DNA of 64,000 nt from Sediminibacterium sp. (GTDB taxonomy: Bacteria; Bacteroidota; Bacteroidia; Chitinophagales; Chitinophagaceae). The stretch spans positions 124,947 through 188,946 of the forward strand of contig JAEUVE010000018.1 of the NCBI GenBank assembly GCA_016786865.1. The letters are read 5' to 3'. Below the pieces are notes generated by a model. The model searched no databases. It was not told the origin of the DNA and was given only the letters and a program-made list of their open reading frames with translations. This document shows, piece after piece, positions 1 through 64,000 of the stretch; positions within the stretch are counted from its first letter, which is position 1; every line of letters starts with the position of its first letter. A program made the position numbers and the translations under genes.

Positions 1-273
1 TTGTCTGCTGGGCGAAAAATTATTGGGGTTCAAACGCATGCCTGCTACGCGCAGTTCAGGTTGTCCCAATTCCTCTACCGTAGGGTAGGAGTTTCTTTCG
101 CTGAGCAACATCCAGTTGGCTTTGCCATCAAAACTGACTGCAGGGGTTGGTTTGGCCAGCAGCAGATCAGCTATGTCTTTGGGTGGTGTCTGATATGCTG
201 TTCCATCCTGGGCCTTTACTGCCGACAGGCAGAAGAGCAGACACGCAGCAATCAGGGATTTGAGTTTAAACAT
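1..273 (-). CDS. Secreted S9-family (prolyl oligopeptidase-like) peptidase, N-terminal part only; runs off the left edge
   Basis: Not in the ORF track. Read by hand on the minus strand from ATG at 273: MFKLKSLIAACLLFCLSAVKAQDGTAYQTPPKDIADLLLAKPTPAVSFDGKANWMLLSERNSYPTVEELGQPELRVAGMRLNP. Signal peptide plus a YQTPP..I / PELR.AG.R.NP pattern that I recognise from Bacteroidota S9 glutamyl-peptidase-like proteins. Confidence 0.75.
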   Translation of the reverse strand, partial: MFKLKSLIAACLLFCLSAVKAQDGTAYQTPPKDIADLLLAKPTPAVSFDGKANWMLLSERNSYPTVEELGQPELRVAGMRLNPNNFSPSRQ

Positions 274-379
274 AATGATTGATTTATAACAATAATGGAT
301 CCACTCCGTATGGGTGGACGTCTAAATTAGTGATAAAACAGCGCCCTGTTGCCCTGAATCGGTGGATGGCCAAAAATAA

Positions 380-411
380 TTTGCCGGTATAAGCTGCCTG
401 CTGTATTTTTG
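380..411 (+). promoter_or_regulatory. Bacteroidota primary-sigma promoter of the his operon
   Basis: TTTG (380-383), 20-nt spacer, TATTTTTG (404-411); matches the TTTG-N19-21-TAnnTTTG consensus. Confidence 0.75.
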
Positions 412-419
412 CGTTACGA

Positions 420-470
420 ATGAAACAAAACCTGCATATACATCATCATCATTTCTTACCCAAAGGGTAG
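420..470 (+). CDS. hisL: His operon leader peptide MKQNLHIHHHHFLPKG
   Basis: ATG at 420, five CAT codons (435, 441, 444, 447, 450), TAG at 468-470; sits directly before an intrinsic terminator and hisG. Confidence 0.92.
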   Translation: MKQNLHIHHHHFLPKG

Positions 471-535
471 GCAATTGGCGTGTATGCAATTAATATACAA
501 ATCAGTGAAGCTTACCAGTTTGGTAGGCTTTTTTT
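455..535 (+). promoter_or_regulatory. His attenuator (alternative hairpins and intrinsic terminator)
   Basis: 1:2 hairpin CTTACCC/GGGTAGG (455-471); antiterminator GGTAGGC (466-472) pairing with GCTTACC (510-516); terminator AAGCTTACCA-GTT-TGGTAGGCTT (508-530) with U-tract to 535. Confidence 0.88.
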
Positions 536-547
536 ATTTTTAAGACT

Positions 548-1426
548 ATGAGTAACCAGGTAAACAACAAGAGTAAACTGAAATTGGCCATTCAGAAAAG
601 TGGCCGGCTGCACGATGATTCTGTTCGTCTTCTGAAAGAATGCGGCATTGATATCAGCAATGGAATCAATAAGCTGAAAGCGGATGCAACCAACTTTCCG
701 ATAGAAGTCTTTTTTCTGAGAGACGACGATATTCCGCAGTATGTGGAAGATGGCGTGGCAGATATTGGATTTGTAGGGGAGAATGTGGTGTTCGAAAAAA
801 AGAAAAAAGTAGTGATTACCGACAAACTGGGCTTTGGTAAATGCCGCCTGAGTATGGCGGTACAGCGCAATGAGCAATATACCGGTATCCAGTCTTTACA
901 AGGCAGAAAAATTGCCACCAGCTATCCGGTGATCGTAGCGGATTACCTGAAGGAAAAAGGGGTTGATGCGGAAATTCACGAAATCAGCGGAAGTGTTGAA
1001 ATTGCCCCCGGCATAGGTCTCGCAGATGCCATCTGCGACCTGGTGAGCAGCGGTTCCACCCTGTTTATGAATGGTTTGAAAGAAGCCGAAGTGATCCTGC
1101 AATCCCAGGCAGTATTGATCAGGAACGAATCCCTGGAACCTGCAAAACAGCAATTGCTGGACCGCTTGCTGTTCAGAATACAGGCGGTTAAAAAAGCCAA
1201 AAACAACAAATACATTCTGCTGAATGCTCCCAATAATAAGCTGAAAGAAATCATTGCATTGTTACCTGGAATGAAAAGTCCTACTGTTTTACCGCTGGCA
1301 GAAGAAGGCTGGAGCAGTGTACACAGTGTATTAAATGAAAATGAATTCTGGGATATCATTGAGCAGCTGAAAGCGGCTGGGGCACAGGGTATCTTGGTAG
1401 TGCCAATTGAGAAAATGATTGTTTAA
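548..1426 (+). CDS. hisG: ATP phosphoribosyltransferase (long form)
   Basis: LAIQKSGRL, LRDDDIP, GSVEIAP motifs; C-terminal regulatory domain (LPGMKSPTV). Confidence 0.97.
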   Translation: MSNQVNNKSKLKLAIQKSGRLHDDSVRLLKECGIDISNGINKLKADATNFPIEVFFLRDDDIPQYVEDGVADIGFVGENVVFEKKKKVVITDKLGFGKCRLSMAVQRNEQYTGIQSLQGRKIATSYPVIVADYLKEKGVDAEIHEISGSVEIAPGIGLADAICDLVSSGSTLFMNGLKEAEVILQSQAVLIRNESLEPAKQQLLDRLLFRIQAVKKAKNNKYILLNAPNNKLKEIIALLPGMKSPTVLPLAEEGWSSVHSVLNENEFWDIIEQLKAAGAQGILVVPIEKMIV

Positions 1427-1444
1427 CTGTTTAAACTGAAAACG

Positions 1445-2725
1445 ATGATGAAAATCTTTCTGAGTCCGGACCGAAAAGACTGGCCCGGTTTATTGAAAAG
1501 ACCCGGTTTTGATCATGCAGATCTTACCGACAGGGTACGTCAGGTGCTTCAGGCGGTAAAACAGCAAGGGGATACTGCAGTGCGTGAGTATACCGCAGCA
1601 TTCGATGGTGTGCAGTTACAAAACAGCAGGGTAAGTCCGGATGAGATTGCAGCAGCATCCCTGCCCCGTGACCTGAAAGATGCTATTTTGCTGGCGGCCG
1701 CCAATATCCGCCGTTTTCACGAAAAGCAGGTTCCTAAAATGGAGAAGGCGGAAACCCTTCCCGGTGTGAAATGCTGGAGAAAAGCAGTTCCCATTCAAAA
1801 AGTGGGTCTCTATATACCTGGTGGAACAGCGCCTTTGTTTTCCACCATTCTCATGCTGGGAATACCTGCAGCCATTGCCGGTTGCGAGGAAGTGGTGCTT
1901 TGTTCTCCTCCGGATAAAAAAGGTCAGCTGCATCCGGCGATTCTGTTTGCAGCAGACCTGGTAGGCATTAAAAATATTTATAAGATTGGTGGGGTACAGG
2001 CCATTGCTGCCATGGCTTATGGAACGGAAACGGTTCCTGCTGTGTACAAGATATTCGGACCCGGTAACCAGTATGTAACCTGTGCTAAGCAACTGGTACA
2101 GCAGGAGGGTATTGCTATCGATATGCCTGCGGGCCCAAGTGAAGTATGTGTATTGGCAGACGATACGGCCCGTCCGGATTTTGTAGCTGCCGATTTGCTG
2201 AGTCAGGCCGAACATGGTGCAGACAGTCAGGTATTACTGGTAAGTACCAGTAAGGAACTGATACATTCGGTAAATGAATCCCTGGTTAAGCAGTTGAATC
2301 AATTGCCCCGTAAGGAAATGGCCAAAAAGGCATTGGAAAACAGTAAGGCCATTTTTGTTAAAACAAAAAAAGAGGCCATTGATCTGGTAAACGAATATGC
2401 AGCGGAACACCTCATCATTGCCTGTGCCAACGATGAACTCGTGGCATCTTCCATTGTAAATGCAGGTTCGGTATTTCTCGGACATTTTTCTCCGGAAAGT
2501 GTGGGAGACTATGCCAGCGGAACCAATCATACCCTGCCAACCAATGGGCATGCAAGGGCCTACAGTGGTGTGAGCCTCGATAGTTTTCTCAAAAAGATTA
2601 CCTATCAGCGCCTTACCAAAGCAGGATTGCAGCACATTGGCAGGGCAGTCGAAATCATGGCAGAAGCAGAAGGGCTACGTGCACACAAAGAGGCTGTTTC
2701 CATTCGTCTGAGAATAGAATCCTAG
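1445..2725 (+). CDS. hisD: Histidinol dehydrogenase
   Basis: [58 protein letters not shown]. Confidence 0.97.
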
Positions 2726-2789
2726 CAATGGCGCGCCCTGATCTGTCAAATGGCTTTTAACATCAATATTCAATTTATAATTTCTGATC

Positions 2790-3851
2790 ATGTTGTTCGA
2801 TCTTAATCAACTCATTCGGCCGAATATCGCCAGGCTGGTAGCATATTCTTCTGCAAGAGACGAATTCAGCGGTGAGGCAAAAGTATTCCTCGATGCCAAT
2901 GAAAACAGCCTGGGTTCTCCTTTATCAAAATGGTATAACCGATATCCGGACCCGCACCAGAAAGCCTTGAAGGAAAAGATTGCATTTGTAAAGCAATTGC
3001 CACCCGAACATATTTTTTTGGGAAATGGAAGTGATGAGTGCATCGATTTGCTGTACCGTTGTTTCTGTGAGCCGGGCAAAGACAATGCGATCATTTGTCC
3101 GCCTACTTATGGTATGTACGAAGTAAGCGCCAATATCAACGATGTTGCGGTAAAAAAAGTACCCCTGCTGGATGATTTTCAGCTCGATTTGGTTCACCTG
3201 GAAAATGCAGTGGACGCAAATACCAAACTGATCTGGATCTGTTCTCCCAACAATCCGACCGGTAATTCGTTGCACCGGATGGATATTGAAACGGTACTCA
3301 ATAACTTCAAGGGGATTGTGGTGATTGATGAAGCCTATATCAACTTCGCCCGTCAAAAATCCTTTGTTCAGGAACTGGCCGATTATCCCAACTTAGTGGT
3401 ACTGCAAACCTTCAGCAAGGCCTGGGGACTGGCAGGACTGCGCCTGGGCATGGCATTTGCTTCTGCGGCAATCATAGATGTGATGAATAAAGTGAAGCCG
3501 CCGTACAACATCAATCAGGCATCACAGGAACTGGCGTTGAAAGCACTGGAAGAAGTAGGGCAGGTGAACGATATGATCAAATTGCTGGTAGATATGCGTG
3601 AGGCGCTGGCAGAAGTATTCCTTTCCATGCCTACTGTAGAAAAAGTATATCCATCCGATGCCAATTTTATACTGGTGAAGATCCGGGATGCCCGAAAGGT
3701 ATACGAATTCCTCCTTACCAAAGGAATTGTGTTGCGCGACAGAAGCAATGTAAAGCTTTGCGAGGATTGTTTGCGGATTACGGTTGGCTCCGAACAGGAC
3801 AACACATTACTGGTAGATGCCATGCATGAATGGTATGCCCTGAATCCCTAA
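2790..3851 (+). CDS. hisC: Histidinol-phosphate aminotransferase
   Basis: LDANEN, NRYPDP, GNGSDE, SPNNPTG, DEAY, TFSKAWGLAGLRLG (PLP lysine). Confidence 0.96.
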   Translation: MLFDLNQLIRPNIARLVAYSSARDEFSGEAKVFLDANENSLGSPLSKWYNRYPDPHQKALKEKIAFVKQLPPEHIFLGNGSDECIDLLYRCFCEPGKDNAIICPPTYGMYEVSANINDVAVKKVPLLDDFQLDLVHLENAVDANTKLIWICSPNNPTGNSLHRMDIETVLNNFKGIVVIDEAYINFARQKSFVQELADYPNLVVLQTFSKAWGLAGLRLGMAFASAAIIDVMNKVKPPYNINQASQELALKALEEVGQVNDMIKLLVDMREALAEVFLSMPTVEKVYPSDANFILVKIRDARKVYEFLLTKGIVLRDRSNVKLCEDCLRITVGSEQDNTLLVDAMHEWYALNP

Positions 3852-3875
3852 TTTTACGATACCTAAACTTAAAAT

Positions 3876-5117
3876 ATGAAACTCAGTTTTTTATTGTTTT
3901 CGACTCTGGCAGCTTTTGGAGTGGCTTCTGCCCAGTCTCCGGCTGTTTCCATCAAAGTTCCGGCAGGATTTGCGGTTGCCAGTGTGGCAAAAGATTTCGG
4001 AAGGGTCCGCCATATTGCGGTGAACAGTAATGGCGATGTGTACATGAAACTGGAAAAGTTAAACAAAGGGAAAGGTATTTACCGGTTGAGGGATACTAAT
4101 AAAGATGGTATCATGGACGACACCCTGGCTTTTGGAAATTATATCGGCACCGGCATTGCAATAAAGAACGGTTATCTCTATGCGTCTTCCAATACAGACG
4201 TATATCGCTATAAGCTGGATCAGCAACAGAATCCGGTAAATCCGGATCAGCCTGAAACCATTGTTACCGGGCTGGTAGATAAACGACAACACGCTTCTAA
4301 ATCAATAGCGCTGGACAATGCCGGAAATATTTATGTGAACATCGGAGCACCCAGCAATGCCTGCCAGGAGCAGGACCGGAAACAGGGTTCTCCCGGAATG
4401 AATCCATGCCCCATTTTGGAAACAGCCGGAGGAATCTGGCAGTTCAGGGCCGATCAGCTCAATCAGTCTTATAAAGAAGGTATACGATATGCAACTGGTA
4501 TCCGGAATTGTGTAGGATTAGACTGGAACAATGAAGTGAATGAACTTTTTATTACCGTTCACGGAAGGGATATGCTGTACCAGTTCTATCCCGAAATGTA
4601 CGACCAGAAAAAGGGAGCCGAGCTTCCTTCAGAAACGATGTACATGGTGAAGAAAGGAGATGATTGTGGCTGGCCTTATGTGCATTGGGATCATTTTCAA
4701 AATAAGAAAATTCTGAATCCGGAATATGGAGGGGATGGTAAAAAAACAGGTGCGGAAAAAGCCATTGATCCATTGGTAGGATTTCCCGGTCATATGGCGC
4801 CTAATGCCTTGTTGTTCTATACCGGTAATCAGTTTCCGGAAAAATACAAGCATGGAGCATTCATTGCTTTTCACGGTAGCTGGAACAGGGCTCCGGAAAA
4901 CCAGGAAGGATTTTATGTGGTTTTTGTACCCATGAAAAATGGTAAGCCTACTGGTAAATGGGAAGTGTTTGCAGATGGCTTTTCCGGTGTGGATAAAGTG
5001 ACCAATCTAAGTGCGGTGAAACACCGTCCATGCGGACTGGCACAAGGCCCGGATGGTTCCCTGTATGTGTCCGACGACAACAAGGGATATGTTTGGAAAA
5101 TCAATTACAACAAATAA
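3876..5117 (+). CDS. Secreted glucose/sorbosone dehydrogenase-family beta-propeller protein
   Basis: Signal peptide ending ASA|Q; YATGIRN, HGRD, GWPY, GHMAP, AFHGSWNR, RPCGLAQGPDGSLYVSDD motifs of the GSDH/sorbosone dehydrogenase family. Confidence 0.85.
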   Translation: MKLSFLLFSTLAAFGVASAQSPAVSIKVPAGFAVASVAKDFGRVRHIAVNSNGDVYMKLEKLNKGKGIYRLRDTNKDGIMDDTLAFGNYIGTGIAIKNGYLYASSNTDVYRYKLDQQQNPVNPDQPETIVTGLVDKRQHASKSIALDNAGNIYVNIGAPSNACQEQDRKQGSPGMNPCPILETAGGIWQFRADQLNQSYKEGIRYATGIRNCVGLDWNNEVNELFITVHGRDMLYQFYPEMYDQKKGAELPSETMYMVKKGDDCGWPYVHWDHFQNKKILNPEYGGDGKKTGAEKAIDPLVGFPGHMAPNALLFYTGNQFPEKYKHGAFIAFHGSWNRAPENQEGFYVVFVPMKNGKPTGKWEVFADGFSGVDKVTNLSAVKHRPCGLAQGPDGSLYVSDDNKGYVWKINYNK

Positions 5118-5126
5118 ACGGCAGGG

Positions 5127-5546
5127 ATGAAAAAATGGATGGTATTATGCCTGCTGCTGGTATCAGGGATGGGAATGGTGGTTTCTTCCCAAACAGATCG
5201 TTCCGGTTTAAAGGCTTCGATGACAAGGGGTAAACAGGTCTACGACCGGTATTGCCTTACCTGCCATCAGGCAGACGGAGGAGGGGTTCCCCGGATGAAT
5301 CCGCCCATCGCCAATACAGAATACGTATTAGGCAGCAAGCAACGGTTGATTGGTATTGTACTCAACGGGTTGAATGTTCCTCTCGAAATTAACGGGGAGG
5401 AATATGAAAACCCTATGGCTTCACATGCCTTTCTGAAAGACCAGCAGATCGCAGATGTATTAACTTATATTCGAAATTCCTTTGGAAACAAAGCGTCTGC
5501 AGTAACGGTTGCAGAAGTGAAATCCGTGAGGGCAAAAAATAAATGA
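5127..5546 (+). CDS. Secreted monoheme class I cytochrome c
   Basis: Signal peptide, CLTCH heme-binding motif, distal Met in ENPMASH, IADVLTYIRNSFGN; stop overlaps the hisB start (ATGA). Confidence 0.9.
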   Translation: MKKWMVLCLLLVSGMGMVVSSQTDRSGLKASMTRGKQVYDRYCLTCHQADGGGVPRMNPPIANTEYVLGSKQRLIGIVLNGLNVPLEINGEEYENPMASHAFLKDQQIADVLTYIRNSFGNKASAVTVAEVKSVRAKNK

Positions 5547-6676
5547 TGAAACGTATATTATTCATCGACAGAGATGGCGTGGTATTGCAGGAGCCTCCGA
5601 CCGATTTTCAGGTAGACAGTGTTGAAAAAACCAGTTTTGTACCGGGAGCCATTACCCAGTTGCACAGAATTGCTGCAGACTTTGATTTCTATAAAGTAAT
5701 GGTGACCAACCAGGATGGTCTGGGTACCGAAAGTTATCCGGAGGATGATTTTCATCCTTTTCACAATCTGATGTTGCGAACCCTCGAAGGGGAAGGCTTT
5801 GTGTTCGATGAAATGATCATCGACAGAACATTTGCAGCCGATAACCAGCCAACCCGTAAACCTGGTACAGCCCTGCTGAGTCATTTCATTAACAATCCAG
5901 CTTTTGATCTGGCAAATTCCTTTGTAATCGGTGATCGCTGGAGTGATATTCAATTGGCCAAAAACTTAGGTTGCAAGGCCATTTACCTCAAATCCGGACT
6001 GCACGAACTCAGCGAAGAGCAGGTGTTTGAATACGCAGATACCATTGTGCTGGAAACCTCCGACTGGGCAGAGATTTATGCGTTTCTGAAACTGGGTTTG
6101 CGTAAGGTAACACATGAACGCAATACCAATGAAACCAAGATTCACATAGAGTTGAATATAGACGGCACTGGCAAATCCAACATCCATACCGGATTGGGTT
6201 TTTTTGATCATATGCTCGATCAGATTGCCCGCCATGGTAAAATGGATCTCAAGGTGATGACCAAGGGAGACCTTCACATAGATGAACACCATACGATTGA
6301 AGATACAGGTATTGCACTTGGTGAAGCTTTTGCCAAAGCCCTGACAGATAAACGCGGAATGGAGCGCTATGGTTTTGCTTTACCCATGGACGAGGCCGAA
6401 GCAAAAGTGTTGATTGATTTTGGTGGACGAAACTGGATTGTATGGAATGCAGCATTTACAAGAGAACGGGTAGGGGAAATGCCTACCGAAATGTTTTTTC
6501 ATTTCTTCAAATCGTTCAGCGATGGTGCCAGGTGCAATCTGAATATCGAATGCAGGGGAGAGAATGAGCACCATAAAATTGAAGCCATTTTCAAAGCATT
6601 TGCCAAGGCCATCCGCATGGCGGTAAGGCGCGATCCTTTGTCGGATCAGCTGCCTTCCACCAAAGGAGTGTTGTAA
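5543..6676 (+). CDS. hisB: Bifunctional histidinol-phosphatase / imidazoleglycerol-phosphate dehydratase
   Basis: N-terminal HAD domain FIDRDG...TNQDG...RKP...GDR; C-terminal IGPD with FFDHML, DEHHTIED, NEHHKIEAIFK, PSTKGVL. Confidence 0.97.
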   Translation: MMKRILFIDRDGVVLQEPPTDFQVDSVEKTSFVPGAITQLHRIAADFDFYKVMVTNQDGLGTESYPEDDFHPFHNLMLRTLEGEGFVFDEMIIDRTFAADNQPTRKPGTALLSHFINNPAFDLANSFVIGDRWSDIQLAKNLGCKAIYLKSGLHELSEEQVFEYADTIVLETSDWAEIYAFLKLGLRKVTHERNTNETKIHIELNIDGTGKSNIHTGLGFFDHMLDQIARHGKMDLKVMTKGDLHIDEHHTIEDTGIALGEAFAKALTDKRGMERYGFALPMDEAEAKVLIDFGGRNWIVWNAAFTRERVGEMPTEMFFHFFKSFSDGARCNLNIECRGENEHHKIEAIFKAFAKAIRMAVRRDPLSDQLPSTKGVL

Positions 6677-6681
6677 TACTA

Positions 6682-7143
6682 TTACAGGCTTTTAACCCGT
6701 TTCCAGGTATCTGTTTTGCCCAGCAGGGATATGCCCATGAAGCCTCTCACTTCGATGGTGCTTTCATTGATCATGGTAATTTTGCATCCGTAATCGTTGC
6801 CCGACTTTGGATCATACACTTTCCCGTTGTTCCAGAGGTTTTCTTTGGCATATTGTAAGTTGCGCAAATTTACCAATCCCAATAAAGGGCGCGATTTTAG
6901 CTGATCATCGCTGTTTTTTACATCGGTTTTAGGCTTTCCGGTGGCCGGATCATTGGGTTCTTTGAGCCATACCAGCTTTCCGTAATACAGGTCTCCCTGT
7001 TTGTAAATCTGGATTACCCCATTGCCTGCCAATGGCTTCCATAAGCCAACAATGGCATCCGGATTGTTATTGGCCATTGCAAAAGAAGCAGGGCCTGCCA
7101 GCAACATCAAAATCGCCAGGTACCGGTATACTATTTTTCTCAT
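6682..7143 (-). CDS. DUF2147-family secreted protein
   Basis: Signal peptide; IVGLWK, D.KN...RPLLGL, W.NGKVYDPKSG..Y, EVRGF.GISLLGKT.TW pattern. Start taken at ATG 7143 (ORF extends to 7161). Confidence 0.8.
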   Translation of the reverse strand: MRKIVYRYLAILMLLAGPASFAMANNNPDAIVGLWKPLAGNGVIQIYKQGDLYYGKLVWLKEPNDPATGKPKTDVKNSDDQLKSRPLLGLVNLRNLQYAKENLWNNGKVYDPKSGNDYGCKITMINESTIEVRGFMGISLLGKTDTWKRVKSL

Positions 7144-7154
7144 GAGATATTTTT

Positions 7155-7185
7155 TTTGCAATTTCCATCAAAATGGTCATCTTTG
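7155..7185 (+). promoter_or_regulatory. Probable trp operon promoter
   Basis: TTTG (7155-7158), 19-nt spacer, CATCTTTG (7178-7185; one mismatch to TAnnTTTG). Lies the same distance from its leader ATG as the his promoter does. Confidence 0.6.
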
Positions 7186-7193
7186 TAACAGTT

Positions 7194-7250
7194 ATGACAA
7201 TTATTAACAAACATTGGTGGTGGCATACAAACTCTGAACGGGGATTGTAG
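7194..7250 (+). CDS. trpL: Trp operon leader peptide MTIINKHWWWHTNSERGL
   Basis: ATG at 7194, TGG TGG TGG at 7215-7223 flanked by CAT at 7212 and 7224, TAG at 7248-7250; precedes a terminator and trpE. Confidence 0.92.
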   Translation: MTIINKHWWWHTNSERGL

Positions 7251-7309
7251 TGGCGTTGCCAATACTGATTGAATATATTCAAGGCCCCGGATAAAACCGG
7301 GGTTTTTTT
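7239..7309 (+). terminator. Trp attenuator terminator with antiterminator
   Basis: Hairpin AAGGCCCCGG-ATAAAA-CCGGGGTTTT (7281-7306) with U-tract to 7309; CGGGG (7239-7243) can pair with CCCCG (7285-7289) as an antiterminator. Confidence 0.87.
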
Positions 7310-7333
7310 ATTGATCCAATTGAAGCAGAAAAC

Positions 7334-8749
7334 ATGAAAAGAATTCGAATTGAAACAAGCGGTAAAAAAATGCTGGCAGATATTCATACGCCGGTGGGGA
7401 TTTACCTGCGTTTGAGAGACCGTTTCAGGGATACCATCCTGCTGGAGAGCACTGATCACCATGTTTCGGAAAACAGCTATTCATTTATATGTATCAATGC
7501 CATTGGTGGTATTGAAATCAGTTCTGCCGACCGGGTAGAATTTAAACTTCCCGGAAGGGAACCGGAAAGGGTCCAGATCAGCGAGGGCAGTAAAGTTCCG
7601 GAACTTATCTGGGAATATATGGGGCGTATGGAAGCTGCTCCGGTAGAAGACCGGGAACTGCAATTTGCTCAGGGACTTTACGGATACACCAGTTTTGATG
7701 CTGTTCAGTTTTTCGACAAAGTTGCACTTACCGACAAAGCCGAACCGGCCATTCCGCTGATGCGTTACCGGCTTTACCAATACGTGATTGCCATCAATCA
7801 CCATAAGGATATACTCTATCTCTGTGAAAACAGAATTGCCGGTATTGAATCGGATCTGGATGCAGTAGAGTCGCTGATCAGAAGCAAGGATGTGCCCGTG
7901 TTTCCGTTCCGTCTCAAAGGCAATGAGCGCTCCAATATGTCTGATGAAAATTATGTGGAAATGGTTAAGAAAGGCATCAAAAGCTGTATGCGGGGTGATG
8001 TGTTTCAGATTGTACTGAGTCGCCGGTTTGAACACAGTTTTACCGGAGATGAGTTCAATGTATACCGTGCTCTGCGCAGCATCAATCCTTCTCCTTATTT
8101 ATTCTTCTTCGACTATGGCAATTATAAATTATTCGGATCTTCTCCGGAAGCACAAATTATCGTGCAACAGGGAAAAGCAGTGGTGCATCCGATTGCCGGT
8201 ACGTTTCGCAGAACCGGAGATGAAAAAACAGACCAGGAAGCAGCAGCGCGTTTGCTGAAGGATGCGAAGGAAAATGCCGAGCATGTGATGCTGGTAGATT
8301 TAGCCAGAAATGATCTTAGCCGGGTATGTTCCGAAGTGGAAGTGAGCCGGTACAGGCAGGTACAATACTACAGTCATGTAATTCACCTGGTGAGCGAAGT
8401 AACCGGAAAGGTAAAACCAGAACAAAACCCTTTTGAACTGCTGGCCAAAACTTTTCCCGCAGGTACGTTAAGCGGAGCTCCCAAGATCAGGGCAATTGAA
8501 TTGATTGATGCATTGGAGCCTACCAGCAGGGGTTATTATGGTGGTGCAATCGGATTTGCCGGTTTTGACGGCAGCTTTAATCATGCTATTATGATCCGCA
8601 CATTCCTTTCCAGAAACAATACCCTGGTTTGTCAGGCAGGAGCAGGAGTGGTGGCGGCCAGTGTGCCGGAAAGTGAACTGCAGGAGGTTAACAATAAATT
8701 AAATGCATTAAAGACTGCCGCAAAAATGGCGGAAACCATTCATCCATAA
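7334..8749 (+). CDS. trpE: Anthranilate synthase component I
   Basis: LLES, GDVFQIVLS, NPSPY, SSPE, HPIAGT, KENAEHVMLVDLARND, FPAGTLSGAPK, YGGAIG, QAGAGVV. Confidence 0.96.
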   Translation: MKRIRIETSGKKMLADIHTPVGIYLRLRDRFRDTILLESTDHHVSENSYSFICINAIGGIEISSADRVEFKLPGREPERVQISEGSKVPELIWEYMGRMEAAPVEDRELQFAQGLYGYTSFDAVQFFDKVALTDKAEPAIPLMRYRLYQYVIAINHHKDILYLCENRIAGIESDLDAVESLIRSKDVPVFPFRLKGNERSNMSDENYVEMVKKGIKSCMRGDVFQIVLSRRFEHSFTGDEFNVYRALRSINPSPYLFFFDYGNYKLFGSSPEAQIIVQQGKAVVHPIAGTFRRTGDEKTDQEAAARLLKDAKENAEHVMLVDLARNDLSRVCSEVEVSRYRQVQYYSHVIHLVSEVTGKVKPEQNPFELLAKTFPAGTLSGAPKIRAIELIDALEPTSRGYYGGAIGFAGFDGSFNHAIMIRTFLSRNNTLVCQAGAGVVAASVPESELQEVNNKLNALKTAAKMAETIHP

Positions 8750-8761
8750 GCGCAAGAACCA

Positions 8762-9334
8762 ATGAAAATACTTGTATTTGATAATTACGATTCTTTCACC
8801 TACAACCTGGTTCACCTGGTGAACAAAATCACGGGCAACAAAGTGGATGTTTTTCGCAATGATGAATTGCCGCTCGAAAAAGTAGCTGCATACGATAAAA
8901 TCATTTTGTCTCCCGGTCCGGGTATCCCTTCGGAAGCCGGTCTTATGCCGGAACTGATTCAGCAGTATGCTTCTTCCAAAAGCATATTGGGCGTTTGCCT
9001 GGGTCACCAGGCGATTGGTGAATCCTTTGGCGGAACCCTTGTGAATCTCTCTACGGTTTACCACGGTGTAGCCACGCCTGTTTATACCAATGATGCCGCA
9101 AAAAGCCCGCTGTTCAAGGGTTTGCCGGAAGAGTTTACTGTAGGACGCTATCACAGCTGGGTGGTAAGTAGAGATGGTTTTCCTGTAGAACTCGAGATCA
9201 CGGCACTTGATGCCAATGGATACATCATGGGACTGCAGCATAAAAAATATGATGTGCAGGGGGTACAGTTTCATCCTGAAAGTGTCTTGACGCCGGATGG
9301 AGAAACCATGCTGCGCAACTGGCTGAAAAGCTGA
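8762..9334 (+). CDS. trpG: Anthranilate synthase component II (glutamine amidotransferase)
   Basis: DNYDSFTYNL, SPGPG, LGVCLGHQ, RYHS, QFHPES. Confidence 0.96.
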   Translation: MKILVFDNYDSFTYNLVHLVNKITGNKVDVFRNDELPLEKVAAYDKIILSPGPGIPSEAGLMPELIQQYASSKSILGVCLGHQAIGESFGGTLVNLSTVYHGVATPVYTNDAAKSPLFKGLPEEFTVGRYHSWVVSRDGFPVELEITALDANGYIMGLQHKKYDVQGVQFHPESVLTPDGETMLRNWLKS

Positions 9335-9353
9335 TATAACCCTGAGCCTATAC

Positions 9354-9381
9354 GGCTGTGGGTTTTCACAGCCTTGTTTTT
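9354..9381 (+). terminator. Terminator-like hairpin inside the trp operon between trpG and trpD
   Basis: GGCTGTG/CACAGCC perfect 7-bp stem (9354-9373) followed by TTGTTTTT. Confidence 0.55.
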
Positions 9382-9402
9382 AAAACCTTTGATACAGAAA
9401 CC

Positions 9403-10395
9403 ATGAAAAAAATATTACAATACCTGTTCTCTCATAAAACACTTTCCAGAGAAAAAGCCCGGGAGGTCATGCTCAATATTTCTGCCGGTCAATACAACGA
9501 AGCAGAGATCGCTTCCTTTATTACTGTGTACCTGATGCGAAGCATCACCATTGATGAACTGCAGGGATTCTGCGACGGACTGCTCGAGCTTTCTGTTAAA
9601 GTGAAGCTGGAAGGTGGTAAACTTATGGATATCGTAGGTACGGGCGGAGATGGAAAAAACTCTTTTAATATCTCTACTCTGGCCTGTTTTATTGTTGCTG
9701 GCGCAGGACAAAAAGTAGCCAAGCATGGAAACTATGGGGCGTCTACCATCAGCGGTGCATCTAATGTGATGGAGCAATTGGGGTATAAATTCAAAAATGA
9801 TAATGCCGCATTGCAAAAGGAACTGGATGCTGCCAATATTTGTTTTTTGCATGCACCCCTGTTTCACCCCGCTCTCAAAGCTGCGGGACCTGTTCGGAAA
9901 AGTCTGGGGATCAGAACCTTCTTCAACATGATGGGTCCGATGATCAATCCTTCCAAGCCCGATTTTCAATTGGTAGGTGTATACAATCTGGAAATGGCCA
10001 GGATTTACAATTACCTGCTGCAGCAAACAGAAAGGGAATTCACTATCATCCACAGCCTGGATGGGTACGATGAAATTTCACTCACTAGTGATACCAAGGT
10101 AATCACCAATGCCGGCGAACAGATTTTAACTCCGGAACAGTTGGGCAAACGTCCTGTTCGTCCGGAAGACATTCATGGAGGTAATACGGTAGAAGAGGCG
10201 GCCAAAATATTTTTGCGTATTATTAAAGGGGAGGGCACCTGGGCGCAAAACGCCGTGGTGCTCGCAAATGCAGCAATGGCACTCCATTGTACCGGGGGGT
10301 ATTCCAGCTACAATGATGCCTATAAGGCAGCAGTAGAAAGCCTGGAAAGCGGACGTGCCTATGCCGGACTTCAAAAACTGATTGCATTGCAATAA
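9403..10395 (+). CDS. trpD: Anthranilate phosphoribosyltransferase
   Basis: DIVGTGGDGKNSFNIST, KHGNY, SGAS, LHAPLFHPA, RTFFNMMGP, DGYDEIS. Start taken at ATG 9403. Confidence 0.96.
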   Translation: MKKILQYLFSHKTLSREKAREVMLNISAGQYNEAEIASFITVYLMRSITIDELQGFCDGLLELSVKVKLEGGKLMDIVGTGGDGKNSFNISTLACFIVAGAGQKVAKHGNYGASTISGASNVMEQLGYKFKNDNAALQKELDAANICFLHAPLFHPALKAAGPVRKSLGIRTFFNMMGPMINPSKPDFQLVGVYNLEMARIYNYLLQQTEREFTIIHSLDGYDEISLTSDTKVITNAGEQILTPEQLGKRPVRPEDIHGGNTVEEAAKIFLRIIKGEGTWAQNAVVLANAAMALHCTGGYSSYNDAYKAAVESLESGRAYAGLQKLIALQ

Positions 10396-10406
10396 TTTAT
10401 TCGAAC

Positions 10407-11204
10407 ATGAACATACTGGACACCATTATAGCGGAAAAAAAGATTGAAGTAGCGGAGCGTCGGGCAATCCGTTCTGTGGAAGATTTGCAAAAAATGCCTC
10501 TGTTCAACAGGCCAATGCTTTCGCTGAAGCAGTCGCTGCTGGATCCTTCCAAAACAGGGATCATTGCAGAGTACAAACGAAAATCTCCCAGCAAGGGCAT
10601 CATCAATGCCAGCGCTACAGTGGAAGCAGTAACTGCTGCTTATACTGCAAACGGCGCTTCCGGGTTGTCTGTATTAACAGACGATCCATTCTTTGGCGGC
10701 AAGCTCGAAGATCTGGTTGCGGCCAGGGCAAATGAAATACCCATCCTGCGAAAGGATTTTATGATCAGCGAATACCAGCTGGCAGAAGCCAGGGCTTTTG
10801 GTGCAGATGTAATTCTGCTGATTGCCGCCTGTCTGAGCCCGATAGAAGTAAGGCAGTTGGCGGGAAAAGCCAAAGAACTGGAGCTGGAGGTATTACTAGA
10901 AATACACAATGAAGCAGAGCTGGAGCATATTTGCCCGGAAGTAGACCTGGTTGGGATCAACAATCGCAATCTGAAAGATTTTGAAGTAGACATCAATAAA
11001 TCCATGCAGTTGCTAAACATGTTGCCTGCCAATAAACCTGCTGTGGCAGAAAGTGGCATCCATTCTGTAGATACCATTGTAACTTTACAAAAGGCAGGAT
11101 TTAAAGGCTTCCTGATCGGGGAGCGTTTTATGAAAGCTTCTGACCCTTCGATTGCTTTTGCCGATTTTGTAACGCAATTAAAAGCAAAACAGGATGCGGG
11201 CTAA
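10407..11204 (+). CDS. trpC: Indole-3-glycerol-phosphate synthase
   Basis: IIAEYKRKSPSKG, SVLTD, LRKDF, LLEIH, GINNRNL, ESGI, LIGE. Confidence 0.96.
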   Translation: MNILDTIIAEKKIEVAERRAIRSVEDLQKMPLFNRPMLSLKQSLLDPSKTGIIAEYKRKSPSKGIINASATVEAVTAAYTANGASGLSVLTDDPFFGGKLEDLVAARANEIPILRKDFMISEYQLAEARAFGADVILLIAACLSPIEVRQLAGKAKELELEVLLEIHNEAELEHICPEVDLVGINNRNLKDFEVDINKSMQLLNMLPANKPAVAESGIHSVDTIVTLQKAGFKGFLIGERFMKASDPSIAFADFVTQLKAKQDAG

Positions 11205-11835
11205 AGTTTGTGGTTTAAACAGTGTGGAGCAGTTCATGCAGCTGGATGAAATGGGTGTGGAGTTTGGTGGATTTATCTTCTATCCCCAGAGTCCGAGGTA
11301 TGCCCTGAAACACATGCGGCCAGACGAGCTGAAAAGGGCCAAAGGATTGCACATCAATAAAGTAGGTGTGTTTGTAAATGAGCCGGTAGAAAATGTGTTG
11401 CGAATGGTGGATGAACTGGGGCTTTACCTGGTACAGTTGCATGGCGATGAAACACCCCGGTATTGCGAACGAATTGCCGATTATGTTTCTGTGATCAAAG
11501 CCTTCCGTTTGCGTAATGATGATGATGTGTTGTGGAAGGTCAAGGATTATTATGATGTGGCAGATATGTTTTTATTTGATACGGAAGGCGCAGGCTATGG
11601 AGGAACAGGAAAACAGTTCAACTGGGATATCCTGAAAGACCTTTCTATCAATAAACCGTTTTACCTGAGTGGCGGAATTGGGCCCAACGATCTGGCCATG
11701 CTGGAGCAGTTTGCGCAGGATCCCGTAGCCAAAGACCTGTTTGCCATAGATGTGAACAGTAAATTTGAAACGGCACCAGGTATTAAAAATATGGCGTTGC
11801 TGAAAAAATTTATAGAGGAGGTTAAAGCAATCTGA
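11194..11835 (+). CDS. trpF: Phosphoribosylanthranilate isomerase
   Basis: KVCGL, GFIFYPQSPR, VGVFVN, VQLHGDE, FLFDT, GGTG..F.W, LSGGI, DVNSKFE. Confidence 0.95.
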   Translation: MRAKVCGLNSVEQFMQLDEMGVEFGGFIFYPQSPRYALKHMRPDELKRAKGLHINKVGVFVNEPVENVLRMVDELGLYLVQLHGDETPRYCERIADYVSVIKAFRLRNDDDVLWKVKDYYDVADMFLFDTEGAGYGGTGKQFNWDILKDLSINKPFYLSGGIGPNDLAMLEQFAQDPVAKDLFAIDVNSKFETAPGIKNMALLKKFIEEVKAI

Positions 11836-12356
11836 TGAAACAACAAATGAAATGGGTGGTTCTTGCAGGATGGATGCTCCTGATGGGTTTGCAGACCAAG
11901 GCCCAGCAATTATCCGGCGTTTACCTAACAGAAAATGGCAGGGCAAGCTACCTGATTACGGTAGAACAGGTACAACTCCTGCTGAGCGATTCCGGAAAAT
12001 TGGCTGAGATCAGAACTGCATCATCCGGCAATGTTGTGTACAATATTGCCCGTCAGATAGAACAGATCGGCGATGTTAAAATCGGCCTGAATTACCAGGG
12101 TAAAATCAATCGGATAGGCAGTACTGCCATATTGTATGATTTCAACGGAAGAATAGACCGGATCGGGGAACTCAGCTTTCGGTACAATTACAATAATATG
12201 GTGGCTGCTGTTGGCAACCAGGCCATCCGCTACAACCCGGATCAAACCATCGATCAGTTCGACCGGTACCGGATTGTATACAATTACAACAAGCAAGTGC
12301 AGAAGATAGACGACAGTGGAGGACTGATTACCCTGCAATACATTTTTAACAAGTAG
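11835..12356 (+). CDS. Secreted hypothetical protein with six tandem 16-aa repeats
   Basis: Signal peptide ending TKA|QQ; start overlaps the trpF stop (TGATG); repeats span aa 67-162. Confidence 0.75.
12033..12320 (+). repeat. Six 16-aa protein repeats, consensus roughly (I/F)xYNYNG(R/K/Q)IxxIGxxx
   Basis: [16 protein letters not shown] / [16 protein letters not shown] / [16 protein letters not shown] / [16 protein letters not shown] / [16 protein letters not shown] / [16 protein letters not shown]. Confidence 0.8.
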
Positions 12357-12367
12357 AAAATCAAACA

Positions 12368-13552
12368 ATGAATTATCAACAACCCAGTGAACAAGGTTAT
12401 TACGGAAAATTTGGCGGTGCCTATATTCCGGAAATGCTGCATGCGAATGTAGAGGAGTTGAAGGAGCAGTATCTGCAAATTATGCATGAGCCTTCTTTTG
12501 CAGAAGAGTTCCGGCTGCTGCTGAAAGATTATGTTGGTCGTCCTACCCCTTTGTTTTTTGCTGAGCGCCTGAGCAACGAGCTGAATGCGCCTGTTTACCT
12601 GAAACGGGAAGATTTATGTCATACAGGTGCACACAAGATTAATAATACCATTGGCCAGATATTGCTTGCCCGTAAACTGGGTAAAACCCGGATCATTGCA
12701 GAAACCGGTGCCGGGCAGCATGGTGTAGCTACTGCAACCGTTTGTGCCCTGAAAGGTATGGAGTGTATTGTTTACATGGGCGAAAAAGACATTGAACGTC
12801 AGGCTCCGAATGTGGCCCGCATGAAAATGCTTGGCGCAACGGTAGTTCCTGCAACAAGTGGCAGTAAAACATTGAAGGATGCAACCAATGAAGCCATCCG
12901 CGACTGGATCAATCATCCGCAGAATACCCACTATATAATCGGAAGTGTGGTTGGGCCTCATCCTTATCCCGATATGGTAGCCCGTTTCCAGAGTGTGATC
13001 AGTGAGGAAATACGGATTCAGCTGAAAGAAAAAACCGGTAATGAACTGCCTACGCATGTGGTAGCCTGTGTGGGTGGGGGCAGCAATGCAGCCGGTGCAT
13101 TTTATCACTATCTGAACGAGCTGTCGGTACAGCTGGTTGCAGTAGAAGCTGCAGGACATGGGGTAAACAGTGGCATGAGTGCAGCCACAACACAGTTGGG
13201 TAAACCGGGAATCCTTCACGGAAGCAAAAGCCTGGTGATGCAGACTGCTGATGGTCAGGTGGTAGAACCCCACAGTATTTCAGCCGGTCTGGATTATCCT
13301 GGGGTAGGGCCGCTGCATGCCAACTTATTTGATTCGGGAAGAGGTACATTTTTAAGCGCAACCGACGATGAGGCATTGGAAGCAGCATTCCACCTCAGCA
13401 GAACAGAAGGTATTATTCCTGCACTGGAATCGGCGCATGCTTTGTCTGTATTGAGCAGGCTGAACCTTACCCCTTCGGACCGGGTGGTGGTATGTTTGAG
13501 CGGAAGGGGAGATAAGGACCTGGATACCTACATGAAAGCAATGAATAAATAA
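12368..13552 (+). CDS. trpB: Tryptophan synthase beta chain
   Basis: [68 protein letters not shown]. Confidence 0.98.
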
Positions 13553-14344
13553 ATGATCATGAGCAGAATAAAGCAAATTTTCAGTTTAAAAAAACAGCGG
13601 GTACTCAATGTGTATTTCACAGCCGGATACCCTGCTTTAAATGATACCTTACCCATCATGCGTTCGCTGGCTGCCTCCGGTGCAGACCTGATCGAAATCG
13701 GAATGCCTTACAGCGATCCGCTTGCAGATGGCCCTGTAATTCAGGACAGCAGCAGTAAGGCTCTGGTCAATGGAATGACTATTCAAACCCTGTTTGATCA
13801 GCTGAAGGGATTTCGTTCAGAACCATTGCTGGCCAATGCCGGAGTGGTCTTGATGGGCTATATGAACCCTGTGTTGCAGTATGGGTTTGAAGCTTTTTGT
13901 GCAGCAGCTGCTGATGCAGGCGTGGATGGACTCATTCTTCCTGATTTGCCGGAATACGAATTTGAAAATGAATATGGAGCCATCGTAAAAAAATACGGAC
14001 TCGATTTTATCTTTCTGGTTACTCCGGAAACGACAGATACAAGGGTTTATCAGCTCGACCGCCTGAGTTCCGGTTTTTTGTATGCAGTCAGTTCTTCCGC
14101 TACAACCGGAGGAGAGAAGGATTTTGCTGCAGTTGAGTTGTATTTGCAAAAGTTGCAGCAAATGAAGCTGAACAATCCGGTGTTGGTTGGATTTGGTATT
14201 AAAGACCAGGCTACGTTTCATTCTGCCTGTAAATACAGCAACGGTGCTATCATTGGCAGTGCCTATATAAAAGCAATCACCGGGGCCTCCGATATTGCTG
14301 TTGCTACAAAAGCATTTCTGGAACCTATTCTACAAGTTAAATAG
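13553..14344 (+). CDS. trpA: Tryptophan synthase alpha chain
   Basis: YFTAGYP, IEIGMPYSDPLADGPVIQ, LMGYMNP, DGLILPDLP, VGFGI, IIGSA. Confidence 0.97.
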   Translation: MIMSRIKQIFSLKKQRVLNVYFTAGYPALNDTLPIMRSLAASGADLIEIGMPYSDPLADGPVIQDSSSKALVNGMTIQTLFDQLKGFRSEPLLANAGVVLMGYMNPVLQYGFEAFCAAAADAGVDGLILPDLPEYEFENEYGAIVKKYGLDFIFLVTPETTDTRVYQLDRLSSGFLYAVSSSATTGGEKDFAAVELYLQKLQQMKLNNPVLVGFGIKDQATFHSACKYSNGAIIGSAYIKAITGASDIAVATKAFLEPILQVK

Positions 14345-14350
14345 CGCAAA

Positions 14351-14944
14351 GTGAAACTGGTTATTATAAAATACAATGCAGGTAATATACAATCGGTCTT
14401 ATATGCACTGGAAAGAATTGGCGCCACGGCAGTGGTTACAGATGATATCGGGGAAATAGCTGCCGCAGATAAAGTGATCTTTCCGGGTGTAGGAGAAGCC
14501 AGTACTGCTATGGCTTATTTAAAGGAGCGGAACCTGGATCGGGTCATTACCGGTTTACAACAACCTGTGTTGGGGATTTGCCTCGGGATGCAGCTGATGT
14601 GCAGGTTCAGTGAAGAAAACCATACCAGCTGTTTGGGTATTTTTGATGAGGATGTAAAAGCCTTTACTGCATCAGCAGCTTCGACCATTAAAATACCGCA
14701 AATTGGCTGGAACAATATATTTGATCTGAAAACACCCTTGTTTAAAGGGGTGAATGAAAACAGCTATTGCTATTTTGTTCACGGTTATTATGCGGCATTG
14801 GGTGCACATACCATTGCGGCTACCGAATACGGAATTAAATACAGCTCGGCCCTGCACAGGGACAATTTTTACGGAACGCAGTTCCATCCCGAAAAAAGTG
14901 CAGGAGTCGGAGAACAGATTTTGAAAAATTTTATTGAATTGTAA
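14351..14944 (+). CDS. hisH: Imidazole glycerol phosphate synthase, glutaminase subunit
   Basis: GTG start 6 nt after the trpA stop; YNAGN..SV, IFPGVG, LGICLGMQ, PQIGWN, YFVHGY, QFHPEKS. Confidence 0.96.
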   Translation: MKLVIIKYNAGNIQSVLYALERIGATAVVTDDIGEIAAADKVIFPGVGEASTAMAYLKERNLDRVITGLQQPVLGICLGMQLMCRFSEENHTSCLGIFDEDVKAFTASAASTIKIPQIGWNNIFDLKTPLFKGVNENSYCYFVHGYYAALGAHTIAATEYGIKYSSALHRDNFYGTQFHPEKSAGVGEQILKNFIEL

Positions 14945-14953
14945 AAAGGCAGC

Positions 14954-15679
14954 ATGGAAATTATACCGGCAATAGATATCATCGATGGCAAATGTGTAAG
15001 GCTTACCCAGGGCGATTACAACCAAAAGAAAGTGTATAATGAAAACCCGCTGGAAGTAGCCAGGGCTTTTGAAGATGCGGGCATCAAACGGCTGCACCTG
15101 GTAGACCTCGATGGTGCTAAGGCCGGCGCAGTACAAAACTGGAAAGTGCTGGAATCCATTGCAGGGTTCACCAGGCTGACCATTGATTTTGGCGGAGGCA
15201 TTAAGAAAGAATCTGATCTCAAAATTGTTTTCAACTCCGGAGCAGCACTAGCCACGATCGGCAGTCTGGCCGTAAAGGATCCGGCCCTTTTTGCCGACTG
15301 GATCCTGGATTATGGTGGAGAACGTTTCTTTTTAGGAGCCGATGTGAAAGAAGAAAAGATTGCGGTAGGCGGTTGGCTCGAAACCACGGAATTGTCTGTA
15401 TTTGATTTTGTGGACGATTACATCCGCAAAGGGATCAGCCAGGTATTCTGTACCGATATCAGCAAAGACGGGAAGCTGGAAGGCCCTTCGCTGGAATTGT
15501 ACCGGGCACTGATTGGGCGTTTTCCCGACCTGCATTTTGTGGCCAGTGGCGGAGTGAGTAATATGGAAGATGTGCTTTCACTGAAAGCCATTGGATGTAA
15601 AGGAGTCATCATTGGTAAAGCCATTTACGAAGGAAGAATCACCATCGAAGAATTGAGTAAACTGAATCAGGCACTTTAA
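14954..15679 (+). CDS. hisA: ProFAR isomerase
   Basis: [55 protein letters not shown]. Confidence 0.97.
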
Positions 15680-15690
15680 AACAGATTATT

Positions 15691-16449
15691 TTGCTTACAA
15701 AAAGAATTATACCCTGTCTTGATATCAAAGACGGGCGCACGGTTAAAGGCGTCAATTTCGAAAACATCCGCGATGCGGGTGACCCGGTGGAACTGGGCGC
15801 ACTTTATGCAGCCCAGGGGGCCGATGAACTGGTATTCCTCGATATTACTGCTACCAACGAACGGCGTAAAACCCTTAGCGAATTGGTGAATAAGATTGCA
15901 CATCACATCAATATCCCGTTTACGGTTGGTGGTGGTATTGCTTCTGTGGAAGATGTGCGTGTTTTGTTGCAAAATGGCGCCGATAAAATTTCGGTGAATA
16001 CTTCGGCCTTTAAAAATCCGGGACTGATCAAAGAACTGGCCCTTGAGTTCGGCAGTCAGTGTGTAGTGCTGGCCATTGATACCAAAAAGGAAATCGATGG
16101 CAATTGGTATGTTTACCTGAACGGCGGCAGAATAAAAACAGATCGGCTTTGTTTCGACTGGGCAAAGGAAGCGGTGGAACTGGGCGCTGGTGAAATTCTG
16201 CTGACCTCCATGAACAACGATGGCACCAAACAGGGTTTTGCACTGGATATTACCCGTCAGCTATCAATGAACCTGCCTGTTCCGGTGATTGCTTCCGGTG
16301 GCGCTGGTACGATGGAACATTTCGCAGATGTGTTTGAACAGTCCGGTGCAGATGCGGCTCTGGCTGCGAGTATTTTTCACTTTAAGGAGATTGGCATTCC
16401 GGAACTGAAAACATTTCTTGCCCAAAAGGGCATCGCTATACGATTATAA
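15691..16449 (+). CDS. hisF: Imidazole glycerol phosphate synthase, cyclase subunit
   Basis: TTG start; [54 protein letters not shown]. Confidence 0.97.
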
Positions 16450-16477
16450 CCCAAATTTGTATTACAATAGCCTGAAT

Positions 16478-17074
16478 ATGAAAGTTGATTTTAAAAAATA
16501 CAGTGATGGCCTGGTTCCTGCTGTGATCCAGGATTATCAAACCCATAAAGTACTGATGCTGGGATTCATGAATGAGGAGGCGCTGGCCAAAACAACGGAA
16601 ACCGGAAAGGTCACTTTTTACAGCAGAAGCAAGCAGCGGCTTTGGACCAAGGGTGAGGAAAGCGGTCATTTTCTGGAACTGAAATCGATTGCTTCCGACT
16701 GTGATGATGATACCTTACTGATTAAAGTACACCCCATCGGACCAACCTGTCATACCGGCGCCGACACCTGCTGGAGCGAGCCCAATCACAGTGAGGATTT
16801 CCTGCTGTACCTTCAGGATATCATCAATCTGAGGAAGAAAGCTCCTGTAGAGGATTCTTATGTGGCCCGAATGTTCTCGAAAGGACTCAATAAGATTGCG
16901 CAAAAAGTGGGAGAGGAAGCTGTAGAAATGGTGATCGAAGCCAAAGACAATAATACAGAGCTGTTTCTGAACGAATCGGCCGACCTGCTTTTTCATTATT
17001 TGCTTTTACTTAACGCGAAAGGACATACATTAGCAGATGTTCTGGCGGTTCTTCAAAAACGTCATTCCAAATAA
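16478..17074 (+). CDS. hisIE: Bifunctional PR-AMP cyclohydrolase / PR-ATP pyrophosphatase
   Basis: GLVPAVIQD, YSRSKQRLWTKGEESG, DCDDDT, GPTCHTG, KVGEEAVE, ADLLFH. Start taken at ATG 16478. Confidence 0.96.
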   Translation: MKVDFKKYSDGLVPAVIQDYQTHKVLMLGFMNEEALAKTTETGKVTFYSRSKQRLWTKGEESGHFLELKSIASDCDDDTLLIKVHPIGPTCHTGADTCWSEPNHSEDFLLYLQDIINLRKKAPVEDSYVARMFSKGLNKIAQKVGEEAVEMVIEAKDNNTELFLNESADLLFHYLLLLNAKGHTLADVLAVLQKRHSK

Positions 17075-17076
17075 TT

Positions 17077-18156
17077 ATGCATAAGTTACTCATCGCTTTC
17101 TTTCTGCTCACCGGATTTACTGCTGCTGCGCAGGATGGTTTTGAAATACAGGGTATGTTGAAAAATACAAAGCCCAATACATTGGTATTCCTGATGAACG
17201 GAAGCGATGGAAAAACCATTGCCACCGATACCATACGCAATGGTGCTTTCTCTTTTAAGGGAAAACTGGCGGAGCCGGATATCTTCCAGATTGGTTTTAT
17301 TGGGTACAAAGAAGGAATCGATCTGTTCCTCGACAATAACCAGGTAACCATCAACGGAGATTTTAATGAACTCCGGAATGCAACCATCAACGGTTGCCCG
17401 GTACAGGACGACTATCAGCTGTTTAAATCCAGATTTAACCCTATCCGTGAATCATTGAACAGTCTTGCAGCACAGATCAGCCCTGAAAAGAATGTACAGA
17501 AGCGGGATTCCCTGATTCGTTTGTTCGAAACATCCAGAGGTAAGGTACTGGAAGAGGCCAATGCCTTCACCCTCGAAAAGAAAGCATCCCCGGTTAGTCC
17601 GTTTGTACTTTTTGTGATCAGTCCGTTGTTAACTGGTGTTCCTGAACTGGAGCAACGCTACAATGCACTGGAACAAGCGGCAAAAAAAGGAACCTTCTCC
17701 CGTATGCTGGAGAAAACCATCAGTGATGCCAAAGTGAATGGCATCGGAACAGCAGCACAGGAATTCAGCCAGAAAGACACTTCCGGTAAAATGGTTTCGC
17801 TTTCCTCTTTCAGGGGCAAATATGTTCTGGTCGATTTCTGGGCCAGCTGGTGTGGCCCCTGCAGGGCAGAAAATCCAAATGTGGTATCGGCCTATCAGCA
17901 GTATAAAAATAAGAACTTCACCGTATTGGGGGTTTCACTGGATCAGAGCAAATCCAGTTGGATGAATGCCATCCGTAAAGACAAGCTTACCTGGACCCAT
18001 GTAAGTGATCTTCAATACTGGAACAATGCGGTCGCAAGGCTGTACCGGGTGGAAAGTGTTCCGGCTAATTTTTTGATTGATCCCAATGGCATCATCATTG
18101 CCAAAGACCTTCGTGGAGAAGCCTTACACGAAACGCTGAAAAGATTGTTGAAATAG
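17077..18156 (+). CDS. Secreted TlpA/ResA-family disulfide reductase with N-terminal DUF4369-like domain
   Basis: Signal peptide; C-terminal thioredoxin fold LVDFWASWCGPCRAENP, VSLD, W..VSDL..W, P.NFLIDPNG; starts 2 nt after the hisIE stop. Confidence 0.88.
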   Translation: MHKLLIAFFLLTGFTAAAQDGFEIQGMLKNTKPNTLVFLMNGSDGKTIATDTIRNGAFSFKGKLAEPDIFQIGFIGYKEGIDLFLDNNQVTINGDFNELRNATINGCPVQDDYQLFKSRFNPIRESLNSLAAQISPEKNVQKRDSLIRLFETSRGKVLEEANAFTLEKKASPVSPFVLFVISPLLTGVPELEQRYNALEQAAKKGTFSRMLEKTISDAKVNGIGTAAQEFSQKDTSGKMVSLSSFRGKYVLVDFWASWCGPCRAENPNVVSAYQQYKNKNFTVLGVSLDQSKSSWMNAIRKDKLTWTHVSDLQYWNNAVARLYRVESVPANFLIDPNGIIIAKDLRGEALHETLKRLLK

Positions 18157-18180
18157 GCGTTAAACCGTCTATCCTTTTTT
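18153..18180 (+). terminator. Probable terminator of the trp-his-tlpA transcript
   Basis: ATAGGCG/CGTCTAT 7-bp stem (one G-U pair) followed by CC and T6. Confidence 0.5.
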
Positions 18181-18226
18181 GCGTCTCATTACAGTGGATT
18201 TTCTATTTTGTTCCTTCATAGCACGC

Positions 18227-20689
18227 ATGAAGCAAATATTTTTTTTCATTTTCCTGTTCATAGCAGGAACTGCACAAGCCCAGCAAACTGCCTCCCGTGA
18301 GAAACCAAAGTTGGGGATTATTGTAGGTAACCTCGTTGAATACAGCTCGGGCAAGGCAGTTTCTTATGCCAGGGTCGATCTGTATCACCACAGTTCGGAT
18401 ACCGTGCTGGTATCTACGATTTCCGACAAAAACGGTGCATTTGAATTTAACGGGCTTGGGTTTGGTTATTTTTCCCTGGTAGCCAGATCAATGGGACTTG
18501 CAGATACCCGGCTAGACAGTATTTATCTCCGCGCCGACCGGTACGATTTTAATATCGGCGATCTTAAAATGAAGGAGTCCAGTAATGCACTGAACGAAGT
18601 GATTGTGTATTCGGAAAAACCCCTGATCGAAAATAAAGACGATAAGCTTACCTACAATGTAGGAGAGAGTGCGCTGAGCAGCGGTTCCAGTACTGCAGAA
18701 ATTCTGAAGAATATTCCCCTCATCAACAACGATCCCAATGGCAAGATTCTACTGAAGGGAAAGGAACCCAAGATCCTGATCGATGATAAGCCTACGGAGC
18801 TGAATGCGCAACAGTTGCAGGACTTACTGGAGAGCTTGCCGGGGAGCAGTATCGATAAAGTGGAAATCATGAGCAATCCTCCTCCCCAATATGCAACGGA
18901 AACAGGTGGGGTAATCAATATCATTACCAAAAAAGGGAAGATAGGCTGGGTAGGGAGAGTGAACCTCAGTGCCGGTACCCGGGGTGAAGGCAATTTTTCC
19001 ACCAATATCAGTTACCGGAATAAAAAGATTTCCCTGAACCAATCCATTGGAATGGGGGCTAGTAAAATCGGAGGACACAGCTACAGCAACCGGCAAAATT
19101 TTTACACAGATTCTTCCAATTATTTCAATACCACCGGTTCGTTCCTCAATAAGAATCTTCGCCCTAATCTGCGTACCCAGCTGGATTATGAAATGAATAA
19201 GAACAATCTGGCCGGCCTGGTATACCAGGGTAACCTGAATCTTTTCGATAACAAGAGCAACAACAGCTACACCAATCTGAACCGTTTTGGTGAAGTATAC
19301 AAAATCAGTACCCGCGACAACGAAAGCAAGGGTAATGGTTATACCCATGCACTGACCCTGTCTTATACATATAAGGGGAAGAAGAATCTGGCCGAAGTGT
19401 TACGGCTTATCTTGTCCGGCAATATCAGTAAAAACGACAACGACCGGGATTTCTTTCAGCAGTTTCTGAATCCCGGGTACATACCCACAGGTATTGATTC
19501 TGTGCAAACGCAGTATTTTAATTCCAAAAACCGTTCTGCCTCTGCAAGACTGGAGTATACCAAGCCGCTGCGGCTTAAGGGCAGCAGTTTTTCCGGAGGT
19601 GTTTCCTATCTGTTGTCGGACTATCACAATTACCTGAATACGGCTTTTCAGAGAAAGTCCGATGGGGTACTGGTGCCCAATGACCTGCTCAGTAACGATT
19701 TTTTCTTTGTGCAAAATATCTTCACGGCAAGGGGAGGATTCAGTTTCCTTTTTCCGGGCAATATCCGCCTTACCGCCGGTGCACAGGCAGAGCAAACCTC
19801 CATGTCTTTTGATTTTATCAAGGGCAATGTAAGCAATGTGAAAAATGAGTACTGGAACATTCTTCCCAACGCCACCCTACGCAAAGAGTTCGATAAAACA
19901 CTGAATACATCACTTGTATACAGAGCTACCATCCGCAGACCGGGCATCAATGAACTGAACCCCAATGTAGACTACGGCGACCCCTATAACCTTCGCTTTG
20001 GTAATCCCTTTCTCCTGCCATCACTATCGCATAATTTCGATTGGAACTTCAGCTGGATGAAGGGTAAATATTACATCAATACCTCTCTTGGATTTAATAA
20101 GGTCAAGAATGTATTCAACAATATCCGGACACTTGCAGATGGGGGTAAAACGCAGATTACCTGGCTCAATATCGCCGACAGAAATGAATACGAAGCAAGT
20201 GCATTCGGAGGATATACTTTTACCAGGGAATTCAGGATGAATGCAAGTGTGGGCTATACCTTTAACGAATACAGCGAAAGGGAAAAGCAATTGTACAACT
20301 ACAGAAACGGAGGCACTTTTTATACCAGTGTAAACTATACTTTCACACCCTCCAATGTCTGGAACTTTGAAGGATCTGCCCGCTACAACAGCTTCGCCAA
20401 TCCGCAGGGCAGAAGCAGAAGTAATATCAATCTGAACCTGGGTGTGCAGCGAAAATTCTTTGACAGGAGACTGATACTTGCATTCAATGTGGTAGATCCG
20501 TTCACGCCCCAACAGTATGTAACTGTAACCAACGGACAGCGGTTTACGGTGGAGAGTTTTAATGCTACCAGTACCCGTAACTACCGGCTTTCTGTGAGTT
20601 ATCAGCTGAACCGGCTGGTACAGAAGAGTAACCTGAACAACCGGGAAAAGGAACAGTTGCTAAAGAAACTGAAGACGCCCAAAACTTAA
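18227..20689 (+). CDS. Outer-membrane beta-barrel protein (TonB-dependent-receptor-like, with carboxypeptidase-regulatory-like and plug domains)
   Basis: Signal peptide; plug motifs L.NIP....D.NG.I.L.G, ILIDDKP, IDKVEIMSNPP.QY...GGVINIITKK; RPGINELNP...Y.DPYNLRFGNP.L.P barrel motif. Start taken at ATG 18227. Confidence 0.85.
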   Translation: MKQIFFFIFLFIAGTAQAQQTASREKPKLGIIVGNLVEYSSGKAVSYARVDLYHHSSDTVLVSTISDKNGAFEFNGLGFGYFSLVARSMGLADTRLDSIYLRADRYDFNIGDLKMKESSNALNEVIVYSEKPLIENKDDKLTYNVGESALSSGSSTAEILKNIPLINNDPNGKILLKGKEPKILIDDKPTELNAQQLQDLLESLPGSSIDKVEIMSNPPPQYATETGGVINIITKKGKIGWVGRVNLSAGTRGEGNFSTNISYRNKKISLNQSIGMGASKIGGHSYSNRQNFYTDSSNYFNTTGSFLNKNLRPNLRTQLDYEMNKNNLAGLVYQGNLNLFDNKSNNSYTNLNRFGEVYKISTRDNESKGNGYTHALTLSYTYKGKKNLAEVLRLILSGNISKNDNDRDFFQQFLNPGYIPTGIDSVQTQYFNSKNRSASARLEYTKPLRLKGSSFSGGVSYLLSDYHNYLNTAFQRKSDGVLVPNDLLSNDFFFVQNIFTARGGFSFLFPGNIRLTAGAQAEQTSMSFDFIKGNVSNVKNEYWNILPNATLRKEFDKTLNTSLVYRATIRRPGINELNPNVDYGDPYNLRFGNPFLLPSLSHNFDWNFSWMKGKYYINTSLGFNKVKNVFNNIRTLADGGKTQITWLNIADRNEYEASAFGGYTFTREFRMNASVGYTFNEYSEREKQLYNYRNGGTFYTSVNYTFTPSNVWNFEGSARYNSFANPQGRSRSNINLNLGVQRKFFDRRLILAFNVVDPFTPQQYVTVTNGQRFTVESFNATSTRNYRLSVSYQLNRLVQKSNLNNREKEQLLKKLKTPKT

Positions 20690-21198
20690 GAGGCCAGGTT
20701 GGGCAGTCTGGTTTTCAGCCAGCTGTTTTGAACGGGCACCAGCCAGTCGTTCATCAGCATTTTTTTAGTGGTGATCAGGTTGTTAAAATACAAGGTATCG
20801 GGCTTAATAAAGCCATTTTCCATCGCATAGCTGAGTTGGGTCAGTGGCAGGATTTCAACTTTGTCTTTTACAATAAAGCCAAGGCTTTGTCTGTCGAGAA
20901 GATTTACGTTGAACTTTTGTTCTATTTCTTTGATCATCCGGATCGACTTGTCTGCACTGGAGCCGCAGAGGCGGTCGGTGGAGTCGTCTGCCATCAGTAT
21001 AATGAACTGGCCAAAAAACAGGTTGGCATAACCCTTAATCAGCGACCCATGGCTTTCCCATCCGGCTATAAAGTCTTTCAGGATTTCCTCTATTTCAAAT
21101 GCTTCTCCAATGCTGAACATCCGGTTGCTCTGGTACACCCAAACCCTGGAGTTTTCGTGAAAGTCTGCCGGAATATGTTGCTGGTATTGTAAGTTCAT
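20686..21198 (-). CDS. Conserved Bacteroidota hypothetical protein (homologues often mis-annotated as ABC transporter ATPase)
   Basis: SRVWVYQSNR, W.SHG, FIILMADD, LLDR, YFNNLI..K..L...W..P...SWL; no Walker A motif. Start taken at ATG 21198. Confidence 0.75.
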   Translation of the reverse strand: MNLQYQQHIPADFHENSRVWVYQSNRMFSIGEAFEIEEILKDFIAGWESHGSLIKGYANLFFGQFIILMADDSTDRLCGSSADKSIRMIKEIEQKFNVNLLDRQSLGFIVKDKVEILPLTQLSYAMENGFIKPDTLYFNNLITTKKMLMNDWLVPVQNSWLKTRLPNLAS

Positions 21199-21208
21199 AG
21201 TTGTTGTT

Positions 21209-21988
21209 TTATTGCATACTTGCAGCAATCATTTCTGCCACATCTAATACAGCTACTTCGTTTTCTTTTTCCCTGTTTTTGATTCCGTCGGTCATCATGG
21301 TATTGCAGAACGGACAGGCTGATGCAATGAATCCTGCGCCTGTTTCCAGGGCTTCATCGGCTCTTTCGATGTTGATACGCTTGTTGCCGGGTTCATCTTC
21401 CTTGAACATTTGTGCGCCGCCGGCGCCGCAACACAATCCGTTGCTTCTGCAACGCTTCATTTCCACCAGTTCTGCATCGAGGGCTTCCAGCACTTTTCTA
21501 GGCGCCTCGTAAATATCGTTGGCCCTTCCCAGGTAACAGCTGTCGTGGTAGGAGATCTTTTTACCCTTGAATTCACCACCTTCCTTCAACTTAATTTTTC
21601 CTTCATCAATCAGCTGCTGCAATAAGGTGGTATGGTGTAATACTTCGTAGGTGCCACCCAGTTCGGGGTATTCGTTTTTGAGTGTATTGAAACAGTGCGG
21701 ACAAGTAGTTACGATTTTTTTGATACCATAGCCATTCAAAACCTGTATGTTCTGGTATGCCATCATCTGGAACAGGAACTCATTGCCAGCTCGGCGTGCG
21801 GGATCTCCTGTACAGGCTTCTTCCTTACCCAGTATGGCAAATTTCACGCCCACTTTGTCCAGAATGGTGGCAAATGCTCTGGTGATTTTTTGTGCGCGCT
21901 GGTCAAAACTGCCTGCACATCCAACCCAGAACAACACTTCGGGTGTTTCTCCGGCTGCCATCATTTCCGCCATTGTATTGATCTTCAT
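21209..21988 (-). CDS. CCG-domain Fe-S protein (HdrD/GlpC-like, C-terminal half of FadF/EtfD)
   Basis: WVGC, CTGDPARRAG, CPHC, YHDSCYLGR, CCGAGG, CPFC: two cysteine-rich CCG domains. Confidence 0.88.
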   Translation of the reverse strand: MKINTMAEMMAAGETPEVLFWVGCAGSFDQRAQKITRAFATILDKVGVKFAILGKEEACTGDPARRAGNEFLFQMMAYQNIQVLNGYGIKKIVTTCPHCFNTLKNEYPELGGTYEVLHHTTLLQQLIDEGKIKLKEGGEFKGKKISYHDSCYLGRANDIYEAPRKVLEALDAELVEMKRCRSNGLCCGAGGAQMFKEDEPGNKRINIERADEALETGAGFIASACPFCNTMMTDGIKNREKENEVAVLDVAEMIAASMQ

Positions 21989-22016
21989 AAATATGATTTA
22001 TAGTTTTTCAGATAAA

Positions 22017-23333
22017 TTAAGAGGCCATTTCGGTAGCCCATCTGTCGCGCTCATCCGGAGAAAACTTCCAGGGCGCAAAATTATTTTCAATATTGCTGAA
22101 TGTGCCGTTCCATTCCTGTGGTGCATTGCTCTCTTCCATAATCAGTGATCTGCGCAGTTCCATGATAATATCCAGCGGAGCAATGCTTACCGGACAGGCT
22201 TCCACGCAGGCATTGCAGGTAGTGCAGGCGCGCAGTTCTTCTACCGTAATGTAATCGTGTAGCAAGGATTTGCCATCGTCCTGGTAGGTTTTATTCAGGT
22301 TGATGTTTCTGCCCACGTCTTCCAGCCGGTCGCGGGTGGCCATCATGATTTTACGTGGACTCAGCAGTTTGCCGGTAAGGTTGGCCGGGCAGGAAGCTGT
22401 ACATCTGCCGCATTCAGTACAGCTGTATGCATCCAGCAGGTTTTTCCAGCTCAGATCAAATACATCTTTTGCACCAAAACTGGCCGGAGGAGCAGCATCT
22501 GCAGGCATTAGTTCCGGCTGCATAGCATAAAGTACTTCGTTTTGAACGGCGGGCATGTTTTTGAGCTTGCCCTGCGGCTCCAGCCGGGCATAGTATGCGT
22601 TGGGGAAAGCCAGTATAATATGCAGGTGCTTGGAATAGGGGAGGTAGTTTAAGAAAATAAAAATACCAATGATGTGCAGCCACCATGCACTGCGTTCGAT
22701 GCCAACCAGTGTTTCATCGGAAAATCCGTTGAAAAGCGGAGTAAGCATATCAGAGAAAAAGAATGCACCGGTAGTATGGTAGTGCTCCGCTCCGCGGCCC
22801 TGTAAAACCTGATCGGCAGCATTCATACAGAGAAACAGGCTCATCAGCACAATTTCAGTGAACAGGATATAATTGGCATCACTGCGAGGCCAGCCATTCA
22901 GGTCTTTGCTGATGAATCTTTTGAGTTTGATCAGGTTTCTGCGGATCAGGAAAATCACACAGACAACAATTACGCCTACAGCCAGTAATTCAAAAAAATT
23001 AATAAGCCAGGTATAGGCACTGCCTAAAACCGGCAGAAAAAGCCGGTGTGTACCCAGAATACCATCCAGTACAATTTCCAGTACTTCTATGTTGATGATG
23101 ATGAAACCAGCATAAACCACCAGGTGCAGTAAAGCCACCAGCGGGTTTTTAAACATTTTTTTCTGTCCCAGCGCCAGCAAAATCAAGTTGTTCCATCGTT
23201 TGCCGGGATCGTTGGAGAGATCTTCTTTCTTTCCAAGCAGGATGTTGCGCTTGATTTCTCCGGCTTTTCTGGCAAACAGAAAACTGCCGATTACAGCCAG
23301 AACCAGGAACCCGATTTGAGGTATATAATGCAT
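22017..23333 (-). CDS. Membrane-bound 2x[4Fe-4S] oxidoreductase (N-terminal half of FadF/EtfD)
   Basis: Several TM helices with His residues (LLHLVVY, WWLHII, SKHLHII); CTECGRCTASCP and CTTCNACVEACP ferredoxin motifs; NPWK-like NFAPWK. Confidence 0.88.
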   Translation of the reverse strand: MHYIPQIGFLVLAVIGSFLFARKAGEIKRNILLGKKEDLSNDPGKRWNNLILLALGQKKMFKNPLVALLHLVVYAGFIIINIEVLEIVLDGILGTHRLFLPVLGSAYTWLINFFELLAVGVIVVCVIFLIRRNLIKLKRFISKDLNGWPRSDANYILFTEIVLMSLFLCMNAADQVLQGRGAEHYHTTGAFFFSDMLTPLFNGFSDETLVGIERSAWWLHIIGIFIFLNYLPYSKHLHIILAFPNAYYARLEPQGKLKNMPAVQNEVLYAMQPELMPADAAPPASFGAKDVFDLSWKNLLDAYSCTECGRCTASCPANLTGKLLSPRKIMMATRDRLEDVGRNINLNKTYQDDGKSLLHDYITVEELRACTTCNACVEACPVSIAPLDIIMELRRSLIMEESNAPQEWNGTFSNIENNFAPWKFSPDERDRWATEMAS

Positions 23334-23431
23334 ACGAAACAGTTATACCGCTAAGATAGCAATTAAAGGCTTGCAGGAACCAATTGTTGATTGCATTTAT
23401 TGTTGTTATTTTTGGTCATTAAACCATCACG

Positions 23432-23932
23432 ATGTCCGAAAAAAGATATATTCTGACCGCAGCAGAGGCTGCCCAGAAATTACACCGCATGAGCCTGCAA
23501 CTGGCAGAAAATCTGAGTGGTAATAATGCGCCGGTAATACTCGTAGGTATCCGGAAAAACGGCGTGGTGCTGGCTGCCAAAATTGAAGCCCTGCTGAAAC
23601 AATATATTCACAATTCGCTCCAAACCATTTCGCTGCAGATGGACAAGCAGCATCCGGTTTCGGTTGAGTTGAGTGCACCGGTGGAGCTGAACGGGGCCAA
23701 TGTTGTTTTAATCGATGATGTGGCCAACAGCGGCAAAACCATGCTTTATGCGCTGAAACCCCTGCTGGAATATCATCCATATTCCATTCAGACCATGGTA
23801 CTGGTAGAGCGGATGCACAAGCTCTTTCCGGTGAATCCGGACTATGTTGGCTTGTCGCTGGCTACTACCAAGGAAGATCACATACAGGTAGAAACGGAGG
23901 GCGGAGAAGTGACCGGTGCATTTGTGCTTTGA
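23432..23932 (+). CDS. PyrR-like phosphoribosyltransferase
   Basis: ILVGIRKNG, VVLIDDVANSGKTM PRPP-binding motif, HK.FPV.PDYVG; TATTTTTG promoter box at 23407-23414. Confidence 0.8.
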   Translation: MSEKRYILTAAEAAQKLHRMSLQLAENLSGNNAPVILVGIRKNGVVLAAKIEALLKQYIHNSLQTISLQMDKQHPVSVELSAPVELNGANVVLIDDVANSGKTMLYALKPLLEYHPYSIQTMVLVERMHKLFPVNPDYVGLSLATTKEDHIQVETEGGEVTGAFVL

Positions 23933-23968
23933 TTGTTTTAACTTTAAGCTTCATCAATACCTTCTGCG

Positions 23969-24190
23969 ATGGAAAAGCTGATTCATGCCTTAAATGAGCG
24001 CATCCTCTCATTAACCATGCGCATCCGGGACAATTATCCCGAACTCATGAAATACATAGATGAAATGCCTGTAACGGTGCCCAACGAGCCCGATCCGCAT
24101 GTTCGCGCAAAACAGCTGCAGGCTTACTACGATTCATTAAAAAACATCCTCAACAAATATGCGCATGGGCATGGATGGGATTTAGAGTAA
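23969..24190 (+). CDS. Small conserved hypothetical protein
   Basis: 73 aa, LTM.IRDNYPELMKYIDEMPVT.P...LQAYYDSL; fills the gap between two + strand genes. Confidence 0.65.
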   Translation: MEKLIHALNERILSLTMRIRDNYPELMKYIDEMPVTVPNEPDPHVRAKQLQAYYDSLKNILNKYAHGHGWDLE

Positions 24191-24245
24191 TCCTGATGGT
24201 TATCTGAACTTTTATTGCTAAAATTGCCTACTAAAAAATTATAAT

Positions 24246-25973
24246 ATGGACGCTTCCATACAGGAAAGGATCAATGTTTGGGTGAATGGGAATTACGATG
24301 CAGACACCAGGAATACAATCGCCGATATGCAAAAGAACCATCCCGAAGAACTCGCGGATGCTTTTTACAGAAACCTGGAATTTGGTACAGGTGGCCTGCG
24401 CGGCCTGATGGGGGTGGGTACCAACAGAGTGAATAAGTATACCATTGGTATGGCCACACAGGGCTTTGCCAATTACCTGAAGAAAACATATACCGACGGA
24501 GATATTAAACTGGCCATTGCGCACGACAGCCGCAACAACAGCCGTTTTTTTGCAGAAACCACTGCAAATGTATTTGCCGCCAATGGCATTAAGGTGTTTT
24601 TGTTTGAATCGCTGCGGCCAACACCAGAACTGAGTTTTGCCATTCGTCATCTGGGATGCAAGGCAGGCGTGGTTTGTACTGCTTCACACAACCCCAGGGA
24701 ATACAATGGGTACAAAGCCTACTGGAATGATGGTGGACAGTTGGTACCACCACACGATAAAAATGTAATCACGGAAGTTGAAGCCATTCACAGTGTGGAT
24801 GAAGTAAAATGGACAGGGGGAGAAGCCAATATAACCCTGATTGGAAAAGAGCTGGACGATGCCTACCTGAATATGGTGAAGGAGCTCAGCGTTTATCCCG
24901 ATGTAATTGCGCAGCAACACGACCTTAAAATCGTGTATACACCTATTCACGGTACCGGCATTACCCTGGTACCTGAAGTATTGAAGCGTTTTGGATTTAC
25001 CAATGTAACCGTTGTGGAAGAACAGGCAACCCCCGATGGTAATTTTCCTACCGTGGCTTATCCCAATCCGGAAGAAAGTGAAACCATGAGCATTGGTTTG
25101 CAAAAGGCAAAAGCGCTGGATGCCGATATTTTACTGGGAACCGATCCGGATGCAGACCGGGTTGGCATTGGTGTGAAAAACCATAAAGGGGAGTGGGTGC
25201 TCATGAATGGAAACCAGACAGCTGTACTTGCTTTTGCCTATATGATCGAAGCCCGCAAAGCCAAAGGTATTGCCCGCCAAAACGATATGGTAATCACCAC
25301 TATTGTAACCACCGAAATGATCAATGAAGTGGCTCGCCAGAACAGCGTGGGTTGTTACAACGTGCTTACCGGTTTCAAATGGATTGCAGAAAAAATTAAG
25401 GAACTGGAAGGTCGTGAGAACTACATTATTGGTGGAGAAGAGAGCTTTGGACTGATGATCGGCGACCAGATTCGCGATAAAGATGCAGTTAGCGCCGTTG
25501 CCCTGATGTGCGAGATGGCAGCTTATGAAAAGGCCAAAGGCAGAAGCCTCTTCGATAAAATGATTGAGCTCTATGTTCAATATGGGTTTTACTACGAAAA
25601 CCTGATCAGTATTACCAAGAAGGGTATGAATGGTCAGAAGGAAATTGCAGCAATGATGGAAGGGTACCGGAATCAGCCGCCTTCAACCATCAATGGTTCA
25701 GCTGTGGTAACCCTGCTCGACTATGAATTGCAGATTGGTAAGAATCTCCAGACCGGCGAAACCTGGACCATTCAGCTGCCAAAGAGCAATGTACTGCAGT
25801 TCATTACTGCAGATGGCAGCAAGATATCTGCAAGGCCTTCCGGAACAGAGCCTAAAATCAAGTTTTACTTCAGTGTGCACACCACGCTGGCTTCCAAGGA
25901 TGAATTTGATACAAAACAACTGGAGTTGGAAAACAGGATTAAGGGAATCATCCGCGATATGCAGCTTGGATAA
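24246..25973 (+). CDS. pgm: Phosphoglucomutase / phospho-sugar mutase
   Basis: LEFGTGGLRG, TASHNP (phosphoserine loop), DPDADR metal loop, LTGFKWI, GGEESFG, DKDAV, RPSGTEPKIK. Confidence 0.9.
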   Translation: MDASIQERINVWVNGNYDADTRNTIADMQKNHPEELADAFYRNLEFGTGGLRGLMGVGTNRVNKYTIGMATQGFANYLKKTYTDGDIKLAIAHDSRNNSRFFAETTANVFAANGIKVFLFESLRPTPELSFAIRHLGCKAGVVCTASHNPREYNGYKAYWNDGGQLVPPHDKNVITEVEAIHSVDEVKWTGGEANITLIGKELDDAYLNMVKELSVYPDVIAQQHDLKIVYTPIHGTGITLVPEVLKRFGFTNVTVVEEQATPDGNFPTVAYPNPEESETMSIGLQKAKALDADILLGTDPDADRVGIGVKNHKGEWVLMNGNQTAVLAFAYMIEARKAKGIARQNDMVITTIVTTEMINEVARQNSVGCYNVLTGFKWIAEKIKELEGRENYIIGGEESFGLMIGDQIRDKDAVSAVALMCEMAAYEKAKGRSLFDKMIELYVQYGFYYENLISITKKGMNGQKEIAAMMEGYRNQPPSTINGSAVVTLLDYELQIGKNLQTGETWTIQLPKSNVLQFITADGSKISARPSGTEPKIKFYFSVHTTLASKDEFDTKQLELENRIKGIIRDMQLG

Positions 25974-26001
25974 ATAGGTGCATCTTCTGTATATTCGCGG
26001 C

Positions 26002-26673
26002 ATGCGACCAGACAGAGAATACAAGGATAGTTTTCAGCACAAGGGGATGAGAAAAAAGCTGATAGAATTGCTGCGTGAGAAAGGAATTACAGACGAAGCA
26101 GTACTGGAAGCCATGAACAATATTCCGCGCCATTTTTTTCTGGATTCGGCCTTCGATAAGATCGCTTATGAAGACCGGGCATTCCCCATTGCTGCGGATC
26201 AGACCATTTCCCAACCGTATACCGTGGCCTATCAAACACAGTTGTTGCAGGTTAAAAAAGGCGACCGGATTCTTGAAATTGGTACCGGTAGCATGTATCA
26301 AACTACTGTGCTGGCAGAAATGGGAGCGCAGGCTGTATTCACCATTGAGCGGCAGAAAAAACTCTTCGATGAGCAAAAAACCTATTATCATTTCCGCAGT
26401 AAATACCCCAATATTAAATTCTTCTATGGCGATGGCTTTGCCGGCCTGCCGACCTATGCGCCATTCGATAAAATTCTGATTACTGCTGCTGCGCCCTTTA
26501 TACCGCCCAAGCTGGTTGAACAGCTGAAGCCCGGTGGTTTTATGGTGCTGCCCGTAGATGAGGGCGATGGCCAGCGTATGCTGCGTATTACCAAAAAAGC
26601 GGATGGAACCATTGAAGAAGAAGCGTTTGAGCGATTTTCCTTTGTTCCTATGTTGACCGGAAAGAACGAATAG
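26002..26673 (+). CDS. pcm: Protein-L-isoaspartate O-methyltransferase
   Basis: PRHFF, AYEDRAFPI...QTISQP, LEIGTGS, GDGF.GLP.YAPFDKIL.TAA, QLKPGG. Start taken at ATG 26002 (ORF opens at GTG 25978). Confidence 0.95.
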   Translation: MRPDREYKDSFQHKGMRKKLIELLREKGITDEAVLEAMNNIPRHFFLDSAFDKIAYEDRAFPIAADQTISQPYTVAYQTQLLQVKKGDRILEIGTGSMYQTTVLAEMGAQAVFTIERQKKLFDEQKTYYHFRSKYPNIKFFYGDGFAGLPTYAPFDKILITAAAPFIPPKLVEQLKPGGFMVLPVDEGDGQRMLRITKKADGTIEEEAFERFSFVPMLTGKNE

Positions 26674-26750
26674 GGCTTTTTCAGATAATTTTAACGGAAC
26701 ATGCTGGTTAATAGTATTTTTTTGTACTAAATTAGATTCAAAATAATACT

Positions 26751-27260
26751 ATGTCTAAGCCGGCTAAAATAAAACCACTGAAAACCAAACCCGGAGGGAC
26801 TTCTTTGCGGGGTGGCGGTGTGTTGTCTATTGTAAGAGAGCCGGCATCGGGTTATGCAGCCAGCACAACCGCAAAGGTTCCCGGCGAAATGACCGGATTT
26901 GAGAAAATGGTTGTATTGGAAGGCGGGCTTTCCAAGAACGATCTTGTACAGCTCAAAGAGAAATCCGGATTAGGATATGATCAACTGGCCGATGTGCTTT
27001 CCGCAGCAAGAACTACTTTAATCAATAAGAAAGGAACAGCGCGCTTCAGCAGGGACCTCAGCGAGCGGATATTGAGCCTTGCAGATATCTATTCTTACGG
27101 ATATAAGGTATTTGAAGAAGTGGATGCATTCAACCAATGGATTGATACGCCCAATGCAGCGCTGGGCGGTAAAAAGCCTTTTGACCTGCTCAATAACCAG
27201 TTCGGAAGAGAAGAAATCAAAAGTCTGATCGGCCGCATCGAATACGGCGTTTATTCCTGA
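26751..27260 (+). CDS. Xre/MbcA/ParS-family antitoxin
   Basis: Central HTH-like region, SERIL, C-terminal W...PN.ALGG..P.DLL...GREEI...IGRIEYGVYS. Confidence 0.9.
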   Translation: MSKPAKIKPLKTKPGGTSLRGGGVLSIVREPASGYAASTTAKVPGEMTGFEKMVVLEGGLSKNDLVQLKEKSGLGYDQLADVLSAARTTLINKKGTARFSRDLSERILSLADIYSYGYKVFEEVDAFNQWIDTPNAALGGKKPFDLLNNQFGREEIKSLIGRIEYGVYS

Positions 27261-27269
27261 TTCCTTTTT

Positions 27270-27725
27270 ATGATTGTATATCGAGTATCCAAAAAGCAAT
27301 TTGCTGCAGATCTCACCGGGGAAGGGGCGCGGCTTTTTGGCGGCCGCTGGAATCATATACATACGGGCTGCCTGTACACATCCGCTTCAAGGGCGCTTGC
27401 ATTGCTCGAGTTTTCCGTGAATGTAAACAGGATGTTGGCACCTAAAAGCCTGAGTCTGGTGGCCATAGAAATTCCGGAGAAAAATATTCTGAAACTGCAA
27501 ATAACAGATCTTCCGGAAAACTGGCAGGATGTTCCCGTGCCAGGATCAACCAGGGATTATGGTACCGGATTGCTGCGTAAGGCCCAACACAGTGTTATTG
27601 CCATACCTTCTGTAGTTGTTCCGGAGGAATACAATTATCTGTTGAATCCATTGCATAAAGATCATGGAAAAATCCGCATTATGGCAATCAGTGAGCTCGG
27701 TTACGATGGAAGAATTAAAAACTAA
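27270..27725 (+). CDS. RES-domain toxin
   Basis: IVYR, GEGARLFGGRWN, LYTS.S.ALALLE, IPSVVVP.E.NYLLNP.H; starts 9 nt after the antitoxin. Confidence 0.92.
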   Translation: MIVYRVSKKQFAADLTGEGARLFGGRWNHIHTGCLYTSASRALALLEFSVNVNRMLAPKSLSLVAIEIPEKNILKLQITDLPENWQDVPVPGSTRDYGTGLLRKAQHSVIAIPSVVVPEEYNYLLNPLHKDHGKIRIMAISELGYDGRIKN

Positions 27726-27736
27726 CAGCAGTTGTA

Positions 27737-27773
27737 CAAAAATAAAGAGTGGCCGCTTTCGCAGACCACTCTT
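27737..27773 (-). terminator. Intrinsic (possibly bidirectional) terminator between convergent genes
   Basis: Minus strand AAGAGTGGTCTGC-GAAA-GCGGCCACTCTT followed by TATTTTTG. Confidence 0.75.
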
Positions 27774-27806
27774 CTCTTGAACTTACTCTAAAACTCAACA
27801 CAAAAA

Positions 27807-30482
27807 CTATTGTTGTATCATATCCATACCGCCATTCTGATCGGCCTTGGTATTCTTGCGTTTGAATAAGGTTGCATCAAACTTACCAAAGCGATAGCTG
27901 AAGTTGAGTCGCAGGATTTGCGGATCTCTTCTGCGCTGGCTGGTCTGGTTAAAGAAACTGCTTTGTGAATAGGATTCAAACAATTGGGTTCTGAAAATAT
28001 CGTTCATGCTTAAGGTAAGCACACCGGTTCTTCCGTTCTTCCAGGTAAAGTCTTTTCTGATAGCCAGGTCTACACCGTATCTGGGGAGATTGTATCCCTG
28101 AGCCCCGGACTGAGGACCACCACCAAACATCATACCACCGCCACCACCGCCGCCGCCGCGACCACCGCCACCAGTACTTGGAGGCAATACGGTTTTAGCC
28201 ATATAGTCTGCACTCAGCTGAATGGAAATGCCTTTGGCAACTTTAAATGTATTATTCAGTTTGGCAAACCAGCTCAGCTGTTCCTGGCTCAGGTTTTCCT
28301 GTCCCGGAACATTGGCGTTGATTTTTGAATTGAAAAGGTTGAAGCTTGTGGTCATTTCCCACCATTTGGTAACCGGCATTTTGTTGGTCAGTTCCAGGCC
28401 ATATGTGTATGCGTTGTTGGCATTAATGAAAGTACTGAAGTAAGCGCTATCGCCGGGAACCAGTGCGTTGGCATCGCGATACACATAACGGGTAATCAGG
28501 TTGGTAGAATATTTAAAGAATGCAGTAGCAAGGAAATTGGATCCTTTCTTGTAAGCATTGTTCCAGGACATTTCAAAAGAGTTGGTGAACTCCGGTTTCA
28601 AGCCTGCATTGCCAATATTGATGTTCTGCGGATCGGAATAATCAGGGAAAGGCATCAACTGAAAGAAGTTTGGTCTGTTTACTCTTCTGGAATAGTTGAT
28701 CTGGTAATCCTGCTTATCGTTGATTTTGTAGGTGATAAAGGCACTAGGGAACAGGCTCAGTGGATAGCTAACTTTAAAGTTGGCAGAATCCTGTCCTTTT
28801 GAATTCAGCAGAGTGCCGTTGTAGTTGGAACTTTCTGCACGCAGGCCCAGCTGATAACTCCATTTCTTTACTTTAAAACTGTAGGTAGTATAAGCAGCAT
28901 AAACCTGATCGGTGTATTTGTAACGGCTGCTGATTAAGGGGATCAGTTCGTACACATTGGTAGCGTTGTTCATCCGGTACTGATCCAGGATATTGCTGAA
29001 ATCGCGGATAGCGCCTCTTGCACCAGCTTCAAACTTGGTGTCGTCTGAGAATGGATTTTCGTAATCGATCTGGAAAGTATGATTAATGGTATTGCCATTG
29101 CCCAAACCTCTTTGCAACAGCGGAGATCCTTTGGCCGTACCATCCAGAAAATAATTGCGATTGGCGATATTTGATTCGTTATTATTCTTGCTGTTGTTGT
29201 AATTGTAATCTGCAGAAATATTGTGTCCGTTCTTTTCGAAATTGTGTTTGAAACTCAGTTGTGTTCCTACGTTTTCGAAGTTGGCAGTAGAGTTGGTGTT
29301 GATGTTGTTGTATGAACTAAGTGACCCCTTAATGGTAGAATCCACCTTTTGGGTCTGGTCATTGTCGAACTGACCTTTGTTGTAGTTGGCTGTAACAGAA
29401 ATGGTGTTTCTGTTGTCTACAAAATAATCAATACCACCTCTGAAGAAGGCAAAATAGCCATTGTTGGTGGAGTTTTGAACATTGTAAATACTGCTTGGCG
29501 TGGTCAGCAGGTTGTTTCTGTCGGTAATACCTTCTGAAATGGATTTACGCTGGTTATAGCTTCCGCTTCCGGTAAAATTGATCTTGTTCTGACGAAGATT
29601 GATGTCTCCTCCCAGGTTCACTTTGCCACGGGAATCAATACCGGTTCTTAAACCGCCATTGTAACCTGTTTTCTTGTTTTTCTTTAACACGATGTTCAGG
29701 ATACCCGCATTACCTCCGGACGCATCAAATTTGGCAGAAGGATTGGTAATCAGTTCTACCCGATCAATAATATCCGAAGGTATCTGATCCAGTGTGATGG
29801 TAGTAGGTCTTCCGTCGATGAATAAAGTTGGGGCAGCATTTCTTAAAGTAACATTACCATCGATATCTACATTCAGCGCAGGGATATTCCGCATCAGCTC
29901 GGTAGCTGTTTGTCCGGAGCCCATCAGGTTTTTGTCTACATTGAAAATTTTACGGTCGATGCCCATTTCGAACTGGGGTTTGCTGGAAGCGCTAACGGTA
30001 ACGTTCCCCAGATTGGTGGCGTCTTCATCCATTTTAATATTGCCCAGGTCTTTGTCGGCCATACCCAGCAACTGCTGCATATTGGCACCAGAGCGATCCG
30101 TTGGCATCTTGATGCCAAAGCTGATGCTCTTTTCCAGGTTTTTATATCCCAGCGAGCTCATGATCAGTTTGAAGTTTCCAAATACGGGCAGTCCGTCGAA
30201 GCTGAAATCTCCATTGGCAGGGGTAATGGTAGTACCCAGGATGGCTTCTTTCATTTTTTTGGTAGCGGTATCGAATTTGTTGCCTTTCAGCTGAACCGTA
30301 ACACCTTCTATTCCCTTACCTGTTTTGGCATCTACTGCCTTTCCGTAAAAATGGCCGATATTCATGTTTTGACCTCCTCCGCCATTTCTTGCTCCCATCA
30401 TGCCGGGCATCTGTGCCGAGACAAAAGAACTACTGAAAAGTACCAGGGTCAGTATTGCTAATAAATTACGTGTCATAATCAT
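27807..30482 (-). CDS. Outer-membrane beta-barrel protein (TonB-dependent-receptor-like), paralogous to 18227-20689
   Basis: Signal peptide ending VSA|Q; plug motifs MRNIPALNVDIDGNVTLR, FIDGRP, IDRVELITNPSAKFDA.G..GILNIVLKK; RPNFFQL.P..DYSDP.N...GN..LKPE; LNFSYRFG. An alternative start lies at 30476. Confidence 0.87.
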   Translation of the reverse strand: MIMTRNLLAILTLVLFSSSFVSAQMPGMMGARNGGGGQNMNIGHFYGKAVDAKTGKGIEGVTVQLKGNKFDTATKKMKEAILGTTITPANGDFSFDGLPVFGNFKLIMSSLGYKNLEKSISFGIKMPTDRSGANMQQLLGMADKDLGNIKMDEDATNLGNVTVSASSKPQFEMGIDRKIFNVDKNLMGSGQTATELMRNIPALNVDIDGNVTLRNAAPTLFIDGRPTTITLDQIPSDIIDRVELITNPSAKFDASGGNAGILNIVLKKNKKTGYNGGLRTGIDSRGKVNLGGDINLRQNKINFTGSGSYNQRKSISEGITDRNNLLTTPSSIYNVQNSTNNGYFAFFRGGIDYFVDNRNTISVTANYNKGQFDNDQTQKVDSTIKGSLSSYNNINTNSTANFENVGTQLSFKHNFEKNGHNISADYNYNNSKNNNESNIANRNYFLDGTAKGSPLLQRGLGNGNTINHTFQIDYENPFSDDTKFEAGARGAIRDFSNILDQYRMNNATNVYELIPLISSRYKYTDQVYAAYTTYSFKVKKWSYQLGLRAESSNYNGTLLNSKGQDSANFKVSYPLSLFPSAFITYKINDKQDYQINYSRRVNRPNFFQLMPFPDYSDPQNINIGNAGLKPEFTNSFEMSWNNAYKKGSNFLATAFFKYSTNLITRYVYRDANALVPGDSAYFSTFINANNAYTYGLELTNKMPVTKWWEMTTSFNLFNSKINANVPGQENLSQEQLSWFAKLNNTFKVAKGISIQLSADYMAKTVLPPSTGGGGRGGGGGGGGMMFGGGPQSGAQGYNLPRYGVDLAIRKDFTWKNGRTGVLTLSMNDIFRTQLFESYSQSSFFNQTSQRRRDPQILRLNFSYRFGKFDATLFKRKNTKADQNGGMDMIQQ

Positions 30483-30631
30483 AAATTAATTCAATGCAAA
30501 ATTGCATCAGGTTTATATGGGTCTTTTTCGCTTTATACAAACGGTAATAAGACAAATCTGAATGGATAAAGTTTAGTCAAATAGGGTGCCACCTGCCTGT
30601 ACAATCGGTGATTGGCGTTTAAGATCGGTGA

Positions 30632-31231
30632 TCAGGCAATGAGTGTCAATAATACCTGGATCAGTCCAATAACAAAACCCAGTACACCGCCAATAATTTC
30701 TACAAAACGGAACTCTTTGGCCATAATGGCATTCAGCATCTCTTCCAGTTTGTCGGAAGAAAATCCGCTTACTTTTTCAATGACAATTTTTTCGAGATCC
30801 AGCTCTTCCTGCAGGTTATTCATGTAATTCTTCATTATTACAGGAAAGAGTTCGGTTAATTCCGCTATGAAGACTGCTTTCAGCTGATTAATGGTCTTGT
30901 CGCCAATAAACATGCTGATGACCGGCATCTGATCTGCCAGCTTGACCCGTAAAAAATGGTCAATATGCTCCTCCACAAACGGCATTAGTTTCTGAACATT
31001 TGCCGGATTACTGATTTTTGCTTCAATGTCCTGAAAAGAAAGGAGTTCATTACTCACCATTTTCCCCAGTTTTTGGGCAAACTGTTGTTGTCTTTTAGGG
31101 AAGATGCCCTGAAAACGGATGCCAAGGATTCTTTTAGGTTCTCTTGGGTGAAACAGCATCTTAATGGCGATCCAGTTGGTAAACCAACCAATAAAGGCAG
31201 AAATCAGCGGAATCAGGTAAATCAGTTTCAT
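30632..31231 (-). CDS. DUF445-family membrane protein
   Basis: AFIGWFTNWIAIKMLFHP, QGIFPKRQ, EFRFVEIIGGVLGFVIG. Confidence 0.85.
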   Translation of the reverse strand: MKLIYLIPLISAFIGWFTNWIAIKMLFHPREPKRILGIRFQGIFPKRQQQFAQKLGKMVSNELLSFQDIEAKISNPANVQKLMPFVEEHIDHFLRVKLADQMPVISMFIGDKTINQLKAVFIAELTELFPVIMKNYMNNLQEELDLEKIVIEKVSGFSSDKLEEMLNAIMAKEFRFVEIIGGVLGFVIGLIQVLLTLIA

Positions 31232-31246
31232 GCGGGTATAAAATTT

Positions 31247-31279
31247 AAAAACCTATAAAACAGGAGTCTTATAGGTTTT
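31247..31279 (-). terminator. Terminator downstream of tRNA-His
   Basis: Minus strand AAAACCTATAAGAC-TCCT-GTTTTATAGGTTTT (14-bp stem, one G-U pair). Confidence 0.7.
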
Positions 31280-31286
31280 ATTAGGG

Positions 31287-31361
31287 GGAGAACGATGGGT
31301 CTCGAACCCACGGCCTTCAGTGCCACAAACTGACGCTCTAACCAACTGAGCTACGCTCTCC
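31287..31361 (-). tRNA. tRNA-His (GTG)
   Basis: Minus strand G-GAGAGCG-TA-GCTCAGTTGGTTAGAGC-G-TCAGT-TTGTGGC-ACTGA-AGGCC-GTGGG-TTCGAGA-CCCAT-CGTTCTC-C. Cloverleaf with the His identity pair G-1:C73; CCA is not encoded. Confidence 0.96.
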
Positions 31362-31476
31362 GTTTAACGGGCTGCGAAAATAGGATTTTTTTTGAAATAA
31401 CAAACAATCCAAACCTTTGTTAATTGGATATATTCATGATATAATAAAATCTTTTTAGGTTATTTTTGGGCAGATC

Positions 31477-33648
31477 ATGCAAAATTTCAAGCAATTTATG
31501 AAGAGTAGAAAAGGTTTGGTGCTCACAGCCATCGTGTTATTCGGTGCACTTTTTTTTGCGTTCAGGAGTATTGGAGGAAGTAACGCCAATGAAATGGTTA
31601 CGCTTCAGCAGCGGTTACTGAATGCCGTAGGAGCCCTCCTTGAGCAGGAACACTTTAGTCCCAAAGCCATCAACGACGATTTTTCCCGGAAAATATTCAA
31701 GGAGTACCTCGACCAGCTGGATGGCGATAAAACCCTGTTTTTACAGAGCGATATTGATGCCCTGAAAAAATACGAAACCACTATCGATGATGAAATTCAC
31801 GGAGCGCCCCTGGCGTTTCAGCCTGCTGTAAGCGCCATTTATGCAAAGCGGGTAGCTGAAGCGAGTCAGCTGTACAAAGATATACTGGCCAGGCCGTTCA
31901 ATTTTTCAGAAGACGAGTCGGTACAACTGGATGGAAAAAAACTGGCTTTTGCAGGTACCGAAGCAGAACGGGCAGATCGCTGGAGAAAAAAACTGAAATA
32001 TTATACCCTGGAGCGCTATGCAGATCTGCTGGATCAGCGCGAAAAGAACAAGGATCAGAAAGGGTTCATCAGCAAGCCGGACGACAGTCTGGAGGTGGAA
32101 GCGAGAAGCAAAGTGGTTAAGTTTATGGACCGTACGTTCAACCGGATTAAGACCACGTTCAACGAAGAGCAACGCTTCAATTCGTTTGTGAATGTGGTAA
32201 CCAACCTGATGGATCCGCATACCGACTATTACCCGCCGGTAGAAAAAAGAGGATTTGATGAACGCATGAGCAACCAGTTCTATGGTATTGGTGCGCAATT
32301 GCAACAAAATGATAATGGTATTAAAATTGCCAGCCTGGTAACAGGTGGCCCCGCTTGGAAATCCGGTCAGATTGCAGCGGGAGATATGATTGTGAAAGTA
32401 GGACAAGGCAGGGAAGAACCGGTGGATGTTAGCGGATATGAAACCGAAGATGCCGTAAAACTGATTCGGGGCAACAAGGGCACAGAAGTAAGCCTTACCA
32501 TTAAGAAGCAGGATGGAACAAGCAAAGTGGTACATCTGATCCGGGAAAAAATTGAACAAGACGAAGGATTGGCCAGAAGTGCGGTTATCAGGGAAGGAAA
32601 CGATAAAATCGGATACATCTCTCTTCCGGATTTCTATGCCAATTTCGAGGACCAGAATGGGTTTCGCTGTGCAGATGATGTTGCAAAGGAAGTGGCCAAG
32701 CTGAAAGCCGAAAATGTGAAAGGCATCATCATCGATCTGCGATTCAACGGTGGCGGCTCGTTGGTAGAAGCAGTAAAAATGGTCGGTTTGTTCATTAAAA
32801 GCGGAACTGTGGTGCAGGTGAAGGAAAGAGGCGGAAAGGTAGATAGCCGAACCTGGAGAGACAACGACGAGTCTGTTTTATACGATGGCCCTTTAACCGT
32901 TCTGGTAAATGAATTGAGTGCATCTGCCAGTGAAATTTTTGCTGCAGCAATACAGGATTATAAACGAGGTCTGGTTATTGGTAGTACCTCTACCTACGGG
33001 AAAGGAACTGTTCAGCGTCCGATTCCGTTCGGAAAGCCTATTGATTTTTACAGTGGCAGAACTGAGTATGGTGCAGTAACCCTTACTTTTCAGAAATTTT
33101 ACCGGGTAAATGGCGGTTCAACCCAGCTGAAAGGGGTGGTTCCGGATATTATTATGCCCGACTCTTACGAATACATGAAGATCAGGGAAAAAGACAATCC
33201 CAATTCATTGCCATGGGATGCCATTGCCAAAACAGAAATTCAGCCATGGCAGTTTACAGGGTCTACGGATCTGGTTACCATCAGTAAACAGGAACAGGCT
33301 AAAATTAATGATGATGCCAACCTGAATCTGCTGCAGGAAAACCTGCGTTGGCTGTCGAAGAACAGTGAAAATCCGGTAGAACTGAAACTGGATAAATACC
33401 GTGCCCAGCAAAAACAGGTAGTGAACACAGTGAACCAGAACAATCAGCTGCTGAAGCTGAAGCAGGAAATGGATGTGGTTGCGCTGGATGCAGATAAGGA
33501 AAAATTTTACAACAATCCGGATAAGAACAAAGGAATCCGTTATCAGGAATGGCTTAAGTTTCTGAAAACAGACCTGCATATTGATGCCGGGGTAAAAGTA
33601 ATCAAAGAAATTGCCAGGTCAGAAATGACAACTACTGCGCAGAAATAG
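31477..33648 (+). CDS. prc: Carboxy-terminal processing (tail-specific) protease, S41 family
   Basis: DPHTDY, GIGAQL, PDZ domain, IIDLRFNGGGSL, SASASEIFA (catalytic Ser), TYGKGTVQ, KFYRVNGGSTQLKGVVPDI; TATTTTTG box at 31461-31468. Confidence 0.93.
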   Translation: MQNFKQFMKSRKGLVLTAIVLFGALFFAFRSIGGSNANEMVTLQQRLLNAVGALLEQEHFSPKAINDDFSRKIFKEYLDQLDGDKTLFLQSDIDALKKYETTIDDEIHGAPLAFQPAVSAIYAKRVAEASQLYKDILARPFNFSEDESVQLDGKKLAFAGTEAERADRWRKKLKYYTLERYADLLDQREKNKDQKGFISKPDDSLEVEARSKVVKFMDRTFNRIKTTFNEEQRFNSFVNVVTNLMDPHTDYYPPVEKRGFDERMSNQFYGIGAQLQQNDNGIKIASLVTGGPAWKSGQIAAGDMIVKVGQGREEPVDVSGYETEDAVKLIRGNKGTEVSLTIKKQDGTSKVVHLIREKIEQDEGLARSAVIREGNDKIGYISLPDFYANFEDQNGFRCADDVAKEVAKLKAENVKGIIIDLRFNGGGSLVEAVKMVGLFIKSGTVVQVKERGGKVDSRTWRDNDESVLYDGPLTVLVNELSASASEIFAAAIQDYKRGLVIGSTSTYGKGTVQRPIPFGKPIDFYSGRTEYGAVTLTFQKFYRVNGGSTQLKGVVPDIIMPDSYEYMKIREKDNPNSLPWDAIAKTEIQPWQFTGSTDLVTISKQEQAKINDDANLNLLQENLRWLSKNSENPVELKLDKYRAQQKQVVNTVNQNNQLLKLKQEMDVVALDADKEKFYNNPDKNKGIRYQEWLKFLKTDLHIDAGVKVIKEIARSEMTTTAQK

Positions 33649-33696
33649 CCCCTTGTAATAGTTTTGTTTTGTTGCTGACCAGAACGAAAGTGCTAA

Positions 33697-34206
33697 ATGG
33701 AAAATAAACCGGAAAAAAAGTGGTATGCGTTGTATACGAAACCACGTTGGGAAAAGAAAATTGATGCGGCTTTAATCAGAAAAGGCATCGAAAGCTGGTG
33801 TCCGCTTCAAAAAGTGGAAAGGCAATGGTCCGACCGCAAAAAAGTGATTGAAGATCCATTGTTCAAATCGTATGTATTTGTACGGATTTCAGAAACGGAA
33901 AGACGCCATGTGCTGATGACCGACGGTGTGCTAAACTTCGTGCACTATCTTGGTAAGCCGGCAGTAATCAAGGAAGACGAAGTGAACAATATCAAAATGT
34001 ATCTGGCCGAAAAAGATGCCCGTATCACGATTATTTCGGATGAAGGTTTCCGTGAAGGGGAGAAGATTCGTGTAAATTTTGGCGTATTCATGGACAAAGA
34101 AGGAACCGTGATGCGGGGAAACAGAAAAAAAGTATACGTGCAGTTGCAGAGCCTGGGGCAGGTTATGGTAGTAGAATTCCCTGCAGAATATTTGTCTCCG
34201 CTTTAA
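33697..34206 (+). CDS. UpxY-family (NusG-like) transcription antiterminator
   Basis: WYALYTKPRWEKK, WCPL...RQWSDRKKV...PLF.SYVFV, KOW-like EKIRV..GVF...EG. Confidence 0.9.
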   Translation: MENKPEKKWYALYTKPRWEKKIDAALIRKGIESWCPLQKVERQWSDRKKVIEDPLFKSYVFVRISETERRHVLMTDGVLNFVHYLGKPAVIKEDEVNNIKMYLAEKDARITIISDEGFREGEKIRVNFGVFMDKEGTVMRGNRKKVYVQLQSLGQVMVVEFPAEYLSPL

Positions 34207-34214
34207 TTAAAACC

Positions 34215-34955
34215 ATGTTTAAATCCTTATTCCGTCCTGCGCGCATCGAAAGGGATCTTTCTTTTATTGGTGCAGATATGCATTCGCATATGTTGCCGGG
34301 CCTGGACGATGGCGCAGTAACCATGGAAGAGTCTTTGGGCTTTTTCCGGCTGATGCAGGATTGGGGTTATCAAAAATGTATTGCAACACCCCATATATTC
34401 AAAGGGGTACACAACAATTCACCTGAAACCATTCTGGCTGTTTATGAAAAGGTAAAAGCCGCATTGCAGGAGGCAGATCTCCGGATTCAGCTGGAGGCTG
34501 CAGCAGAATATATGGTGGATGAATCCTTCATGGAACTTTTGCAGCAACAACAGCCACTGCTTACCATCGGCGGAAAATATGTGCTGATCGAAATGTCTTA
34601 TGCTGCACCTTCTCCGTTTATAGAGTCTGCTGTTTTTCAATTGAATATTCAGGGTTATAAACCTATACTGGCCCATCCGGAACGATATGGGTTTTATCAT
34701 TTCAACTTCCCCCAATACGAACGTTTGCTGGAAATGGGCTGTGTTTTTCAGGTGAACCTTCTGTCGCTCAGTGGTTATTATGGACCCGAGGTGAAAAAAA
34801 CAGCACTGAAACTGATCCGTGCCGGCAAGGTGCAGCTTATCGGCACCGATCTGCATCATTACAACCATGCAGATGCCATTAAACAATTTACGGTTACCAG
34901 GGAATTTTATGAAATCACCCGCAACATGCAGTTGTTGAATTCATCCCTGTTATAA
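34215..34955 (+). CDS. CpsB/CapC-family PHP tyrosine-protein phosphatase
   Basis: DMHSHMLPGLDDGA, IATPH, AEY, LIEMS, ILAHPERY, FQVNL.SL.GYYG, GTDLHH. Confidence 0.9.
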   Translation: MFKSLFRPARIERDLSFIGADMHSHMLPGLDDGAVTMEESLGFFRLMQDWGYQKCIATPHIFKGVHNNSPETILAVYEKVKAALQEADLRIQLEAAAEYMVDESFMELLQQQQPLLTIGGKYVLIEMSYAAPSPFIESAVFQLNIQGYKPILAHPERYGFYHFNFPQYERLLEMGCVFQVNLLSLSGYYGPEVKKTALKLIRAGKVQLIGTDLHHYNHADAIKQFTVTREFYEITRNMQLLNSSLL

Positions 34956-36227
34956 TTTCCAGTCTACAAGTTGATTGGCCCATTCGGCGCGGTAAGGGGT
35001 GCTTACGCGAATGTAGTTGTCGGTATAACCTTCCATCATACCATCTTTATTGAAGGATTCAAACAGTACTTTACGGGTTTCACCTGCATGCTGCTGTGTA
35101 AAGAATTGCAGCTTCATATAAGAAAGGTTCCTTAAGGCTTTATTGCGTTCGTTCCTGACGTGAACAGGAACAACCGGTTTAAATTCCAAAGCCTTGGTGT
35201 TGGCTCTTTCGGAATAGGTAAACACATGAAGATAAGATACGTCCAGGCTATGCAGGAAATCGAAAGTTTCCTTGAAGTGTTCATCGGTTTCTCCCGGGAA
35301 TCCCACGATCACATCTACACCAATGGCAGCATGGGGCATCAGCTTTTTGATCAGTTGCACCCGATCTGCATATAATTCCCGTTTGTACCGTCTGCGCATC
35401 ATGCCCAGGATTTCGTTGGAACCGCTCTGTAACGGAATATGGAAATGCGGCATAAATTGGTCGCTATTGGCCACCCATTCAATGAGCTCATTGGTTAAGA
35501 GATTGGGTTCTATGGAAGATATTCTGTAACGGTCAATACCGGGAACAGCATCCAGGGCCTTTACCAGGTCGGTAAAATTTTCTTCATGCTTTTTATCGCC
35601 ATCGGGCCCTTTCCCAAAATCGCCCAGGTTCACACCTGTCAGAACAATTTCCTTAACGCCGTCTGCTGCCAGGTCTTTGGCATGCTTTAATACATTGTCG
35701 ATTACATCACTTCGGCTCTTGCCCCTGGCCATGGGGATGGTGCAGAATGAACAGTTATAATCGCAGCCATCCTGCACTTTCAGAAAACTTCGGGTGCGGT
35801 CGTTTTGGGAATAGGAGGCGTTGAAGCCGCTGACTTCCTCAATATCGCAGCTGCAGATTTTGGCAGGATCGCCGGTTTTGGTCAGGGCGCCGATATGGCT
35901 TACAATATTGAATTTCTCTGCTGCACCTAATACCAGGTCTACGCCCGGGATCCGGGCAATTTCGCCTGGCTTCAGCTGGGCATAACATCCGGTTATCACT
36001 ACAAAACTGTCCGGAGATTTTCGCTGAATCCTTCTTACCAGCTGCCGGCATTCCTTGTCGGCATTGTCGGTGACAGAACAGGTATTGATTACATACACGT
36101 CGGCCAGGTCGGTAAAATCCCGCTTTTCGAAGCCTTCCTGCTCCAGTAGTCTGGAAAGGCTGGAGGTTTCTGAAAAGTTGAGTTTACAACCCAGTGTATG
36201 AAAGGCAACTGTCTGTTTTTTGTTCAT
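34950..36227 (-). CDS. mtaB: tRNA t6A37 methylthiotransferase
   Basis: HTLGCKLNFSET, INTCSVT, KVQDGCDYNCSFC radical-SAM motif, RISSIEP, HFHIPLQSG, DVIVGFPGET; TAACTTTG promoter box at 36242-36235. Confidence 0.94.
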   Translation of the reverse strand: MNKKQTVAFHTLGCKLNFSETSSLSRLLEQEGFEKRDFTDLADVYVINTCSVTDNADKECRQLVRRIQRKSPDSFVVITGCYAQLKPGEIARIPGVDLVLGAAEKFNIVSHIGALTKTGDPAKICSCDIEEVSGFNASYSQNDRTRSFLKVQDGCDYNCSFCTIPMARGKSRSDVIDNVLKHAKDLAADGVKEIVLTGVNLGDFGKGPDGDKKHEENFTDLVKALDAVPGIDRYRISSIEPNLLTNELIEWVANSDQFMPHFHIPLQSGSNEILGMMRRRYKRELYADRVQLIKKLMPHAAIGVDVIVGFPGETDEHFKETFDFLHSLDVSYLHVFTYSERANTKALEFKPVVPVHVRNERNKALRNLSYMKLQFFTQQHAGETRKVLFESFNKDGMMEGYTDNYIRVSTPYRAEWANQLVDWKL

Positions 36228-36395
36228 TGGGCGGCAAAGTTAAGAAAATACCCCAAAGACCCAACTGCGCGGGCCATCAGGCTTGCAAAACGTTGATTCT
36301 CTAAGATTTTCTTAATTCTCCCCAAACAGGCTGTCCTATTTCAAATTTTAGCTATAATAAACTATGTTTGCCCGTCTTAAAAAACCAAAACCGGT

Positions 36396-39300
36396 ATGAA
36401 GTTTAACAAGATCAATAACATCACGGGCTGGGCCGTATTTGTAATCGCAAGCCTGGTGTATATCATGACTACAGAAGCAAGAGGTAGTTTCTGGGATTGC
36501 GGTGAATTTGTGAGCAGTTGCTTTAAGCTGCAGATTCCCCACCCGCCGGGTGCGCCCTTGTTTGTTATACTGGGCAGATTGTTTATCATCGTATTTGGTG
36601 ACAATCCGATGAATGCAGCAAAGGCGGTGAATATCATGAGTGCGCTGGCCAGTTCCTTCACAATATTATTCCTGTTCTGGACCATTACGCATTTTGCCCG
36701 CAGAATTGTGAACCTGAAAATATCCGAAACCCCAAGTGCTTACCAGATCTGGTCGATCATGGGCGCCGGTGTGGTGGGAGCGCTGGCCTATACATTCAGC
36801 GATTCTTTCTGGTACAGTGCAGTTGAAGGCGAAGTATATGCCTTGTCCAGCTTTTTTACCGCCATTGTATTCTGGGCTATCCTGAAGTGGGAGCACCAGG
36901 CCGATGAGCCGGGTGCAGACCGTTGGATTGTTTTCATATTCTTTATGATGGGCCTGTCTATTGGGGTTCACCTGTTGAACCTCCTGACTATTCCTGCCAT
37001 TGTAATGGTGTACTATTTCCGCAGACGTGAATCTTTCCATGTATCGTATACCGCCATCCGCGGATGGTTCATCAAAATCGTACTGGTGGGTGGCGTACTG
37101 GCATTTATCGGCGCACTGATCAGCGCAGCAGGAGAAGCATCTGATCGGGTTGCGATGGATGGAACAGTTGCAGGACTGGTTATTCTGGCTACCATCATAG
37201 GTGTTGGCGCTCTTTTCCTGATTGAACGCTGGAAGCCAAACGAAAAATCTTACTATGGTGGAATGTATATCTTCTTTATCATCGGATGTGTAATTACCGG
37301 TGTGGTACAGGTAGGCGTAATTCAATACTCCATCAAACTGGCAGGCACTTTCGACCGTTGGTTTGTAAACGGAGCAGGATTGCCCTTCTTCTCCGGTTTT
37401 GCATTCTTCTTTCTGCTGGTAGCTGCCCTGATCTGGTACGGTATGAAGCTGACTGCAAAAAAATCATGGCAGTACCTGACCCTCTCTTTGTGGTGTATTA
37501 CATTTATGTTCATAGGGTATAGTACTTATTTGACCACCATGATCCGCAGTAGTGCCAATCCTTCGGTGGATATGTATAATGTAGATAACCCGATGAGTCT
37601 GGTGGGCTACCTGGGTCGTGAACAGTATGGAGATTTTCCGTTGCTCTATGGTCAGAAATTTACGGCACAGCCGATAGATCTGAAGAATACCGGAATGCGG
37701 TACCAGAAGAGTCACGATAAGTACATAGAGCTGGGTGAAGACAAGAAATATGTATATGCGGCAGAAGATAAAATGGTTTTCCCAAGGGTATGGGATGCCA
37801 GTGACGACCAGTATCATGCATACTATTATTCTTCTTTTCTGAACATCCCTAAATTAAAAGACGGCAGCTATGAGCGTGCCCCTAACCAGGTAGACAACGT
37901 TAAGTTTTTTGTGGGCTACCAGGTTTATTGGATGTATTTCCGCTACTTCATGTGGAATTTCTCCGGTAAGCAGAACGACCTGCAGGGTGTATACACCGGA
38001 AATGTTAGAGATGGAAACTGGATCACCGGTATTCCGTTTGTAGACAACCTGATGTATGGCGATCAAAGCACTATGCCGGATACGCTCAGGCACAACAAAG
38101 CCAATAACAAATTATTTGCCCTTCCTTTCATCCTCGGGTTGCTTGGTATGTTCTACCAGTTTAAGAGAAAGAGCGACGACGGAATTGTGAATTTTCTCAT
38201 GTTCTTCTTTACAGGACTGGCCATTGTGCTGTACCTGAACCAGGCCGGTAATCAGCCCCGTGAGCGGGATTACGCTTATGTGGGCAGCTTTTACGCTTTT
38301 GCTGTTTGGATTGGTTTAGGCGTACTGAGTGTACGCGACTGGTTTGGCAAAAAACTCAGCCAGCCTGTAGCGGCATCACTGGCAACAATCATCTGCTTAC
38401 TGGCTGTTCCTGTATTGATGGCACAACAGGAGTGGGATGATCACGACAGAAGTAAGAAGCTCCTGTCTGTTGATCTCGCAAAAGATTATCTGGAGAGCTG
38501 TGCACCCAATGCCATTCTCTTCACTTTTGGCGACAATGATACCTATCCTCTGTGGTATGCACAGGAGGTGGAAGGTGTTCGTCCGGATATCCGTGTAATC
38601 AACTACAGTTTATTGGGTATCGACTGGTACATTAATGTGCTGCGCTATAAAGTGAACCAAAGTGCGCCAATCGATGTTATATGGTCTGCAGAGCAGATTG
38701 AAGGCGGCAAGCGCGATTATGCATTGTATCGTCCCAAGCCGGGTATCCCTGAAGATCGTTACTACGATTTATATGATCTGATGAAGAACTATGTAGGCAG
38801 TGATGATCCTACCAAAATGGAAGACCGCGGAGATGGCAATGCGCTGAGCACATTCCCTGTACGCAGGTTCTCTGTTCCGGTAGATAAGTCTGTAGTACTG
38901 AATAATAAAACAGTAAACCCTACAGACAGTGTGGTAAATGAACTCCGTTTTGAATTGCCTAAACAGTCTATGATGAAGAATGATATGGCTGTTCTGAACA
39001 TAATCGCCGCCAATCAGTGGAAGCGTCCTGTATACTTCACCAGCCCAAGCGTGGACCTCGGCTTTGATCAGTTCCTGCGCAGAGATGGGTTGAGTTATCG
39101 CCTGGTTCCTGTTCAGGATTCCAGGGTTAATACAGACTGGATGAAAGAAAGAGCACTGAATGTATTTGGTACGGGTAATGCCAATGTAAAGGGTGTATAC
39201 TTTGATGAAGAGAATCGCAGGCACCTGAATACCATCCGCTCAGCTTACGCAGAACTGGCTATTGATCTGGCTTCCAAGGGCAGAAAAGCCGAAGCAATAC

Positions 39301-39644
39301 AGGTGCTGGAGAAAATAGATAAGATGATGGATGAGGAGAACTTCCCTTATGGCATGACCAGCAGAGGCAATATGCATAACCGCAACTCGCTGATGTTCCT
39401 TGAGGCTTGTTATATGGCTGATGCAAAGGCGCTGATTCAAAAAGTAGCTGCGTCTGTGAAAAAAGACTTGCAGCAGCAGGTTAAATATTACAATAGTCTT
39501 ACCGGAATAAAGGCCGAGATGATGGAAGATGAGAAGAGAATGACGGAGAGTTATATCGAAGGTATGGATCGGATGCAAACAATCTATAATCCTGCCATTA
39601 CGATCCCCGGAAAGCTGATGGCGCCGAAGGATAGTGGAAAGTAG
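36396..39644 (+). CDS. DUF2723-family multi-TM GT-C glycosyltransferase (TMEM260-like)
   Basis: SFWDCGEF, IPHPPGAPLF, DSFWYSAVEGEVY, GVHLLNLL, YLGREQYG, YFRYFMWNF, PRERDY.Y, WDDHDRS, FTFGDNDTYPLWY; TATGTTTG box at 36363-36370. Confidence 0.9.
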   Translation: MKFNKINNITGWAVFVIASLVYIMTTEARGSFWDCGEFVSSCFKLQIPHPPGAPLFVILGRLFIIVFGDNPMNAAKAVNIMSALASSFTILFLFWTITHFARRIVNLKISETPSAYQIWSIMGAGVVGALAYTFSDSFWYSAVEGEVYALSSFFTAIVFWAILKWEHQADEPGADRWIVFIFFMMGLSIGVHLLNLLTIPAIVMVYYFRRRESFHVSYTAIRGWFIKIVLVGGVLAFIGALISAAGEASDRVAMDGTVAGLVILATIIGVGALFLIERWKPNEKSYYGGMYIFFIIGCVITGVVQVGVIQYSIKLAGTFDRWFVNGAGLPFFSGFAFFFLLVAALIWYGMKLTAKKSWQYLTLSLWCITFMFIGYSTYLTTMIRSSANPSVDMYNVDNPMSLVGYLGREQYGDFPLLYGQKFTAQPIDLKNTGMRYQKSHDKYIELGEDKKYVYAAEDKMVFPRVWDASDDQYHAYYYSSFLNIPKLKDGSYERAPNQVDNVKFFVGYQVYWMYFRYFMWNFSGKQNDLQGVYTGNVRDGNWITGIPFVDNLMYGDQSTMPDTLRHNKANNKLFALPFILGLLGMFYQFKRKSDDGIVNFLMFFFTGLAIVLYLNQAGNQPRERDYAYVGSFYAFAVWIGLGVLSVRDWFGKKLSQPVAASLATIICLLAVPVLMAQQEWDDHDRSKKLLSVDLAKDYLESCAPNAILFTFGDNDTYPLWYAQEVEGVRPDIRVINYSLLGIDWYINVLRYKVNQSAPIDVIWSAEQIEGGKRDYALYRPKPGIPEDRYYDLYDLMKNYVGSDDPTKMEDRGDGNALSTFPVRRFSVPVDKSVVLNNKTVNPTDSVVNELRFELPKQSMMKNDMAVLNIIAANQWKRPVYFTSPSVDLGFDQFLRRDGLSYRLVPVQDSRVNTDWMKERALNVFGTGNANVKGVYFDEENRRHLNTIRSAYAELAIDLASKGRKAEAIQVLEKIDKMMDEENFPYGMTSRGNMHNRNSLMFLEACYMADAKALIQKVAASVKKDLQQQVKYYNSLTGIKAEMMEDEKRMTESYIEGMDRMQTIYNPAITIPGKLMAPKDSGK

Positions 39645-39663
39645 TGGCAACAACAGTTGAGCT

Positions 39664-40764
39664 ATGAAAGGACATCGCTTTGAACAATTCAAAGCCAAAG
39701 ATGCAGCGGGCACTGTTTATGAAAACCTGTTACAGGCTTTCATAGAATTGCTCACGAGAATGAACGGAGATGCAGCGGCTGCATTGGAGTGGATGACCGA
39801 GTTCGACCGGAAATACCATGTATTGGGAGAAGACTACGGCATGGCGGACTTCATTGAGGACCTTAAAAAGAACGGATATCTCAATGAAGACCCGCTGAGC
39901 GGTACCTATAATATTACCCGAAAGGCCGAGCAAACGGTCAGGAAATCGAGCCTGGAGGAGATTTTCGGAAATCTCAAAAAAGGAGAGCGGGGCAATCACC
40001 ATACATTCAGACCAGGAAAAGGCGGCGACGAAGTAAATCCGGATGTTCGTCCGTTCCAGTTTGGCGATATGCTGGAGCAGATCGATTTTACCGAAAGTAT
40101 CCGCAATGCACAGGTAGCAAGAGGGGTGGAACAGTTTTCGATGCAGGAAGACGATCTGCATATTCGTGAAACGGATTTCAAAACCCAAACCTCCACGGTT
40201 TTGCTGATTGATATTTCGCATTCCATGATTCTCTATGGAGAAGACCGGATTACACCAGCCAAAAAAGTAGCAATGGCTTTGTGCGAACTTATTACCACAC
40301 GCTATCCAAAAGACACGATCGATATTGTAGTGTTTGGCAACGATGCCTGGACCATCGAAATCAAAGACCTGCCATATTTGAAAGTGGGGCCTTATCATAC
40401 CAATACCGTTGCTGGTCTGGAGCTCGCCATGGATATTCTCCGGAAGCGAAAGAATCCCAACCGCCAGATATTTATGATTACCGACGGTAAGCCCACTTGT
40501 TTAAAAATTGGCAACAAATACTATAAGAACAGCTTCGGGCTGGACCGTAAAGTAGTGAATCGCTGTATTAATCTGGCAACACAGTGCAAGAAACTCAAGA
40601 TATCGATCACTACGTTTATGATTGCTACAGATCCTTATCTACAGCAGTTTGTGGCAGAATTTACCGAAGCCAATAAAGGAAGGGCATTCTTCTCCACGCT
40701 AGACAAACTTGGTGCATTCCTTTTCAGGGATTTTCAAAGCGGTAAGCATAAAAAGGTTTATTAG
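39664..40764 (+). CDS. vWA-domain protein
   Basis: MIDAS elements LLIDISHS, TNTVAGL, MITDGKP; V.PF.FGD..IDFTESIRNA; KKVAMAL.ELI..RYPKD. Confidence 0.87.
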   Translation: MKGHRFEQFKAKDAAGTVYENLLQAFIELLTRMNGDAAAALEWMTEFDRKYHVLGEDYGMADFIEDLKKNGYLNEDPLSGTYNITRKAEQTVRKSSLEEIFGNLKKGERGNHHTFRPGKGGDEVNPDVRPFQFGDMLEQIDFTESIRNAQVARGVEQFSMQEDDLHIRETDFKTQTSTVLLIDISHSMILYGEDRITPAKKVAMALCELITTRYPKDTIDIVVFGNDAWTIEIKDLPYLKVGPYHTNTVAGLELAMDILRKRKNPNRQIFMITDGKPTCLKIGNKYYKNSFGLDRKVVNRCINLATQCKKLKISITTFMIATDPYLQQFVAEFTEANKGRAFFSTLDKLGAFLFRDFQSGKHKKVY

Positions 40765-40784
40765 AACTTGATTAAATTACTATA

Positions 40785-42338
40785 ATGAACATTGAGCAGA
40801 TTATTACACTCGGTCAGTTGAAACAGTCCGGATACCAATCCAAAACGGTACATGAAGAAATCAGGCAGAACCTGATCAATGCCATCCGCAACAAGGAAAA
40901 TCCTTTTGAGGGAATACTGGGCTACGAGGATACGGTGATACCAGATACGGAGCGGGCATTACTGAGCAGACACAATATCCTTTTTCTTGGATTAAGAGGA
41001 CAGGCAAAAACCCGGATGGCACGTCAGATGGTAGACCTGCTCGATGAATACATTCCCGTGGTGGCAGGCAGTGAGGTGAACGACGATCCGCTGAATCCAA
41101 TGAGCAAGTTTGCCCGGGATCTGATTGCAGAAAATGCAGATGAAACCCCCATTCACTGGGTACATCGCAGCGAGCGCTATGGAGAAAAACTGGCTACCCC
41201 CGATGTGAGTGTAGCAGATCTGATTGGCGATATTGATCCGATCAAAGCTGCCAATCTCAAACTCAGTTTTGCAGATGAAAAAGTAATTCACTACGGCATC
41301 ATACCCAGGAGTAACCGGGGAATATTCGTGATCAACGAATTACCTGATCTGCAGGCGAGGATACAGGTAGCCCTGTTCAATATTTTGCAGGAAGGCGATA
41401 TTCAAATTCGCGGCTTCAAACTCAGAATGCCCCTGGATATCCTGTTTGTATTTACGGCCAATCCGGAGGATTATACCAATCGGGGAAGTATCGTAACTCC
41501 TTTGAAAGACCGGATACAAAGCCAGATTTTAACGCATTATCCAAAAGACCTGGAAACAGGGCTGGCCATTACGGAACAGGAGGCGGAAATTCTGGAAGCA
41601 CAACAGGAGAAAGTAGCAATCAGCGACCTGGTGAAAAGACTGATTGAACAAGTGGCATTCGAAGCCCGTTCCAACGAATACGTAGATAAAAAGAGTGGTG
41701 TTAGTGCCAGGTTAACCATTGCTGCATTGGAAAACGCGGTGAGCAGTGCCGAGCGCAGAACCATTATTCACAACGAAGCAAAAACACAGGTCTGGATCAG
41801 TGATCTCAATGGAATTATTCCGGCCATCACCGGTAAAATTGAATTGGTATACGAAGGAGAGCAGGAAGGACCTTACCAGGTAGCAGTGAACCTGATCGAC
41901 CGGTCCATCCGCACACAATTTTCCACCTATTTTCCCGATCCCGAACAGGCCAAGGCGAAGAAAATTCCTACGGGCAAAAAATCTGCCGATAAAAAGCAGC
42001 AGGAGAACCCTTACAAAACCGTTATATCCTGGTTCGACAAAGGCAATACGCTCGATGTTTTACTGGATATGAAAGACGCAGACAAGATTGCGGCATTGTA
42101 CCAGGTAGACGGGTTGTACGGCCTCGTAAAAAAATACTATCCCCATGTCAACGAAAAGGAGCACGCACTCCTGATGGAGTTTGTTTTGCACGGACTGGCA
42201 GCTTATTCGCTTATTGGTAAGCGGGTAATTAACGGACAGGTACAGTTCCAGGATCTGATGCGCGGAATGATGAACTTCAGTGAGCTGGGGCAGGAAGAAG
42301 AGGATGATTACAACGATATGGACGATTATAATCCTTAA
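40785..42338 (+). CDS. Mg-chelatase/MoxR-related AAA+ ATPase
   Basis: Walker A variant GLRGQAKT, Walker B variant FVINE, IGDIDP, FTANPEDYTNRG, PLKDR, SGVSAR. Confidence 0.87.
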   Translation: MNIEQIITLGQLKQSGYQSKTVHEEIRQNLINAIRNKENPFEGILGYEDTVIPDTERALLSRHNILFLGLRGQAKTRMARQMVDLLDEYIPVVAGSEVNDDPLNPMSKFARDLIAENADETPIHWVHRSERYGEKLATPDVSVADLIGDIDPIKAANLKLSFADEKVIHYGIIPRSNRGIFVINELPDLQARIQVALFNILQEGDIQIRGFKLRMPLDILFVFTANPEDYTNRGSIVTPLKDRIQSQILTHYPKDLETGLAITEQEAEILEAQQEKVAISDLVKRLIEQVAFEARSNEYVDKKSGVSARLTIAALENAVSSAERRTIIHNEAKTQVWISDLNGIIPAITGKIELVYEGEQEGPYQVAVNLIDRSIRTQFSTYFPDPEQAKAKKIPTGKKSADKKQQENPYKTVISWFDKGNTLDVLLDMKDADKIAALYQVDGLYGLVKKYYPHVNEKEHALLMEFVLHGLAAYSLIGKRVINGQVQFQDLMRGMMNFSELGQEEEDDYNDMDDYNP

Positions 42339-42351
42339 AAAAAGACCTTTT

Positions 42352-42388
42352 AACTAAAAGAGCTGATCCTAGATCAGCTCTTTTAGTT
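42352..42388. terminator. Perfect 17-bp inverted repeat with the cysteine desulfurase stop codon as its loop
   Basis: AACTAAAAGAGCTGATC-CTA-GATCAGCTCTTTTAGTT at the convergent gene junction. Confidence 0.7.
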
Positions 42389-43496
42389 TTGCCACAACAA
42401 TATCCACTTCCTCTTTGGTGTTGTGTTTGCTAAACGAGAAGCGAACGGTTACCTGGTTGGGGTTATTATTGATGGCACGGATTACATGAGATCCCTGGTC
42501 TGCGCCACTGGTACAGGCGCTTCCACCACTTGCGCAAATATTGTTGATGTCCATATTAAACAGAATCATTTCGCTTTTTTCGGTTTTAGGGAAGCTGACA
42601 CTCAAAACAGCATAAAGGCTTCTGCCCAGGGTGTCTCCGTTGAAACCTACTCCCTTTATGTGTTTTTTCAGCTGTTCCATCATATACACCTTCAGCCCTT
42701 TGATGTAGGCGCTGTCTTGTTCATAACCGGCAGTGGCCAGTTCCAATGCTTTACCGAATCCTACAATGCCATACAGGTTTTCGGTACCCGCACGCATATT
42801 CCTTTCCTGGCTGCCTCCATGGATATAAGGTTTGATCTTTACATTTTCATTAATGTAGAGCATACCCACACCTTTCGGACCATGAAATTTATGACCTGCG
42901 CCGGTAATGAAATGTACAGGTGTATTTCTTAAGTCGAATGGGAAATGTCCTACAGTCTGTACGGTATCGCTGTGGAATATCGCATTGTAGAGTTTACAAA
43001 GATTACCGACCGCGTGCAAATCGAGCATATTGCCGATTTCATTGTTAGCATGCATTAAGGTAACCAGGCATTTTTCTTCACTTTCTGCAAGAATGCGCTC
43101 CAGGTCTTCCAGGTCAATATGCCCATTGGGAAGCAGCTTTACGTAGCTAAGTGCAGCTTCGCCGTTGTGGTACAAGTATTCTACCGTATGGGTGGTTGCG
43201 TGGTGTTCTATTACCGAGCTGATAATATGTTTGCACCCCAGATCGCGTACGGCAGCTGTAATAGCCGTATTACTGCTTTCTGTACCGCCGGATGTAAAGA
43301 AAATTTCTGCGGGATGCGCATTCAACAACTTCGCCACCGACTTCCGGGTATTTTCAATGGCCATCCGCGACTCTCTTCCGTATGAGTAAATCGAAGATGG
43401 ATTGCCAAAATGAGTCGTCAGATAAGGCATCATGGCATCCAGTACTGCCGGATCCAGGGCTGTGGTGGCTGCGTTGTCGAAGTATATTCTTTCCAT
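42369..43496 (-). CDS. iscS: Cysteine desulfurase (IscS/NifS group I)
   Basis: IYFDNAATT, GNPSS, FTSGGTES, LMHANNEIG, GHKFHGPKG (PLP Lys), RAGTEN, SGGSACTSG (catalytic Cys), VRFSF. Confidence 0.9.
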   Translation of the reverse strand: MERIYFDNAATTALDPAVLDAMMPYLTTHFGNPSSIYSYGRESRMAIENTRKSVAKLLNAHPAEIFFTSGGTESSNTAITAAVRDLGCKHIISSVIEHHATTHTVEYLYHNGEAALSYVKLLPNGHIDLEDLERILAESEEKCLVTLMHANNEIGNMLDLHAVGNLCKLYNAIFHSDTVQTVGHFPFDLRNTPVHFITGAGHKFHGPKGVGMLYINENVKIKPYIHGGSQERNMRAGTENLYGIVGFGKALELATAGYEQDSAYIKGLKVYMMEQLKKHIKGVGFNGDTLGRSLYAVLSVSFPKTEKSEMILFNMDINNICASGGSACTSGADQGSHVIRAINNNPNQVTVRFSFSKHNTKEEVDIVVAKLKELI

Positions 43497-43536
43497 GACG
43501 GCAATTTACAAATTACTAGTCTATAGCTTTGCTTAT

Positions 43537-44922
43537 CTATTGAGCGGCTTCCCGGATGTCTTCCATCAGGCGCTTGGCAATATTAGCGGCAACCGTATCG
43601 CTGTTGCTCTCTGCATAGATGCGGATGATTGGCTCGGTGTTGCTGCTCCTGAGGTGAACCCAATCGTTGTCGAACTCAATCTTCAGACCATCTTCTGTAT
43701 TAATGGGGTTCTTTTTGTATTTATTGCTTATGTGATCAAAAATCTTTTTGAGATCGGTATTGGCGGTCAGTTCAATCTTGTTCTTGCTGATTACATAGTC
43801 GGGATAGCTGTTTCTCAACTGCTTGGCAGATTTGTTTTGTTTGGCCAGATGGGTCAGGAACAGGGCAATACCAATAAGGGCGTCACGGCCATAATGCAGA
43901 TCCGGTACAATGATTCCTCCGTTTCCTTCACCACCGATTACCGCATTCACCGCTTTCATTTTAGTGACCACATTTACTTCGCCCACAGCGCTGGCAGTGT
44001 ATTCTCCACCATGCTTTATGGTAATATCTTTCAGAGCACGAGTACTGCTCATATTGCTCACCGTGTTACCCTTCCTGTTTTGCAATATGTAATCTGCTAC
44101 TGCTACCAGGGTATATTCTTCTCCAAACAGAGATCCATCTTCACATACAAAGCAAAGCCGGTCTACATCCGGATCTACCGCAATGCCAAGGTGTGCTTTC
44201 TGGGTGTTCACTTCGTTGCAAAGGCCTCTCAGGTGCTCGGGGAGGGGCTCCGGATTATGTGCAAACTGACCATTAACGGTTTCATTCAATACGGTAAAAT
44301 CCTTTACTCCCAAGGCTTTCAGCAGGGCAGGGACCGCAATGGCTCCTGTGCTGTTGATGGCATCCACCACTATTTTGAATTTGGCTTTTTTAATGGCAGC
44401 CACATCTACCAGCGGATAGTTAACAACCGCTTCAATATGCTGATCAAGCGCTGTGCTATTCTCCGAATAATTTCCCAGCTGATCCACCGAAGCAAAATCA
44501 ACGTTCTCACTCGCAGCTATTTCGAGCAGTTGTGCGCCGTCTGCACCACTGATGAATTCTCCCTTATTATTCAGCAGCTTCAATGCATTCCATTCCTTTG
44601 GGTTATGGCTGGCAGTAAGAATAATTCCACCTGCCGCAGCTTCAAATACCACGGCCATTTCAACAGTAGGGGTGGTACTCAATCCCAGATCCACCACATC
44701 CAGCCCCATGGCAATCAGGGTGTTGACCACCAGGCCTTGTACCATGGCTCCACTGATTCTTCCGTCTCTGCCAATCACTACTTTTTTGCCCGAACCGGGT
44801 TGTTGTTTTAACCAGCTGCCGTATGCGGCGGTAAATCTTACGATATCGATTGGGCTTAGTGTATCTCCGGGTTTTCCTCCAATGGTGCCCCTTATGCCTG
44901 AAATGCTCTTAATTAATGCCAT
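43537..44922 (-). CDS. glmM: Phosphoglucosamine mutase / phosphomannomutase
   Basis: SISGIRG, IGRDGR, TASHNP..WNALK, DPDVDR, VGEVNV, GGEGNGG, R.SNTEP..R. Start taken at ATG 44922; TATGTTTG box at 44951-44944. Substrate (GlcN vs Man/Glc) is not resolvable from sequence. Confidence 0.75.
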   Translation of the reverse strand: MALIKSISGIRGTIGGKPGDTLSPIDIVRFTAAYGSWLKQQPGSGKKVVIGRDGRISGAMVQGLVVNTLIAMGLDVVDLGLSTTPTVEMAVVFEAAAGGIILTASHNPKEWNALKLLNNKGEFISGADGAQLLEIAASENVDFASVDQLGNYSENSTALDQHIEAVVNYPLVDVAAIKKAKFKIVVDAINSTGAIAVPALLKALGVKDFTVLNETVNGQFAHNPEPLPEHLRGLCNEVNTQKAHLGIAVDPDVDRLCFVCEDGSLFGEEYTLVAVADYILQNRKGNTVSNMSSTRALKDITIKHGGEYTASAVGEVNVVTKMKAVNAVIGGEGNGGIIVPDLHYGRDALIGIALFLTHLAKQNKSAKQLRNSYPDYVISKNKIELTANTDLKKIFDHISNKYKKNPINTEDGLKIEFDNDWVHLRSSNTEPIIRIYAESNSDTVAANIAKRLMEDIREAAQ

Positions 44923-45005
44923 ATTTTTCAAATAAACAGACTGCAAACATAATTGAAATTTTTTGTTCGCTCCTTCGTTGTAATATTGCAGTTGAAACAT
45001 TAAAT

Positions 45006-45749
45006 ATGCCCGACAAAGCCTGGTATAAAGACTGGTTCAATTCGCCGTACTACCATCTGCTCTATCAACACAGAGATGAGGAGGAGGCGAGCCGGTTTAT
45101 AGAAACCCTGATTCGTTATCTGAAGCCTGAAAAAGGGAGTCTGATGCTGGATGTAGCCTGTGGAAAAGGCAGACACAGTATTGCTTTAGCGGAAATGGGT
45201 TTTGATGTAACCGGTATCGACCTGTCCGGCGCTTCTATTTCCGAAGCAAGGCTTCAGGAAACGGAACAACTGCATTTTTACCAGCACGACATGCGTTTGC
45301 CATTCTGGATCAACTATTTCCAGTATGCTTTTAATTTTTTCACCAGTTTTGGGTATTTCCGGACCAGAAGGGAGCACGACAATACCATTCGTACCATTGC
45401 CCAGAGTTTGCGCAAAGGCGGTTTATTTGTGATCGATTACCTGAATGTGCACCATGCAGAGCAGCAGGATGATCGTTCTTTCACTACCACAATCAATGAG
45501 GTAACCTTTCATATTACCAAATGGCAGGATGAGGAGCATTTTTTTAAACAGATCCAGATTACAGACAAAGATCACCAGGCACCCAGGCATCTTTATACAG
45601 AACGGGTAGCTAAATTTTCGCTTGGCGACTTCAACGACATGCTTTCCTACCAGGGAATGCAGATCGAAGAAGTGTTCGGCGATTACCAGCTGGGTCATTA
45701 CGATATTAAAACTTCCCCCAGGCTGATCATACTTGCCAGGAAACGTTAA
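45006..45749 (+). CDS. Class I SAM-dependent methyltransferase
   Basis: LDVACGKGRH, TGIDLS, HDMR, NFFTSFGYF, FVIDYLN. Start taken at ATG 45006. Confidence 0.88.
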   Translation: MPDKAWYKDWFNSPYYHLLYQHRDEEEASRFIETLIRYLKPEKGSLMLDVACGKGRHSIALAEMGFDVTGIDLSGASISEARLQETEQLHFYQHDMRLPFWINYFQYAFNFFTSFGYFRTRREHDNTIRTIAQSLRKGGLFVIDYLNVHHAEQQDDRSFTTTINEVTFHITKWQDEEHFFKQIQITDKDHQAPRHLYTERVAKFSLGDFNDMLSYQGMQIEEVFGDYQLGHYDIKTSPRLIILARKR

Positions 45750-45776
45750 GCTGGATACTGCTTTTAAGTCCGGGAT

Positions 45777-46856
45777 TTATCCCATCCTGAAACCCAGGTA
45801 GTGGGTAAGTGTTTCGGGAAGTTTAGGGAGTTTTCTTCTTTCGATCAGGTAGGTGGAAAGTCCCGAAAGGTCTCTGTAAACATAATGCTTATTCAACGCA
45901 CCTTCGAGGTATCCGGCCCCTGAGGTATTGCCGGTTCCAACACGCATTCCAATCATTCTTCTGACCATGATCAGGTGCTTATGCCGCCAGTTGCTCATCA
46001 GGTGGTCTATCTCGATAAGCGCGTCTAGCAGCTGGTATGAGGTTTGAAATACCGGAAAATCTCTGTACAGCATGATGAAGAGGGCAGAGCGCATGGCGGC
46101 TGTGCTAAAGCTTCCTTTTAACGCAGCGAGAAGTTCGGGGTTGGCATGTTCGGGTTCTTCCCCGAAAAATACATAGTCGAAATCGGCCAGCTTACTTTTT
46201 TCCCTTTCGGTTAACCCATCCTCATAAATAGCTCTGTAAGCATTCCAGAAAGGATGATCCTGCCAGTTGGTACTGGAATGGTTGTTCCAGTAAGCAGGTT
46301 CGAAAAACGGCATCCGTTCCAGCCAGTCGTTCACCAGTTGTAAAAGATTTTTATCGTCTTCGGTGGTGTTGATCGTTTGATAATCCGGTTGGGTAAAGCC
46401 ACCTTCATTGGTTCTTTTGTAATAATCTTTTTGGTGCCGGTTGTCCATTTGCAGGCCCAGTTTGGCTTCTATCAAACGGAATTGTAAGCTCTGAAAGCCT
46501 GAGGAAGGGGTGAGCAGATTGCGGAAGGCCAGAAAGTCCATGGGTGTCATGGTATCCAGGATATTCACCTGTTGGTTCAGCAGTTCAAGTATTTTGATAA
46601 TTCTGCTGAACCGGTGGCGTACCAAATTCAGGTCTTCGGAATTGTCATTGATGGTTTCTTTCTCAAATACCCCCATGGCATAATCCAGTTCAAATAAAAT
46701 CTGTTTGAACCAAAGCTCATAAGCCTGATGAATTACAATAAAAAGCATTTCATCGTGTGCCGGTTCGTTGCCCTGCTGAAAACTTACGGGATGCTGACTC
46801 TGAAGAATTTTATCCAAATGCAGGTAACTGCCATAATACATAGCTGAATCTTTCAT
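45777..46856 (-). CDS. kynA: Tryptophan 2,3-dioxygenase (long form)
   Basis: YGSYLHLDKIL, HDEMLFIVIHQAYELWFKQI, F..FR..L...SGFQSLQFR, WRHKH..MV.RMIG...GTG..SG..YL. Start taken at ATG 46856; TATATTTG box at 46881-46874. Confidence 0.93.
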   Translation of the reverse strand: MKDSAMYYGSYLHLDKILQSQHPVSFQQGNEPAHDEMLFIVIHQAYELWFKQILFELDYAMGVFEKETINDNSEDLNLVRHRFSRIIKILELLNQQVNILDTMTPMDFLAFRNLLTPSSGFQSLQFRLIEAKLGLQMDNRHQKDYYKRTNEGGFTQPDYQTINTTEDDKNLLQLVNDWLERMPFFEPAYWNNHSSTNWQDHPFWNAYRAIYEDGLTEREKSKLADFDYVFFGEEPEHANPELLAALKGSFSTAAMRSALFIMLYRDFPVFQTSYQLLDALIEIDHLMSNWRHKHLIMVRRMIGMRVGTGNTSGAGYLEGALNKHYVYRDLSGLSTYLIERRKLPKLPETLTHYLGFRMG

Positions 46857-46914
46857 ACGCAATCGTTGTGGAACAAATATAAGGGGAAGCTGAGTGAAAG
46901 CAGATTCGCTTATT

Positions 46915-46947
46915 TTGATTAAATTGTAGCTAAACCAATTTAATCAA
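46915..46947. promoter_or_regulatory. Perfect 12-bp inverted repeat (candidate operator) between divergent kynA and GH13 genes
   Basis: TTGATTAAATTG-N9-CAATTTAATCAA, ending 6 nt before the GH13 ATG. Confidence 0.45.
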
Positions 46948-46953
46948 TTCATT

Positions 46954-48318
46954 ATGAAGCAGTTTTTTGCAAAAAATTTATTGATATTTTTTTGCAGCAT
47001 TGTGTTGCATCAGGTACAGGGCCAAGAACCTGCGAAGCAAGCTGTTGCTGCGGCTCATCCCAACTGGTCTTTGCAATCAAATATATATGAGGTGAATATC
47101 CGCCAGTATACACAGGAAGGAACCTTCAACGCTTTTGCCGCACATATCGACCGGTTGAAGGAAATGGGTGTGCATACCTTATGGTTCATGCCCATCAATC
47201 CCATCAGCAAAGTGGATCGCAAAGGCAGTTTGGGCAGCTATTATGCAGTATCGGACTATACAGCAGTAAATCCGGAGTTTGGTACCATGCAGGATTTTCA
47301 GCGGCTTGTACAACAAATTCACGGGAAGGGCATGAAAGTGCTGATAGACTGGGTACCCAACCATACAGGTGCAGATCATCGCTGGTTAACCGAGCAGCCC
47401 GGTTTTTTTGTGAAAGACAGCAGCGGCAAAGCGGCCATGGCCAAGGATTGGTCGGATACCCGTCAGCTGGATTATGCCAATCCGGTTATGCGAGACAGTA
47501 TGATAGCTGCCATGAAATACTGGATCCAGCGGGCAGATATCGATGGCTTTCGTTGTGATGTTGCCTGGAATGTTCCCGGAGATTTCTGGAAGGATTGTAT
47601 ATCGCAACTGCGAAAAGAGAAGCCGGTCTTTATGCTGGCCGAAGGAGAAGATGGTTATCTCCCGGAAAATGGCTTTGATGCAGTATATCCATGGAGGGCC
47701 TTTCACGTACTGGTAGATATTGCTGCAGGTAAAAAAAATGCGTTGGCACTGGATACAGTTCAACGACTGATGGATTCCATTTATCCTGCCAATACCATGC
47801 TTTTGCATTTTACCAGCAATCACGACGAAAACAGCTGGAACAAGGCCGATTATGCCACTATGCCGGGAGCAAGTCATCAGCCCTTTGCCGTATTAACGCA
47901 AACACTTCCCGGCAGTATTCCGCTGGTCTACAGCGGACAGGAAGAACCGGTGTTAAAGCCCATTGCTTTCTTTGAGAAAGATCCGATTGAATTTGGCCAA
48001 TACAAACGAGCGCCCCTGTACAATAAGCTGTTGCATTTGCGTTCTGGCAATCAGGCGCTCGCAGCCCAGGTTCCGATGCAAAAAATCCGGACAGGTAATG
48101 ATGAGGCGATCTATGCTTTCTATCGTAAGTCTGGTAATCAGTTTGTGTATGTTCTGGTAAACCTTACGGGTAAGCAACAGGCATACAATATTGATCACGC
48201 CAGTCTGCGCAACCTGTCCGGACTGTCGGCCAAAGAAATGTTCTCCGGAAAAAAATATGCAGCAGTGCCCTCTGGTAAGGGCATATTAAAGCCATGGGAG
48301 AGCAGGGTCTATTTTTAA
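46954..48318 (+). CDS. Secreted GH13 alpha-amylase-family glycoside hydrolase
   Basis: Signal peptide; IYEVNIRQY, LWFMPI, DWVPNHT, DGFRCDVA (nucleophile), LAEGE (acid/base), SNHDEN. Confidence 0.92.
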   Translation: MKQFFAKNLLIFFCSIVLHQVQGQEPAKQAVAAAHPNWSLQSNIYEVNIRQYTQEGTFNAFAAHIDRLKEMGVHTLWFMPINPISKVDRKGSLGSYYAVSDYTAVNPEFGTMQDFQRLVQQIHGKGMKVLIDWVPNHTGADHRWLTEQPGFFVKDSSGKAAMAKDWSDTRQLDYANPVMRDSMIAAMKYWIQRADIDGFRCDVAWNVPGDFWKDCISQLRKEKPVFMLAEGEDGYLPENGFDAVYPWRAFHVLVDIAAGKKNALALDTVQRLMDSIYPANTMLLHFTSNHDENSWNKADYATMPGASHQPFAVLTQTLPGSIPLVYSGQEEPVLKPIAFFEKDPIEFGQYKRAPLYNKLLHLRSGNQALAAQVPMQKIRTGNDEAIYAFYRKSGNQFVYVLVNLTGKQQAYNIDHASLRNLSGLSAKEMFSGKKYAAVPSGKGILKPWESRVYF

Positions 48319-48335
48319 TTCATTAATTTTACATC

Positions 48336-49190
48336 ATGACCCGTCAGGAACTTGTTAACCATATTCAACAGAAGCAATCTTACCTCTGCGTGGGATTGGA
48401 TACCGATATCACCAAACTCCCCAAACACCTTCGGGGAAGGCCGGATGCAGTGGTTGCTTTCAATAAAGCCATCATCGATGCCACCAGCGCTTATTGTGTA
48501 AGTTATAAAATCAATACCGCGTTCTATGAATCGCAGGGAATAAAGGGCTGGGAAGCCATGCAGGAAACGCTTGCATACATTCCCGATACCCATTTTACCA
48601 TTGCAGATGCCAAGAGAGGCGATATCGGCAATACATCTGCGCAGTACGCCAAAACCTTTTTTGAAGTACTTCCATTCGATGCCATCACTGTTGCTCCATA
48701 CATGGGAGAAGACAGTGTAAGGCCTTTTCTGGAATATGAAAATAAGTGGACCATTGTACTGGGATTAACTTCCAATACAGGCAGCAACGACTTTCAGCAA
48801 CTGCTCTTATCCAGATACGATGAAGCCATGTCGATGGTGCCTCATATTACCCAGGGAACACTGGAGAAATGTTTGTACGAACATGTACTCGAAACCGTTT
48901 CCGGATGGGGAACACCAGACAACTTAATGTTTGTGGTAGGCGCCACCCGTGAAGAGGAAATGGAAAATATCCGCAGAATTATTCCGGAACACTTTTTGCT
49001 GGTACCTGGTGTAGGTGCACAGGGAGGTAGCCTGGAAGATATTTCCAGGCTTGGATTAAACAAAGATGCAGGACTGCTGGTGAATGCCAGTCGTGCCATC
49101 ATTTTTGCAGGTGGTGAGGAGGATTTTGCAGAAAAAGCAGCAATGGCTGCCTCTGCCTATCGCGACGAAATGAAACAATATTTAAAATAA
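48336..49190 (+). CDS. pyrF: Orotidine-5'-phosphate decarboxylase
   Basis: LCVGLD, YKINTAFYE, DAKRGDIGNT, LTSN, MFVVGAT, LVPGVGAQGG, VNASR. Confidence 0.95.
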   Translation: MTRQELVNHIQQKQSYLCVGLDTDITKLPKHLRGRPDAVVAFNKAIIDATSAYCVSYKINTAFYESQGIKGWEAMQETLAYIPDTHFTIADAKRGDIGNTSAQYAKTFFEVLPFDAITVAPYMGEDSVRPFLEYENKWTIVLGLTSNTGSNDFQQLLLSRYDEAMSMVPHITQGTLEKCLYEHVLETVSGWGTPDNLMFVVGATREEEMENIRRIIPEHFLLVPGVGAQGGSLEDISRLGLNKDAGLLVNASRAIIFAGGEEDFAEKAAMAASAYRDEMKQYLK

Positions 49191-49195
49191 CAGCA

Positions 49196-49915
49196 ATGAA
49201 AAATATTAAAATATCCATCCTTTCGCTTGCAGTGGTCGCAGGAACAATGGCGACCAGCTGTGAAACAGTTAAGAATACGAGTAATAAAAATAAAGGCATT
49301 GCTATTGGGGCTGCTGGTGGTGCGGTAGTTGGAGGTATTATTGGCAATAATGTGGGTAACAAAAATAATTCTGCATTGGGTGCTATACTTGGAGCTGCGG
49401 TAGGTGGTGTGGCAGGAGGCATCATCGGTAACAAAATGGATAAGCAGGCAGCAGCAATTCAAAAGGAAGTACCTGGTGCTACTGTTACCAGGGAAGGAGA
49501 AGGCATCAACGTAACATTTGACGAGAATAATCCCGATGGGTCCAAGGCGGGTCTCTACTTTGAAACAGGCAAGTACAATATCAACGCTAATGCCCAGCTT
49601 ACCCTGAACAAGTTTCAGAAAATTTTTGCCGAATATCCGGATACGGATATCCTGATCGAAGGACATACCGATGATGTTGGTTCCGATGCATCCAATCTCT
49701 TATTGTCTGAACGAAGGGCCACTGCTGTAAGCAATGCATTAAAAGCAGCCGGTGTTGCGGCGTCGAGGATTACCACTAAATGGTATGGTGAGTCTCAGCC
49801 CAAGGTAGACAATACCAGTGCAGAGAACAGGGCACTGAACAGAAGGGTTCAGATTGTTATTACTGCCAACGAAAAGATGAAGGCGGATGCTAAAAAAGAA
49901 GCGCAGAAAGGCTAG
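49196..49915 (+). CDS. OmpA-family lipoprotein with glycine-zipper region
   Basis: Lipobox ATS|C, Gly-zipper GAAGGAVVGGIIG, OmpA domain IEGHTDD.G, N..LS.RRA, GESQP, NRRV. Confidence 0.92.
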   Translation: MKNIKISILSLAVVAGTMATSCETVKNTSNKNKGIAIGAAGGAVVGGIIGNNVGNKNNSALGAILGAAVGGVAGGIIGNKMDKQAAAIQKEVPGATVTREGEGINVTFDENNPDGSKAGLYFETGKYNINANAQLTLNKFQKIFAEYPDTDILIEGHTDDVGSDASNLLLSERRATAVSNALKAAGVAASRITTKWYGESQPKVDNTSAENRALNRRVQIVITANEKMKADAKKEAQKG

Positions 49916-49919
49916 TGTT

Positions 49920-50525
49920 TTATAGCTGTGCCATCATGATTTCCGCAACCCGTTCTGCCCAGATCGCATGGATCATTCCTGAATAATGCAATAAATCCGG
50001 GCTCATGGCCTGCAGATTATTTTTGTAGGTTCTGGTTTCGTCGGTGATGTTCACAAAATGAACTTTATTCTTCTTTGCCTCATTGGAACAACATTTATTA
50101 AATGCGTCAATCTCTTCGCGGATCGCAGCTGGATCTCTGTCTTTGGCAAAAGGCGTGCATCCCCAGTCGGGTATCGATAGTAAGATAACCCGCTCAGGCT
50201 TCAGACCACTGAAATGAAGGGCTTTGTGCAGCAGGAATTCCAGGTCGGTTCTAAAATCCTTTTGCGTCAGCCCCCTGTACTGATTGTTTACACCAATCAG
50301 CAGCGAAACAAAATCATACTGCTCATTCAGCTCTGTGTGCAGCAAATGTTCTGCCAGTTCAAAACTGGTCCATCCTGTTTTTGCAACAATCTCAGGCGCA
50401 TGAAAATGCAGCTTCTGCTTCCGAAGCAATTGTACTGTCTGATAAGGGAAGCTTTCATGCAGCGGAACAGATTCCCCGATGGTATAGGAGTCGCCCAATG
50501 CCAGATAACTGTTGTGGTGTACCAT
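49920..50525 (-). CDS. SGNH/GDSL hydrolase
   Basis: LALGDSYTIG, AKTGWT, LIGVNNQY, DLLHYS. Confidence 0.9.
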   Translation of the reverse strand: MVHHNSYLALGDSYTIGESVPLHESFPYQTVQLLRKQKLHFHAPEIVAKTGWTSFELAEHLLHTELNEQYDFVSLLIGVNNQYRGLTQKDFRTDLEFLLHKALHFSGLKPERVILLSIPDWGCTPFAKDRDPAAIREEIDAFNKCCSNEAKKNKVHFVNITDETRTYKNNLQAMSPDLLHYSGMIHAIWAERVAEIMMAQL

Positions 50526-50527
50526 GG

Positions 50528-51793
50528 CTAAAAATTGTTTTTGAGTATTTCATAAAAACGATACACATCTTCAAAACTACAGTAGAGTGGAGCAGGGGCA
50601 ACCCTGATCACTCCGGGTTCCCTGTAATCTACAATAATTCCGCTGTCCATCATTTTATTGTGTATGGCTTTGCCCTGGCTGGTGAAAAACAGCGACAGCT
50701 GCGCACCTCTTTGCCCGGGATCTTCCGGGGTAATGATCTCAAAAGAGATATTGGTGAGTTGCTTCAGCAAGAATTCCAGGTAAGCTGTTAGTGCAATACT
50801 TTTTTTTCTGATTGCTGTTATTCCTGCCTGGTCAAACAGTTCCAGAGAGGCTTTCAGTGCAACGGTATTGAAAACCTGTGCTGTACTCAGGTTCCAGCCG
50901 CCGGCATTGGCTTTAGGAACAAAGCCTTTTTCCATTTTGAATCGCTCCTTCTCTTCATTTCCCCACCAGCCCCCTAATCGGGGAGTATTGATATTTGCCG
51001 CATGTTGTGCATGAATAAATACTCCTCCCACCGCACCGGGGCCGGCATTCAGGTATTTGTAGCTGCACCACACCGCAAAATCCACATTCCATCCGTGCAG
51101 TTGCAGTGGAATATTCCCTGTTACATGAGCCAGATCAAATCCTGCTAAAGCACCCGCTTCGTGTGCTTTTTGGGTGATGGCTGCCAGATCAAAAAACTGT
51201 CCTGTATAGTAATTGATGCCACCAAACAAAACCAGTGCAAGTTCATTGCGGTGCCGATCGATCGTATTCAGAATATCTTCCGTGCGCAGGGTTTTTTCTC
51301 CGCTTCGGGGAGCTACTTCCACAATGACCTCCTCCGGCTGGCGGCCGTAATGCCGTGCAATGGTTTCTATGGCATACTGATCGGAGGGAAAAGCACCGGC
51401 TTCCATGATGATTTTATAGCGGTTTTCTGTTGGGTGGTAAAAACTCAGCAGCATCAGGTGCAGGTTTACAGTCAGGCCATTCATGACCGTTATTTCTTCC
51501 GTACTTGCACCAACCAGGTTGGCCAGGGAAGCGCCTACATAATCCTGGTAAAACAACCAGGGATTGGTTCCGCCAAAATAACCACCTACTGCTTTTTCGC
51601 GCCAGGTGTCGAGTTCTGTCCGAATGGCTTTTTCTACGTGGATGGGTTGCAGGCCAAGCGAATTGCCGCAAAAATAAATGGCATTGCTGCCGTTGTGCTG
51701 CGGAAAATAAAACCATTCCTTAAAATGTTTCAGCGGATCTGCAGCATCGGCTTTTTGGGCAAAATCAATTCCGGTCTCAAAGTTCAACAACAT
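50528..51793 (-). CDS. kynU: Kynureninase
   Basis: IYFCGNSLGLQP, LTVNLH, FPSDQY, GFDLAH..GN, WCSYKYLNAGPG (PLP Lys), RGAQLS, R.AP.PLY. Confidence 0.95.
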   Translation of the reverse strand: MLLNFETGIDFAQKADAADPLKHFKEWFYFPQHNGSNAIYFCGNSLGLQPIHVEKAIRTELDTWREKAVGGYFGGTNPWLFYQDYVGASLANLVGASTEEITVMNGLTVNLHLMLLSFYHPTENRYKIIMEAGAFPSDQYAIETIARHYGRQPEEVIVEVAPRSGEKTLRTEDILNTIDRHRNELALVLFGGINYYTGQFFDLAAITQKAHEAGALAGFDLAHVTGNIPLQLHGWNVDFAVWCSYKYLNAGPGAVGGVFIHAQHAANINTPRLGGWWGNEEKERFKMEKGFVPKANAGGWNLSTAQVFNTVALKASLELFDQAGITAIRKKSIALTAYLEFLLKQLTNISFEIITPEDPGQRGAQLSLFFTSQGKAIHNKMMDSGIIVDYREPGVIRVAPAPLYCSFEDVYRFYEILKNNF

Positions 51794-51830
51794 ACAATCG
51801 AATAATAGGTTGAAAAATCAGGGTGGCTGG

Positions 51831-52265
51831 TTATTGTTTTTCTGGTTTAACGGGCAAGCCAGGCAGAAAACTACCTTCCGGTGCAGTGTACCAGGGTTGG
51901 ATGATATAGTTTAATCTCCCCGCTTTGATGGCTGGATCGGTTTTAAGCAGTGCTTCTACCTCTTTTTGATCTTTGCAATCAAAAATAAAAATGCCCTGCC
52001 ATTCATCATCGCCCTCAAAAGGGCCGGCAACTTTTAGTTTTCCGGCATTGTACAGCACACTCATATTAGATAAATGCCCTCTCATAATGATCGCGGCCGC
52101 GGCTGAATCCTGACCCCGGTTAGGTCCCTTTGTGAGCAACACAAAATAATATTTGCGAATGTTCATTTCATTCGATGACTTGCCAGGCCCGGATGAAACA
52201 GCTTTTTGTGCTATGCCGGGTATAACTGGCATAAGGCATACAAGCAGCATGAATACAGCACGCAT
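51831..52265 (-). CDS. Secreted YciI-family protein
   Basis: Signal peptide; YYFVLL.KGP, GHLSNM, AGPF, GIFIF, DPAIKAGRL. Start taken at ATG 52265. Confidence 0.8.
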   Translation of the reverse strand: MRAVFMLLVCLMPVIPGIAQKAVSSGPGKSSNEMNIRKYYFVLLTKGPNRGQDSAAAAIIMRGHLSNMSVLYNAGKLKVAGPFEGDDEWQGIFIFDCKDQKEVEALLKTDPAIKAGRLNYIIQPWYTAPEGSFLPGLPVKPEKQ

Positions 52266-52395
52266 ATCTAATTTTTGTACAATGTAAGAATATCTCCATT
52301 TATATGCAAGCGCTTCAACAAAGAACAAGATATTTGACAAAAGGGTGGGTAGTAAACGGGTTATCAAGTATTTTCAACCTTCCAAAACCAATTTT

Positions 52396-54867
52396 ATGAG
52401 ATTGATCTGTTTTTTATTGATCCTGATACTCAGTAATACGGCGCAAGCCCAGCAAACCCCGCTCACCCGGGCTAATTATGCGTTGGCAGCCCGTTTTTCT
52501 CCCAAGAAACTGGAGAAAATGATTTTTAGTCTGAATGTAGATCCGCACTGGCTCAAGAAATCAGACCGCTTCTGGTATGTGTACGAAACCACAGAAGGTA
52601 AAAAATGGTATATAGCCGATGCACAGAAAGGAGAAAAGAAACTCCTCTTTAATCATGCAGAGCTTGCTGCCAGGCTTACCCGTATCACCGATGATCCGAT
52701 GGATGCCCAGCACCTCAATATCGACAGTTTGCGTTTTGTGAAGGATGAAAGCTGGATACAGTTCGAGGTAAAGAGTACCAAAGAAATTGAGAAGAAAGAC
52801 AGTACGGCAAAAAAAGGTGCAGCACCGGTAAAAGAGAAAAAAGTATTTTATTTTGAATACAATATTCTCAGCGGTGAACTGATTGAACTAACCGATTTTA
52901 AAAAGCCCAAACGCAAACCATCCTGGGCCAATATTTCTCCGGATGGAAATATCATTCTGTTTGGCAGAAACAACAACCTATACCAGATGGACCGGGCCAA
53001 TTACGAAAAAGCCCTGAAAAATGAAGACGACAGTACCATTGTGGAAACTGCTCTTACTACGGATGGTGTGGAATACTTCAGTTACCACGGTGACGGCTTT
53101 GGTGAAACCAATGTAGATAAGGAGAAAAATAAAAAGAAGCGCAAGCCTGTATTCCTGCTTTGGTCGCCCGATTCAAAATATTTTGTGCTGAATCGCAGCG
53201 ACAACCGGAAAGTAAAGGATCTCTGGGTCATCAACAGCATTGCAGAACCGCGTCCAACACTGGAAACCTATAAGTACCAGATGCCTGGTGAAAAAGAGAA
53301 TCCCATAGAACATATTTTATTGTTTGATGCCAACACCAAAACCAGCCGTGAAATCGCCGCAGGTGCGTTCAAAGACCAGGATGTGAATATTTTCAGCGCT
53401 CCTCAGAAAGCCAGCAGCAGGGATGATGATTTTCGTCCGCAGGTCTGGCTGGGTACCGCAGACCGATTCTATTTCAGCAGAACCAGCCGTGATCTGAAGC
53501 GCATCGATATAGCGCTGGTGGATGTTAAAACAGCGGCAGTAAAAACCCTGATCGAAGAGCGGCTGAATACCTATGTGGAAATTCGCAGACCAGGATTGGT
53601 AAATGGGGGTAAGGAATTGATTCAGTGGAGCGAAGACGATGGATGGGGACATTTTTATTTGTACGATGAAAACGGGAAGCTTAAAAATCAAATTACCTCA
53701 GGCCCATGGCATTGCGAAGATATCCTGGGAATTGATGAAAAAAACAGGGTATTGTATTTCTCGGCCAACGGAAGGGAAAGCAATGAAGATCCATATTACC
53801 TGCATGCCTATCGCATTAACTTCGACGGAACAGGTCTGAAACTCCTGAATCCCGGCGATTTTGATCATGCAGCATCCATCGACGACAACAACCGGTATAT
53901 CGTTAATAATTTCTCTCGTGTTAATACCGTGCCCAAGTCGGTATTGCTGGGTACAGACGGCAGAAAAATCATGGATCTGGAAACGGCCGACCTCAGCAGC
54001 CTGATGGCAGCCGGATATCAATTCCCGCAGCCTTTTAAGGCAAAGGCCGACGACGGTATCACCGATATTTATGGTGTAATGTATAAGCCCTTCGATTTCG
54101 ACAGTACCAAAAAATATCCGATTGTAGAATATGTATATCCCGGTCCGCAAACAGAAGCGGTGAATAAATCTTTCAGCAAGGGGATGGATCGGACAGATCG
54201 TCTGGCGCAACTTGGCATGGTTGTGATTACGCTTGGCAACAGGGGCGGGCATCCTGCCAGAAGCAAGTGGTACCACAACTACGGTTATGGTAATCTCCGG
54301 GATTATGGTCTGGCCGATAAAAAAGCCGTTGCGGAACAACTGGCCGACAGGTATCGTTTCCTCGACATCAACCGCGTGGGCATCCACGGCCATTCCGGCG
54401 GAGGCTTCATGAGTACGGCCGCCATGCTGGTTTATCCGGATTTCTTTAAGGTGGCCGTTTCTTCTGCAGGCAACCACGATAATTCGGTATACAATCGTTG
54501 GTGGAGCGAAAAGCACCATGGGGTGAAGGAAATTATTAGTGAAAAAAATGATACCAGCTTTGCTTACAGCATCGATAAGAATCCGGAGCTGGCCAGAAAT
54601 CTGAAGGGTAGGTTGCTCCTGTCGCATGGTGAAATCGATAACAATGTGCATCCGGCCAATACCATGCGGGTGGTGAATGCGCTGATCAAAGCCAACAAGC
54701 GTTTTGATATGATTATTCTGCCAACCCAGCGCCACGGCTTTGGCGACATGACCGAATATTTCTTCTGGAAAATGAGCGATTATTTTTCTCGCTACCTCAT
54801 TGGAGATAGTTCCGAACGTCCGGTAGATATGGAAGAAATGAACCGGGAAATCGAAAAGAAAAAGTAA
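52396..54867 (+). CDS. Secreted dipeptidyl-peptidase IV-like S9B peptidase
   Basis: Signal peptide; DPP IV N-terminal propeller (WSPDS, GWGHFYLY); GIHGHSGGG nucleophile, HGEIDNNVH, QRHG. Start taken at ATG 52396. Confidence 0.92.
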   Translation: MRLICFLLILILSNTAQAQQTPLTRANYALAARFSPKKLEKMIFSLNVDPHWLKKSDRFWYVYETTEGKKWYIADAQKGEKKLLFNHAELAARLTRITDDPMDAQHLNIDSLRFVKDESWIQFEVKSTKEIEKKDSTAKKGAAPVKEKKVFYFEYNILSGELIELTDFKKPKRKPSWANISPDGNIILFGRNNNLYQMDRANYEKALKNEDDSTIVETALTTDGVEYFSYHGDGFGETNVDKEKNKKKRKPVFLLWSPDSKYFVLNRSDNRKVKDLWVINSIAEPRPTLETYKYQMPGEKENPIEHILLFDANTKTSREIAAGAFKDQDVNIFSAPQKASSRDDDFRPQVWLGTADRFYFSRTSRDLKRIDIALVDVKTAAVKTLIEERLNTYVEIRRPGLVNGGKELIQWSEDDGWGHFYLYDENGKLKNQITSGPWHCEDILGIDEKNRVLYFSANGRESNEDPYYLHAYRINFDGTGLKLLNPGDFDHAASIDDNNRYIVNNFSRVNTVPKSVLLGTDGRKIMDLETADLSSLMAAGYQFPQPFKAKADDGITDIYGVMYKPFDFDSTKKYPIVEYVYPGPQTEAVNKSFSKGMDRTDRLAQLGMVVITLGNRGGHPARSKWYHNYGYGNLRDYGLADKKAVAEQLADRYRFLDINRVGIHGHSGGGFMSTAAMLVYPDFFKVAVSSAGNHDNSVYNRWWSEKHHGVKEIISEKNDTSFAYSIDKNPELARNLKGRLLLSHGEIDNNVHPANTMRVVNALIKANKRFDMIILPTQRHGFGDMTEYFFWKMSDYFSRYLIGDSSERPVDMEEMNREIEKKK

Positions 54868-54884
54868 ATAAATTTATAATATAT

Positions 54885-54924
54885 AAATCCCTGTTCACAC
54901 ATTGAGCAGGGATTTTATTTTTTT
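54885..54924 (+). terminator. Intrinsic terminator after the S9 peptidase
   Basis: AAATCCCTGTTC / GAGCAGGGATTT stem followed by a T-rich tract. Confidence 0.8.
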
Positions 54925-55020
54925 AATCCATTCGGGTACAAAAATCTTCTACAAAACACCTGCCGTAAGCTACATACCCGTAATTTTGCGGCCAAGATTT
55001 TAAACCTAAAACAACGAGTA

Positions 55021-56211
55021 ATGGCTGCCAGAACAGATCTATTCCAATCTCCCGATTATTTGCTGATCGACGAATTGCTTACCGAAGAGCACCGACTGAT
55101 CCGTGAGTCTGTTAGAAACTACGTAAAGAAAGAAATTTCTCCGATTATCGAAGATTATGCACAGCGTGCAGAATTTCCTCAGCATATCGTGAAGCAATTG
55201 GGCGACCTAGGTTGTTTTGGACCAACCGTTCCGGAAGAATATGGTGGGGGCGGTCTGGATTACATCAGTTATGGTTTGATGATGCAGGAACTGGAGCGTG
55301 GCGACAGTGGTGTAAGAAGTACCGCAAGTGTGCAGGGTAGCCTGGTGATGTATCCGATTTATGCATACGGAAGCGAGGAGCAAAGAAAGAAATACCTGCC
55401 AAAACTGGCATCCGGTGAATGGCTGGGATGCTTTGGTTTAACAGAGCCCGATCATGGTTCTAATCCTGCAGGTATGATCACCAATATCAAAGATGCAGGT
55501 GATGGCAGGCACGTGATTCTGAACGGTGCAAAAATGTGGATCAGCAACGCCCCGTTTGCACAGGTAGCAGTTGTATGGGCCAAAAACGAAGAAGGTAAAA
55601 TTCAGGGATTGATAGTTGAAAGAGGAATGGAAGGATTTACCACACCAACCACACACGGAAAATGGAGCCTTCGTGCAAGCGCTACCGGAGAGTTGGTGTT
55701 CGACAATGTAAAAGTGCCTAAAGAAAATATTTTACCCAATGTAATTGGCTTAAAAGGACCGTTGGGTTGTTTGTCCAAAGCCCGTTACGGTATTGCATGG
55801 GGTGCGCTGGGTGCTGCAATGGACTGCTACGATACTGCACTGCGTTATAGCAAGGAGCGTATTCAGTTTGATCGTCCGATCGGAGGATTTCAACTGCAAC
55901 AAAAGAAACTGGCCGAAATGATTACCGAAATCACCAAAGGTCAATTGCTGGTATGGCGTGTAGGTGTGCTGATGAACGAAGGACGGGCTACCCCGGCTCA
56001 GATCAGCATGGCCAAGCGCAACAGTTGCGAAATTGCCACCAATATTGCCCGCGATGCACGTCAGATGCTGGGTGGTATGGGTATTACCGGAGAATACAGT
56101 ATTATGCGTCACATGATGAACCTGGAAAGTGTAATTACTTACGAAGGAACTCATGACGTACACTTGTTGATCACCGGTATGGATATTACCGGAATGAATG
56201 CATTTAAATAG
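55021..56211 (+). CDS. gcdH: Glutaryl-CoA dehydrogenase (acyl-CoA dehydrogenase family)
   Basis: ELERGDSG.RS..SVQGSLVM, GCFGLTEPDHGSNP, LNGAKMWI, SLRASATG, AR.GIAWG, MMNLESV.TYEGTHDVH; TAATTTTG box at 54981-54988. Confidence 0.88.
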   Translation: MAARTDLFQSPDYLLIDELLTEEHRLIRESVRNYVKKEISPIIEDYAQRAEFPQHIVKQLGDLGCFGPTVPEEYGGGGLDYISYGLMMQELERGDSGVRSTASVQGSLVMYPIYAYGSEEQRKKYLPKLASGEWLGCFGLTEPDHGSNPAGMITNIKDAGDGRHVILNGAKMWISNAPFAQVAVVWAKNEEGKIQGLIVERGMEGFTTPTTHGKWSLRASATGELVFDNVKVPKENILPNVIGLKGPLGCLSKARYGIAWGALGAAMDCYDTALRYSKERIQFDRPIGGFQLQQKKLAEMITEITKGQLLVWRVGVLMNEGRATPAQISMAKRNSCEIATNIARDARQMLGGMGITGEYSIMRHMMNLESVITYEGTHDVHLLITGMDITGMNAFK

Positions 56212-56217
56212 TCTGCA

Positions 56218-56724
56218 GTGAAAATCTTCCTGATAGGCATGATGGGGTCGGGTAAATCATACTGGAAACAGTTGCTGGCCAAACAATGCAAAGCCGGGGG
56301 ATACGATCTCGACTTCATCATCGAGGCCCAGGAAGAACGTACTATTCCGGAAATTTTTCAGGAAGACGGAGAAGCTTATTTCCGAAAAGCAGAAGCAAAA
56401 TTGCTTCGCTGGTTCGGAGAAAAAAAAGCTTTTGTACTGGCTACCGGTGGTGGAACACCTTGTTTTCATGAGAACATGAAATGGATGAACGAACAGGGTG
56501 TTACCATCTGGATAGACGAACCTGTAGATGTATTGGCAGAAAGACTAATCAACGAAAAAGCACACAGACCCTTGCTGGCCAATCTGGATGATGCGGGTCT
56601 GCGTGCTTTTCTTTCTGAAAAGCTGGAGGAGCGAAGGCCTTTCTATTCCCTTGCAACCCATCATTTAAAAGGAGCGCAGATCAATTTAAAGTACTTTAAA
56701 AAAATCATCAGACAACATGCATAA
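56218..56724 (+). CDS. aroK: Shikimate kinase
   Basis: GTG start; LIGMMGSGKS Walker A, DLD, GEAYFR, ATGGGTPC, RPLL, R.PFY. Confidence 0.93.
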   Translation: MKIFLIGMMGSGKSYWKQLLAKQCKAGGYDLDFIIEAQEERTIPEIFQEDGEAYFRKAEAKLLRWFGEKKAFVLATGGGTPCFHENMKWMNEQGVTIWIDEPVDVLAERLINEKAHRPLLANLDDAGLRAFLSEKLEERRPFYSLATHHLKGAQINLKYFKKIIRQHA

Positions 56725-57106
56725 AGAATTTCTTACTACCGCAGCCGTATTGGGTGGATTTGCCGTATTGCTCGGTGCATTTGGTGCACATGGACTCAAA
56801 GCCCATGCAACAGAGCAGCAGCTGAATACCTATGAAACAGCGGTAAGGTATATGTTTTACCATGTGTTTGCGCTGGCCCTTTGCGGGGTGCTTTACCAGG
56901 CTTACCCGCTTGGAGGGGTTGTAACCTCCGGAAAGCTTTTTATGGCAGGGATGGCCGTTTTTTCCGGTTCCCTGTTCCTGATGACCGCCCTTTCTTTGGG
57001 TGGTTCCGATAAATTTAAATGGCTGGGAGCCATTACGCCGGTTGGGGGGCTTTTACTGGTAGCCGCCTGGTTTACACTGGCCTATACCCTGATCCGTCAC
57101 AAATAA
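56717..57106 (+). CDS. DUF423-family small membrane protein
   Basis: VLLGAFGAHGL, TAVRYMFYH, FSGSL, LGAITPVGG. Confidence 0.88.
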   Translation: MHKEFLTTAAVLGGFAVLLGAFGAHGLKAHATEQQLNTYETAVRYMFYHVFALALCGVLYQAYPLGGVVTSGKLFMAGMAVFSGSLFLMTALSLGGSDKFKWLGAITPVGGLLLVAAWFTLAYTLIRHK

Positions 57107-57212
57107 AGCCAGGTTGCAAACGATACGTGGAAAACTGTTGGTTTTGTAAGCAGTTTTGCACATTGCAGGGGATGCGTTCCTTCTGCCTCCCGCATGGCTT
57201 ATATTTGTTTTC

Positions 57213-59840
57213 ATGGCAAATAGCTTAAGAAAGAAAACGCCGCCGCCACCTGATCCGGAAACATTAACTGCCGATAAAGAAGCAGAAGTTACTGTAACAG
57301 AGGTAGTGAAAGACGAACGTACCGAAAAAATTGCCGGTGCGGTAAGCATCCTTTTTACCCTTTTTCTGTTTATTGCATTTACCTCTTACTTATTTACCTG
57401 GCAGGAAGACCAGGATAAGGTACAGCAGTTTGGTATCCGTATTTTTTCAACCGATGATGTAAGGGTAAACAATCTGCTGGGTGTACTGGGTGCATATACT
57501 GCACACACTTTCTGGAACAATGGATTCGGACTCGCTTCCTATTTATTTTGTACCTTCTTTTTTGTTTTGGGCGTAAACCTGCTTTTTGGAAAAAAGATTT
57601 TTAAATTACTGCGCAACCTGAAATACGTGTTGGTAGGGCTGGTGGTATTCAGTACCAGTTTTGCTTTTGCTACCCGGGGGGCAGATTTCTCCTGGGGAGG
57701 TGCTGTAGGAGAATACCTCAACGACTGGAGCACCAAGTGGATCGGAAAAGTAGGAACAGGCGCTGTGATCGGCCTTGCATTCTTCAGCTACATCATCTGG
57801 CGGTTTAATCCAACCTTTACTATACCCAACTGGAAATTCGACTGGTTCGATAAAAAAGACACCCTGGCCAAAAATCTTGCTGCAGATACAGATGCCCCCG
57901 AAAAGGATGGGCTGGATCTGCCCGATGCAGAAGGTGTGGAAAGCGGCGAAGCGGAGGAGGCAGGTGGCGAAGAAGACTATCCCCCGCAAAGCAATAATAA
58001 ACTAAAAGGAGATGGTTCCCTGGTATCTGTAGTAATGCCTGCCGGAACAGATGCGGCCAATCCGCTGAACCAGTTTGATGTGATTGAGAAGGATGAGCCG
58101 GAAGAAGAGGAAGACTTTGCGGAAGAAGAACAAGAAGAAGAGTTGGATGTGTTGGAAGAGGAGTTGGAAGAGGAACTGGAGGCAGAACAGGAAGAACCGG
58201 AAGTTATTCTGCAGCCAACGGTAAAAAACATTACGGCACATGTGCCAGCAGCTGCCAATCTCGAGCTGGAGATTAAGGAAGTGCCCGAAGAACATGTTGA
58301 AGCAGAAATTGCTGCTACCGTCGGAAGCCTGGCTACCAAATACGATGTAACGCTCGATCTGAAAGACTACAGGTATCCCGGTCTGGATTTGCTCGAAACA
58401 CATGGGAGCGAGAAAATCGTACACGACCCGCAGGAGCTGGAGACGAATAAGAACCAGATCATTGCAACCCTCAAAAACTACGACATCGCCATTCAGCGGA
58501 TCGCGGCCACCGTTGGGCCTACCGTTACCCTCTATGAAATTGTACCTGCCCCCGGCGTAAGGATCAGCCGGATTAAAAACCTCGAAGATGATATAGCCCT
58601 GAGTCTTGCGGCATTGGGCATCCGTATCATAGCTCCGATACCTGGCAAGGGAACCATTGGTATTGAAGTTCCCAATGTGCGTAAAACCATTGTGAGTATG
58701 CGTACCCTGCTGGCCAGTGAAAAATTCCAGACCAGTAAGTTCTCGCTTCCCATTGCTATTGGTAAGCGCATCGACAACGAAAACTTTATTGTAGACCTGG
58801 CATCTATGCCACACCTGCTGATGGCCGGTGCAACTGGTCAGGGTAAATCGGTAGGGGTAAATGCCATCCTGGTTTCGCTCCTGTACAAGAAGCATCCTTC
58901 ACAACTGAAGTTTGTGCTGGTGGATCCCAAAAAGGTGGAGCTGAGCCTTTACCGGGTGATTGAAAAACATTTTCTGGCCAAACTTCCTGGAGAGGAAGAA
59001 GCCATCATCACGGATACCAAAAAAGTAATTTATACACTGAATGCGCTTTGCATTGAAATGGATCACCGCTACGACCTGCTGAAGGAAGCAGGTTGCCGGA
59101 ATATCAAGGAATACAACGAGAAGTTCACTGCCCGTAAACTCAATCCGGAAAAAGGCCACCAATACCTGCCATTCATTGTGCTGGTAGTGGATGAATTCGC
59201 AGATCTGATCATGACTGCGGGTAAGGAAGTGGAAATGCCAATCGCCCGTCTGGCGCAGCTGGCACGTGCCATTGGTATTCACCTGATCATTGCCACACAA
59301 AGACCATCCGTTAATATTATTACGGGTACCATCAAGGCCAACTTCCCTGCGAGGATTGCATTTAAAGTATCCAGCAAAATAGACAGCCGCACCATTCTGG
59401 ATGCAGGAGGTGCAGAGCAGCTGATCGGAAAAGGGGATATGTTGGTGAGTTACAACGGCGAAATTACCCGATTACAGTGTGCATTTGTTGATACACCCGA
59501 AGTAGAGAGCGTTTGTGAGTTCATTGGAGATCAGCGGGGCTATCCGCATGCATTCCTTTTGCCGGAATATGTAGATGAGAAGGAAATGGAAGGCCGCGAC
59601 TTTGATGCCAACGATCGGGACCCACTCTTTGAAGATGCGGCAAGACTCATCGTAAGCAGCCAGATGGGCTCTACCTCACTGATTCAGCGAAGAATGAAAC
59701 TGGGTTACAACAGAGCCGGTCGTTTAATGGACCAGCTGGAAGCAGCCGGAATCGTTGGGCCGAATCAGGGCAGCAAGGCCAGAGAAGTTATTTTTAAAAC
59801 AGAATCCGAATTGCAGGAGTTCCTGGATACCATGGCCTAG
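57213..59840 (+). CDS. ftsK: DNA translocase FtsK
   Basis: N-terminal TM domain, acidic linker, GPTVT.YE, PHLLMAGATGQGKS, VDPKKVEL, VVDEFADL, LARAIGIHLI.ATQRPS, gamma domain QRRMKLGYNRAGRLMD. Start taken at ATG 57213. Confidence 0.97.
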   Translation: MANSLRKKTPPPPDPETLTADKEAEVTVTEVVKDERTEKIAGAVSILFTLFLFIAFTSYLFTWQEDQDKVQQFGIRIFSTDDVRVNNLLGVLGAYTAHTFWNNGFGLASYLFCTFFFVLGVNLLFGKKIFKLLRNLKYVLVGLVVFSTSFAFATRGADFSWGGAVGEYLNDWSTKWIGKVGTGAVIGLAFFSYIIWRFNPTFTIPNWKFDWFDKKDTLAKNLAADTDAPEKDGLDLPDAEGVESGEAEEAGGEEDYPPQSNNKLKGDGSLVSVVMPAGTDAANPLNQFDVIEKDEPEEEEDFAEEEQEEELDVLEEELEEELEAEQEEPEVILQPTVKNITAHVPAAANLELEIKEVPEEHVEAEIAATVGSLATKYDVTLDLKDYRYPGLDLLETHGSEKIVHDPQELETNKNQIIATLKNYDIAIQRIAATVGPTVTLYEIVPAPGVRISRIKNLEDDIALSLAALGIRIIAPIPGKGTIGIEVPNVRKTIVSMRTLLASEKFQTSKFSLPIAIGKRIDNENFIVDLASMPHLLMAGATGQGKSVGVNAILVSLLYKKHPSQLKFVLVDPKKVELSLYRVIEKHFLAKLPGEEEAIITDTKKVIYTLNALCIEMDHRYDLLKEAGCRNIKEYNEKFTARKLNPEKGHQYLPFIVLVVDEFADLIMTAGKEVEMPIARLAQLARAIGIHLIIATQRPSVNIITGTIKANFPARIAFKVSSKIDSRTILDAGGAEQLIGKGDMLVSYNGEITRLQCAFVDTPEVESVCEFIGDQRGYPHAFLLPEYVDEKEMEGRDFDANDRDPLFEDAARLIVSSQMGSTSLIQRRMKLGYNRAGRLMDQLEAAGIVGPNQGSKAREVIFKTESELQEFLDTMA

Positions 59841-59947
59841 TTATTCACCGGTACAATTACCATTTCATCCGATTTTAACTTATCTGAAATGCAGGTTTCC
59901 AGACATTTCTGCCTTAAAACTTATATTTGCAGTCCTAAAAGCACAAA

Positions 59948-60577
59948 ATGCGTAAATTTTATCTGGCCACACTGTTAGTATTGGGTTGTCCCTTATTTAC
60001 CAACGCACAAAATGATCCTGCTGCTAAAAAAGTAATAGAAGCATTCGGAAATAAAGTAAAAGCGGCTAAAGGAATTACCGCTGTTTTTACCCTGAATTCA
60101 TTTACCAGCAAAGGACGGTCTGCCGGAACCAAGCAACTGACACTCTCTATGAGAGGAGATCGATACCTGTTGAAACAGGGAAAAACCGAAATCATCTGCG
60201 ACGGGAAAAATGTATACAATTTTGACGGTGCCAAAACCATCACCAAGTCTTCCGTAGAAGAGAGTAGTCAAACCCTGAGTCCGCAAAAATTACTGGCGGG
60301 TTCTTATGAAAAGGATTTCTCGTACAAGCTGGTTTCTTCTACCGGAAATCTGAATGAAATTGAGATGAAGCCCCTGGATAATCGTAAGAATTTTCAGAAA
60401 GTAAATCTCTATTTCGACAAAGCTAAAAGTACACTGGTTAAAGCCAGGATACTGGATAAGAGCAATAATGTGACCGAGTTGAAAGTGAGCAATATCAATC
60501 TTTCAGCTGTACTGGCCGATCAGTTGTTTGTATTCAATAAAGCCAGGTATCCAAAGGATGTGGAAATTCTGGATTAA
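59948..60577 (+). CDS. lolA: Outer-membrane lipoprotein carrier LolA-family protein
   Basis: Signal peptide; G.....RGDRYLL, II.DGKNVYN, F.F....YP; conserved ftsK-lolA synteny; TATATTTG box at 59922-59929. Confidence 0.8.
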   Translation: MRKFYLATLLVLGCPLFTNAQNDPAAKKVIEAFGNKVKAAKGITAVFTLNSFTSKGRSAGTKQLTLSMRGDRYLLKQGKTEIICDGKNVYNFDGAKTITKSSVEESSQTLSPQKLLAGSYEKDFSYKLVSSTGNLNEIEMKPLDNRKNFQKVNLYFDKAKSTLVKARILDKSNNVTELKVSNINLSAVLADQLFVFNKARYPKDVEILD

Positions 60578-60592
60578 TTTCAACCGAATTTA

Positions 60593-60629
60593 ACAAAAGC
60601 CGTTTCGCATTATCCGGAACGGCTTTTGT
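60593..60629 (+). terminator. Intrinsic terminator after lolA
   Basis: ACAAAAGCCGTTTCG / CGGAACGGCTTTTGT 15-bp stem. Confidence 0.8.
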
Positions 60630-60662
60630 ATTATTTGTACATTCGGTTACACAAAAAAGTAT

Positions 60663-61796
60663 ATGCGAATTCTGCTATCCTTCTTTCTGATCCTGTTTGC
60701 AGCCGGTGTTTCCGCACAGTATACGGCGCGGTTTGTGGTAACGGCAGTGGCCACCAGGCCCAATGAAGACATTTATGTTAGCGGAAATTTCAATAACTGG
60801 AATCCCAAAGAGGAGCAGTATAAACTTAAACCATTTGGTGGCAACAGAAAAAGCATTGTAATCCGTGATCTTCCGGCAGGCAATTATGCGTTCAGGTTTA
60901 CCCGCGGAAGCATCGATAAAATGGAATGTGCTGCAGACGGGCGAGATATTGCAGATCGCATGGTAGAAGTGAATGCAGATGTATCCAATGAATACAGCAT
61001 TGCGGGCTGGAAAGATGATTATCCCGAGCGTCCTAAAAAATATACGGCCAGTCCGCGTGTAAAAATCATAGATACCGCATTTAGAATTCCTCAACTTGAT
61101 CGCAACAGAAGAATCTGGATATACCTTCCTAAAAACTATGCGTCTGTAGGCAAAGCTTATCCTGTTCTGTACATGCACGACGGACAAAACCTTTTCAATG
61201 ATCAAACAGCAGCATCTGGTGAATGGGGAGTGGATGAATGCCTGGATACGCTGCAGGCCAGGCTCGGAAAGGAGTGTATTGTGGTAGGCATTGATCATGG
61301 AGGCGACCGCAGAATGAACGAATACAGTCCTTATGATCATTTTAAGTTAGGAAAGGGCGAGGGAAAGCAATACGTGGATTTTATCGCCACTACTTTAAAG
61401 CCATATATCGACACCCGTTACAGAACCCGCAAAGGATCTGATTATACTTTTGTAGCAGGTAGTGGTATGGGCGGATTGGTCAGCTGGTATGCTGTAATGC
61501 AGTATCCGGGGGTGTTTGGCGGAGCAGGGGTGTTTTCTCCCAACTTCCTGTTGTCGCCGCAGTATTTTGTAGATGCGGAGCAATTCAGCACAGCATCGAT
61601 CCCTAAGTTTTATTTTTATGTGGGTGAGCAGGAAGAAGCGGGTATGGTTACCAATATGAAAAAGATGGCAGGAATCCTGCAGAAAAAGCCTCAGTTCGCA
61701 ATCAGAACCGTTGTGAATCCATTGGGTCAGCACAATGAAACCTACTGGAGGAGGGAATTTGCCGATTTCTATAAATGGATTTCGAATAGCTGGTAA
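60663..61796 (+). CDS. Secreted alpha/beta-hydrolase-fold (putative esterase) protein with N-terminal CBM20-like domain; nucleophile Ser apparently absent
   Basis: IYVSGNFNNWNP, FTRGS; RRIWIYLP..Y, YPVLYMHDGQNLF, IVVGIDH, R.NEYSP, FIATTLKPYID..YRT, AGSGMGG, HNE..W. Confidence 0.85.
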   Translation: MRILLSFFLILFAAGVSAQYTARFVVTAVATRPNEDIYVSGNFNNWNPKEEQYKLKPFGGNRKSIVIRDLPAGNYAFRFTRGSIDKMECAADGRDIADRMVEVNADVSNEYSIAGWKDDYPERPKKYTASPRVKIIDTAFRIPQLDRNRRIWIYLPKNYASVGKAYPVLYMHDGQNLFNDQTAASGEWGVDECLDTLQARLGKECIVVGIDHGGDRRMNEYSPYDHFKLGKGEGKQYVDFIATTLKPYIDTRYRTRKGSDYTFVAGSGMGGLVSWYAVMQYPGVFGGAGVFSPNFLLSPQYFVDAEQFSTASIPKFYFYVGEQEEAGMVTNMKKMAGILQKKPQFAIRTVVNPLGQHNETYWRREFADFYKWISNSW

Positions 61797-61818
61797 AAAA
61801 AATTAATTAAAGCGTCTC

Positions 61819-63174
61819 ATGCAAATAATAATCCGGTTTTCCATTGCAGCAGTTATCGTGCTGCTGGCAGGAATACACAACCTGCAGGCCCAACCCGGGC
61901 ACCCAAAAAATCCATTGCCAACGTCCTATCAGCTCAAATGGCATGAAAATAATTTTTATCTGTTCATGCATTTTGGACCAAATACATTCACCAACCAGGA
62001 ATGGGGCACAGGTCAGGAAACAGCTGCATTGTTTCGTCCGGAACAGCTCGATTGCAGCCAGTGGGTTCGTGTTGCCAAAGAAGCGGGCGCCAAAGGAATT
62101 ATCATCACGGCCAAGCACCACGATGGCTTTTGCTTGTGGCCGAGTAAATATTCCACGCATACGGTAAGGGAGAGCGGCTTCAACCGCGATGTGCTGGCAG
62201 AACTTTCTGTGGCCTGTAAAAAAGCAGGTCTTCTGTTTGGTGTATACCTGTCTCCCTGGGATAGAAATCACCCGGATTATGGTACAGAAAAGTACAACGA
62301 CGTATACGTAAATATGCTGAAAGAAATTTTTACCAACTATGGCCCTATCTGGGAGCTTTGGTGGGATGGCGCCAACGGTGAGGGCCCGAACGGGAAGCAA
62401 CAGATATACGATTGGAAACGCTACGAAGCAATGGTAAGAAGTCTTTCACCGCAAACCATTATTTTCAGTGATATCGGACCGGATTGCAGATGGGTGGGTA
62501 ATGAAAAGGGATTTGCCGGAGAAACCAACTGGAATTTGCTGGATACAGCAGGATATACCAGGGGGGCGGGTTCTCCTCCGATGGATACCCTGAACCGCGG
62601 CAACTATCGGGGAGCGCAGTATATTCCCGCAGAATCGGATGTGAGCATCCGCCCGGGATGGTTCTATCATCAATCGGAAAACGACCAGGTTAAAACACCG
62701 GATCAATTGATGGACATTTATTTGAAAACGGTGGGAAGGGGGGCGAATCTGCTGCTGAATGTACCACCAGACAACAAAGGCCTGATTCACGAAAAAGACA
62801 TAGCTGCATTAACAGGGTTTAAAAACAAAAGATCCATTTTGGAAAAGAAAGATTTGCTGAAAGGGGCTTCTCTTAGGGTTTCTGAACCGGATAAATCCAA
62901 CCCGGATCGTTTATACAGCTGGTATTATATTTTAAAATCTCCCGTTTGGATCAACGGACTCGTTTTGCAGGAAGATCTGCAGTACGGTCAAAAGATCAGT
63001 GAGGTGAATATCAACGTTAGCAACAGGGGAGAAACCGGTTATCGAAGTACCATCACTACCATTGGCAATCAGCGGATCATTCTGTTTCCGCAACCGGTGG
63101 AAGCAGGGGAGGTCGCCATTGTGATTACGGGTTCAAAAGGTCGTCCGGTTATGAAGGCCATCCGCGCATTTTAG
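61819..63174 (+). CDS. Secreted alpha-L-fucosidase (GH29)
   Basis: FMHFGPNTF, TAKHHDGFCLWPS, YLSPWDRN, ELWWDGA, RWVGNE.G, ESDVSIRPGWFY, VGRGANLLLNVPP. Confidence 0.94.
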   Translation: MQIIIRFSIAAVIVLLAGIHNLQAQPGHPKNPLPTSYQLKWHENNFYLFMHFGPNTFTNQEWGTGQETAALFRPEQLDCSQWVRVAKEAGAKGIIITAKHHDGFCLWPSKYSTHTVRESGFNRDVLAELSVACKKAGLLFGVYLSPWDRNHPDYGTEKYNDVYVNMLKEIFTNYGPIWELWWDGANGEGPNGKQQIYDWKRYEAMVRSLSPQTIIFSDIGPDCRWVGNEKGFAGETNWNLLDTAGYTRGAGSPPMDTLNRGNYRGAQYIPAESDVSIRPGWFYHQSENDQVKTPDQLMDIYLKTVGRGANLLLNVPPDNKGLIHEKDIAALTGFKNKRSILEKKDLLKGASLRVSEPDKSNPDRLYSWYYILKSPVWINGLVLQEDLQYGQKISEVNINVSNRGETGYRSTITTIGNQRIILFPQPVEAGEVAIVITGSKGRPVMKAIRAF

Positions 63175-63803
63175 GTAATGATTTTATGTGCATAAGCCCA
63201 TTTAACCAGGCTGAGCACGTTGTTAGTTCCGGTTTTTCGGAAGATGTTCTTGCGGTGGGTTTCTACGGTTCTTACCGAAATATCCAGCCGGTCGGCAATT
63301 TGTTTATTCGAGAGATCTTTCTCCATTAAAGCGATGATTTCGATTTCCCTTTGGGTCAGATGGGCATGGTTGATCTGTTCCTTTACCCTTGTTTGGGCTT
63401 CCAGGGCATGCAGGATATTATCCGGAAAATAAATTCCGCCATGGTACACTTTTTCTATAGCAGCAGTGAGTTCCTGTGCATCGGTTTGTTTTAAGAGATA
63501 GCCTGCAATGGAGGCCTCGTTAATCAACTGCTCTACAACGGAACCCTCTCCGTTCATACTGAGTGCAATGATTTGTATGTCTGGGTGTTGCTGATTCACT
63601 ATGGTTGCAAGCTCCAGCCCGCTCATGCCCGGCATCATTACATCGGTCAGCAGGATATCAATTTTATGTTCATCCAGTTTGCGGAGCATGTCTTGTCCGT
63701 TGTTGGCGGTACAAATAATCTGTATGCTTTCCTTTTCCTTTAACAAAGCCATCAATCCGTCTATCACAATCTGGTGATCGTCTGCAATACCTAGTCTGAT
63801 CAT
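63171..63803 (-). CDS. NarL/LuxR-family response regulator
   Basis: ADDHQIVIDG, LLTDVMMPG, YLLK; HTH LTQREIEII...LSNKQIADRL.ISVRTVETHRKNI. Start taken at ATG 63803. Confidence 0.94.
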   Translation of the reverse strand: MIRLGIADDHQIVIDGLMALLKEKESIQIICTANNGQDMLRKLDEHKIDILLTDVMMPGMSGLELATIVNQQHPDIQIIALSMNGEGSVVEQLINEASIAGYLLKQTDAQELTAAIEKVYHGGIYFPDNILHALEAQTRVKEQINHAHLTQREIEIIALMEKDLSNKQIADRLDISVRTVETHRKNIFRKTGTNNVLSLVKWAYAHKIIT

Positions 63804-63808
63804 AGTTT

Positions 63809-64000
63809 TTATTTTTTCATCTCCGGGTTGTTCAGTGGAATATAAATAGCTACAACGGTACCCTTGCCTGGTGCAGTATTCCATTCTACGGTTCCGCGCA
63901 GATAACCAATCCGCGAACGGATATTCTGTAATCCTATGCCGGCATCTTCCGGAAGCTGGTTTATATTGAATCCTTTACCATTGTCTTCGATCATTACATC
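63809..64000 (-). CDS. Sensor histidine kinase, C-terminal HATPase fragment (gene starts beyond the right edge)
   Basis: IEDNGKGF, GIGLQNIRSR, PGKGT (D/G1/G2 boxes); ends 5 nt before the response regulator. Confidence 0.9.
   Translation of the reverse strand, partial: DVMIEDNGKGFNINQLPEDAGIGLQNIRSRIGYLRGTVEWNTAPGKGTVVAIYIPLNNPEMKK

What the first reader, a model, noticed from the sequence alone, without database searches (positions are those of the whole stretch)
5543..18156. Complete trp operon nested inside the his operon: hisHAF(IE) sit at the tail of the trp transcript
Seen: gene order hisG-D-C-(2 genes)-B | DUF2147 reversed | trpL-E-G-D-C-F-orf-B-A-hisH-A-F-IE-tlpA. hisH starts 6 nt after the trpA stop, and I saw no clear promoter box or terminator there. 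Established: the canonical order is hisGDCBHAFIE, so the break falls exactly at hisB/hisH. Inference: half of the His pathway is transcribed from the trp promoter under the trp attenuator, making a hybrid operon for two PRPP-consuming pathways. No target-site duplication or transposase was seen at the block ends, so the rearrangement looks old.
Basis: partly seen in the sequence, partly recalled or inferred. Interest (0 to 1): 0.75.

Follow-up and report, generated by a model that had tools for sequence, protein, structure and literature searches.

The report
Tryptophan operon carrying half the histidine genes
In this Chitinophagaceae bacterium the last four histidine-synthesis genes sit directly behind the tryptophan genes and probably share their promoter and leader switch; the gene order is already published for two relatives, but the switch always carries a histidine codon beside its tryptophan codons when the histidine genes ride along, which hints that it senses both amino acids.

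Summary
Pfam and NCBIfam give hisL-hisGDC-(dehydrogenase, cytochrome c)-hisB | DUF2147 reversed | trpL-trpEGDCF-orf173-trpBA-hisHAFIE-tlpA. hisH starts 6 nt after the trpA stop, and it is the only hisH in the genome.

The gene order is not new. Del Duca et al. 2021 (PMC8305728) reported trp genes interrupting the his operon in two Chitinophagaceae. It is old and widespread: all 24 genomes of the same genus, about 70 of 120 family genomes that have trpE, and variants in three other families.

Co-transcription is inferred, not shown:
- The trpA-hisH gap has a median of 19 nt in 60 loci.
- A Bacteroidota -7 promoter box lies before trpL in 99 of 108 operons. None is conserved before hisH.

The new part concerns the leader peptide.
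- In 108 of 108 operons where hisH follows trpA, the Trp leader has a His codon touching the Trp run (WWWH; HWWWH in this window).
- In 51 operons without his genes downstream, only 15 keep it.
- His was replaced, mostly by Gln, only in unlinked lineages.
- Phylogenetic contrasts all point the same way: p about 0.004 on the best tree, but only about 0.125 on well-supported branches.

Best reading: a hybrid trp-his operon behind an attenuator that probably senses Trp and His. No usable RNA data exist.

The parts
420..470 (+). hisL leader peptide MKQNLHIHHHHFLPKG*, with five His codons, for the first unit
   Evidence: Read directly from the sequence. Weak Rfam leader-type hit at 419-537.
507..540 (+). 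His attenuator terminator: hairpin plus T-run
   Evidence: Terminator scan.
548..6676 (+). First unit: hisG, hisD, hisC, GSDH-like dehydrogenase, cytochrome c, bifunctional hisB
   Evidence: Pfam and NCBIfam NF003937 for HisB. Gaps are 18, 64, 24, 9 and -4 nt.
6682..7143 (-). DUF2147 gene, reversed, between hisB and trpL. It converges on hisB with a 5-nt gap and no terminator.
   Evidence: Pfam PF09917 and sequence. It is absent at this spot in Sediminibacterium sp. C3, where the hisB-trpL spacer is 40 nt.
7178..7185 (+). Candidate Bacteroidota -7 promoter box CATCTTTG, 8 nt before the trpL ATG
   Evidence: The same .A..TTTG box lies 8-15 nt before the leader ATG in 99 of 108 related operons.
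7194..7250 (+). trpL leader peptide MTIINKHWWWHTNSERGL*. Trp codons 7215-7223; His codons 7212-7214 and 7224-7226.
   Evidence: Sequence. Homologous leaders found in 170 loci.
7239..7243 (+). CGGGG, within the Arg-Gly codons: antiterminator strand that can pair with CCCCG at 7285-7289
   Evidence: Folds. The pairing is kept in 80% of alignment cells and is best in this register. Covariation is not significant.
7281..7313 (+). Trp attenuator terminator: 10-bp GC-rich hairpin plus T7
   Evidence: Terminator scan. Consensus helix has compensatory changes in 7 pairs across 33 leaders.
7334..14344 (+). trpE, trpG, trpD, trpC, trpF, orf173 (secreted repeat protein, no family hit), trpB, trpA
   Evidence: Pfam. 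Gaps are 12, 23, 11, -11, -1, 11 and 0 nt.
14345..14350 (+). 6-nt trpA-hisH spacer 'cgcaaa'
   Evidence: Sequence. The median gap is 19 nt in 60 related loci.
14351..17074 (+). hisH (GTG start), hisA, hisF, hisIE
   Evidence: NCBIfam equivalogs TIGR01855, TIGR00007, TIGR00735 and NF002747, all above cut-off.
17077..18156 (+). TlpA/ResA-like thiol-disulfide oxidoreductase with a DUF4369 N-terminal domain, 2 nt after hisIE; probably the last gene of the unit
   Evidence: Pfam and NCBIfam. It follows hisIE in most related loci, and follows trpA where hisHAFIE has left.
18153..18182 (+). Terminator-like hairpin plus T-run at the tlpA stop; likely end of the unit
   Evidence: Terminator scan.

Best explanation
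The region holds two tandem amino-acid operons.

Unit 1 is hisL-hisGDC-(two foreign genes)-hisB. It is controlled by a classical His-codon attenuator.

Unit 2 starts at its own Bacteroidota-type promoter, just before a Trp leader peptide. It runs through trpEGDCF-orf173-trpBA and continues, without a break, into hisHAFIE and tlpA. The second half of the histidine pathway therefore depends on RNA polymerase passing the trp attenuator.

The attenuator works by ribosome stalling. If the ribosome reaches the leader stop codon, it covers CGGGG (7239-7243) and the terminator (7281-7313) forms. If it stalls in the stall window, CGGGG pairs with the terminator's 5' arm (CCCCG, 7285-7289) and transcription goes on.

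The stall window holds three Trp codons flanked by His codons (H-W-W-W-H). Shortage of either tryptophan or histidine is therefore proposed to open the operon. This removes the conflict of having his genes behind a Trp switch.

Shown here: gene identities, order and spacing; conservation of the arrangement; the leader, the terminator and the promoter box; and the association of the His codon with his genes downstream.

Inferred: co-transcription, and the response to histidine.
For: Gene identities and spacing. hisH is single-copy.

Conservation:
- trpA-hisH adjacency is found in 24 of 24 genomes of the same genus.
- It is found in about 45 named Chitinophagaceae loci, including Chitinophaga, Sediminibacterium sp. 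C3, Flavihumibacter, Puia and Agriterribacter.
- It is found in 70 of 120 family genomes that have trpE.
- Variants occur in families f4, f26 and f29.
- The trpA-hisH gap has a median of 19 nt, range -6 to 121, in 60 loci.

Promoter:
- A .A..TTTG box lies 8-15 nt before trpL in 99 of 108 operons.
- A strict TAnnTTTG box lies within 300 nt before hisH in only 8 of 60 loci, a rate like that of control genes.

Attenuator:
- WWW leaders plus terminators are found in 170 loci.
- The terminator shows compensatory changes, and the Trp codons lie in a 1:2 helix.

His codon:
- 108 of 108 linked operons have His touching the Trp run. It is at +1 in 104; the other four have it at -1 or +2.
- Only 15 of 51 unlinked operons have it.
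- His at -1 occurs in 27 of 108 linked operons and 0 of 51 unlinked ones.
- Linked operons use CAT 87 times and CAC 15 times. Unlinked ones often have CAA or CAG.
- CAC breaks the one predicted base pair of that nucleotide just as CAA or CAG would, so RNA structure does not explain why only pyrimidines occur there.

Phylogenetic contrasts: 16 linked/unlinked pairs on the best TrpE tree give 8.8 in the same direction, 0 opposite and 7.2 with no difference, sign test p about 0.004.
Against: - There is no direct transcript evidence. Only sparse Logan contigs from runs guessed to be RNA are available, and two cross the junction. They could be DNA carry-over, and a promoter inside trpA would give the same contigs.
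- Counting only well-supported tree branches leaves 6 contrasts (4.4 same direction, 0 opposite), p about 0.125. The tree is of a single gene.
- Fourteen family genomes that lost the linkage still keep the His codon. Part of the association is therefore shared ancestry.
- A single regulatory codon gives only weak, hyperbolic control in the Elf and Ehrenberg model (PMC1183508).
- The antiterminator pairing is conserved but shows no significant covariation.
- A non-consensus internal promoter cannot be excluded from sequence alone.
Confidence: 0.72

Rival explanations
1. The operon is hybrid, but the attenuator senses only Trp. hisHAFIE is co-transcribed with trp, and its expression comes from basal read-through, or from read-through out of hisB. 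Histidine flux is controlled by HisG feedback inhibition and by the hisL attenuator on hisGDCB. The His codon in trpL is inherited baggage or serves RNA or peptide context.
For: - The His codon persists in 14 family genomes that no longer have his genes behind trpA.
- The strict phylogenetic test is not significant.
- One His codon is a weak sensor in theory.
- The codon's nucleotides lie in a predicted helix.
Against: - His next to the Trp run is never lost in 108 linked operons, but is lost at least 7 separate times in unlinked lineages.
- His at -1 occurs in 25% of linked operons and 0% of unlinked ones.
- CAC is tolerated although it breaks the same predicted pair that CAA would break.
- Linked operons in three other families also have His. 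One has WWWHH.
Confidence: 0.25
2. The two sets of genes are neighbours only. hisHAFIE has its own promoter, not matching the consensus, inside trpB or trpA. Its expression is largely independent of the trp leader, in the way the E. coli trp and his operons have internal promoters.
For: - Internal promoters are known in the enterobacterial trp and his operons (my own knowledge).
- A relaxed .A..TTTG motif occurs 120-150 nt before hisH in about a third of loci.
- A strict TATGTTTG lies at 13491, in the 3' end of trpB of this window.
Against: - The relaxed motif is a by-product of the conserved TrpA peptide (S/T)-F-(D/E). It is absent from this window.
- The strict box is not enriched before hisH compared with control genes.
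- The gaps of 6-20 nt and their conservation over more than 70 genera fit translational or transcriptional coupling.
- The association between the leader His codon and linkage would have no explanation.
Confidence: 0.12
3. The whole region is a single giant operon, hisL-hisGDC..B-trpL-trp-hisHAFIE-tlpA, transcribed mainly from the his promoter. The trp attenuator then acts as an internal checkpoint.
For: - This window has no terminator between hisB and the converging DUF2147 gene.
- In Sediminibacterium sp. C3 the hisB-trpL spacer is 40 nt with no hairpin.
- Del Duca et al. suggested one transcription unit.
Against: - A -7 promoter box is conserved directly before trpL in 99 of 108 operons.
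- Several relatives have hairpin plus T-run elements after hisB.
- In this window a reversed gene sits in between.
- In many genomes hisGDCB lies far from the trp unit.
Confidence: 0.1

Closest known systems
his operon interrupted by trp genes in Thermoflavifilum thermophilum and Filimonas lacunae (Del Duca et al. 2021, Microorganisms 9:1439, PMC8305728)
   Same: Same family (Chitinophagaceae), same gene order hisGDC(N)B-trp-hisHAFIE, short intergenic gaps. The authors also guessed that it is one transcription unit.
   Different: That paper reports two genomes. It does not analyse leaders, promoters, distribution or loss events. Here the arrangement is shown to be family-wide, to have its own promoter and leader before trpE, and to carry a His codon in the leader that tracks the linkage.
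Multivalent ribosome-mediated attenuation (E. coli thrL with Thr and Ile codons; ilvGMEDA leader with Ile, Leu and Val; ilvBN leader with Val and Leu). From my own knowledge.
   Same: One leader peptide holds regulatory codons for more than one amino acid. The operon is read through when any of them is scarce.
   Different: In those cases the amino acids belong to one branched pathway and each has many codons. Here two unrelated pathways were joined by a rearrangement, and the second amino acid has only one or two codons. No response has been measured.
E. coli trpL ([14 protein letters not shown]). From memory: the Arg codon after the two Trp codons also relieves termination on Arg starvation (Zurawski et al. 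1978). I did not re-read this paper here.
   Same: Same architecture: tandem Trp codons, a stop codon a few codons later, and 1:2, 2:3 and 3:4 helices. The codon directly after the Trp run lies about 14 nt before the antiterminator strand, as it does here.
   Different: There is no sequence relation; Rfam gave no Trp_leader match at E up to 1. The E. coli Arg codon has no known adaptive role, whereas the His codon here matches the operon's cargo.
Bacillus subtilis aromatic supraoperon aroFBH-trpEDCFBA-hisC-tyrA-aroE. From my own knowledge.
   Same: A trp operon with its own promoter and attenuator is nested among genes of other amino-acid pathways. There is read-through from upstream, and a his-named gene follows trpA.
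   Different: Regulation there is by the TRAP protein, not by a leader peptide. The downstream gene is an aminotransferase shared with aromatic synthesis, not half of the histidine pathway.

Membership tests
Classical ribosome-mediated (leader-peptide) transcription attenuator | Short ORF with tandem codons for the regulating amino acid, just upstream of the first biosynthetic gene | tested here: met
   trpL at 7194-7250 has three TGG codons. Homologous WWW or WW leaders are found in 170 loci.
Classical ribosome-mediated (leader-peptide) transcription attenuator | Intrinsic terminator between the leader ORF and the first gene | tested here: met
   Hairpin at 7281-7306 plus T7. The consensus helix has compensatory changes in 7 pairs.
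Classical ribosome-mediated (leader-peptide) transcription attenuator | Alternative antiterminator helix that uses the terminator's 5' arm | tested here: inconclusive
   The CGGGG:CCCCG pairing is kept in 80% of cells and is best at slide 0. Covariation is not above that of shuffles.
Classical ribosome-mediated (leader-peptide) transcription attenuator | Read-through rises when the cognate charged tRNA is scarce | not testable with these tools
   Needs starvation experiments or in vitro coupled transcription-translation.
Multivalent attenuation (one leader, several amino acids) | Regulatory codons for a second amino acid inside the stall window, with the operon encoding enzymes for that amino acid | tested here: met
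   His codons at 7212-7214 and 7224-7226 flank the Trp codons, and hisHAFIE lies downstream. The His codon is present in 108 of 108 linked operons and 15 of 51 unlinked ones.
Multivalent attenuation (one leader, several amino acids) | Measured derepression by each amino acid separately | not testable with these tools
   No expression data. The public RNA runs are too sparse.
trp-in-his cluster of Chitinophagaceae (Del Duca et al. 2021) | Order hisGDC(N)B, then trpEGDCFBA, then hisHAFIE on one strand with short gaps | tested here: met
   The same order is seen in named Chitinophagaceae loci. One reversed gene (DUF2147) lies between hisB and trpL in this genome.
Single operon (one transcript from trpL to hisIE/tlpA) | A continuous transcript, with no internal start or stop between trpA and hisH | tested here: inconclusive
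   There is no terminator and no conserved -7 box. Two contigs from runs guessed to be RNA span the junction. No quantitative RNA data.
Rfam Trp_leader (RF00513) | Match to the covariance model | tested here: not met
   No match at E up to 1 in 1-22000. The element works like a Trp leader, but it is not a member of that sequence family.

The most novel reading that the evidence does not exclude
The trp leader of Chitinophagaceae and some neighbouring families is a true two-amino-acid sensor. After the trp operon came to lie in front of hisHAFIE, selection fixed one or two His codons against the Trp run, so that histidine starvation also opens the attenuator. Wherever hisHAFIE later left the operon, that codon became free to decay, mostly to Gln. 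This would be a natural record of an attenuator's specificity being set by the cargo of its operon.
Probability: 0.55. Interest if true: 0.7.

Novelty: new variant of a known kind. Interest (0 to 1): 0.55.

Why it matters
Operon fusions create regulatory conflicts. Here, half of one pathway sits behind the switch of another. If the leader's His codon really relieves termination, this is a simple, one-codon solution to such a conflict.

It comes with a built-in natural experiment: dozens of lineages that kept the linkage and dozens that lost it. That makes it easy to test in cultured Chitinophaga, Filimonas or Sediminibacterium.

It also extends a two-genome remark in the literature to a family-wide, ancient trait. 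And it gives annotators a recognisable promoter-leader-terminator module that is not in Rfam.

If the codon has no effect, the finding is an ordinary, already published gene order.

Tried and rejected
1. A concatenated TrpE+TrpA+HisH+HisB query in the genome search. Only two candidates per genome were scored, so it could not give adjacency across the phylum. It was still useful as a source of trpE coordinates.

2. Rfam at the E-value threshold. There was no Trp or His leader family match, only a weak Phe_leader-like hit on hisL.

3. The sigma-70 promoter scan. It found fewer hits than shuffled sequence, and Bacteroidota use -33/-7 boxes, so I replaced it with TAnnTTTG scans.

4. Public RNA runs. 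They give only short, low-depth Logan contigs, so they say nothing about operon structure or expression.

5. A possible internal promoter. A relaxed -7 motif clusters 120-150 nt before hisH. It turned out to be the coding of a conserved TrpA (S/T)-F-(D/E) motif, and it is absent from this window.

6. An RNA-structure explanation for the His codon. Its third base pairs with the A of the stop codon in a 3-bp helix, but the CAC variants break that pair too. I rejected this as the cause of the pyrimidine-only pattern.

7. The split operon in family f4, genus g4 (trpEGDC apart from trpFBA-hisH). No leader lies before trpF, so it gives no extra test. Its trpE leader has Asn, not His, which fits the pattern.


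Full report
**What is there.**
- hisG, hisD and hisC come first, then a GSDH-like dehydrogenase and a cytochrome c, then bifunctional hisB (548-6676).
- A DUF2147 gene lies on the opposite strand (6682-7143).
- Then follow trpE, G, D, C, F, an unassigned 173-codon ORF, trpB and trpA (7334-14344).
- Then hisH, hisA, hisF, hisIE (14351-17074) and a TlpA/ResA-like gene (17077-18156).
- HisH, HisA, HisF, HisIE and HisB all score above the curated cut-offs of their NCBIfam equivalog models.
- The trpA stop (TAG, 14342-14344) and the hisH start (GTG, 14351-14353) are 6 nt apart.
- All gaps from trpE to tlpA are between -11 and 28 nt (taking the 16478 start for hisIE).
- hisH is the only copy in the 3.1-Mb genome, so the cell depends on this one.

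**Two leaders.**
- Before hisG lies MKQNLHIHHHHFLPKG* (420-470) with a terminator at 507-531.
- Before trpE lies MTIINKHWWWHTNSERGL* (7194-7250), followed by a 10-bp GC-rich hairpin and T7 (7281-7313).
- Folding shows three structures. The Trp-codon stretch pairs with 7251-7263 (1:2). CGGGG at 7239-7243, inside the Arg-Gly codons, can pair with CCCCG at 7285-7289, the 5' arm of the terminator (2:3). The terminator itself is 3:4.
- In an alignment of 33 related leaders, the terminator has compensatory changes in 7 pairs, and the 1:2 helix is part of the consensus.
- The antiterminator pairing is kept in 80% of cells and is best in the proposed register, but its covariation is not significant.
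- Rfam has no matching family.

**How widespread, and is it known.**
- Del Duca et al. [quoted passage not shown] They add that the short gaps suggest one transcription unit. They say nothing about leaders. So the gene order itself is published.
- Here it proves to be a family trait. trpA and hisH are adjacent in all 24 genomes of the same genus.
- They are adjacent in about 45 named Chitinophagaceae records, including Chitinophaga, Sediminibacterium sp. C3, Flavihumibacter, Puia and Agriterribacter.
- They are adjacent in 70 of 120 family genomes that have trpE. Almost every one of these is a different genus.
- Variants exist in three other families of the class. One has trpA, then 155 nt, then hisH (G190, f4). 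Two have trpA, then a DAHP synthase, with or without a Phe hydroxylase, then hisHAFIE (G285 and G253, f26). One has trpA, then purU, then hisHAFIE (G281, f29).

**One transcript or two?** No public RNA data settle this. The runs that hold the sequence give only short, low-depth contigs. Two of them, from runs only guessed to be RNA, cross the trpA-hisH junction. The indirect evidence is consistent:
- The trpA-hisH gap has a median of 19 nt (range -6 to 121) in 60 loci.
- A Bacteroidota-type -7 box (.A..TTTG, often TAAATTTG or CATATTTG) lies 8-15 nt before the leader ATG in 99 of 108 operons. In this window it is CATCTTTG at 7178-7185.
- The strict box TAnnTTTG occurs within 300 nt before hisH in only 8 of 60 loci, a rate like that before other internal genes.
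- A cluster of relaxed matches 120-150 nt before hisH is the coding of a conserved TrpA motif, (S/T)-F-(D/E). It is absent from this window.
- No terminator-like site lies between trpB and hisA on the plus strand.
- After tlpA there is a hairpin plus T-run (18153 onward).

I therefore read the region as two tandem units, hisL-hisGDC..B and trpL-trp-hisHAFIE-tlpA. Read-through from hisB is possible. In this window there is no terminator between hisB and the converging DUF2147 gene. In Sediminibacterium sp. C3 the hisB-trpL spacer is only 40 nt.

**The His codon in the Trp leader.** While collecting leaders I found that every operon with hisH behind trpA has a His codon touching the Trp run.

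The full table has 108 linked and 51 unlinked operons.
- Linked: His follows the last Trp codon in 104. The other four have Gln there, but His directly before the run (three) or one codon later (one).
- Linked: His also precedes the run in 27 of 108, as in this window.
- Unlinked: His follows the run in 15 of 51 and never precedes it.
- Fourteen of those 15 are family members where trpA is now followed directly by tlpA. That means hisHAFIE was taken out and now sits next to hisB.
- In the same kind of genome, His has elsewhere become Gln, Leu or Tyr (G539, G551, G537, G536, G083, G564 and others).
- Outside the family, 21 of 22 unlinked operons lack His (Asn, Ser, Gln, Leu, Pro, Lys, Arg or Cys instead). 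All linked ones have it, and G281 has WWWHH.
- Where the operon is split (G027, G321), the trpEGDC leader has Asn.

**Is the association more than shared ancestry?** On a TrpE maximum-likelihood tree, the unlinked lineages are scattered among the linked ones. Loss of His appears at least seven times, always in an unlinked background.
- With every branch of the best tree counted, 16 independent linked/unlinked pairs give 8.8 in the expected direction, 0 against and 7.2 with no difference. The sign test gives p about 0.004.
- With only well-supported branches counted, 6 pairs remain (4.4, 0, 1.6), p about 0.125.
- So the direction is uniform, but the strict test is underpowered, and the tree rests on one gene.

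**Could RNA structure explain the codon?**
- Its third base is predicted to pair with the A of the leader stop codon in a 3-bp helix.
- Linked operons use CAT 87 times and CAC 15 times. CAC breaks that pair exactly as CAA or CAG would, yet CAA and CAG are absent unless another His is adjacent.
- The constraint therefore looks like one on meaning (His rather than Gln), and it is present only while his genes are downstream.

**Mechanism proposed.** A ribosome that reaches the stop codon at 7248 covers CGGGG, so the terminator forms. A ribosome stalled on any of codons 7-11 leaves CGGGG free to pair with the terminator's 5' arm.
- The His codon after the Trp run starts 15 nt before CGGGG.
- This resembles the place of the Arg codon in E. 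coli trpL, which from memory also responds to starvation (Zurawski 1978; I did not re-read it here).
- Histidine shortage would then open the trp-his unit, while the hisL attenuator opens hisGDCB. Tryptophan shortage would open the trp-his unit alone.
- Caveat: one or two regulatory codons give weak, hyperbolic control in the Elf and Ehrenberg model (PMC1183508).
- An earlier agent working on another genome reached a similar idea (e1-708084). That is not independent evidence.

**Verdict.**
- The hybrid operon is very likely, at about 0.7-0.8, but it is not shown by RNA.
- It is not new as a gene order.
- The PRPP rationale is untested.
- The interesting and apparently unpublished part is the His codon that tracks the operon's cargo. 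I give dual Trp and His sensing about 0.55.

Noticed in passing
window 3876-5546; loci L006, L007, L009, L012, L019, L025, L027, L028, L033, L038, L039, L067, L113: A GSDH-like dehydrogenase and a cytochrome c sit between hisC and hisB. The cytochrome c stop overlaps the hisB start. The pair is conserved at this spot in many genera, so it is an old insertion into the his unit, not a recent accident.
   Followed up: partly
window 11835-12356; L027, L133; G325:C12 about 409-447 kb (L223, L224, L114): The trpF-trpB junction is an insertion hot spot. This genome and Sediminibacterium sp. C3 hold a 173-codon secreted repeat protein there. Many relatives have 0.5-2.3 kb of other DNA there. One genome (G325) has about 38 kb between trpF and trpB yet keeps trpBA-hisHAF together and a WWWH leader.
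   Followed up: partly
window 17077-18156; loci L121-L146: The TlpA/ResA-like gene with a DUF4369 domain follows hisIE almost everywhere. It stays directly behind trpA in genomes where hisHAFIE has moved back next to hisB. It therefore seems tied to the trp unit rather than to the his genes.
   Followed up: partly
L092 (G285), L098 (G253), L095 (G281): In other families of the class, the gene between trpA and hisH is a DAHP synthase, plus a phenylalanine hydroxylase in one genome, or a formyltetrahydrofolate deformylase. The trp and hisHAFIE linkage therefore exists in several forms.
   Followed up: partly
L063, L065, L068, L071-L076, L079: MAG records labelled Paludibacter or Paludibacteraceae hold a hisH about 60-67% identical to this one. 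No other his or trp gene was detected within 10 kb on either side.
   Followed up: no
window 6682-7161: The reversed DUF2147 gene between hisB and trpL is absent from the closest named relative, where the hisB-trpL spacer is 40 nt. It converges on hisB with only 5 nt and no terminator, so antisense read-through is possible.
   Followed up: partly
L004, L005, L115, L122, L124, L126, L137: Several relatives have two trpF-like hits in tandem between trpC and trpB.
   Followed up: no
TrpE tree, L088-L090 (family f21) and L151: The TrpE proteins of family f21 branch inside Chitinophagaceae, next to one family member. Their leaders (WWWLSNSSSGL) resemble the family's. This may be transfer of the trp operon between families.
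   Followed up: no
family survey: About a quarter of the sampled, nearly complete Chitinophagaceae genomes have neither trpE nor hisH. They are probably Trp and His auxotrophs.
   Followed up: no
window 16418-16478: The hisIE ORF as listed starts at TTG 16418 and overlaps hisF by 32 nt. The ATG at 16478 fits the HisIE model from its second residue and is the likelier start.
   Followed up: partly

Follow-up and report, generated by a model that had tools for sequence, protein, structure and literature searches.

A candidate attenuator responsive to both Trp and His at the head of a hybrid trp-his operon in Sediminibacterium

The DNA analyzed here (the window, 64,000 nucleotides of contig JAEUVE010000018.1) comes from a Sediminibacterium sp., an organism that occurs in wastewater and bioreactor metagenomes. 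Its genes for Trp and His synthesis are interleaved, and the gene blocks and the first of two leader regions are arranged as follows:

381-537, + strand: canonical His attenuator, with a promoter motif at 381-411, a leader ORF at 420-470 (MKQNLHIHHHHFLPKG) and a terminator at 507-531 followed by a T-run
548-6676, + strand: hisG, hisD, hisC, a gene for a GSDH-like haem protein, a cytochrome c gene and hisB, the first half of an interrupted his operon
6682-7161, - strand: DUF2147 gene (Pfam PF09917), between hisB and trpL and missing from many relatives
7334-14344, + strand: trpE, trpG, trpD, trpC, trpF, orf173, trpB and trpA, all NCBIfam matches except orf173
14351-17074, + strand: hisH, hisA, hisF and hisIE, all NCBIfam matches, starting 6 nt after trpA

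The trp operon, with a leader of its own (trpL), is thus nested between hisB and hisH. The genes from hisG to hisB lie under the separate His attenuator, 6.8 kb upstream of trpL, and no leader or terminator belonging to hisHAFIE was found in the window. A preliminary description of this DNA had placed hisH, hisA, hisF and hisIE in one operon with the trp genes, and the NCBIfam models bore this out. It had also called these his genes orphaned, which is right in that they have no leader of their own but not in that the trp block sits inside a his operon with a His attenuator upstream. The product of orf173 (173 aa, encoded between trpF and trpB) matched no family in NCBIfam or Pfam, and in Rfam the His leader (419-537) gave only a sub-threshold match to Phe_leader (29.2 bits vs. 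a gathering score of 55). The same his-trp-his layout was found in all ~24 species genomes of the source genus. A his operon that trp genes interrupt in this nested way was described earlier for two Chitinophagaceae, Thermoflavifilum thermophilum and Filimonas lacunae (Del Duca et al., 2021; PMC8305728); that paper treats gene order only, says that expression data do not exist and makes no mention of leader peptides or attenuators.

Upstream of trpE, the following elements were found or predicted:

7156-7185, + strand: promoter-like element of the Bacteroidota type, with TTG at 7156-7158, a 19-nt spacer and CATCTTTG at 7178-7185
7194-7250, + strand: trpL leader ORF of 18 codons, encoding MTIINKHWWWHTNSERGL, with ATG at 7194 and TAG at 7248-7250
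7212-7214, + strand: His codon CAT immediately before the Trp run (position -1), which varies among relatives
7215-7223, + strand: three TGG codons, the primary regulatory Trp codons
7224-7226, + strand: His codon CAT immediately after the Trp run (position +1), the candidate His-sensing codon
7213-7263, + strand: 1:2 (anti-antiterminator) helix of the MFE fold, pairing 7213-7222 with 7254-7263 and 7224-7226 with 7250-7252
7239-7289, + strand: antiterminator of the constrained folds, in which CGGGG (7239-7243) pairs with CCCCG (7285-7289) to close a three-way junction
7269-7282, + strand: perfect 14-bp palindrome TTGAATATATTCAA, forming the inner hairpin of the antiterminator junction
7285-7309, + strand: intrinsic terminator, CCCCGG (7285-7290) and CCGGGG (7297-7302) around the loop ATAAAA, followed by U7 at 7303-7309

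Every element of the block CAT-TGG-TGG-TGG-CAT that had been reported for 7212-7226 is present there. The CGGGG/CCCCG antiterminator, whose arms are complementary, and the U-tailed terminator likewise lie where they had been placed, and the nesting of the palindrome in the antiterminator loop was confirmed from its sequence and by a constrained fold. The 123-nt trpL region folds at -34.4 kcal/mol (z = -2.94), outdoing all 200 of 200 dinucleotide shuffles, and in its MFE fold the 1:2 helix encloses a CUCU:GGGG pairing. The hairpin at 7285-7302 was the top-ranked site when the region was scanned for terminators. In an alignment of 90 sequences the terminator was 99.2% paired, with compensatory changes at four of its seven pairs, the 1:2 helix was 85.7% paired (a value equaled by 0 of 500 shuffles) and the CGGGG:CCCCG antiterminator was 84.6% paired; in one divergent clade both antiterminator arms have been replaced jointly. 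The palindrome was considered as an operator or family-wide element and rejected, its conservation being limited to the closest relatives (~50% paired family-wide). An Rfam scan of positions 1-22000 (E <= 1) returned no Trp leader, His leader, T-box or other family at 7194-7309, so that the trpL element is no covariance-model match to Trp_leader (RF00513) or His_leader (RF00514).

Since a sigma-70 promoter scan is uninformative for a Bacteroidota genome, we searched for the motif TTG-N17-21-TAnnTTTG instead. Over the first 21 kb the motif has a single strict match, at 381-411, which ends 8 nt before the ATG of the His leader. The element at 7156-7185 differs from the motif by one mismatch and ends at the same distance, 8 nt, before the ATG of trpL; a promoter of its own, and with it a very short 5' UTR, is therefore predicted for trpL. 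As for the far end of the operon, a few low-depth metatranscriptome or "RNA?" contigs, to which no conditions are attached, span the trpA/hisH junction (14077-14423 and 14249-14560), and another low-depth contig of this kind spans the hisH/hisA junction (14932-15199). These are compatible with co-transcription and say nothing on regulation. We infer that trpA and hisH are co-transcribed; an internal promoter for hisH may also exist.

The element resembles trpL of E. coli and Salmonella in its short ORF with tandem Trp codons, its 1:2 helix, its mutually exclusive antiterminator and terminator, its U-tract, its place ahead of trpE and the genes that follow, and the choice of structure by ribosome position. 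It differs in showing no sequence or covariance-model similarity to the enterobacterial leader, in having three Trp codons and an antiterminator 5' arm inside the leader ORF, in its Bacteroidota-type promoter and apparently very short 5' UTR, and in the His codons that flank the Trp run and the four his genes in the operon. More than 150 related genomes carry a leader of the same architecture ahead of trpE, which makes a chance origin untenable.

To compare leaders, we drew one genome per genus of the family (trpE was found in 115 of 151 genomes, and 109 loci were taken) and added a second, differently drawn sample of 80 named loci, in which Chitinophagaceae were represented by Terrimonas, Flavihumibacter, Hydrotalea, Ferruginibacter, Sediminibacterium, Niabella, Chitinophaga and Arachidicoccus and to which Flavobacteriales and Bacteroidales contributed outgroups. 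Gene order was determined by tblastn with the proteins of the window, and in fragmented assemblies linkage was scored from the whole-genome coordinates of trpA and hisH. The final set comprised 160 Bacteroidota trp leaders of known linkage, mostly from Chitinophagaceae: 100 were linked, i.e., had hisH after trpA, and 60 belonged to stand-alone trp operons. Of 92 hybrid operons, 78 had fewer than 100 nt between trpA and hisH, and no His-rich small ORF, His leader or separate terminator was found in this interval in any of the 92. Where the fusion is absent, hisGDCBHAF(IE) forms one uninterrupted operon with a His leader of its own. In three genomes the trp(B)A-hisH cluster has been relocated, and no leader was found upstream of it.

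The Trp run WWW is present in 147 of the 160 leaders. A His codon stands at -1, +1 or +2 in every one of the 100 linked leaders, compared with 31 of the 60 stand-alone leaders. At +1 the counts are 96/100 and 31/60, and at -1 they are 26/100 and 1/60, the sole stand-alone leader with a -1 His belonging to a genome whose trpBA-hisHAF recently moved away. Four linked leaders are without a +1 His, and in each of them a His stands close by (HWWWQ in three, with His at -1; WWWQH in one, with His at +2). In stand-alone operons the non-His residues at +1 are Q, L, P, N, Y and T. Leaders of the source genus all read WWWH, preceded by H, Y, I, F, M or K. Thus, of the H-W-W-W-H sequence that had been proposed as a single control block, the +1 His is near-invariant in hybrid operons, but the -1 His occurs in 26% of them and the block as a whole is not fixed. 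The proposed co-occurrence of flanking His codons with the trpA-hisH fusion was found, as was the situation against which the preliminary description had cautioned, since about half of the relatives without the hybrid operon also have His next to WWW. The stand-alone leaders with +1 His include those of Cloacibacterium, one Chryseobacterium and a Bacteroidales MAG. A +1 His is therefore not diagnostic of linkage.

Evolutionary tests were run on a tree of concatenated TrpE, TrpG, TrpD and TrpC, on which linkage changed at least 19 times (in either direction) and the +1 His at least 20 times. A dependent-evolution (Pagel-type) likelihood test, coded for this analysis, tied the +1 His to linkage both among the 109 tips within the family (LRT 30.1, p = 3e-7) and among all 160 tips (LRT 33.3, p = 6e-8). 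Over the 160 tips the estimated loss rate of the +1 His was 2.8 in unlinked and 0.083 in linked lineages, a difference of ~34-fold. The corresponding test for the -1 His gave an LRT of 17.6 (p = 1.5e-4). Three neighboring residues served as controls, with loss rates in unlinked and linked lineages (160 tips) of 2.1 and 0.66 for T at +2 (p = 0.014), 3.2 and 0.79 for N at +3 (p = 5e-4) and 1.8 and 1.1 for S at +4 (not significant). The rates of these residues thus differ 1.6- to 4-fold by linkage, none significantly in the first sample; since T+2 and N+3 also depend on linkage in the larger sample, unlinked leaders may evolve somewhat faster overall, and this may account for some of the association. 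In linked lineages all three were lost 8-14 times faster than the +1 His, and in unlinked lineages the +1 His was no better conserved than its neighbors. A conservative independent-pairs sign test was borderline on the full set (5.4 pairs for the association, 0.1 against it and 8.5 tied; median p = 0.06) and underpowered on the first sample (three for, none against and four tied).

The +1 codon itself was also examined by parsimony. Linked lineages (tree length 27.5) showed seven synonymous CAT/CAC changes and two non-synonymous ones, and unlinked lineages (tree length 20.6) showed seven and 22, respectively (Fisher p = 0.006). Non-synonymous loss was therefore ~15 times commoner per unit tree length without linkage. 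Since CAT/CAC swaps are equally free in both groups, the constraint appears to act on the identity of the amino acid and not on the nucleotides. These results suggest that His codons near WWW are kept by selection only where his genes depend on the attenuator.

An alternative that we regard as rather unlikely, yet the strongest of those considered, is that the attenuator responds to Trp alone and that the flanking His codons are structural or incidental, with no role in sensing. CAU would then be favored as an extension of the 1:2 helix, with C structurally preferred after TGG. hisHAFIE would be expressed by basal read-through (trp-type attenuators being leaky) or from an unrecognized internal promoter, with flux set by feedback inhibition of HisG and by the upstream His attenuator. 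The RNA lends this some weight: CAU at 7224-7226 pairs with G7250-U7251-G7252 in the 1:2 helix, the pairing CAU:(A/G)UG over the stop codon recurs in most of the 90 aligned sequences (C-G in 81/90, A-U in 66/90, U-A or U-G in 76/90) and nearly all +1 codons begin with C. Some constraint on CAU at the RNA level exists, and this pairing may be why CAU is common even in stand-alone operons, some of them outside the family. The conservation of a single His codon and the partial linkage dependence of the control residues also speak for it. However, RNA pairing does not account for the contrast between linked and unlinked leaders. In unlinked clades CAT has become CAA, CAG, CTT, TAT, AAT or CCT with the partner segment unchanged, and an attenuator for Trp alone explains neither this decay opposite an intact partner nor the excess of non-synonymous loss at equal rates of CAT/CAC exchange. 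It likewise leaves unexplained the His at -1 or +2 in all four linked exceptions and the near confinement of the -1 His to linked lineages (26 vs. 1).

Whether a ribosome on these His codons could act as a switch was addressed by folding. Equilibrium folding with the full terminator was dropped as a model of the switch, because the terminator always wins (P ~0.8-0.97). Since this is what a kinetic switch would be expected to show, we stopped folding at the terminator loop, before the 3' arm. In this way 118 leaders were folded with an assumed ribosome footprint, -15 to +12 relative to the A site, forced unpaired. With the A site at codons -2 to +1, the mean probability that the 5' arm of the terminator is sequestered was 0.73-0.78, exceeding 0.5 in 95-98% of the leaders; with the A site on the Trp codons it was 0.77-0.78. 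It fell to 0.55 at +2 and 0.31 at +3 and was 0.53 at the stop codon. For the trpL of the window the probability was 0.83 at -1, on the Trp codons and at +1, 0.66 at +2, 0.27 at +3 and 0.25 at the stop. In this model, which hinges on the assumed footprint, a stalled ribosome leaves the antiterminator arm free as far along as codon +1 and no further, and a stall at -1 does so equally well. Both His codons that flank WWW thus fall within the modeled stall window, in agreement with the earlier suggestion that stalling at either His or Trp codons would free the antiterminator.

Taken with the comparative data, these results make it probable that read-through responds to His by way of the one or two flanking His codons and that trpL is a bivalent Trp/His attenuator. 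The transcript would start only a few bases ahead of trpL, whose 18 codons would be translated by a ribosome. When tRNA-Trp and tRNA-His are both charged and abundant, the ribosome would reach the stop codon at 7248 and cover CGGGG (7239-7243), the terminator (7285-7302 and its U7) would form and the transcript would end before trpE. With tRNA-Trp uncharged, the ribosome would stall on the TGG codons (7215-7223), breaking the 1:2 helix and allowing the CGGGG:CCCCG antiterminator to form. The additional step is a stall on the His codon at 7224-7226 (here possibly also on that at 7212-7214), which would have the same structural outcome, so that His starvation would open the operon, including its last four genes, hisHAFIE, which have no attenuator of their own. 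Three components of a classical attenuator are present, namely a leader ORF with cognate codons, a terminator and an alternative antiterminator, as modeled. Of what characterizes multivalent attenuators, we found two codon types in the stall window, enzymes for both amino acids and selection tied to operon content; the usual several codons per amino acid were not found for His, which has one or two in trpL and five in the genome's own His leader. Published modeling of attenuation (PMC1183508) associates few regulatory codons with low sensitivity and higher basal expression, and a modest His response is therefore to be expected here. One or two His codons would presumably suffice for a useful response. 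The proposal of a dual Trp/His attenuator is thus supported in part, by the comparative tests and by modeled folding, and tempered by the variability of the -1 His and by the +1 His of about half of the stand-alone operons.

Another arrangement, which seems to us unlikely, is that of serial attenuators within one super-operon. Most hisHAFIE transcripts would come from the His-regulated promoter at 381-411 by way of hisB, and the His codon of trpL would let transcripts made during His starvation pass the trp attenuator, leaving mainly the trp genes to the trp promoter. Many relatives have hisB and trpL co-directional and ~200 nt apart because the DUF2147 gene is absent there. From hisB to trpL in the window no terminator-like site was found on the + strand other than a weak one at 6937-6957, and for two clusters of this type a single transcriptional unit has been suggested in print (PMC8305728). 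However, the convergent DUF2147 gene separates hisB from trpL in the window, a promoter-like element directly precedes trpL and many hybrid trp-hisHAFIE operons have no hisB within 600 nt upstream. Since the His codon must still be sensed, serial attenuation is in any case a variant of the bivalent attenuator. Finally, it is very unlikely that the association is a phylogenetic or sampling artefact with no His-related selection on the leader. A few deep events can inflate Pagel-type tests, draft contigs were used to score linkage, a gene tree stood in for a species tree and the sign test was borderline. However, the changes of linkage and of the +1 His on the tree are numerous, independent pairs never point the other way, the first-sample result held after the second sample was added (22/23 linked and 16/27 unlinked in the second sample alone) and synonymous and non-synonymous changes are contrasted within one and the same set of branches.

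Returning to the bivalent attenuator, multivalent control as such is familiar from the enterobacterial thr operon (Thr and Ile) and the ilvGMEDA and ilvBN operons (Ile, Leu and Val). There, too, mixed regulatory codons stand in one peptide and starvation for any of the amino acids relieves termination. However, the thr and ilv leaders have many codons for metabolically linked amino acids of a single pathway family, whereas here two unrelated pathways, those of Trp and His, would be joined through operon fusion, and the second amino acid has just one or two codons, which lie where the stall window ends. A his gene behind trpA is also found in the aromatic supraoperon of Bacillus subtilis, in which hisC lies downstream of trpA under TRAP control. 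It shares with the operon proposed here the co-transcription of a his gene behind trpA and cross-pathway regulation of His and aromatic synthesis, but TRAP is a protein that binds GAG/UAG repeats, and neither ribosome stalling nor a dual-codon leader is involved. In the literature outside subscription-only papers we found no Trp/His attenuator and no description of Chitinophagaceae trp leaders.

A broader reading, which we consider evenly balanced between right and wrong, is that the codon content of the attenuator tracks the content of the operon, that the two leaders form a two-switch circuit and that a single hungry codon is sufficient. After hisHAFIE had come under the trp attenuator, one His codon bordering the Trp stall window would have become fixed and a -1 His would have arisen repeatedly, and each exit of the his genes from the operon would have been followed by decay of the His codon. 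In such a circuit His alone would govern the early part of His synthesis, and either Trp or His would govern its later part and all of Trp synthesis. Known multivalent cases join related pathways; the Trp/His case, if true, arises from operon fusion, and cis-regulatory logic would then have been rewired by one or two codons upon a change in gene order. A Trp/His attenuator would also bear on a quantitative question, the minimum number of hungry codons needed for control by attenuation, and the finding flags unannotated leader peptides and attenuators of Bacteroidota that are missing from Rfam. For the Chitinophagaceae, the at least 19 independent changes in hisH-trpA linkage amount to a natural replicated experiment on the gain and loss of regulatory codons.

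In the 1:2 helix (the anti-antiterminator helix), the +1 His codon (7224-7226), which directly follows the Trp run of trpL, pairs with 7250-7252; its last base is thereby matched to the last base of the leader stop codon (columns 21 and 45 of alignment A2). In four sequences both of these columns have changed to give a C-G pair (CAC with TAG); overall, CAC at +1 was not enriched with a TAG stop (TAG 8, TAA 8, TGA 7). The His codons of both leaders, i.e., trpL and the upstream His-attenuator leader, are all CAT, and in the trp and his genes of the window CAT was counted 59 times versus 44 for CAC. These leader CAT codons are read through wobble by the tRNA-His (GUG) of the window, the sole tRNA gene found there:

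31284-31361, minus strand, tRNA-His (GUG)

Three further features lie within the trp/his cluster:

3876-5546, GSDH-like haem-binding protein gene paired with a cytochrome c gene, flanked by hisC and hisB
6682-7161, minus strand, DUF2147 gene, between hisB and trpL
11835-12356, 173-aa ORF (orf173), flanked by trpF and trpB and overlapping the trpF stop

The haem-binding protein/cytochrome c pair keeps its hisC-hisB position in nearly all examined species of the genus (the cytochrome c match is absent there in one) and also occurs between these genes in several other genera. The DUF2147 gene is present in some species of the genus and missing from others, and one contig from an RNA run carries a joint, 6717 to 7203, that skips 485 nt; this may represent a population variant lacking the gene or, given that its shorter side spans only 21 nt, an artefact. 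The 173-aa ORF had no match in Pfam or NCBIfam; homologues with 42-50% identity lie at the identical trpF/trpB position in only some relatives (e.g., trp loci L001, L002, L006-L008, L036, L057, L070, L091, L146, and L170).

The pathway appears to be in decay in one genome of the same genus (L025; G012:C1:588000-607500), where trpE and hisB are split into several fragments and contain internal stops, and the remainder of the cluster looks intact. In an outgroup genus of the family (L134), we found two tandem leader ORFs with WWW runs, MNTEKQSLINTQWWWTVTQDMWTV and MKHAIILSINTQWWWTVTRSP, ~150-315 nt upstream of trpE, which may be a duplicated attenuator. Finally, in Cloacibacterium and a Flavobacteriales MAG (L209 and L210), a trp operon with a WWWH leader is convergent with the his operon, such that hisIE, hisF and so on follow trpA on the opposite strand; in these genomes, the trp and his operons are adjacent without being co-transcribed.

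Follow-up and report, generated by a model that had tools for sequence, protein, structure and literature searches.

Two adjacent genes on the reverse strand of the window (the whole stretch of DNA that was analysed, 64,000 nucleotides) encode proteins of 438 and 259 residues, referred to below as the N half and the C half, and a third gene, P0392, follows them (Table 1). The coordinates that the first-pass annotation had given for the pair are exact. Scans for sigma-70 promoters and terminators between positions 20300 and 23700 return sites that are no commoner than in shuffled sequence.

Table 1. Features of the window discussed in the text, with their coordinates.
Feature	Position	Strand	Basis or remark
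EtfD-N subunit (predicted), 438 aa	22017-23333	-	ORF translation; NarI-like membrane domain and ferredoxin domain
Spacer between N half and C half, 28 nt	21989-22016	-	Probable site of the ancestral interdomain linker
EtfD-C subunit (predicted), 259 aa	21209-21988	-	ORF translation; two CCG domains
P0392, conserved soluble protein, 170 aa	20686-21198	-	Starts 10 nt past the stop codon of the C half
Glutaryl-CoA dehydrogenase (GcdH)	55021-56211	+	phmmer; one of the four acyl-CoA dehydrogenases of the genome

Two proteins collinear with mycobacterial EtfD

The Pfam matches of the N half are restricted to 4Fe–4S dicluster families (residues 296–384), and two CxxCxxCxxxCP motifs lie at positions 305–316 and 370–381. 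Its AlphaFold2 model (pLDDT 89.1, pTM 0.86) has five long helices (4–31, 64–93, 105–135, 148–179 and 206–233) and extra short helices after TM1 and TM4. The published topology of EMO has five transmembrane helices with short helices after helices I and IV; the agreement between the two patterns counts in favor of the EtfD/EMO reading. The sole significant Foldseek match of the model is the EtfD of Mycobacterium smegmatis (9OJN, E 1.2e-14, TMq 0.77), the next one having an E value of 0.04. The transmembrane helices and the two 4Fe–4S motifs described at first are found again, and the "His pairs" turn out to be three conserved histidines, H70, H220 and H238, together with the nearly invariant H236. 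Among 44 homologues, the invariant residues are H70, H238, R131/R132, R310 and the eight cysteines of the cubane clusters (C305, C308, C311, C315, C370, C373, C376 and C380). As predicted from its sequence and its model, the N half is a five-helix, NarI-like haem-b membrane domain fused to a 2×[4Fe–4S] ferredoxin domain.

The C half matches PF02754 over two stretches (E 1e-33), which agrees with the two CCG domains noted previously. These domains are predicted to carry a non-cubane [4Fe–4S] cluster (D2) and a linear [3Fe–4S] cluster (D1). The ligands of D2 in the C half, C151, C186, C187, C225, C228 and H98, correspond to C637, C672, C673, C709, C712 and H583 of EtfD, and the D1 motif, C24, C59-T60, C96 and C99, corresponds to C503, C538-T539, C581 and C584. 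The latter motif is of the mycobacterial type, with four Cys and a Thr at the position of the Hdr Cys, and on that basis the distal cluster is expected to be of the linear [3Fe–4S] type. In the structure of the complex between ETF and the EMO of Syntrophus aciditrophicus (SaEMO, an ETF:methylmenaquinone oxidoreductase described in a cryo-EM preprint), the FAD of ETF sits near the cluster in the linear-[3Fe–4S] position, D1 (10.64898/2026.08.18.745454).

In phmmer comparisons with M. smegmatis EtfD (9OJN_A), the E values are 3e-38 for the N half and 5e-78 for the C half. Residues 27–337 and 365–435 of the former match EtfD 31–333 and 407–477, and residues 17–257 of the latter match EtfD 496–744, so that the two alignments are collinear. 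EtfD 9OJN is the only strong PDB match of each half, with the halves in the right order, and this is far more than chance would give. The domain order, NarI-like five-helix domain, 2×[4Fe–4S] domain and two CCG domains, is that of the two proteins taken together. Every characterised EtfD/EMO member is a single polypeptide and here there are two ORFs, but the split is a variant of the family and no argument against homology.

All ligands of haem b and of the cubane, non-cubane and linear [3Fe–4S] clusters, as named in the paper on the EtfD structure (PMC13083937), are kept in the two proteins, and they are near-invariant in an alignment of 21 split and 62 fused relatives. The axial pair of the proximal haem b (His78/His241 in M. 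smegmatis, His87/His251 in S. aciditrophicus), which is present in 82–83 of the 83 family rows, corresponds to H70 and H238. The third membrane histidine, H220 (H223 in M. smegmatis), is found in 21/21 split and 54/62 fused rows; its equivalent in SaEMO, H233, is a ligand of the distal haem (10.64898/2026.08.18.745454). R310 aligns with EtfD Arg306, which adjoins a haem propionate. The catalytic features of Hdr-type enzymes are replaced as in EtfD, Thr60 standing for the extra Cys and His98 completing D2, where Hdr has its bridging Cys; the Thr and the His at these positions make the clusters of EtfD non-catalytic (PMC13083937). Last, both proteins nest within the EtfD/EMO clade in the family tree.

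The FadF/EtfD-type identity proposed in the first-pass annotation is upheld: placed end to end, the two proteins are collinear with EtfD, and the haem-ligand His and every CCG Cys line up with those of EtfD and are conserved. We consider it very probable that the pair is EtfD/EMO, an ETF:menaquinone oxidoreductase, in a two-subunit form. That the two chains assemble is our inference, as are the direction of electron flow, the haem count and the electron acceptor.

Distribution of the split form and the linked gene P0392

Two samples were used, one of 201 Bacteroidia genomes and one of 151 Bacteroidota genomes, of which 38 are Bacteroidia. The split form is present in 186 of the 201 Bacteroidia genomes. 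It accompanies EtfA in 183 of the 192 genomes that have the latter, and is also absent from six of the nine that do not. Part of this co-occurrence reflects shared ancestry, which inflates the counts. The three genomes of the 201 that have the split enzyme and no EtfA are assemblies of 80 to 400 contigs. In the phylum sample, the N and C halves are found in exactly the same 88 of the 151 genomes, and none of the 38 Bacteroidia has a match for ETF-QO. Across the class Bacteroidia the two-gene form is the usual one, and it is no peculiarity of Sediminibacterium sp. The literature searched, whose coverage did not extend to the phylogeny of the PNAS 2021 EMO paper, contains nothing relevant on a split form in Bacteroidota or Flavobacteria. 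The nine Bacteroidia genomes that contain EtfA and no EtfD indicate that ETF can work without EtfD; in these organisms ETF is perhaps bifurcating.

The genetic context differs between lineages. A Rhodothermia MAG has an operon of the form TetR / ACAD – thioesterase – etfB – etfA – N half – C half, in which the stop codon of etfA abuts the start of the N half. Distant fused homologues from Chloroherpeton and Chlorobiaceae also adjoin etfA or lie near it. By contrast, no etf or ACAD gene was found within 8 kb of the pair in the host genome or in 80 related Chitinophagaceae-type loci, and in many Chitinophagaceae the halves themselves are separated by 0.4–6 kb or by over 100 kb, or sit on different contigs.

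The split can be located by comparison with a fused sister protein of 696 residues: residues 4–433 of the N half match its residues 3–435, and residues 1–259 of the C half match 438–696. Such fused sister proteins read straight through the position of the spacer. In the tree a branch separates the split forms from the other sequences, and they are nested within fused proteins from Bacteroidota; the branch that unites all split forms has 58% SH-aLRT support. The tree is consistent with a single fission of an ancestral fused gene, and the split was probably one event, a clean cut in the interdomain linker.

P0392 is what is new here: a conserved gene that is linked to the enzyme and co-distributed with it. 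At least 60 of the 80 related loci have it downstream of the C half; of 34 sampled Bacteroidia genomes with the split enzyme, 23 carry it on the same strand, no more than 1 kb downstream. Among the 201 Bacteroidia genomes, 175 have both P0392 and the enzyme, and 10 have neither. The protein has no Pfam match, either as a single sequence or across 28 aligned members, and searches of NCBIfam, the PDB sequence profile, ESM Atlas, Foldseek/PDB and VIA-align wide gave only noise. Its model (pLDDT 92.7) is without a clear structural relative; the best match, a polymerase palm domain (Z 7.5), is in the range typical of unmatched models. The residues W20, Y22, W47, H50, D71, G79, S81, D83 and R103 are invariant. 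The presence of P0392 is not confined to genomes in which the enzyme is split: in one with a fused sister (G151) it is encoded on the same strand, some 8 kb downstream. We regard P0392 as a putative accessory component of the enzyme. That the enzyme is a three-component complex in Bacteroidia, with P0392 as a dedicated accessory subunit, an ETF-docking adaptor or an EtfD maturation factor, is a tentative proposal, to which we give less than even chances. P0392 might do what the disordered tail at the C terminus of mycobacterial EtfD has been proposed to do.

A proposed route from ETF to menaquinone and its alternatives

The host genome, which is Sediminibacterium-like and 98.9% complete, contains etfB and etfA, and a search for ETF-QO (Fer4_ETF_QO, PF05187) returned no match in it; this is the outcome of the genome check that the first-pass annotation had suggested. 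The best PDB matches of EtfB and EtfA are the housekeeping ETFs of Paracoccus and human, which weakly favors a non-bifurcating type. Four acyl-CoA dehydrogenases are encoded (PF00441). The one at 55021, named before as a possible client of the route, is a genuine glutaryl-CoA dehydrogenase, with E values of about 1e-130 to solved GcdH structures (1.5e-130 for a bacterial GcdH, 6e-128 for the human one), and is likely to donate electrons to ETF, and hence to the split enzyme. Regarding the quinone, MqnA/D and MqnC of the futalosine pathway are present, whereas the classical men pathway can be set aside: MenA was not found in the host genome and the best MenB match is far below the cut-off.

In the mechanism that we propose, acyl-CoA dehydrogenases, GcdH included, would reduce the soluble flavoprotein EtfAB, which would dock on the 259-aa cytoplasmic subunit with the CCG domains and give single electrons to its non-cubane [4Fe–4S] cluster, its linear [3Fe–4S] cluster, or both. 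The electrons would then pass to the two cubane [4Fe–4S] clusters of the 438-aa subunit, to the haem b that His70 and His238 would hold within the five-helix domain in the membrane and, last, to menaquinone made by the futalosine route. The earlier proposal that the pair is the route of ETF re-oxidation stands as a prediction, favored by the co-occurrence of the split form with ETF, the ACAD–etfBA operon of one lineage and the menaquinone pathway.

The pair could instead be a generic module of the HdrDE/DsrMK type, in which a thiol/disulfide couple, or a donor such as lactate, glycolate or glycerol-3-phosphate in place of ETF, is connected with the quinone pool. CCG and ferredoxin domains are indeed common to HdrB/C/D, GlpC, GlcF, LutA, DsrK and TfrB, which give weak NCBIfam and PDB matches, the databases name such proteins "heterodisulfide reductase subunit D" or "(Fe-S)-binding protein", and no etf gene adjoins the pair in the host genome. 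However, the NCBIfam bit scores are all far below the curated cut-offs (131 vs 385 for TfrB, 114 vs 800 for LdhH, 60 vs 278 for GlpC, 25 vs 333 for GlcF), those of HdrB, HdrC and HdrD are also far below theirs, and the E value for HdrB is 5e-8, compared to 5e-78 for EtfD. Moreover, the Hdr catalytic features are swapped exactly as in EtfD and a displaceable bridging Cys is not found; the proteins nest in the EtfD/EMO clade, are found together with ETF and, in one lineage, belong to an operon that includes etfBA, and the host genome has no GlpAB, LutBC or GlcDE partner nearby. We consider this explanation improbable.

The same enzyme might also work mainly in reverse, from menaquinol to ETF and enoyl-CoA, or depend on the proton motive force via a distal haem, like the redox loop of the Syntrophus EMO. 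The reduction of menaquinone by electrons from acyl-CoA is thermodynamically tight, and H220, the equivalent of the distal-haem His of SaEMO, is kept in every split form aligned. But M. smegmatis EtfD keeps H223 and yet binds no distal haem, which shows that this residue does not predict haem content, and the host belongs to a lineage of respiring heterotrophs that carry GcdH and ACADs of the β-oxidation type; there is very little chance that the enzyme operates in this manner. As for the idea that the two ORFs result from an assembly error or a frameshift in one fused gene, the fused relatives of 689–709 aa in related MAGs speak for it, but the comparative data across Bacteroidia refute it, and its probability is practically nil: each of the 186 sampled Bacteroidia genomes with the gene has the two-gene layout, about 150 frames among the matches listed are every one 259–326 aa long, and the halves are far apart or on different contigs in many Chitinophagaceae.

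The Bacteroidia, which use menaquinone, play a major part in the aerobic breakdown of organic matter in soils, fresh water and seas. Since the sampled genomes lack ETF-QO, metabolic reconstructions have a gap where electrons pass from ETF to the respiratory chain. Current labels for the two genes include "(Fe-S)-binding protein", "heterodisulfide reductase subunit D" and even "succinate dehydrogenase iron-sulfur subunit"; their annotation as EtfD-N and EtfD-C would fill the ETF gap in thousands of genomes. The natural split would also offer a ready-made soluble CCG subunit for studies of the unusual linear [3Fe–4S] and non-cubane clusters and of ETF docking, and a new pathway component may be encoded by the linked gene P0392, which is a concrete candidate. 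The picture of how the EtfD/EMO family works is unchanged by the split form.

Comparison with known systems

The closest likeness is with the EtfD of M. smegmatis (MSMEG_0690, 9OJN, also called MsEMO; Rv0338c in Mycobacterium tuberculosis), which has the same domain order, a five-helix membrane fold like that of the N half and the same ligands of haem b, of the cubane clusters, of the non-cubane cluster (with its His) and of the four-Cys-plus-Thr motif. The mycobacterial host likewise has menaquinone and ETF, and no ETF-QO. Identity is about 28% for the N half and much higher for the C half. Mycobacterial EtfD is one chain, whereas the split form is divided within the linker, at the equivalent of EtfD residues ~479–495; it also lacks the disordered C-terminal tail of ~30 kDa, which touches ETF in an AlphaFold3 prediction for mycobacteria, and, unlike mycobacterial EtfD, has a conserved extra gene after the C half.

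The EMO of S. aciditrophicus belongs to the same family and shares the architecture and the three conserved membrane histidines. It is, however, a single chain with three haems, a [4Fe–5S] distal cluster and a reverse loop driven by the proton motive force, while the split form has the distal-cluster motif of the mycobacterial type. In SaEMO, ETF docks via EtfB on the CCG domain that holds the non-cubane cluster (10.64898/2026.08.18.745454).

FadF from Bacillus subtilis and DgcB from Pseudomonas aeruginosa also combine membrane, ferredoxin and CCG domains, and are genetically linked to ETF-dependent catabolism. Both are single polypeptides and are devoid of the Cys of the D1 cluster (PMC13083937), all of which are kept in the split form.

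The HdrDE of Methanosarcina is a two-subunit membrane enzyme too, with haem b, two cubane clusters and CCG clusters, but it is cut elsewhere: HdrE consists only of the membrane part, and HdrD combines the ferredoxin and CCG domains. The clusters of HdrDE are catalytic and exposed to solvent, with a bridging Cys, and the enzyme acts on a heterodisulfide. ETF-QO (ETF:ubiquinone oxidoreductase, PF05187) has the same role as the one we propose for the split EtfD, the re-oxidation of ETF into the quinone pool, with an unrelated fold and unrelated cofactors.

The gene pair and its relation to EtfD

The two ORFs, which encode P0001 (the N half) and P0002 (the C half), are separated by 28 nt. Pfam detects only 4Fe-4S dicluster families in P0001 (residues 296-384, with CxxCxxCxxxCP motifs at 305-316 and 370-381), and two CCG domains in P0002 (PF02754, E 1e-33). 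None of the NCBIfam matches (HdrC, SdhB, TfrB, LdhH, GlpC, DsrK and others) comes near its curated cut-off. A sequence search of the whole PDB gives a single strong match for each protein, chain A of 9OJN, the ETF:(methyl)menaquinone oxidoreductase EtfD (EMO) of M. smegmatis (1042 residues): residues 27-337 and 365-435 of P0001 align to EtfD 31-333 and 407-477 (E 3e-38), and residues 17-257 of P0002 align to EtfD 496-744 (E 5e-78). The runners-up are HdrC (E 1e-5) and HdrB (E 5e-8). Since the two proteins match successive stretches of EtfD, the pair rebuilds this enzyme in order, up to the onset of its disordered tail.

The AlphaFold2 model of P0001, built from 44 homologues (pLDDT 89.1, pTM 0.86), has five long helices, with short extra helices following helices 1 and 4, the same layout as the topology described for EMO. 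The sole significant Foldseek match of this model in the PDB is again 9OJN (E 1.2e-14, TMq 0.77).

Coordinates of the features (window positions unless a contig, C, of this genome, G000, or an extracted locus, L, is named)
Feature	Location	Strand	Remark
P0001, N half	22017-23333	-	438 aa
P0002, C half	21209-21988	-	259 aa
P0392, third gene	20686-21198	-	170 aa; starts 10 nt past the C-half stop
Glutaryl-CoA dehydrogenase (GcdH)	55021-56211		one of four ACADs; E 1e-130 to solved GcdH
Phosphoribosyltransferase	23432-23932	+	close upstream of the split enzyme gene
Phosphoribosyltransferase, MAG with fused sister gene	L130 2981-3505		close upstream likewise
Xre-family antitoxin, RES-domain toxin	26751-27725	+	PF09722/PF20432 in the antitoxin
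Futalosine-route genes	G000:C14:56557-57357, C2:66626-67351, C1:40011-41042		
239-aa CCG protein	G000:C9:39295-40014 (L003 1108-1827)		directly after ribH
Operon of Rhodothermia MAG G012	L007 1310-6924		

Every EtfD ligand named in the structure paper (PMC13083937) has a counterpart in the window, and an alignment of 21 split and 62 fused relatives shows little or no variation at these sites.

Cofactor ligands of EtfD and their counterparts in the window
Site	EtfD	Window
Haem b, axial	His78, His241	H70, H238
Haem propionate	Arg137, Arg306	R132, R310
Menaquinone-site aromatics	Phe85, Phe230	F77, F227
Two cubane [4Fe-4S] clusters	eight Cys	C305-C315 and C370-C380
D1, linear [3Fe-4S]	C503, C538, C581, C584, with T539	C24, C59, C96, C99, with T60
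D2, non-cubane	C637, C672, C673, C709, C712 + H583	C151, C186, C187, C225, C228 + H98

One more histidine, H220, is kept in all split forms and is the equivalent of Syntrophus H233 and M. smegmatis H223. In Syntrophus EMO, H233 holds the distal twin haem, yet M. smegmatis EtfD retains H223 and binds no distal haem (preprint 10.64898/2026.08.18.745454), so that H220 does not settle the haem count.

The first-pass annotation had proposed a gene pair with Fe–S motifs in the first gene and two CCG domains in the second, whose haem-ligand histidines and CCG cysteines should align with those of EtfD. The ORFs, the motifs and PF02754 were all recovered, both proteins are collinear with 9OJN, and the residues match and are conserved. 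The pair has all the sequence and fold features of EtfD/EMO but one: it is not a single polypeptide. That it is a two-gene EtfD/EMO is a well-supported conclusion, and a real, expected finding.

The ETF pathway and the genomic context

The genome assembly (3.1 Mb, 24 contigs) is 98.9% complete. As the first-pass annotation had anticipated, etfB and etfA are present, next to each other on contig 24, and no ETF-QO was found in the genome; the closest solved ETFs are, by a small margin, the housekeeping ETFs of Paracoccus and human. The identity of the GcdH gene, also proposed at that stage, is clear from its match to the solved enzyme. Two PF02621 genes and an MqnC over its cut-off represent the futalosine (Mqn) route; in the same genome, no MenA was found, the score of MenB falls far short of its cut-off and no proteobacterial UbiA reaches the cut-off. 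By this gene content, the source of menaquinone is the futalosine route, not the classical Men pathway. The genome also encodes a second, stand-alone protein with two CCG domains, on contig 9, next to the lumazine synthase gene; no LutB/LutC-like partner adjoins it, and it is not part of the enzyme system of the window.

The neighbours of the pair are unrelated housekeeping genes (thioredoxin-like protein, outer-membrane barrel, phosphoribosyltransferase, phosphoglucomutase, PCMT, an Xre/RES pair), and none of 80 Chitinophagaceae-type loci has etf or ACAD genes within 8 kb. The Xre/RES pair is an ordinary toxin-antitoxin pair. The clearest contextual tie of the split enzyme to ETF and ACAD is the operon of the Rhodothermia MAG G012, in which ACAD, 4HBT thioesterase, etfB, etfA, N half and C half follow each other on one strand, with a divergent TetR gene; the etfA stop abuts the N-half start. 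In the second genome of that lineage (G039, L008), etfA adjoins the N half too.

Distribution and origin of the two-gene form

A sample of 151 Bacteroidota genomes with a completeness of 90% or more yielded the N half and the C half in an identical set of 88 genomes. In 52 of these a single frame of 650-760 aa contains both parts (Ignavibacteria, Rhodothermia, Chlorobiaceae, Chloroherpeton), while 36 have separate frames of about 430-490 and 259-304 aa, and therefore a split gene. The latter are two genomes of one Rhodothermia lineage and 34 Bacteroidia genomes; the sample has 38 Bacteroidia genomes in all, and ETF-QO was found in none of them. The split carriers include Flavobacterium, Chryseobacterium, Cryomorphaceae, Crocinitomicaceae, Roseivirga, Cyclobacteriaceae, Arcicella, Emticicia, Mucilaginibacter-like genomes and Saprospirales/Chitinophagales, and thus cover Flavobacteriales, Cytophagales, Sphingobacteriales and Chitinophagales.

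A sample of 201 Bacteroidia genomes (including, in the counts only, two unpublished ones, G228 and G297, whose removal changes nothing) contains the C half in 186, all listed frames being of 259-326 aa, and EtfA in 192. Both EtfD and EtfA are present in 183 genomes and neither in 6; 3 genomes, whose assemblies consist of 80 to 400 contigs, have EtfD but no EtfA, and 9 have EtfA but no EtfD. Since related genomes are not independent, the counts are to be read as a pattern, not as a statistical test.

We note that, among 31 Chlorobiaceae genomes, 8 have a fused, distantly EtfD-like gene that lies 4-5 kb from etfA, and 22 a PF05187 ETF-QO-type gene, never together with the former. Chloroherpeton (L009) and one relative have both, the EtfD-like gene adjoining etfA.

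A maximum-likelihood tree was built from 83 proteins, each full-length or concatenated. All 21 split forms lie to one side of a branch, so that one change suffices, the support of that branch being weak (58). The clade around it, which also takes in seven fused proteins of 'Chitinophagales bacterium' MAGs, is well supported (98) and itself lies within the fused forms of Bacteroidales, Rhodothermia and Ignavibacteria. This nesting among fused forms points to the fused form as ancestral, and the simplest reading of the tree would be a single fission of a fused gene. The cut is clean: in a 696-aa fused sister protein, the N half aligns over 3-435 and the C half over 438-696, and where this protein runs on through the linker, the split genes break off at a stop codon and resume, 28 nt later, at a start codon. 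The phosphoribosyltransferase gene found near both the split and the fused sister gene supports their orthology. The split genes of the Rhodothermia lineage branch from within a Saprospirales-like group, and relatives of that lineage carry the fused gene, which suggests that the lineage acquired the operon by horizontal transfer.

It could be argued that the two frames are one fused gene broken by a frameshift artefact, but this is ruled out by the Chitinophagaceae in which the halves are far apart. After the split the two genes have drifted away from each other, and in Chitinophagaceae they are often unlinked. In some sampled genomes (among them G001, G038 and G062), the distance between them is 114 kb or 490 kb, or they are on separate contigs. 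Among 80 related loci, the N half is at most 100 nt upstream of the C half in 21, 0.4-6.4 kb is inserted between the halves in 28, and the N half is absent within about 8 kb in 15 (the loci with unlinked halves are in the series L011-L083); in the remaining ones the upstream sequence is too short to judge, or, in one (L086), the N half is on the opposite strand. A shared transcript is thus not required, and the unlinked halves, whose assembly is predicted, must come together after separate translation.

The third gene and known systems

P0392 matches nothing in Pfam, NCBIfam or the PDB sequences, and databases label it 'hypothetical protein' or, baselessly, 'ABC transporter ATPase' (UniRef). 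Its confident model (pLDDT 92.7) is a beta-alpha-beta sandwich for which structure comparison gives no convincing relative (Foldseek E 0.08 at best; highest Z 7.5, within noise). W20, Y22, W47, H50, D71, G79, S81, D83 and R103 are invariant in the family. At least 60 of the 80 related loci carry a homologue directly after the C half, and 23 of the 34 sampled Bacteroidia genomes with a split enzyme have one no further than 1 kb downstream and on the same strand; this linkage is seen across Chitinophagales, Cytophagales and Flavobacteriales, and persists in two of three checked cases where the N half has moved away. The family is present in 180 of the 201 Bacteroidia genomes (both EtfD and P0392 in 175, EtfD alone in 11, P0392 alone in 5, neither in 10). 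The idea that P0392 is bound to the fission itself was rejected: a fused-gene genome has a homologue too, on the same strand and about 8 kb downstream. Its conserved linkage makes P0392 a plausible candidate accessory component, and a modestly novel lead.

EtfD/EMO is an established family, with genetic evidence in M. tuberculosis and M. smegmatis, biochemical evidence in Syntrophus, and structures published in 2025-2026 (including PMC13083937 and the preprint 10.64898/2026.08.18.745454). This preprint cites earlier work for the statement that every menaquinone-containing microbe growing on fatty acids has EMO. Our literature search found no paper on a two-gene Bacteroidia form, whose practical value lies in annotation and as an experimental handle. 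The pair lacks the disordered tail of mycobacterial EtfD, and it is unlike HdrDE, whose clusters are catalytic and whose cut lies elsewhere.
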